From Paraphysomonas bandaiensis (Eukaryota > Protista > Chrysophyceae), in NCBI GenBank assembly GCA_965644295.1, contig CBFFRP010000267.1:1-64000 (forward strand): DNA of 64,000 nt, given 5' to 3'. The notes below the pieces were generated by a model. The model ran no database searches. It was not told where the DNA came from and saw only the letters and a program-made list of their open reading frames with translations. The position numbers were made by a program, and so were the translations under genes. This document shows positions 1 to 64,000 of this stretch, piece after piece; position 1 is the first letter of the stretch; each line of letters starts with the position of its first letter.

Positions 1-66
1 CTGTTTATGATTTTCTGCATTGAAAATGGCATTATTGCTTGTTTTGGGCTTTGTATAAATTGACAT
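1..66 (-). CDS. 5' end of an ORF running off the left edge (MSIYTKPKTSNNAIFNAENHKQ...), possibly from an endogenous viral element
   Basis: ATG at 66 on the minus strand, open to base 1, preceded by a very AT-rich leader; only 22 codons are visible. Confidence 0.3.
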   Translation of the reverse strand, partial: MSIYTKPKTSNNAIFNAENHKQ

Positions 67-204
67 CTATATATAATATAGCATTACATTATTATATTCT
101 ATATTTAAATTAGAATTCAAGGTTTTATGAGTTTTTGCTTAAAGCTTCGCCATTATATCACTACAACTACATTCCAGAGCTTTAAGCATTGCCATTATAC
201 ATTA

Positions 205-555
205 TTATAAAAAAGTCATATAGATAACAAAGTAGATTTAATAAGTAGTTTTTATGGTAGAATCCCGGGGTTTTACAAACCTTACAAATTTAAATTATTT
301 TTCATTTTAATTTTTCCCTCCCCCTATATCTACTATTAAATCTACTTATTAAATCTACTTTGTTATCTATATTACTTTTTATTATAAACATTATAAATAA
401 TATATAAAGTAATTAATTTTATTTAAGAATATAAATAATATATAAAGTAATTATAACTTATTAATAATAAGTTATAAGTTAAACTCACAAAGAGAAGGAA
501 TTACAACCGAAGGTTGTAATTGGAAACACTCGAAGAGAAGAGGCCCCTTGAGGGG
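205..555. repeat. Cluster of inverted repeats, hairpins and short direct repeats
   Basis: ~45 bp inverted pair 205-248 / 342-387; 13-bp perfect stem TTATAACTTATTA-A-TAATAAGTTATAA at 451-477; 10-bp stem with GAA loop AATTACAACC-GAA-GGTTGTAATT at 499-521; GCCCCT-TG-AGGGGC near 544-557; direct repeat ATAAATAATATATAAAGTAATTA at ~393 and ~431. Confidence 0.9.
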
Positions 556-1435
556 CATGTGGGGTAGAAAAAGGCTTGCCCTTGTCCCCCTCCCTTCGTT
601 TTTTCTCATCTTATCTAAAACTAGCTACTTTCTATCTCATTTTACTATTCTACGTCATCCTTGTATCATCATGACTCCTCCCAACTTTTCTACACTAAAG
701 ATGATTGCTATTGAAGTTTATTAATCAAATGGCTAATATGATTTCGTTAACTTAGTAAATACTGCATTGCTTTTAGAGAGAATTGTGTCGCTGTGTAAAA
801 TATAATATACTAGCTCTAAGTACGACATTAGAACTACTATTTGGTGGTGTCTTAATCAAAATATTCCTATAAAAGTGAAATACATATATTAATTAATTAG
901 TTAAAACGAAAATCGGACACAACATGCAGCCAAAAGGGCAAGTTGCCTTAGAGAGACAGTATTACATCTCCTTCCCAGAAATAGAATGTGCCGTCTCGTA
1001 AGCCAGCTATATAACGAGCATTATTCATTATTGAACCAATATAAAACGGTATAATAGGCTATGGTGTATACCTCTACAAGACTAATGAATATTGTTGAGC
1101 TCATTGTAAATGCATAGCAAGCATCTTAATTACGATGACAACAGTGTTCGTTACATACAGTAGCCAGTGATATCGGGTGAAAACAGTCTTAATGCTCGAA
1201 ATAATGATAAGCAGTAAGCACTTTCTGGCTTGATGATACCAATATACAGCTGCTGACCAATTCCCTAATCGATTCATGACTGGGGTAATACTACTTCCGT
1301 ATTATGTTGCATATCATTTCTCAGTGATCTAACCTGCTGTTGCGATCTCCAACCTGCTGTTCCAGTTCTCCAATATCCTGATGCATATGCTGCATCTGGG
1401 TTCAATGCACGTTTAAAGTAACGGAGGTTTGATAA

Positions 1436-1833
1436 TATTGTAATAATAACATACTATATGACATACCGATTGTACAGAGCAGCTGATCAAATTGACGAAT
1501 TGCATCGTGTCATAGATACGGAGAGAACCCACATAGTTATACTAGATACTCGTCCTTCCACGAGCTTCCAGAAATCTACAAGGCCGAATTTAGCGCAAGT
1601 ATGTAAGCTGAATATATTTTGTTTAAAGTATGTGGCTAAGCTATCAGGAGTAAGAGCAATCGGCCATACTTGCGCTAAATTCGGCCTTGTAGATTTTTTG
1701 GGAGCTCGTGGAAGGACGAGTATCTAGTATAACTATGTGGGTTCTCACCGTATCTATGACACGATGCAATTCGTCAATTTGATCAGCTGCTCTGTACAAT
1801 CGGTATGTCATATAGTATGTTATTATTACAATA
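1436..1833. mobile_element. Foldback/MITE-like element with ~168 bp inverted arms and a ~61 bp spacer
   Basis: Arm 1436-1603 is the reverse complement of 1665-1833 with a few mismatches and one 1-bp indel; no credible coding content; no unambiguous TSD (outer bases are TA). Confidence 0.75.
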
Positions 1834-2841
1834 ATTACATATTTAGGACATTGATTTTAACTGAAAACCTCCTCAGCTCATGTCGTCGTTACTCAAACTA
1901 GTCACTCCTCAAGTAACGCCCAGAGAGTGTGAGTTTACATAAATATGATTCCGGCATTAACTTTTCATTAAGATGAATGAGAAATGTAGTGATATCTTAA
2001 CTCTTAGAAGAGATACCTCACTTTGAACTTGAAGTATTTCCATGATATTATGAACGAGATCATATCCAACACCCTTCAGTTGTGTTTGATCCACAATTCC
2101 AGACACACAGAAAGGTGGATTCAAAGCCGATGTGGCTGATATCTATTAAAGTAGATTAAGCAGGCTTCATAGAGGGGAAAATGTCATCGAATTACATGCA
2201 GCTTATTGTCAGCGAGGATTGAGATGCCAGTAGTGATATGTGTTGTATATAGTGTTCTGTTTTGTATAACAGCAAAAGAGGAGATGCTTCACTTGTTGTG
2301 TTAGAGACTGTCACACCAAACTGTATGTAGTATGATATTAGCTTTTGTTGGAAATTGCTCATTGTTCACTAGATCACAGAGAGAATTTGTCGTAAGACTA
2401 GATAGATTTATTAATATCGTTTACATGTTTACACGAAGTTGTGATAAAAAACACAACATATCTTGAAAGATCAACTATTTCAGTTTCTCAATATCATCAC
2501 AGCATTGGTACATCACTATATTTCACTGTATTCTCGTACATTGTCTTTAAGTGACATACTGAATATACTAGAATAAGATCCATACTCTAATAGCTTTACA
2601 TTATACGATTGGAAGATGTAGACGATGTGGAATAGCTATTGGTTCTTGGTAATCAGCGATGATTAAATTGCCTACCTATATATATAATATAGTAGCCACG
2701 AAAGCGATGATGCATAGTCCGTCGCCTACCATTCCACATGTATATGATAAAGATATTATACTTATAATACAAATCAAATACGGCATCCTGTAGTAGCTAT
2801 AGCATACCGAAGAAAATATAGCACAAATAGCATTACACTGA

Positions 2842-5822
2842 CTAGTGGAAGAAATATCTACTTTCTCGAACGCGTGAAATATCCAGACATCCTCGTTTCG
2901 GAACATCTGGAAGACTGATTCCTGGGTATCGCAGTTCCAGTGATGATTTGAGTGTTTCTAACAGAGGAAGACTATAAAGCTCGACAAAACAATTTCTCAA
3001 TTCCTGCAAATAAAAATTAGAGTGCGGTATGACCGTGATGTATCAAACTATACCTCGTTCATGACTTCAACATCGCAGGCGTGAGTCCAGAACGAATCGT
3101 GCACCGCTACAAACGATAAATTCCGATCTTTCATCTTCAGACAAGTCATGAGCATATGGGTTGAGTCGAGTGAATGCACATAATTCGGCGGGAAGGCAGT
3201 TTTCTGCTTTATCCCGGAGACAGGAAGAGCGTCACTTTCCATGCTCAGAGTAATAGATTGCAGTAGGGTTTTAACAGTGTGCGGCACCATCTTCCTGTAC
3301 GGTTGCATGACCGGAAGGCCCAAAGGGGTGATCCAAGAGACTACATGCCCTTGGGTGGCAACAGCAGAAGCAACAACCGCAAGCCATTCCATGATCTCAT
3401 TCGCTGCTTCGAACATATCGCCAAGAGAGTCTATTGTCACATTCGCCAAGTAGCTACAAAATGAAGCCATATTAATGGAAGGACTAATATATGAAATATA
3501 TACTTACTTTGCAGCATCAAAAACCTTTTGGTCCTCAGCCTTATCTAATGTTGTCTCTTCGTCACCATACAGTTTTTCTTTCAATCTGGCCAATATTTGT
3601 GCGCGAGCACCGGTAAGTGTCACACCGTAAACTGAAGTCATCACTGTTTGTTTGATGACTTTTCGATCTACCTTGCCCTTTAGCAGTCGAGCGTTGATGC
3701 CGCGTTTCTGCTTGAGGGGGTCTGGGTGGTTCTCATCGATAGAGCAATCTCGCTCTATAGCGTTTATCACAAGTCCCAAAACCTCTGAATATACGTCCTG
3801 CGGCTTCTGGGCAGGGAGCAAATTTACCGCCTGTCCTCCTGGCTCATCTCGCCCTAATGCCGCATAGTGCTGAAGGCCATTGCACGATCCATCCTGGTGT
3901 ACCGGCAAGTAGCAAGAGTACGTCTCCGTATCTCCACTTTCGATAGCGTTGCGGATTTCTACACACGCAGCTAGGGCCTGAAACGGGTTCTCCGCAGTTG
4001 TCCACCACCTCCGTCCGTCAAGCGGATTCCGGGCACTCTCCAGTACTTCATCTAAATGGTCCTCTGTCCACTGAACACGTTCCGCGAAGCTGATCTTGTT
4101 GTTGCCAAAAAGATTGCACAGATGACACTTCAGCCACGCAAAGCCATTCTTACCAAGTGGCTTGCCTTCGGCGAAGGTGAGAAGGCCTCTGCACATATCC
4201 GATCCCAAGTGACTCAAATTGGGGGGAACTGGGTAAGCACGTCCTCTAAAGTCAAGGTTCCAGGGGTAGTATATTACATCGTCCTTAAACTTTTCAGCAA
4301 TAGATAATTTAATTTCGAGATCGCATCGAAGCGAGTGAGTTGCTTGATTTTTTTGTTTTACCTTTTTGGTTACATAGTCGAAATATACGGGGTCAAACAT
4401 CTCCTTCCCTTCCTCGAAATCCTCGGGCATATGGTCAGCTTCTTCTTCCTTTTTCCCGTAACGCTTCTTGGTAAGCTTGTCTGGGGTCACAAAACAGTCC
4501 GACTCCTTTGGTAGAGGAATATCCACTTTAGAAGGAATCTCTCCTATACACTCTCCACGAGCGTACAGTTCCTTCACTACATGGTAAACTGACTTATTGA
4601 TCCTCCATGGAATGCGTCCGAGGTAGTTAAGTCCGTCTAAAATTGGTTGCATATCAGCACGTGTTAGTACCTTCATCTGACTGGGCGTGCGGTACCGCAA
4701 TATCGAGCTCTTGAGTGTTAAATATCCACCATTTAGGGTCCGTGACTCCCACGGCCGTGGGGGCACCACCATTGGCAGAAAAGCGGGCTCACCGTAGTGA
4801 AGGGATTCCTCTGTTACCGTTTGGAATGCTGACTCTGTCAGGCGCACAATACCAACCTTCTTTAATTTGTTTTTTCCGATATACGGAGTTAGGTGCTCCA
4901 AGGCGGGAGATCCATCTGCCTGTAGGGCGGCGTCCATGAACGACTTGATGAGAAAGCCTCCAATCTTAAGCTTCTTTTCTTGAGACCACTCGTCTTCATC
5001 CAGATATCGGCGCAGCTGCTTACCCAGGCGACTTGCCATGCGAGGTTTGCCTGAAGCGCTAAGTATCATCTCTTGTTGCCATCCTCGGTGCCATGCCTTC
5101 CCCCCATTAACTTTTGAGATATTGATTTCCGTGTGCAAGGCCTCAGATATTTCTTTAGCTAACTTCGCAGCACTAGCACCATGGTTTCCAGAGACAAGAA
5201 TCGCGTTTATCACGGTATTGATTGTGATAACAGTGATTTTCTCGATGGGAAGGAGCACCAAAACGGGCCCATAAACATTTCTGTCTTGACTGAGTTCGTT
5301 ACTGCGGACGAGCTCCATTTCCTTGGTGAGCGCCGAATTCAAAGGCTCATACCACGATAATACCACCCGCTGTACGGACTTCAAATTCGCCGCCTTACCC
5401 ATCTTAATGAGGCTTTTTACACTTTCAATAGCCTCGACAGTTGTATCTGCACGCTGCTGCTTCTCTATTTCCAACTGACGCTGATATAATGCTTTTTCAT
5501 CCGTTTCGTTCATCGAAGAAGTCGCACATTCTGCAATTCTTTCCTGAAGTTGATTGTCAATACCAAAAGAGCCCACAGTTTCAGGGAAATCTCTGAAATC
5601 TCTCGGAAACATAACTTCATTCATCTCCACTACAGGCTCAGCTTCAGATATATATGAAATAGCTTCATTTGTTTGAAAAAAATCAACATCAGTTTCATAG
5701 AGGTACTTATAAGTAACTGAAGGAGAAGGCATCGATTGTAGTTGCATAGCTAACGATGACTGTACACGACGAGTAACAATCGATTGCAACAAACGACTTC
5801 CGATTCTTCTCTTCAGCATCAT
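2842..5822 (-). CDS. RPOT: Single-subunit T3/T7 phage-type RNA polymerase, most likely mitochondrial; 3 exons (5822-3508, 3453-3054, 3003-2842)
   Basis: Motifs LDFRGRAY, PVHQDGSCNGLQHYAAL (motif A), RKVIKQTVMTSVYG (motif B), FPPNYVHSLDSTH, VHDSFWTH (motif C); spliced last exon ends ESRYFFH*; Arg-rich presequence-like N-terminus; GT-AG introns restore the frame. Confidence 0.95.
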
Positions 5823-7336
5823 ATGTACCTTAATATCTTTATTAAAACATGCAATGAAATGATAATATGAGGTTCTGTTAGTGTTATATGTCTATAGGTT
5901 ACAGTATTAATAGTTAAGTGGAATGAATTTCTTCCATTGATAGTAATGTATGTATATGTATGCATGTATGTATGTATATGTAAGTATGTATCATACCACT
6001 GCATGATGTTCTATATACATAGACTTCTATATATAGCAATGGAAGTATGGAGACAAGAAATAGTGGTGGTGGTGATGATGCAAGATGATTGGCTGGAAGG
6101 TAGAGTACGATAGATATGAATGGCGACCCGAAAGCTTGTAATACGGTGAATACTGTCTGTAGGATGGAATATTTCAATTGATATTTTGTGTAACGATATA
6201 ATGCTATCCGAAATGTTAGATTCAGCACAATGTTGGAGATTTTATAGAAAAATTAGTAGTATTTGTGGGGCATAACAAGAAAACTAATGTCGTTTCCCAA
6301 TTGTTGTGTATGTCAACATTCTGGAAATTGTAGTTTTCTATATCCAATCATACTATAGAATTATGTACCACTGGGATGTGATTTGATAGTGTTGCAAGAA
6401 CAAATGAAGTGGATACACTACGGTGTTATGAGTATGGTAACAAGAAGCTTATGGTATAGCTAAAAGCACATGAAACGAAGGAATTTGTGAACACATTGAG
6501 ATGGAAGTGAGTCATTTATTCTAATCGATGTATAGAACTGTGGCAATAATTGAGACAAGACCTCCCTAGTACTGTTGCCATAGATAGGGTCCTTCCTGCT
6601 CTCAATATAGGGTTAGAGGTAGTTATCACCGTCTTTTTATGATGTATGGCTCATCAATCTATATTTTTTAAATTAGATTAAGTGAAACATCTGATTAATC
6701 TTTAGGTTGTGATTTCTATAGAGTAAGGTTCTATTGGTGATTTTTCCTACTTTTTTATTCATATCAGTGTCAATGTATAATTTGATGACACGAATATGTA
6801 TGTTAAGCATCACCATTTCCTATCATCCATTTCCATGTGTACAGGTAATAGAGGATATAAAGACGCACAAAAATAATTTTTGAAACACCTAACACATAAT
6901 TCTAACTTATTACTTCTGAAATCTGCTATATCTAAAGATCCATTTCTGTGTACCTTATTCCCATAGCTAATACTAGAAATAGCTCTTTAGCCACATATAG
7001 CAACTCGGGCTTGAGTTGACAGCTACTTATATATTTGCTATGGCGACTTTATTGGAGGTTGTACAGACTACATGATATAAATAAACGTACCACAGCTGCA
7101 TAAATACCACTGCGTGGTTACTTATATATTGGCATACTACAAGAAACCTAAAGAGAGACGGCTGATATCTTGTGTAGTATACGACTGCTACGTTTTACTA
7201 ACGGTGCATTTGTGGATTACTGAGTACTGAGCTGCCACAAAGCACAGCAAACTACTTAATGTACACTCGGTGATATAGCTACAAAATAATTACAGAACAG
7301 CTCACACTAATTAAACTAATAACGAGCACTTTTCAC

Positions 7337-8322
7337 CTAATTACCGGCCTGTCGGAAATTTTCGTGGCCGGTTGTCTTGGCATGTAGAACAGCACCTTCT
7401 TGCCCAACTAGTCCCTCACCACATATCATGCAGACCAGACTAAAACTCGAGACATTGGTAAATTTATTTTGACGCTTAAGTTGCTGTGCCATCTCCAGGC
7501 ATTGCATCTCTACGGTCTCATCATCCGGTCTGAGAACAAGGGTAAGAATCATTTTATGATCGTTGCTATCATATACACACCTAAACTCAGTGACATCGCC
7601 ACTCTCACCTTCTCCGGCGGCACGAGCAAGAGCGTCATAGTGAATTCCTGCAAATAGTAATCACCTAAACGTAGAGTACTACTATTTCATTCATACCGTC
7701 GAATAGTAAGTAATGTCTTGAAGTAAAGCCTCTATCACGACCGTACACATACATATTTCCAGCCTCTACGTTAACCACAGCTATCTCAACCTCATAGTAC
7801 TCGCAAAGAATGCTCACTGAAATGATAAATGACTATACAAAAAATCTATAATATCATCTTACACTCTATCTCCCCGCCCCAATTAGTATTGACCTTTATC
7901 CATGAGGCATATTCATCAGCTGTTTTATCCACAAGGTACGCAGAATACTTGTCAATATCCCGAAGGATCTCACACGCAATCATATTCCGCATTTCATCTG
8001 GGCGGAAATTACGAGATCGTGTGCGCACATATGCAACTGCATTAAACAAACAAGAATTGTCAGCTGCGATAATTCTCCTAACGATTTTTGGGGATTCTCT
8101 AACGAGTACAACAGTTCCAGATAATATACCATGATCTGTAATGCGCTCATCTAAATTGGTGTATATGACTTTCTGTGGTGGATATCCCGTATATATTTGG
8201 GGATGATCACAAGAAGATAAGCTCTTAACACTATCCAATAGATCCTTAATAGAGGCCGTCTCCTCTAGTTTTAGTCTAGCACTGGACCCATCCGGTTTTT
8301 GGATTTTCAAAAGTAAAGACAT
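7337..8322 (-). CDS. YOD1: OTU1/YOD1-family deubiquitinase (UBL-like N-terminus, OTU domain, C-terminal C2H2 zinc finger); multi-exon
   Basis: ADNSCLFNAV catalytic Cys motif, WGGEIE, spliced GIHYDAL His motif (~7630-7650), C-terminal CMICGEGLVGQEGAVLHAKTTGHENF. Confidence 0.9.
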
Positions 8323-8904
8323 TATGAGTTGACAAGAAATAACAGCACGACGTATGTCTAAGGAGTACGCACCAGGATATGGCAGTACTTAATAAGTACA
8401 TATATATGTACAGTACATATCATGAATAGGAATACATGCATGACCAACCCACATCTACACATTGGACAAACTCAGTGTTGTGGGATGGACAAAATATGGA
8501 GGTTTCAGGAAAATGGCTGCTTTTGATATCAGAGTATGCACAAAACAAAGATTTCTATGCTTTTTTTGATGTGTTTCTTGTACTAAAACTCTTTCGGTGT
8601 ATTGTTGAGAGTTGAGAGCAAATATTCAGTTTTTGACATCTGTCAGCCTCTCCGTATTGTACGTACAGAACTCAGATTATTCTTGCTACTTCTTGTATAC
8701 AGCTAAAAAAATACTTGGAAGTTCACCTGAGGCCTGAGGGGGTTGGTGAGATCTCATGTACTATACATGCATAGTGCTGCTGTATGGATATGCTCGGAAT
8801 GTATGACTGCTGCTGTATATCCACAACACATACATATATAAAATCATATGCATAATATCACACTATACACCAGTTAATAGAGTACACTGATCTCCATCAA
8901 TACA

Positions 8905-11829
8905 ATGAGTGAAGAATGGAATGAACAACGATTCCGTGAACAAGTAGAGACGGCTCTGGTTCATGCTCGACGTGTGCTGGATAATGATAAGCGGCCTGTG
9001 TTTCCCGCAGATGTGAGTCACCAGTACCAGGACAAGTATCTTCTCTCTGATATGGTGGCTAATTTAGCTCTTGCTGCTACTGTCAATACACTCTCTACGA
9101 TCGGATCGATGGAATCTTGTTTCAACCGAATGATTGAATGGTCTCGATCGAAATCAGTCTCTCTGCGATTCACTTCAACGGAACGATGTGTGTTTCTAAG
9201 AGAGACCAAACGAGATGTTGACTCAGCCACGAAGCATGTAACGGAGTTTTCGTATGGTCCAAAGATTACGAGCAAGACCGTTACGACAATAACGGAATAT
9301 TTCTGGAGGTTTGAATGCACTTATGAAGTGGTAGCATTCTGCGGGACAGGCGAGTCGCCAGGTGATTCTATACAGATATTTCAGAAATCTGGGAAAACTG
9401 AGATCAAAACAAATGTGGAGAATGCACCACACAGTGAAGTGGTAGTTCGAGATCCCGTGGATGTAAATATAACGCACTTGCTTCAGCTATTAGCACCTGG
9501 GGAGGAACCGGGATCGTCCACCGCAACACCATTATTCAGAATCAACAGAGAGCTTGACACTTGTCACACTCCTCGCAGAAATAAGCAAGTGGAAGATCTC
9601 TTAATCTGTTACCGAGACTTGTTTATATGGTGCGGGGAAGTGCACCGTTATTTCACATCTGTGCTCTTTCCCGTGGAACAGGAAAGTGGTCTTGATCTAG
9701 GCGCAATCCACGTTCGCGATATATTTGTTCCTGTAGTTCCTTTAATGATAGACTCCTCTATTTCTCCGTCCGGTAGTTCGGCCCGTGCGATAGAGGATGT
9801 GACAAGTGCACCCTCTGGTCGTGTCCGCAGACAGGGTTCTCACGACCTGACAGCAACCACGAACCTTCCCGAAGGTGGTCTACAAAATCGCGGTCAATCT
9901 CCTGAAGTCGTGCTTGGCGTTCATCAGGTTGAAAGCTTTTTAAACGAAGAGGCACGATCTCTGCAATCATGTTTCGAAAAGATGGACGCAGTGTTTCCAT
10001 CCCGGACAGCCACTGCCACTCTGATAACCGCTGCTGAGGGATCACTTTTAATCACACTGCTACATATTCAACAGCTTTGTCAGCATTACAAGGACGCGGT
10101 AGACTACATTGAGAGTCTCATCCGAGAGCAGTTGGTGAGTGCTATTGGTAAAGTTGTGACTCCAGAAGACTTCAATCACTACATGAGATTTCACAACACC
10201 AAACTATTCCGTGCCGAGTATGCACCCCGTCCGTTCTGTCACGCCATACGCCGCTCCCCTGACCATGCACCAGAGGGTGTGCTCAGCATTGAACAGTACT
10301 GCGATAATTCCATCCCCGAGCCAATAGCAACTGTAGTGAGTCGCAGTGTAGCTTCAACACCCATGAAATTCACGCTCAACGCTGCAACATCTGTCTCGTT
10401 TACTGGTGAACGATATTTACACGCACACATGATGCATAAGTTCGAGAGTGAACGTCTACCCATGTGTGAAGTCATTGGATGTCAAGCTCCTTGTTTAACA
10501 CTTCGTGCGGAAGCTAGACAGTTCAGTAGCTTTATCATCCTCATTGGACGTATTTCAAGTGCGACTACATTTGAACCCAAGTACGGCATGATTGTTAAAG
10601 ACAAGGACGAAATAAGTATCCCTTTGGACCTGGAGACAATTCCTTCTGCCAAGGAATTTAAGGACGCCATCGCGAGTCTATCCCCCGAGCAACAAAGGTT
10701 TGCTAAGGCCTTCCGAGGTATGCAGCTGGAGAGTACTTTATTTGGCGTATGCGTAATTCAGATCAAGCCGCAGCTGGAGAGAGTGTTGAAACTTCCACCT
10801 GACAGCCTCACGAAAGAAATTCGTCTTGCTCAGGACCTAATGGAGATGTTCATTAAGTATCAAATTCCCTCCGATCTCATGTCGTATGATGGAGAGGACA
10901 TAGCGTCTGTAAAGGAGAAGCTCGATAGGGTAAAAGGTCATGTTAGTGCACTCCGCGATATGATACGTTCTGCCGAGGATAAGGAGATTGAGGAGCAGAA
11001 GCAAGAGAGATTGTATCATGACCCTTTTGCTAATAATCAATCTGTTGGCGGTACGTTTGGAAGTTCCCAGGAACAGCGAGGGAACTTTTCGTTTGGTTCA
11101 AAGGGGATACCTCTTGCTCCTGCTACATTTTCATTGGAAACAGCAGGTGGAATTGAGGCACCAAGTGGAGGTGGAGGACTTCGGACACGTCGTCTTTCTT
11201 CTCGGTCTGCCGAACCTCCTAAAAGTGTAATGGATCAAGTACCTCCTTCTCCACCACGATCTGCAGCGGTCCGTGAGGAGATTCAGCATCTCAGCGAACC
11301 CAGTGCACCCAATCGTCAAGACACTGGTATACCTGATACTTCTCAAGATTCAGTCGAGGAAGCCCCGCCAGGTGTGACAGACTATACGAAGATTCCTCAC
11401 CAGCTGGATAGCAAATTTGAGTCCATGGATAAGGAAGGATCTGTTCGTCCGACTATTATCAATGTTGGTAGCACGTGGAGCAAAAAATTCAAAAAGTCAT
11501 TGTTAGCTGATGTCACTACCAGCACACTTCGTTCTGATAAGCAGAAGAGTGAGAAGGTCGCAGCGTTTGATCTTCTAGACGCTCTGTCGAAATCGGGAGG
11601 GTTACAGATTGAGGATGCAGCTCTACACGTTGTGATGGCTGCTACCCATTGCTTCGACAGGAATCTTATGGATACAATTGTCCAGAAGAGTGTGAATCCC
11701 ATCGAGAAGGTGGAGCACTCAACAATGATTATGGCTACTATTGTGCATGATCAACCCGTCGAAGCGCTTGTGAAGAGTGATCAATTGCCCCGTTTACTTG
11801 AATTTTCACCCACTTTGAGTGAACTGTGA
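8905..11829 (+). CDS. Uncharacterised 974-aa protein, copy A of the inverted pair
   Basis: Long intronless ORF with ordered-looking blocks (e.g. SLSPEQQRFAKAFRGMQLESTLFGVCVIQIKPQLE, YQIPSDLMSYDG); no function recognised. Confidence 0.9.
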   Translation: MSEEWNEQRFREQVETALVHARRVLDNDKRPVFPADVSHQYQDKYLLSDMVANLALAATVNTLSTIGSMESCFNRMIEWSRSKSVSLRFTSTERCVFLRETKRDVDSATKHVTEFSYGPKITSKTVTTITEYFWRFECTYEVVAFCGTGESPGDSIQIFQKSGKTEIKTNVENAPHSEVVVRDPVDVNITHLLQLLAPGEEPGSSTATPLFRINRELDTCHTPRRNKQVEDLLICYRDLFIWCGEVHRYFTSVLFPVEQESGLDLGAIHVRDIFVPVVPLMIDSSISPSGSSARAIEDVTSAPSGRVRRQGSHDLTATTNLPEGGLQNRGQSPEVVLGVHQVESFLNEEARSLQSCFEKMDAVFPSRTATATLITAAEGSLLITLLHIQQLCQHYKDAVDYIESLIREQLVSAIGKVVTPEDFNHYMRFHNTKLFRAEYAPRPFCHAIRRSPDHAPEGVLSIEQYCDNSIPEPIATVVSRSVASTPMKFTLNAATSVSFTGERYLHAHMMHKFESERLPMCEVIGCQAPCLTLRAEARQFSSFIILIGRISSATTFEPKYGMIVKDKDEISIPLDLETIPSAKEFKDAIASLSPEQQRFAKAFRGMQLESTLFGVCVIQIKPQLERVLKLPPDSLTKEIRLAQDLMEMFIKYQIPSDLMSYDGEDIASVKEKLDRVKGHVSALRDMIRSAEDKEIEEQKQERLYHDPFANNQSVGGTFGSSQEQRGNFSFGSKGIPLAPATFSLETAGGIEAPSGGGGLRTRRLSSRSAEPPKSVMDQVPPSPPRSAAVREEIQHLSEPSAPNRQDTGIPDTSQDSVEEAPPGVTDYTKIPHQLDSKFESMDKEGSVRPTIINVGSTWSKKFKKSLLADVTTSTLRSDKQKSEKVAAFDLLDALSKSGGLQIEDAALHVVMAATHCFDRNLMDTIVQKSVNPIEKVEHSTMIMATIVHDQPVEALVKSDQLPRLLEFSPTLSEL

Positions 11830-13379
11830 GCGTAAGTCTCCCTTCAGTCGCGAAGTTCGAAATAATTTGCAATATTTATTGTGAGTGTGAGAGGTTTGAT
11901 AATTGAAGTGTTATTTGTTATTTATTATTTTAATACAGAATTATTAAATACAATTTTTTCTTACTTACTCTGGTCTTGCTTTTACTGAATTTAGGTCAGC
12001 ATTACTATTGTGTGTTACAATACAAATTTAATGTCGACTTAGTAGTAGCTGCAGCACGAAACACGTAGTTGAATTTTGTCTAAAGTGGTACAACTTGTTG
12101 GAATTCCTCTTACTTACGTTTAACTATTAGACCACATTCCAAGTGTCATATATAGTTAGTCATCTGACCCGAACTCACGCGAAATCAGAATATGATTCAT
12201 TCTCAAACTTATTATGTTTTTAACAGTACTATGTTTTTTATAATATACAAACTCTACCTTTTTTTTAATTATACAGCGTAAGATGGACTCGGTGTGGCAG
12301 CAGTGTACTCGTGATTTTAGCTTGCAGGGAGATCGAGGAATTGATGTCGATGTAGATCACCTACTATAATAATGTAGGACTTGTACTCATCTTAAACGCC
12401 ATTTCGACGTAGAGTCATCCCGTTCTGTACACGAAGTGTAATTATATACCGGTTAAAATTAAGTCGAGGAAATACAAAGACCTGGTATTAAATATTATTT
12501 TACTATAATTTGTATATATGTGAGGTTAAAGATAATAGTTGTTATTAGAAGTTTTTTTACTGCTTCTTCTACTTGTGTTCTTTTTGTATGATCATATTCT
12601 CATATAGCTGCATTATTTATATGCCTCTCGTCAGAATTCAAATGCTCCAATCGTATAGCTTGATTTTAGATACATTGCATACGCATGCAATCTCCACCAC
12701 TACTACATGCAATAACACCGCTACTACTTGCAGTAGTATTTTAGTACCTATGCTCCGAGCCGACATGGCAATACCTGTTGGTGGCATATTATTACAAGTA
12801 GATGAAGGATCATTTGCAGGTAGAGAATCATCATTTTTTCTCATCAAAAGATCATGAAGTTCTGCTAGACCTGGCATCATTAGTGCCTGACGAAGTTCAG
12901 CAACAGCGGGAGGTATGAGATCTGCTTTCTGTTGGGATTCGACGACCACCATCTTTATGAACAGTATTACTTACTTACCCTGTATAATACATGCTTACTG
13001 TGTAAACGTTATATGAAGTGTGGTGGTGTTTGTTTTACATATTTTATGAATATAATATACTAGAGGAACTTCTTTGTCTAAATATAGTACGATATCAGAG
13101 TGAATCATTAATTAGTTACATTGGTTTGCTACAACAGTTCTGACTCTTACACACCTATTGTTAATAATCAGATATTTACTACTATCGACACTAAATTATT
13201 TTCACATTATTTTGAAGCGTTTATTCAATTCTACAGAGTACTTTTTATACACGTAATTGTAACAAATATCAACATACTTGTTATAAATTCCCGCTCCGCA
13301 TCTGACTTGATAATATTAAACAGGGTCCCTTGAATCAACTTCAAATGCAGATTTATTATTCTTTAGTTGTTCGAGACGG

Positions 13380-13565
13380 TTACAATAAGCGATATGAGAG
13401 GAAGTATGAGCCCTCTCTTTACAAATCCCGTTACATATGATCTTCTTCCAAGACACTTGTTGGGCATTCAAATATATTTCTAAAGTCTGTATCCCTGCAG
13501 TAGAACATCCTGTGCATCTACTAAGTTTCATTTCCAGTTACAGACAGAGATGACATTTCCCCCTT
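13380..13565 (-). pseudogene. Decayed MYND-type zinc-finger coding fragment in the palindrome spacer
   Basis: Reads GKCHLCL*LEMKLSRCTGCSTA...QQVSWKK...GICK, matching MYND Cys spacing (CxxC...RCxxC...W..H...C) with an in-frame stop and apparent frameshifts. Confidence 0.45.
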
Positions 13566-14035
13566 GAATTTGGAACAATAATGTATATATGTTACATTTG
13601 TTTACTTTTGAACATTTTCTTTGTTTAGATCGTTAAAGAAAAGTTATGTCCTCGTTAGACTAAATATTGCATATTATACGTTGTCATGTAAAATGTACAA
13701 CACATCGAAAAATTGTTTTACATCTTTGATGTCTCCTCTGATCAACTTCAGTATCTCAAAATGTCATGTTACTTTAGCTATATATAATATTTATGACTAC
13801 GTGTTAAGTGTTACAGCTACTACTAAGTCGACATTAAATTTGTATTGTAACACACAATAGTAATGCTGACCTAAATTCAGTAAAAGCAAGACCAGAGTAA
13901 GTAAGAAAAAATTGTATTTAATAATTCTGTATTAAAATAATAAATAACAAATAACACTTCAGTTATCAAACCTCTCACACTCACAATAAATATTGCAAAT
14001 TATTTCGAACTTCGCGACTGAAGGGAGACTTACGC

Positions 14036-16882
14036 TCACAGTTCACTCAAAGTGGGTGAAAATTCAAGTAAACGGGGCAATTGATCACTCTTCACAAGCG
14101 CTTCGACGGGTTGATCATGCACAATAGTAGCCATAATCATTGTTGAGTGCTCCACCTTCTCGATGGGATTCACACTCTTCTGGACAATTGTATCCATAAG
14201 ATTCCTGTCGAAGCAATGGGTAGCAGCCATCACAACGTGTAGAGCTGCATCCTCAATCTGTAACCCTCCCGATTTCGACAGAGCGTCTAGAAGATCAAAC
14301 GCTGCGACCTTCTCACTCTTCTGCTTATCAGAACGAAGTGTGCTGGTAGTGACATCAGCTAACAATGACTTTTTGAATTTTTTGCTCCATGTGCTACCAA
14401 CATTGATAATAGTCGGACGAACAGATCCTTCCTTATCCATGGACTCAAATTTGCTATCCAGCTGGTGAGGAATCTTCGTATAGTCGGTCACACCTGGCGG
14501 GGCTTCCTCGACTGAATCTTGAGAAGTATCAGGTATACCAGTGTCTTGACGATTGGGTGCACTGGGTTCGCTGAGATGCTGAATCTCCTCACGGACCGCT
14601 GCAGATCGTGGTGGAGGAGGAGGGACTTGACCCATAGCATTTGTGGGGCGTGCAGCCGACTGCGGTGAAAAACCAACCGATCTGGAAAATCCTTTGTTCC
14701 TTGACACAGACTTCTTCTTGGGCAAATTCACGGACTCAGACAATGCTGATCTTTCAGCTAAAGGGTCATGATACAATCTCTCTTGCTTCTGCTCCTCAAT
14801 CTCCTTATCCTCGGCAGAGCGTATCATATCGCGGAGTGCACTAACATGACCTTTTACCCTATCGAGCTTCTCCTTTACAGACGCTATGTCCTCTCCATCA
14901 TACGACATGAGATCGGAGGGAATTTGATACTTAATGAACATCTCCATTAGGTCCTGAGCAAGACGAATTTCTTTCGTGAGGCTGTCAGGTGGAAGTTTCA
15001 ACACTCTCTCCAGCTGCGGCTTGATCTGAATTACGCATACGCCAAATAAAGTACTCTCCAGCTGCATACCTCGGAAGGCCTTAGCAAACCTTTGTTGCTC
15101 GGGGGATAGACTCGCGATGGCGTCCTTAAATTCCTTGGCAGAAGGAATTGTCTCCAGGTCCAAAGGGATACTTATTTCGTCCTTGTCTTTAACAATCATG
15201 CCGTACTTGGGTTCAAATGTAGTCGCACTTGAAATACGTCCAATGAGGACGATAAAGCTACTGAACTGTCTAGCTTCCGCACGAAGTGTTAAACAAGGAG
15301 CTTGACATCCAATGACTTCACACATGGGTAGACGTTCACTCTCGAACTTATGCATCATGTGTGCGTGTAAATATCGTTCACCAGTAAACGAGACAGATGT
15401 TGCAGCGTTGAGCGTGAATTTCATGGGTGTTGAAGCTACACTGCGACTCACTACAGTTGCTATTGGCTCGGGGATGGAATTATCGCAGTACTGTTCAATG
15501 CTGAGCACACCCTCTGGTGCATGGTCAGGGGAGCGGCGTATGGCGTGACAGAACGGACGGGGTGCATACTCGGCACGGAATAGTTTGGTGTTGTGAAATC
15601 TCATGTAGTGATTGAAGTCTTCTGGAGTCACAACTTTACCAATAGCACTCACCAACTGCTCTCGGATGAGACTCTCAATGTAGTCTACCGCGTCCTTGTA
15701 ATGCTGACAAAGCTGTTGAATATGTAGCAGTGTGATTAAAAGTGATCCCTCAGCAGCGGTTATCAGAGTGGCAGTGGCTGTCCGGGATGGAAACACTGCG
15801 TCCATCTTTTCGAAACATGATTGCAGAGATCGTGCCTCTTCGTTTAAAAAGCTTTCAACCTGATGAACGCCAAGCACGACTTCAGGAGATTGACCGCGAT
15901 TTTGTAGACCACCTTCGGGAAGGTTCGTGGTTGCTGTCAGGTCGTGAGAACCCTGTCTGCGGACACGACCAGAGGGTGCACTTGTCACATCCTCTATCGC
16001 ACGGGCCGAACTACCGGACGGAGAAATAGAGGAGTCTATCATTAAAGGAACTACAGGAACAAATATATCGCGAACGTGGATTGCGCCTAGATCAAGACCA
16101 CTTTCCTGTTCCACGGGAAAGAGCACAGATGTGAAATAACGGTGCACTTCCCCGCACCATATAAACAAGTCTCGGTAACAGATTAAGAGATCTTCCACTT
16201 GCTTATTTCTGCGAGGAGTGTGACAAGTGTCAAGCCCTCTGTTGATTCTGAATAATGGTGTTGCGGTGGACGATCCCGGTTCCTCCCCAGGTGCTAATAG
16301 CTGAAGCAAGTGCGTTATATTTACATCCACGGGATCTCGAACTACCACTTCACTGTGTGGTGCATTCTCCACATTTGTTTTGATCTCAGTTTTCCCAGAT
16401 TTCTGAAATATCTGTATAGAATCACCTGGCGACTCGCCTGTCCCGCAGAATGCTACCACTTCATAAGTGCATTCAAACCTCCAGAAATATTCCGTTATTG
16501 TCGTAACGGTCTTGCTCGTAATCTTTGGACCATACGAAAACTCCGTTACATGCTTCGTGGCTGAGTCAACATCTCGTTTGGTCTCTCTTAGAAACACACA
16601 TCGTTCCGTTGAAGTGAATCGCAGAGAGACTGATTTCGATCGAGACCATTCAATCATTCGGTTGAAACAAGATTCCATCGATCCGATCGTAGAGAGTGTA
16701 TTGACAGTAGCAGCAAGAGCTAAATTAGCCACCATATCAGAGAGAAGATACTTGTCCTGGTACTGGTGACTCACATCTGCGGGAAACACAGGCCGCTTAT
16801 CATTATCCAGCACACGTCGAGCATGAACCAGAGCCGTCTCTACTTGTTCACGGAATCGTTGTTCATTCCATTCTTCACTCAT
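14036..16882 (-). CDS. Uncharacterised 948-aa protein, copy B of the inverted pair
   Basis: Matches copy A except E/G (RINRELD vs RINRGLD), I/V (FIILIG vs FIVLIG) and a shorter, different internal segment after RLYHDP. Confidence 0.9.
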   Translation of the reverse strand: MSEEWNEQRFREQVETALVHARRVLDNDKRPVFPADVSHQYQDKYLLSDMVANLALAATVNTLSTIGSMESCFNRMIEWSRSKSVSLRFTSTERCVFLRETKRDVDSATKHVTEFSYGPKITSKTVTTITEYFWRFECTYEVVAFCGTGESPGDSIQIFQKSGKTEIKTNVENAPHSEVVVRDPVDVNITHLLQLLAPGEEPGSSTATPLFRINRGLDTCHTPRRNKQVEDLLICYRDLFIWCGEVHRYFTSVLFPVEQESGLDLGAIHVRDIFVPVVPLMIDSSISPSGSSARAIEDVTSAPSGRVRRQGSHDLTATTNLPEGGLQNRGQSPEVVLGVHQVESFLNEEARSLQSCFEKMDAVFPSRTATATLITAAEGSLLITLLHIQQLCQHYKDAVDYIESLIREQLVSAIGKVVTPEDFNHYMRFHNTKLFRAEYAPRPFCHAIRRSPDHAPEGVLSIEQYCDNSIPEPIATVVSRSVASTPMKFTLNAATSVSFTGERYLHAHMMHKFESERLPMCEVIGCQAPCLTLRAEARQFSSFIVLIGRISSATTFEPKYGMIVKDKDEISIPLDLETIPSAKEFKDAIASLSPEQQRFAKAFRGMQLESTLFGVCVIQIKPQLERVLKLPPDSLTKEIRLAQDLMEMFIKYQIPSDLMSYDGEDIASVKEKLDRVKGHVSALRDMIRSAEDKEIEEQKQERLYHDPLAERSALSESVNLPKKKSVSRNKGFSRSVGFSPQSAARPTNAMGQVPPPPPRSAAVREEIQHLSEPSAPNRQDTGIPDTSQDSVEEAPPGVTDYTKIPHQLDSKFESMDKEGSVRPTIINVGSTWSKKFKKSLLADVTTSTLRSDKQKSEKVAAFDLLDALSKSGGLQIEDAALHVVMAATHCFDRNLMDTIVQKSVNPIEKVEHSTMIMATIVHDQPVEALVKSDQLPRLLEFSPTLSEL

Positions 16883-17168
16883 TGTATTGATGGAGATCAG
16901 TATACTCTATGTAAATAGATGATGTCTGCTATGTATATTAATCCTATGCTTTAGCATACGTGTACACTGGTATGTATTGTTTATGTATAGGATGGATACA
17001 CTTCAGGCATATCTTCCTTGATGTATCTTGAAAAGACACTACTATGAGATGGTGTGGGTTTTTACATACAAAAAAGAACTATTTATCTCACAAACTACAC
17101 ACTTTTTTGTCCAATCCAGAAATGAAAAGTCTGCAAACCGGATTTTCTTGTGATATGAAATATGCAGG

Positions 17169-17170
<2 letters not shown>

Positions 17171-17200
<30 letters not shown>

Positions 17201-17346
17201 TGTATGTATGTATGTATGTATGTATGTATGTATGTATGTATGTATGTATGTATGTATGTATGTATGTATGTATGTATGTATGTATGTATGTATGTATGTA
17301 TGTATGTATGTATGTATGTATGTATGTATGTATGTATGTATGTATG

Positions 17347-17380
<34 letters not shown>

Positions 17381-17484
17381 TGTATGTATGTATGTATGTA
17401 CTGGTGTATGTATGTATGTATGTATGTATGTATGTATGTATGTATGTATGCATGTATGTATGTATGTATGTATGTATGTATGTA
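17171..17484. repeat. (TATG)n microsatellite, ~310 bp, in a divergent intergenic region
   Basis: Near-perfect tetranucleotide array with a few interruptions; it produces the spurious YIHT/MYVC ORFs in the track. Confidence 0.99.
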
Positions 17485-17630
17485 TACGTAAGTATGATCT
17501 ATATGTACCACTCATATACGTGCCAGGAATATGAAGCAGAATAGTATATTCGGCTATATATTAATCTAAGAGGAACTCACTTCCCTCTAGTAACATAAAC
17601 ATTAAACCACACTATATATCGATCTCAAGT

Positions 17631-18952
17631 ATGTTAATTTCATTCGGATTAAATGAAGATGGTCAATGTGGATCGAAAAGGTCGTTATCATTCTATATAT
17701 CATCAAACTCTCTTGTAATTATATTATCAACAGAAGAACAAGTGAAATAGATTCACAAGAAAGAAAAGGATCTCCTCAATCTCCTTTATCTCCTATAAGG
17801 AAAAGAATGATGAGTTCAATGGTAAAACAAGGATCTGTTCCAACTGTTCTATCGTTCCCTGTATTATGTCGTATTAAGTCAGTAGCAGCCGGGTCTCGTC
17901 ATTCTCTGGCACTCTCAGAGGATGGTAGAGTGTTTGCATGGGGATGGGGGCTTCTGGGACAGCTCGGTCTAGGACACAATAAGAATATTCATAACCCTGT
18001 TCAAATTCCTGGGTTTTCCGAACCAGTGGTGTCAGTATCTGCAGGCGGCATGCACTCTGCATGTATCGATGAGCTAGGGCAGTGCTATACTTGGGGCTCT
18101 GCTCAATATGGGCAGCTAGGACAAGGTGAAATGGCAGTTGAGGATTCCATCCGTAATGCGCCTGGAAAAGTAACCGCTCCGGACTGTGTGGATCGATTCG
18201 TTCTCAAGAGGGTGGCTTGTGGGGGCATGCATACCGCTGCAATCGATGACGATGGGGCCGTGTGGTGTTGGGGTCGTGCGGATAGCGGCCAGGCAGGCTG
18301 TGGTCAGTGGTTGTTTAACTTTTTTTCTGGGTTGGTGGTGCCGCACCGAGTGACGGCGGTCACAGAACCGGCCACCGCAGTGGCATGTGGGGGCTTTCAT
18401 ACTGTTGTTGTAACTGAAGCAGGCAGAGTGTTTTCCTTTGGGAAGGAGGATTTCGGCATGCTTGGTACAGGAAACGGTGGAGATGGGGGAAAGCCAAAAA
18501 TCATAGAGGCTATTCGGGATAAGCGTGTGGTAGGCGTAGCTTGTGGAGGTTGGCACACATTGTTGTGGACTGATGAGGGGGAGATGTTCGCATGTGGAAA
18601 GGGAGAGTACGGTCGATTGGGCCTGGGGCATGAAGAATCCCGTACAGAGCCCACTAAAGTTGACTTAGGAGAAGATGTGCGGGTTGTGGCTGCCTCTGCA
18701 GGAGGTTCGCACTCAATGATTCTGACTTCTGCTGGAGTGGTGTATGCGGTGGGCCGGACGGACGATGGAAGATTGGGAGTTGATGGAGTCAGTGGGGACA
18801 GACTCTGTACACCTGCTCGTATAGACGGAAAATTTATTGCTCCACATTTTGAAAATCCAAAAGTCACACAGGTGTGTACAGGAGGCTCACATTCTTTTGT
18901 TTTGACTTCAGCCGAGGATAAAGATGCCCCATCAGTGTCAGTTCTGGGTTAG
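17631..18952 (+). CDS. RCC1-repeat (UVR8/HERC RLD-like) beta-propeller protein; exon 1 17631-17680, intron 17681-17733
   Basis: Repeated VAxGxxH(S/T)...(W/F)GxxxxGQLG motifs; upstream exon MLISFGLNEDGQCG splices in frame to RTSEIDSQ. Confidence 0.9.
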
Positions 18953-19256
18953 TGCTCTATATTTTCAGTATCGTGGTAGTTGGGAAGACGAAGTATTTTC
19001 AAAATTTAAAAGCACCAAACAAACAAAATTAAGGCAGGAATGTATATTTTACGATATCACTAATAATGATACAGTTATTTAATCGTTGGTGAAAGTATAG
19101 GGTATAGGCAGATTTTATTTTCTGCGGATCATGGTAATATATAGACATATAGTACATCAATATACAACGAAATGCCAGTACCATGTATAGCTAGCCAGTA
19201 ATTAGTTAAAACAAGGGACGAGGTAGGAGGTAGTATTAACATCAAATCAAACTTTA

Positions 19257-21239
19257 TTATTTAAGAGAAATGTCACTAAAGTAAAGGCGCAATAAACCCT
19301 GTAACCTACTCAAGTGCTGCATTAAATATTCCCATTCATCGCGATCACTACACTTTTGACATGCAGTGCTATTCTCAATCGTGTGCTTAATGATTGAAAA
19401 AATTACTCTGATTTCGGCAACCGATACTCCTAAATAACTAGCAACTATGCAATCGTCCTCGTAGTCTCTATCTTTGCGCTCGTGGCCAATATCACTTCCC
19501 TTACCCTCAATTACGAGACACAGCAATTCCACAGATATCATACATACTGCAATGCATCGATTCATCTCGTCGGTCGACAGACTTTTCCCAGTGTCACTTT
19601 TTCCAGTGGCACACGATACAACCGTTGACAGCACACATCCAACGATGGTACATAGTAATGGAGCTGCACAAACAGCTTCCAATCTCATAGCAGCCGCGAC
19701 ATCGTCGTCGGTAGTTGCTATTCGCAGAACTACTGGTAGGGCCGTGACGGCCACATCTACCGCAGAGCCATCTGCTGCAGGTACACGCATATACGCTCTC
19801 GATAAACTATTCGGTGAGCACTCCTGATATTCCTTGAGTTTTCCGAATAAGACATCAAGCACACGGTTGCGGAAGAAAAATGAAATGGCAGTCGGATTTT
19901 GAACACAGTCCTCCAATCCCTCTCCCAGTGGTGGTACTCGGCTACAGGCGGGTAGAAGCGCCCCAAGTACTGTGACAAACGGTTCGTGCAAGGAATCGTC
20001 TTCCTGAATCCACTGGGCAAATGTCATCATGATACGATCCAGGATACGGTGCATACCGAGCGCAACTGAACTATCCAAAACAGAGAACGATCGAGACGCC
20101 TGACGCACAAACTGAAAAAATAGCTCCACCGATGCCACCATCTCCTGCGCCAACAACAACTATATTATGCACAAAAGGAAGATAAATATAGACCTCACCT
20201 TTTGAAATTGTAGCATTGCGAGACTAGGAAGGTTTTCCCATACCCCTTCATCTTCACTCAATAGGAGTCGTAGCATCGCGTCAAAGACATCACAGCAAAC
20301 AAACATCATATTCACGGCTCTCTGCACCCTTTCGTCATAATGCGCAGCTGGAGTGGAGAGCTCAGAGGAGTTGGTGGGGGATATTGGCGTCGCATCAGCT
20401 TCTTTATCCTCGGTGTCTACTAGAGTACAGTACTCGTGGAGGAGAAGCCTAAATTCTCCACACACCACTGAGCACAAAAGCATTGCGAATTGCCCCTTGT
20501 GTTGCCCAGATTGTTCTGCGCCATTAGAGGCTACACTTTGATCCTCCGTCTCCACAGTCCATCCCGGAGAGAGTCTAGTCAAGAACATCGCGGTTGCAAT
20601 CATGAATACATCTCTAGTTTCCTCAGTGGCTGAACCACGCCAACCCATAACCATGAGACTACGCAGTGCCTTACTCTCCTGCACTGATAAAGATATATCT
20701 TTCGGAAAAATCATAACTAATTCAATCAGAATGTCGAATATACATGAAATGTTGTCATTCGTGATGTCAGATACCGAAGACAAAATGCACCTGAATATCG
20801 ACTCACAGTATTTGTGGCCACTGGCAATGCATACTTTCACAAGAAATTCTTGGACAGTGCTTCGAACTCGAGGCTACAAAATAACATTATGTATAAAATA
20901 ATTACATTGCATCCATATGACCTCACTAGTCCGAATTAGTATATTGTATATATCAGTACACCTGGAGGAGAATAACTTCAACAGATCTGAATACCCGCCA
21001 ATCCTTTGCAACAGAGACAATGCCGTATCTTGAACAGATGTTTCATTTACACATTGTTTTGTTTGAAGAACACGAAGTATAAATAAAGGTGATGCTTTAA
21101 GTATGACTTGCTGTAATAGATCGTGTATTTGTTGGGTAGAGTTGGAGTCATCTAGACGATCGGCGTATTTGACAGATAGTAACAAGCCTGCAAGTTTTTC
21201 TTCGTTCGTTGGTCTTTGTAGTAGGTCTATGAACTCCAT
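19257..21239 (-). CDS. Neurochondrin-like ARM-fold protein; 3 exons
   Basis: N-terminal NEEKLAGLLLSVKY...FILRVLQT resembles the neurochondrin N-terminus; helical composition; GT-AG introns near 20923-20875 and 20198-20160 join the three ORFs. Confidence 0.65.
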
Positions 21240-21392
21240 TATTCAGCACTATCAGTATATGGACATGAAATAAACACTGATAGGTTAGTTGTTAATACAC
21301 ATACACATACAATGCAAGGAACTTCTTAGCTCGACTAACAGTCCCACCACAGCATACGTACTTACCTACCTAATGTACCTACCTACCAACAA

Positions 21393-21427
21393 ACATACAT
21401 ACATACATACATACATACATACATACA

Positions 21428-21457
<30 letters not shown>
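21393..21457. repeat. (CATA)n microsatellite between divergent genes
   Basis: ~16 perfect units preceded by degenerate TACC units. Confidence 0.97.
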
Positions 21458-21458
<1 letters not shown>

Positions 21459-21740
21459 TTTCAAAACTGAAAACACCACCCTCAATATGTCGCTTCAAGA
21501 TCTCCCAGTGCTATGGTTCTGGTCTGGTGTGTGTGTTGTGAGTAGAGTCTACTTAAACACTCCTCTATACTCGTATATATAATTAGGTTGTGCTGCCCTC
21601 GACCAAATTGAATAGGTAAGTCTCATATCTCACCCCTATCATCTTCCTGTCATTTACATCTACTCTTACATATGCATACTTCCCCTGAAGTGACCTCTAT
21701 AACACATCTAATCTTAATATATATATGTATATACAGTAAT

Positions 21741-22043
21741 ATGCCCAAGGATCTTCTTTACCCATCCCTCGCTGAGGAAAAGAACAAGCATAAGCTTAAG
21801 AGATTAATTCAGTCTCCTAATAGCTATTTTATGGATGTTAAGTGCCCCGGATGCTTCCATATCACCACTGTGTTCTCCCATGCCCAGGTATAATATATAG
21901 ATGCAGTTACTCGTTAATCTCATACGTATGCATCAATATAGACTGTTGTTGTGTGCACTGGGTGCTCGATGATGCTTTGCCAGCCTACTGGAGGAAGATG
22001 CAGACTCACTGAAGGGTGCTCTTTCAGAAGAAAGGTTGATTAA
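21741..22043 (+). CDS. RPS27: 40S ribosomal protein S27 (eS27); intron 21888-21941, probable 5' UTR intron ~21616-21736
   Basis: MPKDLLYPS...[34 protein letters not shown] / [31 protein letters not shown]. Confidence 0.97.
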
Positions 22044-22708
22044 ACTTCTAGTTGCAGTTGTGTACGTAGAGGATCATGGTCGTGTGGCAAGTATAAATAA
22101 TTAGCCAAGGGCAGGTCAATATATTATTTCAAATGAGTTTAAGAAAACAGGTTAGGTGTACTTTTACGGTGTGCGCTAGGCAGTCCAACACAATACCAGT
22201 GGAATATCTAGAGAATATACTATCCCATTGCACTAATATGACAATTACAATACATCCTTGGAAAGGGTGTACGTTAACAAGATAATCACCTTATTGTAGT
22301 GCTACTTAACGATTCTCAAACCAAAGAGATAATAGTCAACGTATGCGACGAGGCTAGCTCCACAACTAGTAGCAATATGAAGCTATTAATTTTGTCTAAA
22401 AATAGTGTTCTTTTCACCTGAATTCGATTCAACAGAACACTCATATTTGCACCAGGCCAATATAGACATTCAACAGTCCTATATCATAATTATTTTAAAT
22501 TATAAAATCACATTATTCTTCATTCTATATTACACATCCCACTCGTTTAGTGAAAGTAACAACGGTAAAGTCATAAGTCAACTTTCACAAACAGAAAATC
22601 AAACACCAAACACTCCACGTTATATTCCATCCTTCGTCTTATGTAGATAATCGAAGATCATAATGATGTCAATTCAAATGAGTAGTGAGAGTCGTGATGT
22701 CTTATTAT

Positions 22709-23772
22709 CAGGCTTGCGTAACAATTAATTGGTGACAGGTGTCCAACAATAATAATTGCAATTATTAATCAAGCACCCAATTATTGGCAATGCAATGAAT
22801 TGGCAATACTTGCCAAATAATTGCCTATAATTTTATTGATAGATTTTAGAATAACTTTCTGAACAATAATCTCATACCAAAGGTGTCTAGGTTTTATTCG
22901 CTTGCAAAAATCTAGTCATAACAACCTCTCATAAACAATTGGTAGTGCTATACGAAGATCGTATATCGTGTTGGAAGTTTGATGCGTGCTTTTTGGCGCT
23001 TTCAGTTGTCTTTAAGTAAACCAATGGCGTCGTCTTCCTTCTCCTCGCCTTTTACTTCAAGTTCACTTTTGTGTGCAGGTACATCATTAATCAAAAAGCG
23101 TCGTACCTGTGCTTTTTCAGCGCGATTCAGTTCTTCTTCCCTACAGCGCTGAATTTTGACTACTGCTCTCTCGAAATCTGCATTCTGAACATTTTCTGCG
23201 TCAGCACCCAAGTGAAATTTCATCCCAGAGGGTACTGACGAATTAATCATCAAATTTGTTCATTCGATGCCATCCTGTTGAATAAATAAGAATGGTAAGT
23301 ATGGCTATCCAATGTTTCTAGTCCATTATTATTGTTAACACACTACGGATCCTTTGTATTAAGGTATTCTTGCACACACATACTTCTCTTCGTCTGATAG
23401 TTGTACCTAACGGTAACACTTGTAACGTCTTTTACACTACAATACTTGAATATTATTTCAAAGTAGTTGAATATGCTGTCACACTATATGCTATGCATCC
23501 CAACGATCTTTGGCATGATCGCTTGCATGCTGAGGTTAAAGTGTATACTAACCCAAATTACGATTAAGAAAATGATAACGAAACTGTGCACATGAATCCA
23601 TACTACTATATGCTAATATATAATGGATGTGTACCTAAGATCAGTAGCTAGATATCGTAAGAAGCTATATATAATTTAGCCAGCCTATTAATTGCAATTA
23701 ATTGGCAACAATTACCAATGATAATAATTGAAGTTAGCACTTTCAAAACCAATTAATTTTTACGCAAGCCTG
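22709..23772 (-). mobile_element. Internally deleted hAT-superfamily DNA transposon
   Basis: TIRs CAGGCTTGCGTAAcAATTAATTGGT / ACCAATTAATTTTTTACGCAAGCCTG; 8-bp TSD CTTATTAT / CATATTAT (1 mismatch); AATTG(G)CAA subterminal repeats at both ends; transposase-like remnant 23002-23253 (HLGADAENVQNADFERAVVKIQ...AEKAQVRRF) followed by a frameshifted TTNC..ERL-like motif. Confidence 0.85.
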
Positions 23773-23980
23773 CATATTATAACGAATTACGAATAGGCGT
23801 TGAAGAGTCGGAACTAATTTAGCATTGCAATTTTACTAACTCTAGTAGATAACTAGAGCTTAACTATGATATTGCTATTTCAAGTTACCACAAGCACCAA
23901 AGTGCAACCACTTTTGCTCTATCACTCAAAGCAAACGCAGTGAGCAAGCAGAATGTTGATATATCTGACATCTGCTGACC

Positions 23981-24184
23981 TCAGGATATTTGGAGATATT
24001 TTACCACATCAACAGCTTCAGATATCGCACTTAAACGTTCCTGAGATATTCTTGAAGTTGTTTCAAATTCCTGATTGTGAAAAGGTAGATCGCTTGCTCT
24101 GACATCACTATGATCTTCTGCAACATACAAAGGATGGAGTATAACTTGGAGTGTTTGATGATCAGCTTTGGATAGTTGGCTCAT
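23981..24184 (-). pseudogene. Short ORF or truncated gene fragment; N-terminus weakly recalls TTC36
   Basis: MSQLSKADHQTLQVILHP resembles the 'D..VL..I.(N/H)P' start of TTC36, but the frame stops after 67 aa and no TPRs are visible. Confidence 0.25.
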
Positions 24185-25117
24185 GATTATGGTTGCTCTA
24201 TAACTCTATAATTCTGTAATATATATAATGAAATAACGTACATATACACATACATATGACTGTCAACAGAAGTTAGTTTCTGTTGTATCGATTATTGAAG
24301 TTACATGTCTATATTTTCCCGGTGCTGATATGAGCGCTCTGTTGAGCCTAGTTCAGGTAAAAAAGCTTTTTTTGAGACCAAATGGGGATAATACTGTTTT
24401 TCATGTACTTTACTCTTCAAGTAGCGAACATAATATAAAAATCTTAAAATACAACTTTTAATAGATTACCAAAAAGCAAAGCACATCAATTTAGCCTGTT
24501 TTAGTACGTCCTGAAATATTTGTTGCATTGCACTTCTTTCATAGCACTTGTAAGGGGAGAGAAAAAGTAAAATATAAGATGTGTGCGTACATATTCTAAC
24601 CACAATTATTTCTGAATTATTATTACTTATAACCGTATGCCGTTTTTCTGTTACTCAAACAGTCAGCAAATAGTTTTTAGAGTTGATTCAGTTCATGACT
24701 ACTCAACTCAATGAATTAACTTAAGCTTTTAAGAGTGCAGTATTGACTGATTGATATTAAGGGAGATATAGTGAAATTATGATGTTGTAGCACTGTGATA
24801 TAGGAACCACGTCATTTACCAACATCAGCATTCTGTTCTATAAATCGTATCTTTAACAGCGACTATATTTTCAGTTTCTTTGTATACTTGTAATAGCTGC
24901 TCCTATAGTGTAGTCATGTATATTCTGCATTTCATTGCTACATAGAATACAGGATAACTACTACATCTAATAATGCACAGAAATTTTGTGTACTATACAA
25001 CGAATACTGTTTTACTTATTATGCATCCTAACTACAAGTACCGACGAAACTTGTTACCAGTTTTAAAAACACTGCCCAGAAAAGTGAGGCAACTGATTTC
25101 CTAATCTAACAACTTGT

Positions 25118-28100
25118 TCACGCAAACCCAAACCCTTCAGAGCCTTCCTTGATTGCTAAGAGAAGTTTTTCGCGTAGTTCTTCTTGACTTGAATACTCGG
25201 GAAGATCGAGCTATGCAAAACAGCAACATAATTATCTGAATGACACAGTTGGGTCAACAAACAAACCTGGTTAAAACATGTATGTGCTGTAGGTAAGTTA
25301 GCACTGTCTCCGTATGCCCGATGTATGGAAAAACGCTGCACGCCCCGCATGCCCTGAAGGTTGGCAAATCCATCCAGAGGTACCTGGTTATCACATATGT
25401 AAACTCTTTGTGAGCAACAACTAGAAGATACCCACTTTAGAGGTTCCAGTAATAAATTGTAGAAACAAAGCCCGTTCTTCTCTCGAGAAACTTCGTAGTA
25501 CGTCCCAAAACCAGAGTATACATGGTTCCGAAGCTCTGTACTGGTGATATTCCGTGTTCGCCTTAAGGTCGTCAATGTCTATATCAGGCAAACCAGAGAT
25601 GAGTAGCTCCAGCTCTGTCGGAGAGAAAATAGATATCAGTTCCGCGGGAACAAGGTCATGGAAACCCTGCAAGAAGCAGTCGATCTGAGAACGAATTGCT
25701 GAAGTCATGCTGTGGTGGGAGATCAGTCGAATGTAATCTGCTTTGTTACTATCCGTAACAGGAATGTTTCTGCCGTTTGGAATCAAATCCACCACCTGCA
25801 TATAAATTTACCAGAGAATGTTGCTGTGATAAAGCCACAAACCTCATGCCGCCCAAACGTTTGCACATCCGAAGAAAACGTTAATTCCAGACCCAAGTCC
25901 TCAAGTGGATACTCCAGGATCTGCTTGAGTGATTTAAAATACTCTGGCTCGATGCCCTCGATATCACTGTACTCCACTGGTACCCCCAATACGTGCTTAT
26001 AGAAAGACCTGAAAGAATCATGACCAAAGATCCCTACAAAAATAGCCATATACCTCGTGAAATGTCCATCCAGCAAGTATCCATCGACGACTGCTTTCCC
26101 TATCACCCGCCCGACAAACTTAAAGTAATCTAAGTGATTTGTATTGATATTGCTCAAGGGGTTCGGCTGAAATGTCGCACCATCAGCAGCTCCGGTGAAT
26201 AAGCAATAGTTGGGGTTGAATATTTCCCGTGAAAGTAGCATATACCATTCCCTCGTGAGGCCACCAGCATCAATACCCTCCTCCTCATAAAAGTTCACTA
26301 CAAGGCGACCCTTCATCTCATCCGGTGTGCGGAAACGGAGCTGATGGAAAGAATCCTCAAACACATTGTCTCGACGGACCTGGAGGTGAATTGTCCTCCC
26401 ACCTCTGGGCAGTCTCCGCTTCTTCAACTGCGAGTAGAAATATGCCCTCTTATTGTCAAACACAAGATGAGAACGCAGCTGCGATATCCGTATCATGGCA
26501 GATAATGAGTCTTCCAAAAGTGAAGGGTAGGATCGCACAAGAATATTCAATATACTTTTGTGTGCCTGAACAAACGACAGTAACCTCTGTGCTCTACCCA
26601 TGCTATGAGAGCCTAATCCAGATACGCTGTCCGAGGACGGGGTGCTCCGGAGAGAGCGTGTGTGCCGAAAAGACAGCTTACTACCACTATCATCCGTGTT
26701 GTCATTCAGAACAAGCGAGATATTGGAACGCAAAAAAGTAGAGGAGTCTCTGTACTTGGCCCCAGGAAGTGACTGCTGTTTCGAAAGCTGCAAGCCTTGA
26801 GTAAAAGAAGATGTACGCTCAAGTGCAGTCGCCTCAGCAGAGGACGCTGTGCCTTGAGCGTCATGTACAACTGACTGACACCTATCCAGCTCCTTCTCCT
26901 GAAGAATGTCCCCGGCATGCACAAGAAAGAAACCTTCAATTACTGGGAGCAATTTCGAAAGAATAGATGATAGAACAGAGTGTTGCTGTCTGCGTTGGCC
27001 CCCCGCCGGGCCAGACAGGACACTACCCTGGCTACTCTCCGTCTCCTGTACATACGTTTCAAGATGACGCAAAACCTGCTCTGTTGCTAACCAAAGATGC
27101 TGCAAGTCGTCAACTGGGGCAACGTCAACCAGCTTACTGTCCACCTTTTCTGCAAGGGATTGCAGCGTTTGAAGTGCCCGTAATACCCTTGTGTGATCCT
27201 GGCTGCCGACCTCGCCAATAGGAATGTTTAGAACAGATGACGATCCAGCTCCACTATCACTAGAAGAAACGGTATTCTGCTGTTTCGCTCGCTGGTTGAC
27301 AAGGTGGCTAAGTACGTGCTGCATGCGGGCGTGAGACACCGTTCCAAGATCAACTAAAACTTCAATCACGACCTCCATGAGGATCGTGCGGTTTTCCTTG
27401 ACATGCGCAAGACGAGATATCGCTGATATGACGTGGTCAAACACTTCTTTCGTGCAGAGCTCGTTTAATAATGCATCACAGAGAGACCGTAGCGTTGATC
27501 GCGACAAACAAACACTCGGAACATTAACCCATCTATAACTACCAGATGTCTCTTCTTCGACATTTTCTTCTCCCTCAGGAACTTCATCCAACAACTCAAG
27601 CGGTTCACAAAGAGTATTAACGAGGCGTGTGAGCTGGAGAAGCTCTTGTGTGCTATTCGTGTAGTTCGGGGCATGAAGAAGACGAATCAGCAGCTCTAAG
27701 TAGCACTGACTTTTCTGATAATCTGTCTCAATATCACCCTCACCGTCGTCCAAAATCTGCATTAGACACTGGCCTTGCGCTCGAGAACGCAAGATATCAT
27801 ATACAATTGATTCATTGGCAGCACACAAGTGAATCAGCATAGAAATGAGTCGTTTACCAACAGTGGATGGCAATGGTTTAGCTGTCAGGTCCTGTTCATC
27901 TGGAGTACTGAGTGTGGCGCCCACACGAGAACTAATTATCAATTTCTCCGGCGGGAAGGAATTACCTAATCTAAGAGGGCCTTCTCTCATCTGGCGGAAT
28001 ATAGAGGTCTCTCTCGGGCTATCCGACAGCAACGCTATAATGAGCTGTAACATCATATCACGAATGCTCTCTTGCTTCGAAAGATTTTGTAGCATTCTGT

Positions 28101-31100
28101 GCAACTGGCGAATAGGAACTGGTAACTTTTCCAGATACATAAGTCGTATCAGAACTGCTAAAATATCATGGGGTACCATCACATCCTGCACTGAATCCAC
28201 CTCTACTCTCATTTGTCCAGGGTGTGATGGACCAGGAGCAGGTGTTTCCTTTCCGTCCCCACCTTCGTCTTTAGATTCTTCACGGGCACCACTGGAGGAC
28301 TCCCTGGTCACAGGATCTGATGCTCCCATCATACCCACTTGATTCCACCTATGAGCCGCACGCTCACGCAGTAATTGCGCTTCTGCAATAAGTTCGGGAG
28401 TGAGGGTAGCAATAAAAGCCGAGTCAGAGGTAAGCAAAACCTCCGCACGCAAATCAGGGGTCAGCGATGTCAAGAACGACGAGTTGTCCATTTCCTCTGC
28501 ATGAGAAGGATCTGCGGGAACAGAGAACTCAGCAGAGGCAGTGTTGTCTCTTTCTCGACGAACTTGGTCAAGAATCTCCTGTCGGATATTGTCTGGGAGT
28601 GCATTGATGGTCTCAAGGTCATATCCAGCTTCAACTAAGAGTTCGTTAGACTGATCAGAGGTCTCTTCATGAGTTTCGATTATTTCTCTCTGCATGAATT
28701 CGGGCAGGGAATTGAATACCTCTGCATCATAGCCGGGAGGACATACCAAGCCGGAGGTAGCAGGGGCACTCTCCCCCGTATCGTTCTCATTGGTATCCGC
28801 GGGTGAACCCTCAACTGTAGCCCCTATACTGTCGACATTATCCGTGTCTTGCATAATACGAACAAGTTGATTCGCCAGGATTTGTTCGTCTGGGTCAGCA
28901 CCGTCATACTCAGTCTCAGGCTCATCCCTGACCTCCACATCCACATTCCTCTCATCTACAACAGGCAGGTTCTCAGCTTCACTAGTGTGAACATCTACCA
29001 CATTGACATTACCCAGTTCAACACCAGTGGATTGATCACGTTCACAACCAGATTGCTCCAGAGTCGTTGCCGAGTCCTCAGCGCAATCGCTATTCTCATT
29101 CTCCACCTGCATCGAAATTGCGATGGTAGATGGACAGATCACCCTGCCCGTACCTTCGTCTTCAGCAATATCGACAGCACTGTGGGTGTGATCCGTGATA
29201 ATCTCAGCTGTACCATCTGTATCAATTATACCCGTATCTGATGTAACAATGTCCTGGTTGTTATCAGCACCATGCGCCGTGCCCACTCCACACTCATCAG
29301 TCGTTTGGTCAGGGTGCACATTTTGTTGTGCGCTGTTTATCACGTGTTGTGCATCTGCAGAATCTGATGCAGCAGGTTCGGCAGAAGAGCTTTGCTCTGA
29401 TTCACTATCATGCCCCTGTTCATTCGTTGAACCTCTCATAACCGGACTTGTCTCCAGCTGCACATGGCGACCTAGTATTGACCTGATTTCACCCATCACC
29501 GTAACAGACACTGGCCGAGACGCACTGGAGACGTCTCCAACACCCTCCGTCGCCAAGTCTCCGTCATTATCCCATCTCCCAGCACCCCTTCTCCCAGTCC
29601 CCCTGCTAGAGAATATAACATGCTCCACGCCCCTACCACGACTATCGAGTGACATATCAAGGAGCGGTCGCGATTGTACGAGCTCATCATATGCCGCCCG
29701 CTGATCAGAACTCCGCACTCCAGGTACCAACATGTTTTCAAAGAATTCCTCAATAGTATCCTCAGACTCCAATACAATTCGTCGATGGTCTGTACGCGCA
29801 GCTATAGAAACTCCTCCCCCATTCGCATTCACAAACCCACCCCTAGCATCATCCTGCGCGGCACCAATTAGCATGGGATGGCCTATCCGCCAATTCGCCT
29901 GCAGAGCACGATCGATTCCGCCAGGAAGAAGCGAGCATTCCTGCTGTTCGGCAGCGCGAGCTTCATCACTACCAGCCGCTTGAGCTGTTCGACTGCGTCC
30001 ACGCCCCCTCCAAGGGATCTGACCAGGAGAGGTTCGACGAATGAACTCTAGAAGAGTAGTACCATAATCCCCTTCGACCTCGACATCCTCAGTATCATCA
30101 CCCATCAAATGCATACCAGATCCAGCTTGAAGCGAAACTCCCCCAGTGTTCCCGCGTCGTACCTGATCTGGAGGAGTGATAAACTCACCGAATGGATTCC
30201 CATCAGACGGAAAAGTGTCCCGTAATAAGTCCAGGCCGTGAGTTGGACTAATGATGTCAGGACTGAACAGATTGCGCAAACCTGCATTAAGTTCGTCCGT
30301 CGTCAAATCATGACCCTCGTGTCGACTTATAAACCCACGCATATATCTCTCTTCATCATCGTCGTCGTCATCATCATCGTCCTCGTCATCATCATCCTCA
30401 TCTTCTTCTTCGTCTGGCTCCTCATCGTCATCATCATCTTCTGGATGAGAATTCGCACCGTCTTGATCAGTAGTATGATTTTCCACAGCATATGCTGCAT
30501 CAAAGCTCATGACGTTTTCGCGCCTTCCCTGCGACATATCAGATTCTCTATCCATTGAACCGCTGTCGTTAAACGTTTCGCCTTCTTCGCCCACTTTCTC
30601 CTCACCACTGCGCATGGATAAAGATCTTTTGAGTCGATGAAAGTGCAAAATAAATTTTGGTCGGGTGAGTATTTCTAATGGACCAAGCATAGCATCAAAC
30701 ACAGAGTCGCACCCACTAGACTCAATATCAACTGATGCCAGTGCCTGCACGATCAGAGTGGGTACACCACATTTCGAAAGATACAACATAGCATCCACAG
30801 AAACATGTTGACGGTCCTGCATAACACCTGCGGAGTCTTTAGGAGCTCTGCACGAGGTAACCACCAACGACAAAAGTCGGCCAACACGAGCCATGAACTG
30901 TAGTCGTTGCGCCTCGTTATGGAAGTACTTGTTCGTAGGAGATTTAGGAAGAGACAACTGCTTCAGAGTTTCCACAATAGAATCAAGAACAACTTTGCGA
31001 GGTCTACCACGGTTACAACTCAACACAGTCATGATCCTAGCAGCGCCCTGCACTTCTTCTGTGGCTGCTGAATTAGCTTTACAATTCTTTGACAGAAATG

Positions 31101-34100
31101 TCCTGATTAGATATGGAATAAAAAACTCGGACTGCAGACTCACAAAATTCATGCGACACTTCGCAACGAGTAGGGAAATTCCCTGCACAGACAAAATGCA
31201 ATCGGATAACGCGTTCAAGCATGCCCCATTCGAGAACATCATTTTGTCGGTATCATTAGGTGACGTAAAACGACTAATAAATACGGATAGAGTCATGAGA
31301 GCTCTTGACCCAGGAAATTGCTCAGAATCATCCCCTAGCTTGCACTCATCATCGTTCATGCCCTCAGACAATTTCACAGTTATGGGGTCAGCGATGGATT
31401 TCCTTGTAAAAACCAAGGACGACTCTGCAGCTGAAAGAAAAACTTCGGGGCTTCTGTAGATCAGATCGGCGCAGGCTTCCACCAGACTTACCAGTAGTAC
31501 AGGCTTGCCTGGATCCTTCTCTTCGAGAGTTTCGAATTTTGACTTGATTTTACTTCGCATACACAATTTTAATACTGGCTTCGTCTCAAAACACCGCCTC
31601 AAAATCATAGACAATAGAGGCTGCATATTCGCAGCCGCCGCATTAGATTCCTCATTGGAAGGTAGGGACAGTATCTTAACTAAACCATTGTTTTTAACCA
31701 GTCTATCAGCCACCTCATCCTTTGACAACAGCTCACACAAAACGAGCAATAGAGCATGGCACGTATCGTTATCCATTCGCAAATTGTCCCCCCCAGAATT
31801 AAGCAACATAGATTCAGTTGCTTCGTAGAGTTCCCAAAATGCATCGTTCTGTACAAGTTGGTTTCGCCCCATATCAATCAAAGTTGACGACGACACACTG
31901 TCAGTAGAGGGCTCCATCGACCCAATTGCGTCTTCTTTGCTTTCTGCTTGATGGGAGATGCTGCCCCTTTCATTCCCACTGTCCGCATTCGTCGATGAAT
32001 TGTTGTTCTTGGTGGACGCTACTAGATCATAGCATATCAATAATGCTGGTACAACCCAGCGGGGCCAGTATCGTATTTCACATGAGTTTTCTGTCTGGCG
32101 TGACATTGCCGTAGAAGGGACAGCAGAAATTAAGTGAACAATATTGTGAATTAGCTCTCCCACATAAGAAGAGGTGATTTCGCGCTCAATGTGCATGCGA
32201 TTCAACTTACTCCTCAGAAGTGAAAGTAAGAACATCAGGACACCGTGAAGTTGCTCAGTATCTCCCATTCGCACTCTGCTAGTCAAACTATGCAAAATGG
32301 AGGTCTGGTCTAGCTCAGGAAATGAAGAATGCATATTTAACAGAAACTCACACATTCGAGCAAACACCATACGTACAGCTACATCGCTCCATCCGAGCGT
32401 GATTTCCACATACTTCCATGCGTCCTCCACGAACGGAATAATACTCTTTCCATATTCTGCCATCAAACTTGCAGCTTGTATTGATATCTCTTCAGTTGTA
32501 GAAGACGCTTTTGGATCAGGACGTCCAGTTGCAGACACCTGGGACCGGCGAATCGACATAAGGCCCACTCGGTCGTCAGAATATGGGGTTACCACATCAT
32601 CTTCGATCTCTTCTCTTGGCGCTATCCATCGTCTACCGGGAGTGCGACGAAGTGAGTCGTCTTCCAACCCCATGGATTCGTTGGATATATTCCTCAGCCA
32701 TTGTGGCCTCTGGTGTAGAGGAAGTGGCGGAACAACCGAAGAGGATTCGTCTGGGGTCGATAATTCGGCATCACTCGGAAAGGTATTGACAAACATCGCG
32801 TCCATCTCTCGACTAAATTCAGTCATTTCGTCATGAGAACCTGTTTCTCGAGAATTACCACCATGATCTGGAGTATTATTCGTGGTTTCAGATGATGCTG
32901 CCTCTTCAGATGTAGGAATAATATTTCCACCCTGCGTGTTATGTTCATGTCCGCCTTCCTGTAAAGTATCCGACGATGGCGCACTAACTTCTGTTGTGGC
33001 CATAATGACACCATCTCCACCCCCTCTGTTCAAGGTCTCGACAGTGGATTCCTGTGTTGTTGGGTGCGTGAACAAGTACTCCATAACTACATCCAGGTCG
33101 CGCGACATTGTCGCATTTAGAGCATTTCTTATGTCGGCTCGACTGAACCCCATGTCCATGCCGACAGCTTCAACCTGATCAGGGGGAGAAAAGAGATGCG
33201 ATGCACGCGAGGGCCCAGAAGAGCGCGAATTCAAAATTCGTCCCATGGGACTTGTTGACTCCAGTGTAGAGGCATTGCGGTCACTCATACTATTGCGCGA
33301 TTTCGAAGAGGATACAGAATGGAGACTGGCAACCATATCAGTGACTATTCTCATCCACTCTATTTGCAATCCACTCGGAAATCGGGCAAAACTATTGGCT
33401 TTCAAAATTGGAAGCAGCGCCTGTCCTACTTGGAGAATGCCCTTCTGCAAAGCTTTTTCAAAATTCAAATCATTGTCATATGTACCAGTTGATATCAATG
33501 TATTGGTTGTAGAAGTCGGCTTATAGCGTTTATAATCAACGACTATATGAACTAACACAAGGAGGGGGCTAAGACTATGAAGGGCGCACCTAGAAGCAGG
33601 TGACAAAACAATTGCACTTGCCCTTCCTTCTTCTGCGGGGCCATTCGAAATTTTATCGAGTAATTCGCGATCCAGGTTACTGGCCGTGAACTGAAAAACA
33701 CACAGAGCATATTGTATAACACCTTGAGCTAAAAACCTCTTAAGTAAATATGTATTAGGATGACCGTTCTTATCGTCAAAGATTGACTGCACAATAAATT
33801 TAGACAAAGCTCCAAAGAAAAGGTGTGCGGTCGCTTCGTCGATATCAACACGGTCACAGCTATCATAACCCTCGTTACACCCTTCTTTACTGTCCCCCCA
33901 TGGTGTCTTCGCAGATGGTAGCTGAGCATCGTCGTTAGATGTGTTCTGTGGCTCTTCTTCGCTTAGGGTTCTATGTACTCCTTCAATGGGCCATTTACAG
34001 GCGATGTTGTTAGGTTGTGGATTCTCAAAAAACTTTGCAGTTATATTGGCCAAAGATCCCGCAACCAAAGAAGCCATATCTGATATGTGGAGGCAGTTAC

Positions 34101-37100
34101 CATGCCGAGTATCGATATCTAATACAACCGACTGTGATAGATGGGTAGCCACAAGCTTCAACGCCGCATGAACTCTAGTAAATGCGTAGCATACGCCATC
34201 GCGAAGCGTGCTTGCACGTATATTTCGACGGGCAGTCTTTGACTGTGAAACAGTTTGAGTAGGGGTACTGTCGTCAACGTTTATTGTGTCGACCAATGAA
34301 ACAATCGGATCTCTTCTGAAATCCCTCTGAAACTCAGAGAGCCATCCATGTGCAGTTCGATAACGGATAACACCGCCAGGAGTACATACCCGCTCGTAGG
34401 CCACTGTGGTTGCACCACGAGGAGCTAACAAAACGATACGAGAGCCATCAATCTCACTTCCCTCCCGGACAATGGCCCCGGATGATATAATTATGCGAAC
34501 GATGTACCGCTGCGGTACAGTACATTCGTCGTCCTCATCAGGAGGGATCAAATCAAACCCACCCGATAGTCGAGTCCAGCAATCACTTAACCCCTACATA
34601 TCAACACGAAATTACTGTTCACAGTTTCTGAATGACAATAGTGACACCTTTGATTTCCACTTCTTCGAAGAAACTCTGCATACTTCCAACAAAGATGATC
34701 TGTGGAACGCAAACAGCCTCCTGAGAACATCCTTTCCGGCCAATATAAGTTGAGGATCTGCTCCTTGTGAGTGATATCTACCAGGTTTGAAACAATGTGA
34801 AGTCATCACACTCAGCCATTCAAGCGTCAGTACTCCCTTAACAAAGTTTCCAATGCAGGCCTCAATATTATGGTGAGAAAATATGGAATTTTCCCTATAT
34901 TCTTTCGAAAATATATGGAAGTCCGGGACACTATCCAACACACCAAGAACAACAACATTTGGAGGTTTTGCTTTCTGCTTCTTTAATTTGCTTCGCGATT
35001 TTCCAATAGAACTCCCAAACGAAGGGGGGGCATCGCCAGTTGGGTCTTTGGACAGAACATAAAGTGCCTCTTTTGCTGCAGAAATCTCTCCCAGAGTACT
35101 ATCAATGGCTGAAAATAACACAGGTAGAAGCAACTGAGGAGACACGGAAGAAGCCAACTTCGTCAGCGACGACAGAGCCTTGGCAACGAAAAAATCGCCA
35201 AGGTAAGTGAGCGATCCGGTGCTGGGGTGGTGACTAGTAATTTGCGCAAACAACTGCCTAGGTGGAGGAAGGGTGCAGTGAAATGTCGCAACAATACTAT
35301 CCAATACTTCTGCTCTAAAAAATTGCCGAAGTGAATCCATACACGAGGAGCTACGGCTGGAATAGTTCAGCGACTCCACGAGAGATGACATGGTCTGAAT
35401 TCTCTGCGTGGCTGCGTACCGTAATTTTTCGACTTCATCCTCTGTGTCCGCACACAACGAGTTACGAGCATCCGCACATGCCTTCATCAAACATGATCTC
35501 ATTGCCTCCAACACCGCTGGGCGGAAATTGTCGTGATCACGTACTATCAGCGCAATTTCGTGGCCAATAGCGGAAAGAATATCCGCAGCAATACCTTCCG
35601 ACCTCGGTATGATGTAGTTTGGGTGAACAAGGGAGTTTATAAGCTTCGTTAATATCTTTTTGCTACCAACAAATGACTTGCCGTCAGAGGTTATACACAT
35701 GGCGTGCACGAGACGGGCAACTTCAATTAGTATACCCCCTGGTCGAAAACCGGGGCTGTCGTCAATATAATACAGCGGACATATGTCAGCGTTTTCCGAT
35801 ACAAGTGCGTCGAGGAGACTGTGAGCAGTGTTACCTCGCAAAAAGTGGGCAAGAAATTGCGGTTCAATGTCTATTGCTGAGGTGAATAGCTCGCAGAGGG
35901 CCTGCACCAGCACGAGTGAAAACGACCCATCTGACTGCCGCCGGAGCATGGCCTGGCAGAGCTGTGCGAAGTGCGGTTGGTATAGAATCTGTAGCCCTGA
36001 CTCTGTTGCAAGCACGACCCGACGTCTTCCAGCAGTTATGACCACACTTAGAAGACTGAGAGCACTTCCGAGCAGATCATTGAGCACAGTATGCGGCTTA
36101 AACATAAGTGGGTTAGGATGTGTGGCAAGGAGTTCGAAGAGCTGTGTGAGAGTTGACAGGCCTTCGCTCTCTCGGAACGCAGAATCTCGAACACTATGGG
36201 CAGATACTGCTACTTCCAAACACTGTAGCGCTTTCACAACCGGAAAGAGAGAGTGCATCGTAGTAGCCACCTCCTCCTCGCCGTTTGATTCTCGAAGCAC
36301 CTTGCCAATGCTGTCTAGGGAGGAGTACACTAGACCCACCACAGCACCGATGGCCGCACCTTCACTAACTATTCTGTGATCTTTGATAGATAAGCATGCC
36401 GAAAAGAGTTCAATGGCCATTTGAACATACTCTGCAAGGAATGAAGAGGGACTCCTATGGCCAGCATTTGGAAATTGGATAGCACATGGCTCCGGACGAG
36501 GGGTAGAGGCCATCACAGAACAGGCAGTAAGTAATACAGAAAACCAAGGGAGCTCTTGTGAGACAGATCCCGCCTGGTCAGATCGTATGACACCAAGGTC
36601 CTGGAGGATATCTGAGTTACGCAAGATAAGCTTGCGCCGATGAAGGCTGGTCTCCAGTAGTCCCACTATACAGTCCAGGGCGAGAGTGGAAAGAGGGTAG
36701 GGACATTCTGCTAACTGTAGCTCTGTCAACACTGAGGACGACACATCAGAGAGCACAATCAAATCCTTGAGCACATTCCCTCCTTGAGCCAAATAAGGAG
36801 CAAGAGTATCGATTGAAAGGTGACTGTGCACGAGTACATATAATGCCCGCATTCGTAGTGCTAGGAGACCAACACGAGAAATGGTCGAACCTCGAAGACT
36901 TTGGGCAGCCGAAACAACGTACCGCACACTCAGTTGCTGGGAGGGCGTCAATGATGGGTACTCCTCGAACATTGATCGGCAGAGCTCATCATCACTAAGG
37001 GTGGAGGCAAGACATACCCGCACTCTAATGGATCCGTTATCCAAATCATTAGACGGGATTGATGCATCAGGATCAATAGGATATTCAAGGATGAGTTCAT

Positions 37101-37853
37101 CCGTTGGGCATAACAGGGGTTCCTGTCCACGCAAAAAATCGATCAATCCGTAGGAGTGAGACATAAACCCCAGAGCTTCAAACATGATCAGTACGTTGTT
37201 TGCTATGTTCGCAGAAACCTACACGAATAATCAACTAAAATACGTTGAGTGTCCAATCGCTAACATATACCTCTGTTGTATCTTTCCATCCCGTCTCCGC
37301 GTTATATGAAGCAATCGACAGAGAAGGCATCGAAAAGTAGAATAAGATCTCGGTCGCCAGCCCTACGACTTCGTGGTTCATAGAATACAGTAATTTTCCT
37401 ACCAGCTAGAGTCCAAGTGAGAATAGACAACATACATAGTAAATATTCTCACCTCTGTTGACAAAAAGTATCTCTTGTGCACAGAATTTTTTAGTACATA
37501 CGACAGATACTTCAAAGTAGCTATTAGCAACGTGTTTGTATATCCACTATCATGGGGCAATTCTTCTACACTTGCAGCTATAATCGTGTCCAACTTCTCA
37601 AAAACGGGAATAAGAAGCCTCACGTCGATCTGAACGAAATGTAACACACAGAGATATATGACGTCAACTGGACTCGAGTCCTTCATACCTGATTCGTTTT
37701 ACCAGATCTAGCATGTGATAAAAGAAGTTCCTCTAATTCACTACCAGATGCTTCAACTAGATTAGATACTTTAGTTTGAATAGATGAGTCGATAATATCA
37801 GGATGAATGCCATCTATTTCAAGGTACTTTGATAGCTTCATAGTTCTGAACAT
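25118..37853 (-). CDS. HUWE1: Giant HECT E3 ubiquitin ligase, HUWE1/UPL1/Tom1 type; multi-exon
   Basis: HECT domain (VRRDNVFEDSF, EEGIDAGGLTREWY, FLQFITGTSKVPLDGF, LPTAHTCFNQLDLPEY, terminal EGFGFA*), UBA (MGFSRADIRNAL), three UBM-like repeats (e.g. DAEVFNSLPEFMQREII), acidic tract, helical N-terminal region; the start codon (37853 or 37841) is inferred. Confidence 0.93.
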
Positions 37854-38494
37854 AGTGATTCACTCACACATAGGAATATATTCAAAACAAAAATAACCAC
37901 CTAATAAAAATAAATTAAATCAAATAGATGATTTTCATATAATTCCTACGATCTAAATATATAGATGTAGGAGTGTAGAGTTATGACTAATCTGCTCTAT
38001 GATCTCTCTCTCTATATATACGAAGTATGCCGTATGTGAGTGTAATTCATAAAAGAAGATGAAAAAAAAAATAATAACATACTATATATTGCACATATAC
38101 AGTACATACCTATACGGATATGTCCGTATGTTGGATCCTTTCTTTGCATCATCTTCGAATTCCTCAGCAGAAGGTGGGGATACTGTAGCCCGTTTCTTTG
38201 TACCATATAAATTCCGGCTACATAAGGTGAAATTTTAGTTTTAGAAATCCCACATATGGGATATTATGCATATACTGCTGTATGTACAGTCATAATATAC
38301 GTCCCACTGTGCTGTATATGTCACTATGATATGATCCATATATATATAAGCAGGATGTCTATTAAAGTTCTGTCTACATATAATGAAGCTACGAGAGATA
38401 TGAATCATATCATTATCAAATGGGTTTGATCGTTTATTAAGTTGTCTGAAGGAGTCAATAGACATCTAGTTATTAATTAACGTGTATCGAAAAG

Positions 38495-40885
38495 ATGCCT
38501 CTGGCTCTCCATCTCTTACAAGAACTTTCTGCCAATGAAGGCACAAACATCATGATGGATGGTGAAGAAGTCGAAATGACAGTTGTATCGGAGTATCTTC
38601 TGACTCAATTACCTCGACTCTTTCTTGCCATCGCAGAACAGCGATATAACGATGCAGAGATAGGCCTATCTATGCTACACACTACCAAAGTGTATTTCTC
38701 TGTATTTGACAACATTAAAAGTCCGTGCATGTTATTGATTTCATGTGAGCGTTTGTATCACGAGTTTATGTTCACTCAAGGCATGAACAATAGCTCTTAC
38801 AATCTATTGGATATGTATTCGCAAGTGTCAGCTGACCTCAATACAATGTATAACATATTCAATGAAGAAGATAGTGTCATCGCGAAACCTTCAGAGAGTG
38901 CATGTTCTTCCCTTAGCTCTAACTTTAGCTACATATCGCTTGGATCTGCTCCAAGTGGCGAGTATATGCTTGTGAATGTTCAGGGTGATGTGGTGGCCGA
39001 CTGTGAAGAAAAAATTCATACTCCTCCGATTGGGGGGTCTATTAAAGATACCAACAGTCCAGCTCATGTTTCTCAGTCTGTCCAGGAAAAGCGATTTGAA
39101 CCTTTATTGAAAATGCTAGGAGATATAATAATGTTTGTGGGTATGAGAATCCTAATGATCAACGTGTACGTGGCTGTGAGAAGTTGCTCATGTACCCAGG
39201 CTACTTATAAGCAGCAGTCCCGACAGTTGCGAGAACTGCAGAGGACTGCCCTGCACTATTCCAGTGATGAAGCCCGCAGACTATTGCACCGCGTATCTCT
39301 TGAAGCCCAGTGCATGGAGGCGAACCTGGGGTGCCGCTTGGCCCTCTTGTCCGCAAAGTACGTAGAAGGAGTGCTATGCTGCCAGCGACTGAGATTGCGT
39401 TTGCATGAATGGATCGCTCTTGCCTCTGGCGGGCACGAGGACCACTCTGCTGATTCACTTTCTTTAGTGCATTGGATGTGTGCGTGCTATCGCCGCTGGG
39501 TTGCAGTCATTCCAGTGCTTTTTGGTGAGAAACGACGACAGATCTTGGGTTCCCTCTGTCTGTCTCTCGCACCGCAGCTGTCTGTGCCAGTCCCAGATTC
39601 CCCGCAGTCATCCAACTCGCCGGATGCTGTTTCTACCATGACACTGTCTGCGACCCCTCCTCCCCATCCACCGACTGCTTCCCATCTTCCCGAGGTCAAT
39701 TGTGATATATCCCGTGCTGTGGATGCGTTCTTCTCCACCGGCCGCGGTGTGTACCGTCAACAAGCGCTTCTTGTTGTGGCGCTCACTGAAAACGGGACGG
39801 CTCTCCGAACGCAGTACGCATGCCCCCCTCGAGACCGGTGGTCCGTTTCGTCTAACAGCAGAGCAGCAGAGGATGAACTGGGACGGGTATCTTCCACAGA
39901 ATCACGACATAGCGGCTCAGCGAAAGCGTTCGATGGGGATCTAATGCTTTCCGCCGTGTCAGTACACGAAATGCTGAACGATAATCTGGATGATATCATT
40001 CCACCACAGATATTACCTCCACGAGTCAAGCGAACCGAAGCAGTGGTTCTAAGTCGATTGTTTCCGTCGTCCGTGTCGGTTACCAGCGGTACACCCAGTC
40101 GGGGACAGCAAGCGCACCCATACTACCACACTTCCACCCGGCGGCTGCTGGGCATGGTAAACACGACAATGACTCACACTTCCAGTGCCTCTAGCATGAA
40201 TATGTCGTCACTGGGTGCGAGTGACAAGGAAGGAGGCAACACTCGACCTTACACACGTCGGCAGTCAGAATCTAGACCTCAAGACTTCACAGCAAGTGCG
40301 GGAAGTCATGGTCCTTCCGCCCCTCCTCTGCATGACCATATTAATGAAGAGCACTCCGCCGGAGAAGATCAGACCTCTTACTCTTCAAGCGCTTCAGGTG
40401 TTGCTGAGGCAGAGTGGATCGATTCACACTTGGAAAATATCAAGGAACTTCTCGAATGCAGCTTTCCATGCGAAGATCGAGCTGTGGAGCAAGAGGTGAC
40501 ATATGAGAGCTTCCGGAAAATTCTCGCAGACTCGCAGAGGAGGAAATGTGTATGTCTACCTGTTGTCAGCTCGACGCGTGGTTCCTCAGGCATATATATA
40601 TTCTGCCCCCTTACGAATAGCAGTTTTGGTAGCACTGTGCGCTCTCATGTGCAAGACACATCGCATATATACAGTAGCCCCTCAGTGCGTAGTGAGGTGC
40701 CGTCGGAGAGTTTGGAAGCCCGCCTCTTTGTAGTAGGCGCGGCTTTTCACCGGATAGGAGGGAATCAACTCACATCACATCAGTACGTTGACGATACGGG
40801 AAGAAATATGAGTGAACATGTGCGAAAAATGTGTGATGTAATTAGCGGTGATGACTTGTTCCTTAATATTGTAGAAGACCGCTAA
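38495..40885 (+). CDS. 796-aa protein, probable KICSTOR subunit 2 (C12orf66/DUF2003)-like with a long low-complexity insertion
   Basis: Long intronless ORF; CERLYHEFMF...LLDMYSQV and SLEAQCMEANL...RLRLHEW resemble KICS2 blocks from memory; extra 5' exons possible. Confidence 0.55.
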   Translation: MPLALHLLQELSANEGTNIMMDGEEVEMTVVSEYLLTQLPRLFLAIAEQRYNDAEIGLSMLHTTKVYFSVFDNIKSPCMLLISCERLYHEFMFTQGMNNSSYNLLDMYSQVSADLNTMYNIFNEEDSVIAKPSESACSSLSSNFSYISLGSAPSGEYMLVNVQGDVVADCEEKIHTPPIGGSIKDTNSPAHVSQSVQEKRFEPLLKMLGDIIMFVGMRILMINVYVAVRSCSCTQATYKQQSRQLRELQRTALHYSSDEARRLLHRVSLEAQCMEANLGCRLALLSAKYVEGVLCCQRLRLRLHEWIALASGGHEDHSADSLSLVHWMCACYRRWVAVIPVLFGEKRRQILGSLCLSLAPQLSVPVPDSPQSSNSPDAVSTMTLSATPPPHPPTASHLPEVNCDISRAVDAFFSTGRGVYRQQALLVVALTENGTALRTQYACPPRDRWSVSSNSRAAEDELGRVSSTESRHSGSAKAFDGDLMLSAVSVHEMLNDNLDDIIPPQILPPRVKRTEAVVLSRLFPSSVSVTSGTPSRGQQAHPYYHTSTRRLLGMVNTTMTHTSSASSMNMSSLGASDKEGGNTRPYTRRQSESRPQDFTASAGSHGPSAPPLHDHINEEHSAGEDQTSYSSSASGVAEAEWIDSHLENIKELLECSFPCEDRAVEQEVTYESFRKILADSQRRKCVCLPVVSSTRGSSGIYIFCPLTNSSFGSTVRSHVQDTSHIYSSPSVRSEVPSESLEARLFVVGAAFHRIGGNQLTSHQYVDDTGRNMSEHVRKMCDVISGDDLFLNIVEDR

Positions 40886-41622
40886 CACCAAAGCGGAGAC
40901 GAATAGCTAGCGGTGTATACGTGTATACTGTATAGCCTTTGTATTCGAATTTCGGATATGTATAAATTTACTGTAATTAATGAAAAATCTTTGATTTCTT
41001 TTCTACTTGGCAAGTGTGCTTTTCCGTGAGAGCTAGAAATGGCTTTGTTTTACGTGTAATAACCAGCTTACTGGGTTATTTTATCATAAGACCTCTCCAT
41101 GGTATATGCTTCTGCTTGTACATTTCTTGGATCTATAAACAACGATCTGCAATATATAATATATTATGACAATGAGAAGAGGTAAGAGGAGCTTCCTACT
41201 GATATATAAATTGGTGTAATCAGCCAGCCCAGGAAACAAGAGAAAAAAAGTATATAAGACACGAGTTAAGATGATTAGAATGGAAAATTCTACTGAAATA
41301 TTGAGGGTTCTATATGAGGATTCTAGATGTGTATTGCCTACTTATCCAGTAAAACAGTTATAGTTTGCGTATTCTACATTGTCCTGAAGTACGACATGTT
41401 GCTTTTACATATGTATTTTATGTTGCTAATGAATTTGAGATAAATTTTATGTAATGATCAGCCTGAAATATTGATACTATGTATGAATTCTTGTCATGCC
41501 TTATTCTTCATGGTCTGGATCGTAGGTAGTAGTAGTCGCTAGTGACTGCTGTTGAGTTTAGCTAATTTGTATAAGCAATTAAAATATGTACTCAAGGTAT
41601 TGGAATTATAACCGTTAGTTTA

Positions 41623-41796
41623 GTGGTTGCACCTTGGTGCTTGCGGCGACGCACAAGCAGCTTCCGTAGCGTTAAATAGTAGGATAATGGAATTTGTGCT
41701 GATTAGTTATGGGTAGAGGACTAACTAGTATGTCTAGCATTCAACTAGCCACTATATTGGTACGCCTATTGCTAAATAAAAAGACTTTCAATATAT
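41623..41796 (+). mobile_element. 5'-truncated retroposed insertion (LINE/SINE-like 3' end) with a 12-bp TSD
   Basis: Flanked by ACCGTTAGTTTA at 41611-41622 and 41797-41808; interior is homologous to ~59287-59475 (shared core GGCGACGCACAAGCAGCTTCCGTAGCGTTAAATAGTAGGATAA). Confidence 0.8.
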
Positions 41797-42624
41797 ACCG
41801 TTAGTTTAAGAATTCAGATGTTAAAAACTGTAGTACATGAATTAACGGCATAATAGGAATTATGTCAAAGAAACTGACTGAAATGCTTTGAATGCATACT
41901 GCCCGTCTCAGATCAGAAAATATTGATTGGTAGAGGAGAGAATATATATATTTATCGAATGACAATGAATGATAAGATATGTTTATTACAATTATCTACT
42001 AATTGATTATTGAGTGAGTTTTAAACACTTCCTAACGTCAAATTTAAAAACTTAATGTAATTCTAATTTACGATATAAATGATAATCATTTATTGCCCAT
42101 TAAGCAAACTTTGCTTCATTGACATTATCAACCACTTACTATCTAACTACATATCTAACCATGCTTATTTGTTCCTAACTTTTGCAGATGTTCCTACTAG
42201 ACTAAAAATGGCGGTTGAGCCGTATTGAAATTTAGTATAATCAAGTAAAATTCTTAACTTAGTAGGAATATCTAAAAAAAATGTAGACTCAGCTACCATT
42301 CTAACTTTAATATGGAATATTGACGTCGGCAAAATTGACTAGGTGGGAACAAATGGCACTATAGTAGAAACATCGGTTAAATTTAGTAGGGACAAATATA
42401 TTACCGAGGTGTCTACATAATTTTTGGTGCCACTAGGAAATTACACCTACTTGACTGGGTCCAATAATAGATCTCTACAAATATTAATCTAACTCCTACC
42501 ATAAGTACGTACAACCTCCCAAACTACATTCTTTCTACTCCACAATTACTTACTCTACTATATATAGAAAACAGAAAGCCTACTACAATACGCCCAGAAT
42601 CGGTCATCCAATTCGATACGTACC

Positions 42625-43673
42625 TCATATCGGTGCTTCACAAGTGTCATTGAAAATATAGCCGTAAATTTTAGCCATATCCATTGCACGTCGTGTGAAC
42701 TCTGGATCTAATGCACAGTAATCACTCCACTGCAGTGGTTCCACATGCTTTCTTCGATTCGTTTGTGAACCTAATTTCTTTTTAGCTGCATCGATGGCAA
42801 TTCTAGATGGGATTGTGTTTGGAGGGAACTTAGCCATGTGCATTATCAAAGGAATATCCAGCTCCTCCACACGTAAGAGAGGTATCGGAATGAAGTTAGA
42901 CATGCGGTCAATACGACTATTCCAGGCTACCCACGTTTGTAGTGCCCATCTAACCAGTTCAGTGGTATTATCCTCCTCTATTCTAAAGTTAACGCCTTCT
43001 AGTCCTGACTTGATATTCTCATAGTGTCGGGTAAAGGAAGGATACTGAGTGGTGACAGAGGGAATGGCCGCTGTTCCATGCGCAATATGAGACAAAAGAG
43101 ACTATTAGCATCACGTTTACTAGATAGTGCCAGGAATAATATACATGAAATACTTTGTATATTACAGAATTACGCACGGTGCACCTGATAAAACAATTCA
43201 TAACAAAAATTACCTATTGGGTTCCGGACCAAGTGAAATATATGTCGAAATCGCCCTACTCTGCCTTTGCAGTGAAAGTGGATGCTTTGATTCTGACTGT
43301 TTATAGCCATCCTCCATGCCGACATGCCTGCTTTATCTCCACATTGGTTGTCATTCCCCACATAAAACCCAAGCAATTTGAACAATTCCGCCACATACGT
43401 TGTGCCGCTTCTAGGTGTACCAATAAAAAGCATGTTCCAAGACTCGCCATTGTAGGTATACCCACAGCAGTCTAAGGGATTACATATTAGATCAACAATT
43501 CCATACGGTTAGACTAGAGTTGTACCTGGTACCATATAATTCGTCTCATACCATGCGTACTGACAATGTGACTCCCTCCAATAGCTATATTCGGGGTTAC
43601 TATCACAGGAAAAAATAGACTGACCTGAAGAGACTAACCCCGATAGCGTTAGGATATAAAATATTAGAATCAT
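42625..43673 (-). CDS. Secretory-pathway sulfotransferase-fold (P-loop) protein; multi-exon
   Basis: Hydrophobic signal-like N-terminus (MILIFYILTLSGLVSS), 5'-PSB-like FIGTPRSGTT, 3'-PB-like HLVRNP, LRVEEL. Confidence 0.75.
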
Positions 43674-43739
43674 GTTGGTACACAGCTGGTAGAATGCTAT
43701 CAGCAGACCATATGCAAAAGACATATGGTGTACTCCTCT

Positions 43740-43897
43740 ACATACGTACATACATACATACATACATGCATACATACATACAGTACATACATACATACAT
43801 ACATACATACATACATACATACATACATACATACATACATACATACATACATACATACATACATACATACATACATACATACACACCTACATACATA
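43740..43897. repeat. (CATA)n microsatellite between divergent genes
   Basis: ~155 bp tetranucleotide array. Confidence 0.98.
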
Positions 43898-44017
43898 CTG
43901 CTGGACATCGTCTAAAGATTACGCATGCATGCTGGAGGGTTACTCATATCTGGTATATAGTAATAATATCCCCTCATAAAATATAAGGAGGAACACATCC
44001 TCCAATATAACCTCCAT

Positions 44018-46232
44018 ATGGCAACATCTCTCGCATGTGGGAGAGTATGGTCGAAGATGTTCCTTAAGAAACCTCGTTCAGTATGTTTAGCTGAAGAGAA
44101 AGAAGGAAAACTAGAAAGAAACTTATCATTAATAGATCTATTAGCTATTGGGATAGGCGGGACAGTAGGAAGTGGTGTGTTTGTGCTTACAGGACTTATT
44201 GCACGTGATTATGCGGGCCCTGGTGTTGTATGGAGTTGGCTTATATCTGGTTTTGGATGTTGTTTTAGTGCCATGTCATATGCAGAGATGTCATGTCGTA
44301 TTCCATCTGCTGGGTCATCGTATGCTTATGTATATCATGCTCTCGGAGAACTACCTGCAGTGTTAGCAGCTTGGTGTCTCTGTTTGGAGTATGGAGTCAG
44401 GTAATACTCTATATGCAGTTGTTGCAGGAGATATTAATATACATTCTTAGTGGGGCCGCAGTTGCCCGCAGCTGGGGTGAGAAAGTGGATAAGTGGACTG
44501 ACATTATTGGTGTTCCTGTCTGGAAACCTCTGGATCCTGGTCTAGGGGTTAATGTGTTTGCCGCTGCTTTGCAAGCCGTCTGCGTCGGACTGCTTCTGGT
44601 GGGCGTTGAAATGGGAAAATTAACAGTAAACTTCTTCACCATTCTTAAGATGCTCTTGGTTACGTTTATGATCGTTGCGGGTCTCTGCTTATTCAAGGCA
44701 GATAATGTTAGTAATTGGGCTCCAAAAGGGGCCAGCGGCATACTACGTGGCGCTACGTCAGCGTTCTTTGGCTACCTTGGGTATGACGAAGTTTGCTGCT
44801 TGGCCGCGGAGGCCAAGGACCCGCACGTCACTCTTCCACGAGCGGTTTTTGGCACGATTTGCACGGTGTCCGTACTGTATGCGCTTGCTTCTCTTGCCCT
44901 TGTCGGAATGATGTACGTATTGTGTACCACCAAGTTATAGTGGCTAATACTCTAGACAGGCCTTACGATGAGATCAGCCGAGATAGCGGATTTAGTGACG
45001 CATTCAAAGACAGGTAATTACATTTGCTTATTAATTCATACGACGATACCGTTTCGTTGGATTTACACCACCTGAAAATAATGTATGTTTTGCATGTTTT
45101 GCTATATTCTCATTTCTGTTTTACAGGGATTGGTACTGGGCACAACACATTGTTGCTGCCGGGGAGATTGTTACCCTGCCTCTGGTTGTGCTTATTTCAT
45201 TTCTCGCTCAGCCGCGGTTGCAATTTGCGATGGCTGAAGATGGACTTCTTCCATCGGTGAGTGATGGTGCTGCTATGTTTGCCTGCATGCATACAGTCCT
45301 GCCCGGTAATGTAAATGGCAGATATTTTCCGAGGTGGACAAAGGTGGAAACCTTCGCAAAGGAATAATATTTAGTGGCGTGGTCTGTACACTAATTGCAC
45401 GTATGAATATAGAATTAGTTGAGACGTAGATGATATGTTTTTCAGTTTTCATCCCATTCACATATCTTGACGACATGATATCTGCGGGGGTGCTTCTCTC
45501 ATTCAACCTTACTAATAGGTCATATCTTTACTAACCCTGATATATTTGCTAATATTTTCCTGGTTTTAGTTCACTAATAGCTGTCAGGCGAGTGAATCTA
45601 AGCAATCCAGGCAGATGTAAGTCACTCCTTGTAGCCTATAATGTCCTGGCGTTTGTCGGAGCTATGCTTCTTAACTACTGCGATTTGGGGTCTCCCGAAG
45701 TGGTCGCTCCTGGAGTGGTTGTATTCCTGGTAATATATGTAGCGTATTCTATCGCCACGACTTGCCCAGAGGCTGATGATCCCTGGAAAGATATACAGTA
45801 CAGGTATGAACTTTATGCGTATGCCACAACCATTTTAATAATAGTTTGTTCGCTATTAGAGTGCCCTACATGCCTTTCTGTCCGCTTTTCGGAATATTCG
45901 TCAACTACTTTCTTGTGGCACAGCTGGTACCTCAAGTTCATATAATTATGCTGTAATTAATGTTTTCTATATTTTAGGCTTGGTGGGGTTTACTCATGAT
46001 TTTCGGTTATTTTGCGATCGGTATAACCTTCTACCTCATCTACGGAATACACAACAGCGTTGGGAACAAAAATGGTTGGGTTAGTTTGTTGAAGCGCAGT
46101 AGAGAGCATTTCTTTGAGGAGAATAATGGCGCAATGTCGTCACTAGAGGAGCAGCTGATTCGAAAATATCTTGTGAGTGAGGACATAGTTGATGACGATC
46201 ACCATTATTCGACAACTCATGTGGATACATGA
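44018..46232 (+). CDS. APC-superfamily cationic amino acid transporter (CAT-like); many short introns
   Basis: LERNLSLIDLLAIGIGGTVGSGVFVLTG, AGPGVV, SYAEMSCRIPSAGSSYAYVY, FFGYLGYDEV..AAEAKDP, C-terminal YLIYGIHNS. Confidence 0.93.
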
Positions 46233-46559
46233 TAGGGTGCATAATAGATATAATACACTTTGAGTGGTCCAGGTAGTATATATACGCATACACACGGTTA
46301 CTGATGGATGTCATTCAAATTATTCGAGCGTTTACTATTTCATGTTTGTACGTATTTCTAATTTTTAATATAAATAAGTAATTGTTGACATAATCCCTGT
46401 AGTTGTCAGTAGCTTGAGCCTTATCCATACTAACAATTATTCCGAAAACTAGCTGGAAATACCTGGCACATGCTTAGCAATAATCGAAAATAATATACTG
46501 ATGCTAGTATACCAACATGGTCAGAGAACTTAGGTAATTATATTATTCAACCTATTCAA

Positions 46560-46740
46560 CCTATTCAACTGCTCCCACTCCCTAGCCGCATCTCTTGCAA
46601 GGTATGTGTGTGTCATTTATAGCTCCTTAAATATTTTAATTTCTCCTTCGGGGACATTGATGTTAAGCACATGGCGAGCACTATCAGGCCTGCAAGGAAA
46701 CGCGGCCGGCCTCGTAATGCAGAAATGAAATGAAACCTAA
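46560..46740 (+). pseudogene. Possible transposase C-terminal remnant (SWIM-like C.H.LA followed by AT-hook RKRGRPR)
   Basis: Fragments NCSHSLAA and IDVKHMASTIRPARKRGRPRN in a convergent intergenic region; no element ends found. Confidence 0.25.
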
Positions 46741-47259
46741 CCACAGAAATGAAAATATTATTCGCTGACAGTGTCGGCTTTCTGATGCTCCTGATCACAT
46801 CCTTGCTCATCCGAAGATTGTGGGGTTCGATATTCAATGCCCATGAAATGAAGGTTGCTGTGGAGCTACACCGGACTTGGTCATCAGAAACATCCCAATA
46901 TTCATTCGACTGTGACTACGTGACTACGAAATGTGAGGCATATAGCATTTAAATTTATGGCAACAGTATGCTCCCCGAATACCCACTCTACCAACAAGTC
47001 AACCTAATCATTGTAATGTTAAGCAATCCGATATATTCTTACCTGGCCCTGTAAAAATCTAACTATTTAATGACTAGGCTTTTACACCAATTTCGGTTTG
47101 ACTAGGAAATTCAACCAATTTGACTAGTTTGAAAAACTCGATAAAAATCTTGATACATATCTTCATTCCGCCTCGCGTGTGTAAATGTAATATATTGCTA
47201 CTTGCTACCTTAATAATCTAACCACGAAGAGCACATTATTATATATATATAATTATAAT

Positions 47260-48606
47260 TTAATTATCTTTTATGCTGTCATCCCACTTATAATTAACTT
47301 TAAAAGCTTCTCCACTCTCCATGTCACAGTACGCTTTTACTGAACTTCTAAATAAATGTAAGTGATTCACGTCTGTCGTGGGCCACACTTCTGGGGGCAT
47401 AAGGGTCGAGATGTCAGCATTATCGGCACATGCATTATCAATTGATGACGTTTTACCATGCTGCAGACTGGTGTCCACAAACGACTTCACATCATTCATT
47501 GAAACCTCGTGTGGCACCGGTACACCGCATAACCGCAGTTCTTTTACGATCCTTTTAGTCTCCACATCCGGTTGAGACATCATGAGTTTATGACTAGTGC
47601 GCACTCGACAAAGATCTTGTGATTGTTGTATTGCACGTTTATTGTATATGTACCACAACTTCATACCGCGAGCTATCGGGAAGTGTTCTGTCTCACGAGT
47701 ATGCATAGATAATGCCACATCCATGGGGTTGCGATAAGTAAAAAGCACTGCTGGAAGAAAGTTCAACAGTGGCAACCACGTACGGAGTGTAATGCAGAGT
47801 CTTGGGTCCTTCAGCATCCATGGATAAGAAGAAGGGTTGTTCAAAAATTTTAAACTCCTCTCACCCTCTTTAAATAGCGTTCCGTCATCGTTGAGAATAT
47901 CTTTCAGACCAGTCAAGGCATCATATCGATAGGTGTTGGCTGAATAGTGCACTTGTTGCCGACGCATTATATAGTCATTCTGTAACACGACATCAATGCG
48001 CTCAAAGAATCCTTTTGCGTTGTCTACATTTGGGCGGATAAGTGGTCCACCTGTATTGAGGCCCATCTTACTCATGAGTCCACCAACAATAGATGTGCCT
48101 GATCGGTGCATACCGAGCACAATCACACCCGGCCGACTGGCTTCCTTTTCCGCTGACACAACACTAGTAGTATGAACAGAGACAGGCGTGCTTCTTAGCT
48201 TCTCTATTTTGCTTTGTAAGGCCCGAATCTCTTCGTCTTTCTCTTCTATCCCATGCAAAGCCACATTCAGTTTACTGTTTTCGTTCTCCAGATCTTTTAA
48301 ACGACTGACAGCATCTTTCTCTGATAATCCAGACTGCTCTAAAGAACTCTGTAAAGCACTAATTTGATCCTCAAGTGTTCTAATTATTTCAGTTTTTGCA
48401 CTGGCATCTGATTTAAAGTTCAACAGTGCATAATTTTCTTGTTGCAAAACAGAGAGAGCGTTTTTTTCATCAGATCCTCTGAGTGTAACGGAATTAAAGG
48501 GGTTAACATATACATATATAACAATAGCAATATATAGCACGAATACAATAAAACAGCCGATCAATAATTTGGATGTTTTTAATGCAGTGTGATGTTTGGT
48601 TTTCAT
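47260..48606 (-). CDS. Type II membrane sulfotransferase-family protein with coiled-coil stem
   Basis: N-terminal TM helix, heptad region, VIVLGMHRSGTS, NAKGFFER, LKDPRLCITL, YRNPMDVALS. Confidence 0.88.
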   Translation of the reverse strand: MKTKHHTALKTSKLLIGCFIVFVLYIAIVIYVYVNPFNSVTLRGSDEKNALSVLQQENYALLNFKSDASAKTEIIRTLEDQISALQSSLEQSGLSEKDAVSRLKDLENENSKLNVALHGIEEKDEEIRALQSKIEKLRSTPVSVHTTSVVSAEKEASRPGVIVLGMHRSGTSIVGGLMSKMGLNTGGPLIRPNVDNAKGFFERIDVVLQNDYIMRRQQVHYSANTYRYDALTGLKDILNDDGTLFKEGERSLKFLNNPSSYPWMLKDPRLCITLRTWLPLLNFLPAVLFTYRNPMDVALSMHTRETEHFPIARGMKLWYIYNKRAIQQSQDLCRVRTSHKLMMSQPDVETKRIVKELRLCGVPVPHEVSMNDVKSFVDTSLQHGKTSSIDNACADNADISTLMPPEVWPTTDVNHLHLFRSSVKAYCDMESGEAFKVNYKWDDSIKDN

Positions 48607-49359
48607 GTTGGGTTATATATATATGTATGTATGTATATATGTGTATAGAGCAATCAAATAATGCAGCTATGTATAGGATGGTGGTGGATGTGATAGAAAT
48701 AATGGATTCTAAATGGCAATGGGTGTAAGATAGTACCATGTCTAGATGTCCAGCTGGCAGTGCATCGCTCCTCTTGTATCTGTGAGGCACATAGCAGTCA
48801 GTTTATATACATACCTATACTGCTGTACAATACATACTCCTGTGTATATAATACACTGCTGTATATGTAGTGTATTATACGTCGTACTGTATTGTAGTAT
48901 CGTTATACAAGCTGTAATACCATTGTACAATCTATACCAGCCAATTGTACCCGAAATCTGTTAGATTTTCTAAAAATCTTCTATTTCTGAGAAAATAATG
49001 GGGTTTTTGCCAACAAGAAAATACATCAAAATACAATGTATACTCCATGTATACCAAACAATTAGTATCCAATCAAAATAAAAATCAATGAAATAATTGA
49101 ATAGAAATTTCTTTCTACAAACTCTTTTTCATTCTAGCAGTTTCTTGTTCTTTCTTGTGATGGATGTGAATGAGCATCATGTTGGTATGTATGTATATGT
49201 ATACCATGTACATACATACATACATACATATACAATATACATACATCCACCATAATATTATCAGCAATCAATACACATACACACCATACTATAATATCCA
49301 TACAATAGTATAGTTATATACACTATATTACTATCTCGTACCTTCTAAATTCATCACTT

Positions 49360-50958
49360 ATGGATAATGCAGTATTGCTAGGTGGAAGATATGCACTGGG
49401 TCATAAATTGGGTGCAGGAATGCAAGCAGAAGTCCGTGCTGCTCGTGATACTGCATCCAATACAGCTGTAGCCCTTAAACTAATTGATAAATCTAATATT
49501 CGTACAAAGGCATTGGTTGCATTAGAACGAGAGGTATGTGATTATATTAATACATGACTGTATTATGATATGTATATGTATGTATGTATTAGGTTAATAT
49601 TATGAAGACTCTCGTACACCCCAATATACTCGCCCTTAAAGGGTTTGACTCAGATATTACATATGATTCCAAACCTGTTGCAGTTTTGGTTCTTGAGATT
49701 GCTGATGGAGGAGAATTGTTTGATTATCTTATGTATTCGGGATACTTTGAGGAAGTAGTAGCGCGTACTTACATGCACCAGCTGGTAGGGGCCCTTCGGT
49801 GCTGTCATGAGCACAATATCTTTCATCGTGACATCAAGTGAGTGTATTATATGTGTGAGATTATTATATTAGTAATTTGTTTGCAGGCCGGAGAATATCC
49901 TCTTAGACTCTCACTTCCAACTGAAGTTGGCTGACTTCGGTCTATCCAATATCACTGAAGACACCGAAAGCATCTTAGAGACTGAGTGCGGCACTAAGTC
50001 ATATATGGCCCCAGAGATATTTCAGCATGCGGGATATCAGGGAGGAGCTGTTGATGTCTGGTCTGCTGGAGTGGTACTTTTCATTATGCTTTGCGGATCC
50101 CCTCCATTCGATATAGCTAACAGACGGGATTGGTGGTTCAATGCGATATCGGTGCGTTGCCAAATATTTCTACATTTCATTATCTGAAAACTTTATTTTA
50201 TTTTGAAACAGATGAATCGATACGATCGATTTTGGGCGGCACATCTTCGCGGGGCGGGTCACATGCGGGATAAGAGGATCGCTCAGGACTTTGTGAATCG
50301 CATCTTTGTTCCTGACCCAAACAAGCGCCTCACACTTGAAGCGATGGACTCCCATGAGTGGTTTTGCCAGGATACCCTGGACCACCGTAGACTGAGCAAT
50401 ATGATGAGCGATCGAAAGAGGAAGATTGAGGACGCCAAGGCGGCGGAGAGAGCTGCAGCCAGGAAAACGAACACTCGCGGCGGGGCTGTGGATGTGTTCG
50501 AGCGCAACACTCATCGCAGTGTTGGAGCTCCCCCACCTATCTATGATCCCACTTCTCCAAGTGCTAATCTCATGACGGAGTTCTACACCCCGGTGTCTGA
50601 GGAAGATATACTGGTAAGACTTACTCGTGAGATTGTTGGGCTAGATCCAGCCGCGCAGGTTGAGGCTTCACCCGGGTCATATTCCGTCAAGGCCACTGTG
50701 CGTTTACCTGGTGAGTCATTCGAGATGGATGGGGAAGTCATCTCCACTCCAGGGGCAGCAGTGAATATTGCTGCCAATGTGTATCAGGCAGATGCATCCT
50801 CTAGCGATGTTTACCTTGTTTCCGTTCATCGCGGAGGTGGGGAGCCATTTGCTTTCAAGAAACTCTTTCAAGCTTTGAAAGGCAAGATGGCACCAGACCC
50901 CGAAGATGGAGCGGGTGGAGAAGAAGAGGAGTTCAGTGAGGATATCGGCATGATCTAA
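49360..50958 (+). CDS. Ser/Thr protein kinase, CAMK group, with a KA1-like C-terminal region; 4 exons
   Basis: LGAGMQAEV, VALK, GGELFD, HRDIKPEN (spliced), ADFGLS, CGTKSYMAPE, DVWSAGVVLF. Confidence 0.95.
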
Positions 50959-51813
50959 ATGATGTTATCATAAATTGAGATATCACGTAGTGCTGTCAGC
51001 ATCTGGGGCATAGTATTACAGTAGTTACGGGAGTATATCGAAATCTTTTACAGAATTAATATTCACACACTTGAAGTTGAAGCTACGTCACCATCCTAAT
51101 TAATAAGTTGTTTCATATTGTCTTTTACTTACGACAGCGCAAAACATGTGCTTATTTATACCCTCTGTCAACGATCTATCGAGAGAAAGATATTGCTACT
51201 TTGAGCAATGACACACTTATGAAGATCCATCTTAATATACGATAGTATATGTGAATTGTGAATTATATTGGTCAATAAGATATATCACAAACTGAATTAA
51301 TGGTACTATCTGTTGAAGATTCATGATCGCCATTATAACGATCTGAATTGTCAGTTACATTTCTAACTATTCCGTTGTACGTGATAGTTATGTTCACCGT
51401 ACTTCGTACTTAAAGAATACATAATACAGTTTTCCATAAAAGGAGGTAGAATGACTATCTCTATGCAATTGTGTCTATTTTAGATACACACAGGCCGCAG
51501 GTAGAGATAAGTTTTTCATATATTCTGTATTATGTCTCTTCATTAGTATCGTAATAATATAATGAATAACATAGCAAGTTAGTGGAACTTGACGTAGTTC
51601 TCTCTGATATATTTCTTGTACAGACTGAAAACAAGAATATTATACTAATTTCTCTACTAGCGTATACAGCCTTAACAATAAATAACTCTTTCATCATATG
51701 AATGTAGTGAGCAACAACAGTTATTAACTTCATAGATCCTCATAAAGCATACGCACTTAAGTATCATACATTCACTATCACATAGTACAGTGCCTGTTAT
51801 GGCACCCGTAATT

Positions 51814-53335
51814 TTATTTCGCAGGGCTCTTCAACGCCCTAAGCTGCTCGCCTTTTTTGTGCAGTCGTTGAATGACAGACACCAGCTCACGAGACCTCTC
51901 CTCAGTGTTACCAGTAGGTGAAGAAGACAGTATTTGCTGGTATTGCGCATTCAGGGCCTGGAACTCTTCCTCCAAGGCATCGATAACGGACTGGAGTTCG
52001 TTAGCTCCCTTTCCATGGCTATCAGTGGGAGAGGGAGTGACGTCTGATTGAGTCTGCTGCATATCTGCTGACGACAAGTTATACTTCTTTTCAAAGAGAT
52101 CCAAGTCAAGAGAACTCGGATGCTCAACATCACCACCCAGACTGCTCACAGAACGCCCCTCTAGCTTTCTCCCCTTGATACGTGTGGTTTTCTTTCCAGC
52201 AGACGATGGGCGGGAGGCGTTCTTGACCTTACCCATGTTTTTACCAGTAATACTACTTGCAATCGACACATACATATCATGCATACTTTGAAGCCTTTCG
52301 GCAGTCTGCGCATTTTCCGAGGCCACGGAGGCATTACGTCGTAGCTCTATGGACCGGGATCGCCGTAACTCCTCAGCAGCAGCAGCTTTCGCATCTGTTG
52401 ATGCTGTACCTAGAGTGGCAGCACGAGGAACAACATTCCGAGTTCGAGATGTTGTTTTTTTCTTCTTTTTGGTGGCTGTGGTAGTGGATGCTGATGCTGA
52501 TTTCGTTGTCTTTTTCCCTCTGGTAGTCATCTGATTAGATAGTTGAGACACCAAAGATTCGTTGACGGAAAGAAGCTGGCCAACCAAGTGGTCGAGTTCA
52601 ACAAGCTTGGCCTCCTTTTCCACTCTCAATATAGATGAATCTGACATCTCATGGCTCAAAGAGTCCATTTTAACTTTCAACTTGTGCATTTCTTCCTCGT
52701 GTCTTTTGCTTTCCCACAACATTGCAGTAGATAGGTCTGTGACGTAATTTGCAGTGAGCACTAACAATTCGATAACTAACTATATCATTACCTTTTTCTT
52801 TTTGGTGAGCTTGCTGCAGTTTAACTTCCAGCTGAGATATTTGATCCTCTAACTCAGATAATTTATCATCATTTCCCTTCTTAGAGGATTCTAATTGACT
52901 TATTTCTGCTGACAACTCATGAACCTCGTCTTGAAGGTGTTCATTCTTTCTCTCAAGTTGCTGAATCTTTGTCTCCATTTCAGTTTTTTCTCCAAGAACT
53001 TTTTCATATTGGAGTCGAGCTTCTTGAAGATTCTTCTGACTATGAAGTGCATCTCTCTCTTTAGCATGACCAGCTTCAATCTCTTGTGCTTTTAACTGAC
53101 TCCTTAAATGAGCCGCGTCATCAAGTGCTTGTGTTTTTTCAATTTCAAGTCGTCTGATTTTATCTTGAAGGGCTCGAAGTGCTGCAAGAACAGATTTTGA
53201 ACTAGATGCAGTTGTATGAATAGAAGATGCTCCGGATACAGCACTATTAAATGATTTATTAAGTGGACTGCCTGGATGCCCTTTATCTCCTCCATCAAAC
53301 TCAATTGAATGCCCAGACTCATCGTATCGGAGCAT
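51814..53335 (-). CDS. CEP57: CEP57-like centrosomal coiled-coil protein; 2 exons
   Basis: SVLAALRALQDKIRRLEIEK (Cep57 centrosome-localisation-like) and C-terminal IDALEEEFQALNAQYQQ...LHKKGEQLRAL (Cep57 microtubule-binding-like). Confidence 0.75.
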
Positions 53336-54262
53336 TGATAAGATCAAGTATGAATGTTATCAATGAAGAGTAATATGTATGTCTTGGTGTTATATCTAGA
53401 TGAGTGATTGAGATGGTAGTCAAGTTACAAGCAAGTGTTTCTGTTAGCTTAATAATCCATCAATCTAACTGTATATAACTCTGGATGTATGTGTATGTAT
53501 AGATGTATGGATTGTATCTACAGTAGTATGTATGTATGTGTATATGTATGGAAGGAAATGTTAACGATTCGATTTTTTTTAATTGAAATTAACGGTTTTT
53601 TTGATATACCTACACAGCAACCATTTGACGATAGAAAAAAAAGCAACTCAATTCAGCGAATCAATATCTGCTGCTGATGAGTATAATATATGAGCTGTGA
53701 TAACCTCGGTGTGTGTGAGAAGTTAAGGATGTCTGCATGCTATAGAAAATGATATAGTTCAAGGAAATTCCTAGTGGACTCTTACTTGATCACAAGTAAA
53801 ATAGGAGAGTGGACAATATATTACAGTGAACATAGTATACTTATCCTTGAGCTACGACGAAACAAGTGAAAAACCACACTACAAGATCCCATTCCATTGT
53901 TTTTTCCCCAATATTTCGTAAAAAAATCAATTAATTTTTTAATCTAATATCTAAAAAAACACCAAAAATCTATACACTACTTTGGACATACTACATGGAG
54001 GTATGGATAGATACGTATCATCCTATACTACATACGTATTCCAGGTAGTATCCACTAGTCCTATCGAAGTCGTATAGAAAGTGTAGGAACCGAATCTTGT
54101 GCTTTTTTTTTTATTGCATAAATATACGTATCGTTCGATACATACGACCTCTCTCAGTATATATATGCATCTCTCTGTATATATGCATATATGTGTTCTC
54201 TTATTAAGGAATAAGCTGCATATAGCTGCTATTACTATTTAATAAACAATATTGATATACCA

Positions 54263-54366
54263 ATGGAATTTTTTGGACTTACTGGAGCAGCTGAATTGAA
54301 TACACCAGCCGGCCAGATTGTTAAATCTGGAACAGATGCTCTCCTATTGGTTAGTTAGACACACAC

Positions 54367-54401
<35 letters not shown>

Positions 54402-55810
54402 ATTATATTGTTATTCAGGGACCTGATTGGTCAAAGAATATGGAGTTATGTGATCATATTAATTCCCGTAATGATGGGTAAGATGATGGGAGTATTGGTT
54501 GTTGTGTTGATATATATATGTATAGCGCGGATGCTGTGAAGGCAATACAATATCAATTAAGAAACTCAGATCCTAAAGTTGTAGGATTAGCGTTAACAAT
54601 GATAGAGACTTGTGTGAAGAATTGTGTTGCGGTTCCGCAATTAATCAACAGAAGTTTTATGGAAGAAATGTATAATATCGCCAATGGACGGAAGGGATTT
54701 CACAACCAGGAGGAGGCTCTGCGTTTAATTCAGTTGTGGGGAAGAACATACGAACGAAAGCGGAATGAGCTACCGATCTTCTTTGATACATACATGGCAA
54801 TGAAGACAAGAGGGGTGCGGTTTCCTGAGGAGCATGATATCGATCCTTCTCAGTTAGAGGCTCGCCCAGCGTGAGTATGGATACCGCTATTATATCAATA
54901 TACTAAACACGAATCATGTTATAGTCGTGGAGCCGACAGCGGAATGTCTAGCTCTGTTACACAGGCTGTTTCCGCTCAGGAAAATCAGTCGAACAAACTT
55001 CGTAGTGACCTTAGCGTTGTTTTGGAGAAGGTGCGACTCTGCCGTGAGATGCTCCCTGAGAGCCCTGGCATCCACCAGGATGAAACTCTTGCTGAGGTGG
55101 TGGGCTTTCTGGAGGCATGTCAGGAGAGAATGATTGACCTCATAGAAGCGGGTACCCAGGGTCTACTATCAGAGGACATGTTCGAGCTCACGCTGCGAGT
55201 GAACGATGCTGTCCTACGTACCTTGGAGGCTGAGAAAACCGGCACATCTATACCTGTAGAAGATGAGACCACTGCGCCAGTGAGTGCTAAAGGAAGCGAT
55301 AATCAGCCCAAAGCGGCAGCGGTAATAGTGTGAATACCGTTACTGATGTATATTTTTGACATGTACCGTGCATAGGTGGAAGACGAAGCCGATGAATTTG
55401 CTCAATTAACTCTTAAAACAGTTAAACCCGCATCTGCCAAAAAGGCCCCTGTGGCCCTAAAGGCACCTACCTCTCAGAAAAAATCGACATCTACAACTGG
55501 AGGTAAACTACCACCTCCTCCTCGAGCATCAGGCGGACTACAAGTTCCATCTGCCCCTGCGGCCAAGCCGGTCGAAGAGGATGATTTACTGAGCATGAGT
55601 ATGACACCATCGGCTGCACCCTCGCAGACACAACAGGCACCCCCTCCTCCTAAGCCGTCATCTGCAGACGACGATTTTGCTACACTTTTTGGGTCTAGTT
55701 CTTCCAGTCGCCCTGCTGATTCGGAACAGAATCAATCTGCCCAATCCGCTGCTGAGATGACAGATGACGAGTTTGAGAAGTTTCTAAACAGCGTTGGCAC
55801 ATCTAAATAA
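54263..55810 (+). CDS. TOM1-like VHS-GAT protein; multi-exon
   Basis: VHS (PDWSKNMELCDHIN, ALTMIETCVKNC, RGVRFP), GAT (EKVRLCREML...LRVNDAVLRTL), Pro-rich tail with DDLL/DDF-type adaptor motifs. Confidence 0.9.
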
Positions 55811-56031
55811 TTCAAGACGTTTGAGAGAGGAAGGGTCCAATGCACTTAGCCTAATGTTTTCGACAGTTAATTTATCGTAATGTTGTACTTAGCGTAGTAG
55901 AATATAGCTATTTAATGGCGTATAGCAATAAGAGTGAAGTTATCGCATCGGTGTTGCTGATAATTAAATTTTCACCACATTTGTTTACACTTTTTGGAAT
56001 CTGACAGTGTATTTTTGCAATGAATAAATTA

Positions 56032-56650
56032 CAGGGCCGTGTAAAAATTAATTGCATGTACGTAATAATTGCAATATAATCGCTCGCTAGAAGGTTGCAA
56101 TTAAATTGCAAGTACTTGGCAAGTATTTACTATTTAGAATTAGAGCTCTGAAAGCATTGAGGATGATGGCCGTTTATCGTCCTAAATGGCCATCACTCTT
56201 AACGGTGGGAAGGTTGGCCTCTCATTATAAATTTGTTTACATTTTGAAAGTACTGTTTCTTTGTACAGTCAATTACGTTTCTTTCCTCTTGAGAGCTCCC
56301 AGACTAAGTTCAGATCGATCCATAGCCTATACGTAATGCTCAATACTCAATACCCTTCTAGTTTTTAGATAAATATCTATAAGTAGTATGGCAATCATAT
56401 TATTGCCAACCTGAACAAGTGCATGTTTGGCGACGAAGTCAACGAATTAATTCCTAATGAAGTGACACATGCTAAATTCAAGAATTGAAAGCAGAGTCTA
56501 GAGAATTCCAAAAATTTTCTATACCATGAGGACAGAGTTATGAATCATACCTTTTCAAAAATGCTGTCGTGAAAGTCCAAAGCTGATTGGAGGACACTCT
56601 AACTGAATCTGAGAAGGCGCAGCTCAAACTTTTTCTGCTGCGGTGACGCA
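56032..56650 (+). mobile_element. Second, more decayed hAT-family remnant related to the element at 22709-23772
   Basis: 5' end CAGGGCCGTGTAAAAATTAATTGC resembles the TIR CAGGCTTGCGTAAAAAATTAATTGG; AATTGCAA subterminal repeats; 56560-56640 reads NAVVKVQS*LEDTLTESEKAQLKLFLL, homologous to RAVVKIQRCREEELNRAEKAQVRRFLI; right end and TSD not found. Confidence 0.65.
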
Positions 56651-56958
56651 TATGAAGTTTTCGTAGCGCCAAGTAGAAGGATATCAGAGTTAAGCACTAG
56701 TTAGTGGTGAAATTGTTTTATTACATTTGTTCTGATTACTAATTTCTAATTTTAAGTAACAAAGAGCGCATAGTTGCCTCACAAACCCAATACCATATTT
56801 CAAAACTGCGCCAATGTTAATAACGCTTATAATAATATGAATATTACTAAAGGTATCTTATACTCGATGGTGACCACCAGAGTACTTGTAACTAGTTTTC
56901 CAACGTTTTCTTTATGAAATATGACAAAATACTGGAAGTATATATTTCTCTGTAAATT

Positions 56959-58212
56959 TTAATTAGCACCACCAGCCGTTATCAGTGACGACAATAAAAT
57001 TTCTTCTCCCACGGCCCCTGATTGCATCATTTTTTCCATGTAACTAGTTCCTGACTCTAATATGTAGAGGCCCATATCAGTGGGATTAAGCATGTATATA
57101 ATGCCTAGGGTGAATGGAAATTTCCCCCCTGGAACGAAGCAGGGAGAGTGCATAATGTGACGACAGGGGGAAGAAATCTCGGGATGTGAAACCTCCAGGT
57201 CAATGTGACTATAGAAGCTTGCCCAATTAGTGATCATACTGACCCGAGCCCTTGCTCTGGAGATGAAGCCTGGATAAAGGGCAGCCGAGGGTGTAACCGT
57301 GCGACGCAATGGAGAAGCAACAGAAGTGCGTATGAGAGAAGAAGTTGCATAATCTGGCTTATTATACCCAACAAGTCCCTGATAGTTCCCTGCGTGGCAT
57401 TCACCCAAGCCTTCTACCCTGGATCTGAAATTAGCAACCATCAGTCCAACATCAGCTCCTGTGGCTTCAAGAAAAGTACTTGTCAATACGTCGTTCGTAG
57501 ATACAAACCCAGTAGATGAAGATGCAGCACATTTCTCTTTTTGGGAGTTCACCCAATTTTGTTTCACTTTTCGGTTTTTCAGGGTGCATGGTTTGCCCCA
57601 CACAAACTTGCTGACAAAGTTAACCAATGTTCCCAAGGACTTCATATACCCTTCCTCATCGGCGGTCAGTTCTGCGATCCTCTCACAAGCCCACAGATTG
57701 CGTTCCACTTGTAATGCAAACGGTTTTGTGTGTGGATTCAGCATACCGTATAGGTTATAGAAAGTATGACCGTCCCCTACAGCGTGGGAGAGTGAAAATA
57801 CAATTGCGAAAGTGGACTCAGAGAGACGGACAACTGTGATTAGAACAATAGGTTCGTCTTCATTCACACACACCCGTCCTATCTTAACAGCGTACTTTCC
57901 AAGCCAACTTATATCATCTTCACATCTGTTGGAATCATGCTCCCTGTTTTCAATCTTTAGAATGGAATCGACTTGAAAAGTTTCCATATCAGTAGAATAC
58001 TTTAAACACACTTTTCCGCCCTCGTCCACAATCCTTGACGATAACCAAGGGTTAAGTTCAACCATATTTTTGACTCTGCTGCACAAGTACTCGATGGGTG
58101 GGGTGCCCTGATAAAAGGTAACAGTTGTCTGACTGTTTAAGCCCATGAGGTCAGTGGCCTCTTTATCGCACAACTGCACGAGATTGACGCCTCTGTCGAG
58201 TTCTTTAGCCAT
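56959..58212 (-). CDS. CoA-dependent acyltransferase-fold (HxxxD) protein
   Basis: Intronless 417-aa ORF with FSLSHAVGDGHTFY catalytic-type motif, NPWLSSRI, VSTNDVLTS, ANFRSR. Confidence 0.8.
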   Translation of the reverse strand: MAKELDRGVNLVQLCDKEATDLMGLNSQTTVTFYQGTPPIEYLCSRVKNMVELNPWLSSRIVDEGGKVCLKYSTDMETFQVDSILKIENREHDSNRCEDDISWLGKYAVKIGRVCVNEDEPIVLITVVRLSESTFAIVFSLSHAVGDGHTFYNLYGMLNPHTKPFALQVERNLWACERIAELTADEEGYMKSLGTLVNFVSKFVWGKPCTLKNRKVKQNWVNSQKEKCAASSSTGFVSTNDVLTSTFLEATGADVGLMVANFRSRVEGLGECHAGNYQGLVGYNKPDYATSSLIRTSVASPLRRTVTPSAALYPGFISRARARVSMITNWASFYSHIDLEVSHPEISSPCRHIMHSPCFVPGGKFPFTLGIIYMLNPTDMGLYILESGTSYMEKMMQSGAVGEEILLSSLITAGGAN

Positions 58213-58899
58213 GATGATATAAGTAACACAATAGTGATTCCATGTGATAATTGTATCATATGAAGAGGTTTGTTAGGGGTGGATTGACGGTTGGATTTGA
58301 TTATCATTCCAACGATTGGGTTGCAACTGTATTATGATCTACAGAAGATGATGTCCTATTGTAGGAGCCCTTATGCAGCATGACGGTTACTGAAAGACAA
58401 TGTCTTTTGCATGGTACGTATGGTACTGAGCTGGAACCATATATGTTACTCCAGTGTAAGTAGAGGGAGCTACTTCCACATAGTAGAGTCGGCTGTATAT
58501 ATGCATATACATACACATTCATATATATATACACTACATACGGGCGTATATATACATACATACCTCTGTACGATACTTCTATGTATACAATACTGTATTC
58601 TATGGTATTTTGCTATCTCGTGCTCCTGCCTGGACATGCATACTGAGGCCAGTGCCCCCCATCAGGGTCAGCCCAAGTATTGGTTGGAACGGTTAAAAGC
58701 CTAGCAATTGAATGCTTTCATATCTATATCTTGAAATGCAATATCTGTTGCATGATCGAAGCAATCTATACATGCATAAGACACCTGACATAAGATGAAA
58801 GGCATCTATTATGTATTAGTACTGAGAGCTTTCTATTAAACACTTATACTTACGGTGATACACTTGGATTACATCATATCAGAGCATTAATCATATATA

Positions 58900-59475
58900 T
58901 TCAGTAGAATGATAGGCGGTTCATCTGTGGAGGTTTACAATAAGAGTAAAGGTAGAGTTTATATTCACGACCTACGATATTTCGACCCTCAACAAAGTCG
59001 GACTCGCACCTTTTCGTGGTGTTCTGGGGGATAAGTACCGGAGAGATTCTCTCTGGGAAACTAACGTGAGCCGAAAACATAGTCAGCAGATATTCTTCTG
59101 CCCGCTCATAGCCGAATGCTTGTGTGGTACAAGGGACACCAATAAGTGTCACTTGTGTAGACGTCTTTGGGCCCTGACGAATAAACAGGCATCACGGAAT
59201 AGGCCCACCTCAAGGGTAACCGGGGTATTGGGCTGCCTGCTGAAGTCAAGCATCCGGGCTGTTCACCTTAAGAGCTCAGAGCGGAAGTGGTCGCACCTTG
59301 ATGCTTACGGCGACGCACAAGCAGCTTCCGTAGCGTTAAATAGTAGGATAAAAAAAGTGAGTACTGATTAGTTACAGGTAGAGGTCTAACTAGTTTGTCT
59401 AGCATTCATCTAGCTACTATAAGTTGGTGCAGGTTTTTAATGCCTATTGCTAATAATAAGACTATGAATATATAC
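58900..59475 (+). mobile_element. Decayed 3' portion of a probable RLE-type (CRE-like) non-LTR retrotransposon
   Basis: Last ~190 bp match the TSD-flanked insert at 41623-41796; upstream frameshifted fragments (VEVYNKSKGRVLY..D..FDP, AENIVSRY, VDVFG) follow the order of restriction-like endonuclease motifs. Confidence 0.5.
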
Positions 59476-60115
59476 GATATTTCGATATCATCTGAGCCAT
59501 ATACAATTGCTGAAAAAAACTGCCGTGCCAACCACCAGATGACTAGGATACTATTTTCATTATTGAAGTAAGCTACGTTTCTTATATAGAGGTGCAAAAA
59601 ACAATAAAATAATATTTTGAAATGGCAGAGACGTTTCTACTTGACAATCAGTACAGCAGCTTATCGCCAAGTACACAGTATATGATATATATAGCACTGT
59701 AAATGCCGTTTAGAGTGTACTATAAATATTACACATACTTATCTCTATCCTTTAATACTTTCACATTCCCTTGCTTTGTAAGGTTAGGTCAGCACTTGTC
59801 TATCCTTGATATTACCTCAACAAGACATTAACGTTTCGTATTAAAACAGTTTATATAATATATTGCAAGTAAAACTAAATTTTTCAATAGTTTACCAAAA
59901 GCAGAGACAGAATTAGAATTATACTTCAAAATACATAAAGAGTACTATAGAACCTATCCAAATAGAAAAGAGAAATATCAAATAAGTATGGAGATGACAC
60001 ACTGAAAAATCTTCAGTTTAAGACATGAATCAGTCAGAATAAGAGTTATCTACTGTTGTAGCTGTATGAAAATATACACAGCCCGCAGATATAGTAGTGT
60101 AAAAATCATGTATAC

Positions 60116-60655
60116 TCAAGCTTTTTCTTCTAGCAGCGCTGATTCGTCTATACCTGTCCAGTCATCACTGTTTATATTAATTTCTTGTAACGCGGGAAAA
60201 AAATTTCCTGTTGGTGTGTGTTGAGCGTTGTCGATATCAGGATCATCACTGGAACTGCTACGCTGGTCATCTATGCTGCAGAACACACGATAGCACGACC
60301 TCCACGGGAGCAAAGCAAAGAAACACAATAGCAACCATGCTATAGTTAACTCATTAGATTATGTAAAGTATCACATTAATCTTAAGTACCTATCATTACA
60401 ATAACATCCGATCCCATTGCAATCCCTGATCTACATAAGCATTAAGATAACAAGAGATACACAGCCCACCAAAAGACAAAGAATTTATCCATATTAATAA
60501 AGGAAACCTTCTTTTCAACAGGAATATATCAGGGCTAGAAGGAGTGTAATCATATAGAACTAACTCTTCTATTATATATATATATATGTATGTGTATGAT
60601 CGCTTCTATATTCTGATATGGACACACCATAACGTTGAAGTGTATACTCTACATA
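60116..60655 (-). CDS. Small uncharacterised single-pass membrane protein; 5' end uncertain
   Basis: Putative spliced frame ...YDYTPSSPDIFLLKRRSGIAMGSDVIVMIAWLLLCFFALLPWRSCYR...EEKA* using GT-AG introns. Confidence 0.45.
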
Positions 60656-61082
60656 CACTGTGTATTTTGTGTTGAAAAATCAAGGGTTTTTAATTATAGA
60701 TTTCTCTAGTTTTCAATTGTCTCCTTCTTACTGCTGCTTCTTCTCCCCCCATATATACACATACTGCAGTATGTCTACAGAGATTTCCATATATATATAT
60801 CATGCGGCATATTTCATACATAAGCCCCTTAGCCTATCCCATATATATACACGCACACTGGATCATATCACTCGATCTATACACTATAGTAAACTAACAT
60901 TACTGAACCTGTTCATGAAGGTCAAGAAAGGTCAGTTGAATTGCTACATGCAGTAGCAAACTATACATACAGTGATATCCAGTAACACACATACACACAC
61001 ATACACATACATATATACATATATATATATCAGTTAGCTGTAAGATTAACAGACAGAAGAAGTCTGATATCTCCCCACAAAC

Positions 61083-63797
61083 ATGACAACAAATCAAATT
61101 GCAAGAAATTTATTATATGAAGAAATAGCATCCGATAATATTAATATATTACGAGTCAGAGAGCTGTGCAGGTGACGTACATGTATAGACGTCTATGCAT
61201 ATATATATGGATATCTGCGTATATGTATATATATGTGTGTGGATATCTGCGTATATATGTAAAGACGTCTATGGATATCTGCGTATATGTCTATATATAT
61301 GTGTGTATATATGGTGGCCTCATGTGTGATATCATAACACTCATCCTGTTCTATAGAGATAATCCTGGTTTGGTTGCAAGTGGTGGGTTGAGAATAAGAG
61401 TATGGTCTATATTACTTCTTGGTGAAAGTGGTGCAGTTGGAGAGGATGTTGGTCTGATGAATCCACAGGAGCCTTGTGGTGAGATGCATGTTCTTGAGGC
61501 GGATGTGAAAAGAACGCGTGCTGGCATGGATAGTTTTCGGTCGTCTAGTTGGAGGCGCGGTTTGACTGATATTCTACAGATATTTTGCTTGTCGCACAAT
61601 ATCCAGTGAGTATAATGCTTTTATGCTCCGTACTCTACTAATTGCTGATTAAGGTACAAACAAGGAATGAATGAAGTTGCTGCACCCTTCCTATATCTCA
61701 ACCCTCCACCGCATGGAGAAGCTCTCTCTTTTGTGTTATTTGAGGCATTTGTGTGCCGATATCTTGAAAACTTCTTTTGCAAAGATGACTCAGCGTACTT
61801 ATTTAAGGTGTGTTTGATTTTATTTTTTCAGTGAGCTTTCATTTAAAAGCACCGCAGGCGTTTCGTATGTTTCATTTACTCCTGGTGTACGTGGATCCGC
61901 AGGTAGCCCGTGAAATTTCAACTCTATGCGCATTTTTAATTCCAGTGTGTATATTCCGCAATGTAGCTCGCGCAGCACTTACAAGAACAGCAATTCGTAC
62001 CAGAGTTGTACTCGCCGCAGTGGTTTCTTACTCTATACAGTCGTGGCCTTGACTTGCACCTAGTGCTTAGGCTGTGGGACATGATGATAGCTGTGGATGA
62101 CCCTGCATTCACATTCTTTGTTGGGCTTGCATTATTACGGTGAGAATATCTCATATGCTGCTTGATGTATGCACTCACGTCGTCACAGAGAGAAGAGGGA
62201 ACGTCTTCTTCTGGCCGACAGTTCTGACATTCCTGAAATTATATCAGACATGCACATTAGGGGAGAAGATGGCGTTGATGGACTAGTGCTTCTTGCACTT
62301 GAGCTCTACAGGAAGATTCCTAGGTGAGTAGTGGTCAGCTAACATATGCAAGAGTTACAGTGAAGTATCACAGGTGCTTCTTGCGCTACCTGCGTGTGTG
62401 TTGCGTACACACTCCAGAGCTCGCGCCCTTGCCCACACCTCGGTCAGTGTATTTTGCTCATACTTTTCGAAAATGACGTTTTACTAGGAAGCGAAGCTAT
62501 TCTGGTGGTGCACTTGTACCGGACGGGATGGCGGCTTTAAGAGCTGGAGAGGAGGCACGTACTGAATACACTTCGAGACGCACAGACGACGACTGTGATG
62601 CATATTCCCAAGCAATGGCCTGTCAGGTGATTTATTAAGTATTTTATGATCCTTACCCGTGCTCATTCTTTTGTGATACAGTCTGTGCGGAAATGCATGA
62701 TGCTTTCACCCTCTGAGTTCATATCCGCAGCGCTGCCAATCAGCACTGCTGAAACCGGAAACTCCAGTGAGGAGCCAGGCGATGTGGGCTCTAGTGCGAT
62801 ATCCTTTCGCGGACAGTCCCAAGAACACACCCAGATGGTTGTCATAGATATCAGATCTTCAGAAGAGGTGGACGTTAGCGGTGGAGGATCTCTTCCCACG
62901 TCCTTGCAGATGGAACCAGGTTTGAAGCTCCATTTATTTTGAATTATCGTGACGTCGAGTTTAGACTTCCTGGATCAACCAGATGCACTTGAAAAGTGGC
63001 TGGATCACTTTGATAGTATGCGTGGTCTTCCTATTTGCATTGTTGACATGCCTCCATCCCAAGCTTCTTCTGGAGCTCTCTGGAAACGACTGCTACTTGG
63101 TATATTTTACGATCGCTACCCTTTTGTACTAACTAGTTGATATAGGGCAGGGAGATGGCATCAGCCCAAACTCTGTTCAATATGGAGAGACAGCATTGCA
63201 GAGTCGTCTGTTTGGAGGGTTTCTTTCTAATGCTTTTACAAAGCCGCCATGGTGTTGTTTTTTGATGTGTTTGTTTCCCTAGTACTAATGTGTGTACTGT
63301 AGTGATGATCGTAGCCCGTTTCAAAAAGCAGAGATGGCCGCTATCGCAGACGACAGCTCCAGGTACGCTTTGCCTGATTAGAATTTATCATCTAAGATCT
63401 CGTATTTAGAGCTGCTGTTCGTTTAGCTGTCATGCTACAAAAACATAACTTCTCTCGGGTGGTAGTGTTGGACGGGGGATTCCCGGCATTAGTGTCACAG
63501 TTGTTTCAATCCCGTGGCAAAGTGGAGCCGGTGATCATTAATCATGACCATGACAAGTGGTCCAATTTCATAGTCATTTCTGGTCGCAGCCATTGTTCCA
63601 GTGATTTACAGGCTGCTCGAGAGGCACAGATTTTGAAGCGGAGCAAAAAGTACCCAATGAACTCTTCATTCAAAATGTCTCATGACCTGAGTGAAATGGA
63701 ATCTACTAATATAGCATTGGAGGTAGCTACTCGTTTAGGTCACAATCACATGCGAAAAATTCTGGAAGACAAAATGAAGTCAATACAACATAGATAG
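61083..63797 (+). CDS. TBC (Rab-GAP) plus rhodanese-domain protein, TBC1D23-like; many introns
   Basis: LRIRVWSILL, LEADVKRTR, YKQGMNEVAAPF, HLLLVYVDPQ, LRLWD; rhodanese-like VVIDIRS and VVVLDGGF. Confidence 0.85.
61186..61310. repeat. Short intronic minisatellite (GGATATCTGCGTATAT x3, AGACGTCTATG x2)
   Basis: Direct repeats visible in intron 1 of the TBC gene. Confidence 0.8.
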
Positions 63798-64000
63798 TAT
63801 TAGAGACGTTGGTTTTGGAGCCCCTTGATGAAGCTCTCGTTCTTGTTGTTGATATATTATGTATACACTTATGGAACAGTTCTTCAGGCTTCGATTTGTG
63901 GATGTTGAGTAATATATAATCTGTTCACGATCAGTTTTTAGTTATAGCTATTATGATAAAATTTGGCATATGTCAAGTACTTATAGAATATTTGAGCTCA

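Follow-up and report, generated by a model that had tools for sequence, protein, structure and literature searches.

Two nearly identical protein-coding genes that differ in a single internal, in-frame segment raise the question of how one stretch of a gene stays distinct while the sequence on either side of it stays the same, and what such a difference might be for. The window, by which we mean the whole 64,000-nucleotide stretch of Paraphysomonas bandaiensis DNA that was analysed, holds such a pair, here called genes A and B, which lie as convergent, tail-to-tail twins (Table 1). The two are paralogues coding for an uncharacterised protein of about 950 residues, and the family to which they belong is widely conserved in protists and lacks a Pfam model. 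The answer that we regard as probable is that interlocus gene conversion homogenises the folded framework of the protein while the heterologous linker escapes it.

Architecture of the locus

The copies had been read from the sequence as matching almost base for base for about 2.1 kb before and about 0.8 kb after one differing block, and a base-by-base alignment bears this out. In the 5′ arm 4 of 2151 nucleotides differ between A and B (at positions 8885, 9551, 10537 and 10968), and in the 3′ arm 3 of 803 (at 11379, 11475 and 11903). Outside the block, the two proteins are distinguished by the residue changes E216G and I545V only. An inverted-repeat search recovers the arms as one pair of 2155 nt (8877-11031 and 14756-16910, identity rounded to 100%) and a second pair of 878 nt at 97% identity (11192-12069 and 13796-14673). 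Both blocks were also said to keep the reading frame, which they do since their lengths differ by 78 nt, or 26 codons.

The homology of the 3′ arms decays over positions 12052-12069 and ends at 12069 in A and 13796 in B. Beyond the arms no residual homology between the A and B flanks was detected (z = 0.9 upstream and -0.9 downstream). The outer ends of the homology are abrupt and, together with the unrelated flanks, would equally fit the breakpoints of a duplication, which speaks against a reading by conversion.

Table 1 Features of the twin-gene locus in window coordinates.
Feature	Position	Strand	Remarks
5′ UTR of gene A	8783..8904	+	From transcript contigs; only the last 28 nt are shared with B
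Gene A CDS	8905..11829	+	Intronless, 974 aa, Gly/FG-type linker; ORF and translation
5′ homogenised arm of A	8877..11027	+	Starts 28 nt before the ATG; codes for the folded N-terminal body, residues 1-707
Variable block of A	11028..11248	+	221 nt, 74 codons, residues about 708-782
Residual-homology part of the block	11192..11248	+	68% identical to 14673-14617
3′ homogenised arm of A	11249..12069	+	Rest of the linker, C-terminal domain, stop codon and ~240 nt downstream
Unique AT-rich spacer between A and B	12070..13795	.	Spacer halves without mutual homology
Dispersed repeat in the spacer	~12485-12974		60+ genome copies at 70-87% identity
3′ homogenised arm of B	13796..14616	-	Repeat search and alignment
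Gene B CDS	14036..16882	-	Intronless, 948 aa, basic/Ser-rich linker; ORF and translation
Variable block of B	14617..14759	-	143 nt, 48 codons
5′ homogenised arm of B	14760..16910	-	Repeat search and alignment

The framework protein and its family

In the AlphaFold model a large N-terminal body is folded, a linker of about 100 residues is disordered, and an alpha/beta domain forms the C-terminus. The 62.5-Mb assembly contains only three loci of the family, namely A, B and a distant third on contig C129, of which the family search used the first ORF alone and whose acidic linker is unrelated to those of A and B. The nearest relatives of the twins share at most 58% identity with them, and a scan of metagenome contigs, among which records close to this genome may be missing, brought up none closer than that; the nearest two for which the genomic context is available (contigs L068 and L069) have a single gene each. 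At greater distance, protist and Myxococcota members of the family share about 45% identity, and among 19 myxobacterial loci no conserved neighbours were found.

Searches for a function of the framework found none. In Pfam there was only a sub-threshold match to DUF7832, in NCBIfam none, and sequence and profile searches of the PDB were likewise without a match. Fold and features in the ESM Atlas gave no clue to function, and in Foldseek neither the whole model nor residues 436-706 gave a match at E ≤ 0.001. The best scores in a wide VIA-align search, Z = 7.1 (the BDLP stalk and ClyA-type helical bundles) and 5.1, lie below the meaningful level and therefore indicate a common arrangement of helices at most. 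The FG nucleoporin profile PF13634 matched neither protein A nor protein B at E ≤ 1, and a homologue (P0052) reaches 26.1 bits with it, under the cut-off of 32.2. Other members of the family carry R-SNARE, CRIB, ubiquitin-like or FG modules at the position of the linker.

Transcription of both blocks

Both blocks are transcribed and unspliced. A transcript-type contig (L017) equals window positions 8783-11967 at 100% identity and is colinear with the genome, so that the transcript of gene A is unspliced; a possible intron in block A, with GTACGT at 11051, is ruled out by the same colinearity. A second transcript-type contig (L016) holds block B with both of its junctions and is colinear through the block. 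An alternative-splicing cassette or mutually exclusive exons are likewise ruled out, as the locus has two complete genes and both contigs follow the genome through the blocks.

Contig L016 joins the 5′ UTR of gene A to block B and has A-type variants at all seven arm sites. As it starts and ends at the same points as L017, the two would fit isoforms drawn from one assembly graph in which SNP bubbles had been popped. An MMETSP transcript (P0209) has the B-type residue G216. In the protein collection searched, no entry equals the protein of gene B exactly, and a scan for a B-specific 5′ junction pattern was blank. A-type and B-type variants are mixed in the transcript contigs, and the outer junction of B and its V545 are therefore without independent support.

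The variable block and the linker

The translations agree with the composition first ascribed to the blocks, that of A being Gly-rich with FG motifs (net charge +2) and that of B basic (net charge +6) and also Ser-rich. The weak homology suspected at the 3′ end of the block is confirmed over 57 nt, with 68% identity and a local-alignment z of 5.3 against shuffles. Between the remaining 164 nt of block A and 86 nt of block B, homology was detected on neither strand, by which an inverted segment or a frame-shifted homologue is ruled out. Towards its 3′ edge the block loses its divergence by degrees, with 14 of 38, then 3 of 19 and then 0 of 130 nucleotides differing, and the 5′ edge is one of complete heterology; a clustering of arm differences near the edges was not significant (P = 0.08).

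Divergence is 0.19% and 0.37% in the arms, synonymous and 3′-UTR sites counted, as against 32% in the alignable 57 nt. This roughly hundredfold difference implies that two diverged lineages of the gene have recombined. Among the 19 codons of the 57-nt stretch there are 10 non-synonymous and 5 synonymous changes, which leaves no visible constraint on it. A donor for block A or block B was sought as well, but the 62.5-Mb assembly yielded no further copy of either.

The pLDDT of residues 710-810 is below 50 nearly throughout in the AlphaFold model, which marks the predicted-disordered linker. The sequence-only reading had reckoned that the segment might simply be a disordered linker, just as unalignable in all single-copy orthologues. 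This holds in part, as the segment lies inside the predicted-disordered linker, and the linker sequence is unalignable across the whole family.

Recurrence of the arrangement

A constant framework with a single variable segment, as it was first described here, is real in A and B and is repeated in independent genomes and transcriptomes of the family, where at least five other sets with a differing linker were found, all from single-celled organisms. On a 157-kb contig (L071), the two genes of a head-to-head pair are identical exactly from ATG to stop except for 9 differences and a 341-nt linker block. A 906-kb ENA contig, sampled through the excerpts L070, L072 and L073, which overlap or lie close together, has seven copies with frameworks 98-100% identical and flanks unrelated. 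Identical frameworks with alternative linkers are further found in the transcriptomes of Clydonella (three types) and Diplonema japonicum, in an MMETSP organism, in a JGI sample and in a GGOE transcriptome. In proteins P0096 and P0097, from two related organisms, a linker type is kept at 81% identity.

Of 496 informative site pairs in the seven-copy set, 205 are incompatible under the four-gamete test, and the copies have patches of variants in common in differing combinations. Together the two observations argue for gene conversion and against a tree-like series of duplications, and such mosaics mean that homogenisation of the framework does occur in the family. The conversion that the sequence-only reading had proposed is thus borne out in the analogue, whereas for A and B, being two copies with the nearest relative at 58% identity, it is not provable.

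Origin of the twins

We infer that this pair was made by conversion and not by a very recent duplication. A and B would then be old paralogues, the flanks and part of the linker of which had already lost their homology. Conversion between the inverted copies would keep the 2.15-kb and 0.8-kb stretches of the folded parts near-identical. The heterologous stretch of the linker (221 versus 143 nt) would be unable to pair, so that conversion tracts would halt there and the stretch would be left as an island of old divergence. The outcome would be the same framework with either a Gly/FG-type or a basic/Ser-rich linker, each under a separate promoter. The assembly has only the three loci of the family and no further copy of either block; such homogenisation of the arms would need no lost donor.

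The island may also be a neutral by-product, a reading opened by the disorder and unalignability of the linker, and one that appears possible if doubtful. Conversion would continue in the folded parts, held alike by purifying selection, the unconstrained linker, UTRs and flanks would drift past the pairing threshold and escape, and the linker difference would have no function, the copies being kept for dosage or for their different promoters. The linker is predicted to be disordered and cannot be aligned family-wide, the absence of visible constraint in its alignable part fits such drift, and so does the identity in the L071 pair, which spans exactly ATG to stop. Against it, homogenisation in A and B also takes in 114 nt of linker that is unconstrained, as well as about 240 nt of the 3′ flank. 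At least six independent sets moreover retain between two and seven copies whose linkers are distinct, a linker type is conserved between P0096 and P0097, and other members have folded or binding modules in the linker.

It is unlikely that the twins are instead the product of a very recent inverted duplication, after which at most about 220 nt of linker was replaced in one copy. A diverged allele, or else a third paralogue since lost or left unassembled, would have supplied the new stretch through recombination or short-tract conversion. The abrupt outer ends and unrelated flanks would suit such an event, as would an arm divergence of merely 0.2-0.4% and the single gene in the nearest relatives with context. 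The donor it requires, however, is absent from the assembly, the sole other paralogue, that on C129, has an unrelated acidic linker, and the frameworks of the seven-copy analogue are demonstrably mosaic.

A crossing-over between the inverted 5′ arms could invert the 3.7-kb interior and thereby swap the linker-plus-tail between the promoters. Such a flip-flop, which we hold to be rather improbable, is compatible with conversion and no alternative to it. The near-identical 2.15-kb inverted arms, seen as flanking inverted repeats of 2155 nt, are an adequate substrate, and a contig that joins the 5′ UTR of A to block B does exist; the same contig, however, is A-type in the 3′ arm too, which is unexpected from a single crossover in the 5′ arm.

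An RNA-mediated origin, with one copy being a retrocopy of the other or of a splice form, or with cDNA as the donor in conversion, is still less probable. Both genes are intronless with an identity confined to roughly the transcription unit, and a cDNA donor would explain homogenisation limited to the CDS, as in the ATG-to-stop identity of the L071 pair; for the ribosomal-protein paralogues of fungi, a conversion that is mediated by cDNA and limited to the CDS has been put forward (PMC6993855). Neither copy, however, has a poly(A) tract where the homology ends (12069 and 13796), the first 94 nt of the 122-nt 5′ UTR lie outside the homology, which extends about 100 nt beyond the end of the transcript contig, and the genome has no intron-bearing parent with alternative linker exons. 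A processed duplicate in particular was rejected, there being no poly(A) tail and the homology ending away from the mRNA ends.

Finally, that alleles of one locus, or variants from a mixture of strains, were placed side by side as an inverted repeat by the assembly is highly improbable: the block-B transcript contig with the 5′ UTR of A and A-type variants throughout, and the failure to find the exact gene B protein in the protein collection, would fit such an artefact, but the contig runs on in unique sequence, by 8.8 kb at one end and by 47 kb at the other, the upstream region of B is unrelated to that of A, and a 1.7-kb unique spacer separates the copies. A fold-back would give a perfect palindrome, the B-type G216 occurs in an independent MMETSP transcript, the matching ends of L016 and L017 would fit isoforms from one assembly graph, and analogous multi-copy loci stand in long-read contigs of other organisms.

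Possible role of the linkers

A role of the linker in specificity or localisation, as was suggested from the sequence, is plausible because other members of the family hold partner-binding modules at the same site. The linkers of A and B may accordingly steer a common framework to different partners or places. It can be suggested, if only tentatively, that the whole arrangement is a selected design in which one scaffold is provided with exchangeable disordered address labels. Stramenopiles, Amoebozoa and diplonemids would keep two to seven complete copies of the gene, and conversion would keep the folded framework identical while each copy has its own linker, FG/Gly, basic/RG, Pro-rich or Q-rich, with SNARE, CRIB or ubiquitin-like modules taking this place in other members. 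The linker would send one machine to different partners or compartments, and with such a gene set intron-poor protists would achieve in the genome what alternative splicing achieves elsewhere.

Within one protein family, the arrangement has either arisen or been retained in at least six sets that are independent of each other. If specificity does lie in the linkers, the twins amount to swap experiments made by nature that could reveal the role of a conserved framework, and they would show how isoforms can be made without splicing in intron-poor protists. If the linkers are neutral, the family offers a clean natural measure of the heterology needed to stop gene conversion.

Comparison with known systems

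That an island of divergence can survive concerted evolution is textbook knowledge; here the island takes the form of an entire non-homologous cassette within a linker predicted to be disordered. The palindromes of the human Y chromosome consist of inverted near-identical arms around a unique spacer and are kept so by intrachromosomal conversion. They measure tens of kb to Mb and contain whole genes, with no in-frame divergent cassette within a gene. The A/B locus resembles them in its near-identical inverted arms and unique spacer and differs in having such a cassette inside the gene. The clustered protocadherins, said to have been described in this respect by Noonan et al. in 2004, reportedly are many copies in which conversion homogenises some parts while the parts that determine specificity stay diverse. 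Their variable exons are spliced to shared constant exons, whereas each copy in the A/B family is a complete, separate and intronless gene.

A parallel can be drawn to exon 5 of the human red and green opsins, a peak of divergence between duplicates homogenised by conversion (Teshima and Innan 2008, reviewed in PMC3924837). The opsins are likewise neighbouring paralogues kept near-identical by interlocus conversion save for a short internal region of high divergence; their peak, however, is one of a few selected substitutions in alignable, folded sequence, while between A and B the peak consists of a cassette that is non-homologous, differs in length and lies in a predicted-disordered linker. 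The GOT1 paralogues of the copepod Tigriopus californicus are known from population data within one species (PMC3728101). Unlike in the A/B family, a disordered linker plays no part there, and the case does not recur in distant lineages. Finally, the fungal ribosomal-protein paralogues (PMC6993855) share with the genes in the window, in L070 and in L071 a homogenised CDS between unrelated promoters and flanks. The cDNA donor proposed for the fungal genes is unsupported for A and B, and the fungal genes are homogenised over their full length, whereas in A and B an internal segment has escaped.

Organization of the twin genes

A repeat search of the window identified genes A and B as an inverted repeat, and base-by-base alignment bears out the claim of the sequence-only reading that they are identical save for one in-frame segment, with four and three differences in the 5′ and 3′ arms, respectively. 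The homology begins just 28 nt 5′ of the ATG and stops approximately 240 nt past the stop codons. The two blocks differ by 78 nt, or 26 codons, and the reading frame is therefore kept in both. Outside the block, the proteins differ in only two residues (E216G and I545V), the remaining three coding differences being silent. The translations likewise display the Gly-rich block with FG dipeptides in A and the basic block in B that had been described; the net charges are +2 and +6, respectively, and the B block is also Ser-rich.

The weak homology noted at the 3′ end of the block is also real: the final 57 nt are 68% identical between A and B (z = 5.3 versus shuffles), and these 19 codons carry 10 non-synonymous and 5 synonymous codon changes. 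This alignable stretch has thus diverged approximately 100-fold more than the near-identical arms. The first 164 nt (A) and 86 nt (B) of the block have no homology on either strand, and neither do the 200–500 nt beyond both arm ends. The 5′ edge of the block is abrupt and the 3′ edge is graded, with differences at 14/38, then 3/19 and then 0/130 positions.

Coordinates of the twin genes, neighboring features and related loci
Feature	Location	Strand	Remarks
Gene A ORF	8905-11829	+	uninterrupted, 974 aa
Gene B ORF	14036-16882	-	uninterrupted, 948 aa; convergent with A
Start of twin homology	8877 / 16910
5′ arm			2151 nt; differences at 8885, 9551, 10537, 10968
Variable block of A	11028-11248	+	221 nt; residues 708-782
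Variable block of B	14759-14617	-	143 nt
3′ arm			803 nt; differences at 11379, 11475, 11903
End of twin homology	12069 / 13796
Spacer between A and B			1.7 kb; unique, AT-rich
Dispersed repeat in spacer	12485-12974		~480 nt; overlaps a 104-aa minus-strand ORF; 60+ genome copies, 70-87% identity
Microsatellite-like array	17091-17500		long, 8-nt period
ORF divergent from B	17666-18952
Very long ORFs past the twins	25783-34551; 34612-37185	-	2922 aa; 857 aa
C129 paralogue	G000:C129:52515-55435 (L003 590-3873)	-
Genes on 906-kb ENA contig	L070 5840-21172; L072 10001-12883; L073 10001-12781
Homologue in Gammaproteobacteria bin	L057 8001-11979		at least 8 segments, up to 68% identity

The array takes up much of the ~780-nt gap between gene B and the divergent ORF and hence sits in the presumed promoter of B.

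Genomic context and transcription

The genome assembly is eukaryotic (62.5 Mb, 669 contigs) and contains only one family locus besides A and B, a paralogue of ~50% identity on contig C129. It has an acidic linker and is broken into two ORFs exactly inside it, by either an intron or a frameshift; its product is absent from the protein collection.

Two contigs from JGI sample 3300017004, L016 and L017, look like transcripts because each ends in two extra A's. L017 matches window positions 8783-11967 at 100%, which indicates that gene A is transcribed with a 122-nt leader and that block A is retained in the transcript. L016 has the same ends and contains block B with both junctions, but carries the leader of A and A-type bases at 7/7 arm sites. 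The simplest reading would be that the two are alternative routes through a single short-read assembly graph whose single-base bubbles were popped. The MMETSP transcript P0209 combines the B-type G216 with block A; the G216 variant is therefore transcribed, and the twins are mis-phased in transcript assemblies. The protein collection has no exact match to the B protein, and the outer junction of B and the V545 variant are seen in the genome assembly alone.

Protein family and predicted structure

The protein is not recognized by Pfam or NCBIfam, while word-based searches retrieved hundreds of relatives of 850–1050 aa with 35–58% identity. These occur in stramenopiles, Amoebozoa (Physarum, Vannella, Clydonella, Arcella), alveolates (Chromera, Symbiodinium, Prorocentrum), Diplonema and approximately 50 Myxococcota genomes, one of them a closed Polyangiaceae chromosome of 9.9 Mb. 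The Myxococcota homologues are full-length (41–47% identity; contigs L018-L056), and no conserved neighbor genes are common to the myxobacterial loci. In the tree, every named Myxococcota sequence belongs to a single clade of 66 sequences (support 1.0). This clade is nested within eukaryotic ones and adjoins a group containing Physarum, which suggests a single transfer between domains in either direction. The homologue in an uncultured Gammaproteobacteria MAG bin resembles an intron-containing eukaryotic gene, and the bin is thus probably contaminated.

The AlphaFold model built with 100 homologues is confident (pLDDT 84.6, pTM 0.77), and neither the whole model nor its most conserved part, residues 436–706, had a convincing match among solved or predicted structures. 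Only two long stretches, residues 291–331 and about 710–810, are predicted to be disordered, and the variable block lies inside the second, the linker. In an alignment of 107 sequences, positions 701–820 of A are sparsely occupied and show an identity to A of 18% at most, and the flanking domains 40–87%. The majority of family linkers are Pro-rich; in P0003, the closest relative, the linker has an extended Gly-Phe-Gly repeat. Further linkers contain an R-SNARE (synaptobrevin) motif (P0075, P0077, P0108), a CRIB/PBD domain (P0198), a ubiquitin-like domain (P0201) or, below the Pfam cut-off, FG repeats (P0052). The linker is thus the portion of the protein under the weakest constraint and also a repeated insertion site of partner-binding modules.

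Near-identical frameworks with different linkers in other organisms

The proposed constant-framework, variable-segment arrangement recurs elsewhere. A screen of all retrieved proteins for pairs whose frameworks share 95% identity or more revealed three linker types (FG/Pro, RG-basic and Q/GGY) in Clydonella sp. ATCC 50884 and two types each in Diplonema japonicum, an MMETSP organism, a JGI sample and a GGOE transcriptome. One linker type of the JGI sample keeps 81% identity in a relative with a 95% identical framework. In D. japonicum, the linker of P0081 has a hydrophobic Cys-rich stretch resembling a lipidation or membrane-insertion signal, and the other variant is Lys/Arg/Ser-rich.

Two genomic cases have a nucleotide profile like that of the window. 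On a 157-kb ENA contig (L071), identity between two head-to-head genes with different linkers begins precisely at the ATG and continues to within 5 nt of the stop codon, broken only by nine single differences and a linker block of 341 nt. A 906-kb ENA contig carries seven genes with different linkers, four in tandem and at least two more 60–80 kb off among unrelated genes; six of the seven were placed in excerpts, and all located copies are on one strand. Their frameworks are 98–100% identical, the linkers 29–79% identical and the flanks unrelated. Of 57 variable sites in 1980 nt of framework, 32 are informative, 205/496 site pairs fail the four-gamete test, and multi-base patches are common to copies in differing combinations, which shows gene conversion among the copies rather than simple recent duplications. 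The linkers there are mosaics of shared sub-blocks, that of P0184, for example, beginning as in P0181 and ending as in P0179. In the tree, copies of one organism cluster together and the organisms lie far apart: the window falls among the stramenopile sequences, the 906-kb contig groups with Diplonema, and the 157-kb contig branches close to Amoebozoa.

Discussion

The sequence-only observation is confirmed, and the interpretation attached to it is supported in part and now reaches beyond this locus. The most economical reading is that interlocus gene conversion has shaped the twins from old inverted duplicates. Conversion would homogenize the framework-coding sequence, the adjacent linker and the 3′ flank, and its tracts would halt at the heterologous linker stretch, which would persist as an island of old divergence. 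The main alternative, in which the duplication is young and one copy acquired its linker from a donor since lost, requires an extra unseen copy and conflicts with the seven-copy analogue; no further copy of block A or block B is present in the 62.5-Mb assembly. Crossing-over between the arms may also have inverted the interior. For fungal ribosomal-protein genes, a cDNA donor has been proposed to account for conversion limited to the CDS (PMC6993855); in the window, retroposition or a cDNA donor is not supported, as a poly(A) tract is absent and the limits of homology do not coincide with those of the transcripts. The unique spacer, the separate upstream region of B and the continuation of the contig for 47 kb in unique sequence argue against an assembly artefact of the fold-back or allele kind.

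That the linkers serve as selected exchangeable labels, setting localization or partners as first proposed, is a tentative and rather doubtful idea. In its favor, multi-copy sets are kept in independent lineages, FG/Gly and basic flavors recur, related organisms have one linker type in common, and other members have binding modules in their linkers. Against it, the linker is the sole unconstrained stretch of the coding sequence, the alignable remnant of the block is without visible constraint, and a neutral escape from conversion predicts the identical picture. What is new, and merits experimental follow-up, is the recurrent confinement of divergence to a predicted-disordered linker cassette in an uncharacterized family of protists and Myxococcota. 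The twin locus, for its part, adds one more case to an evolutionary pattern already described, the "peak of divergence" (PMC3924837; PMC3728101).
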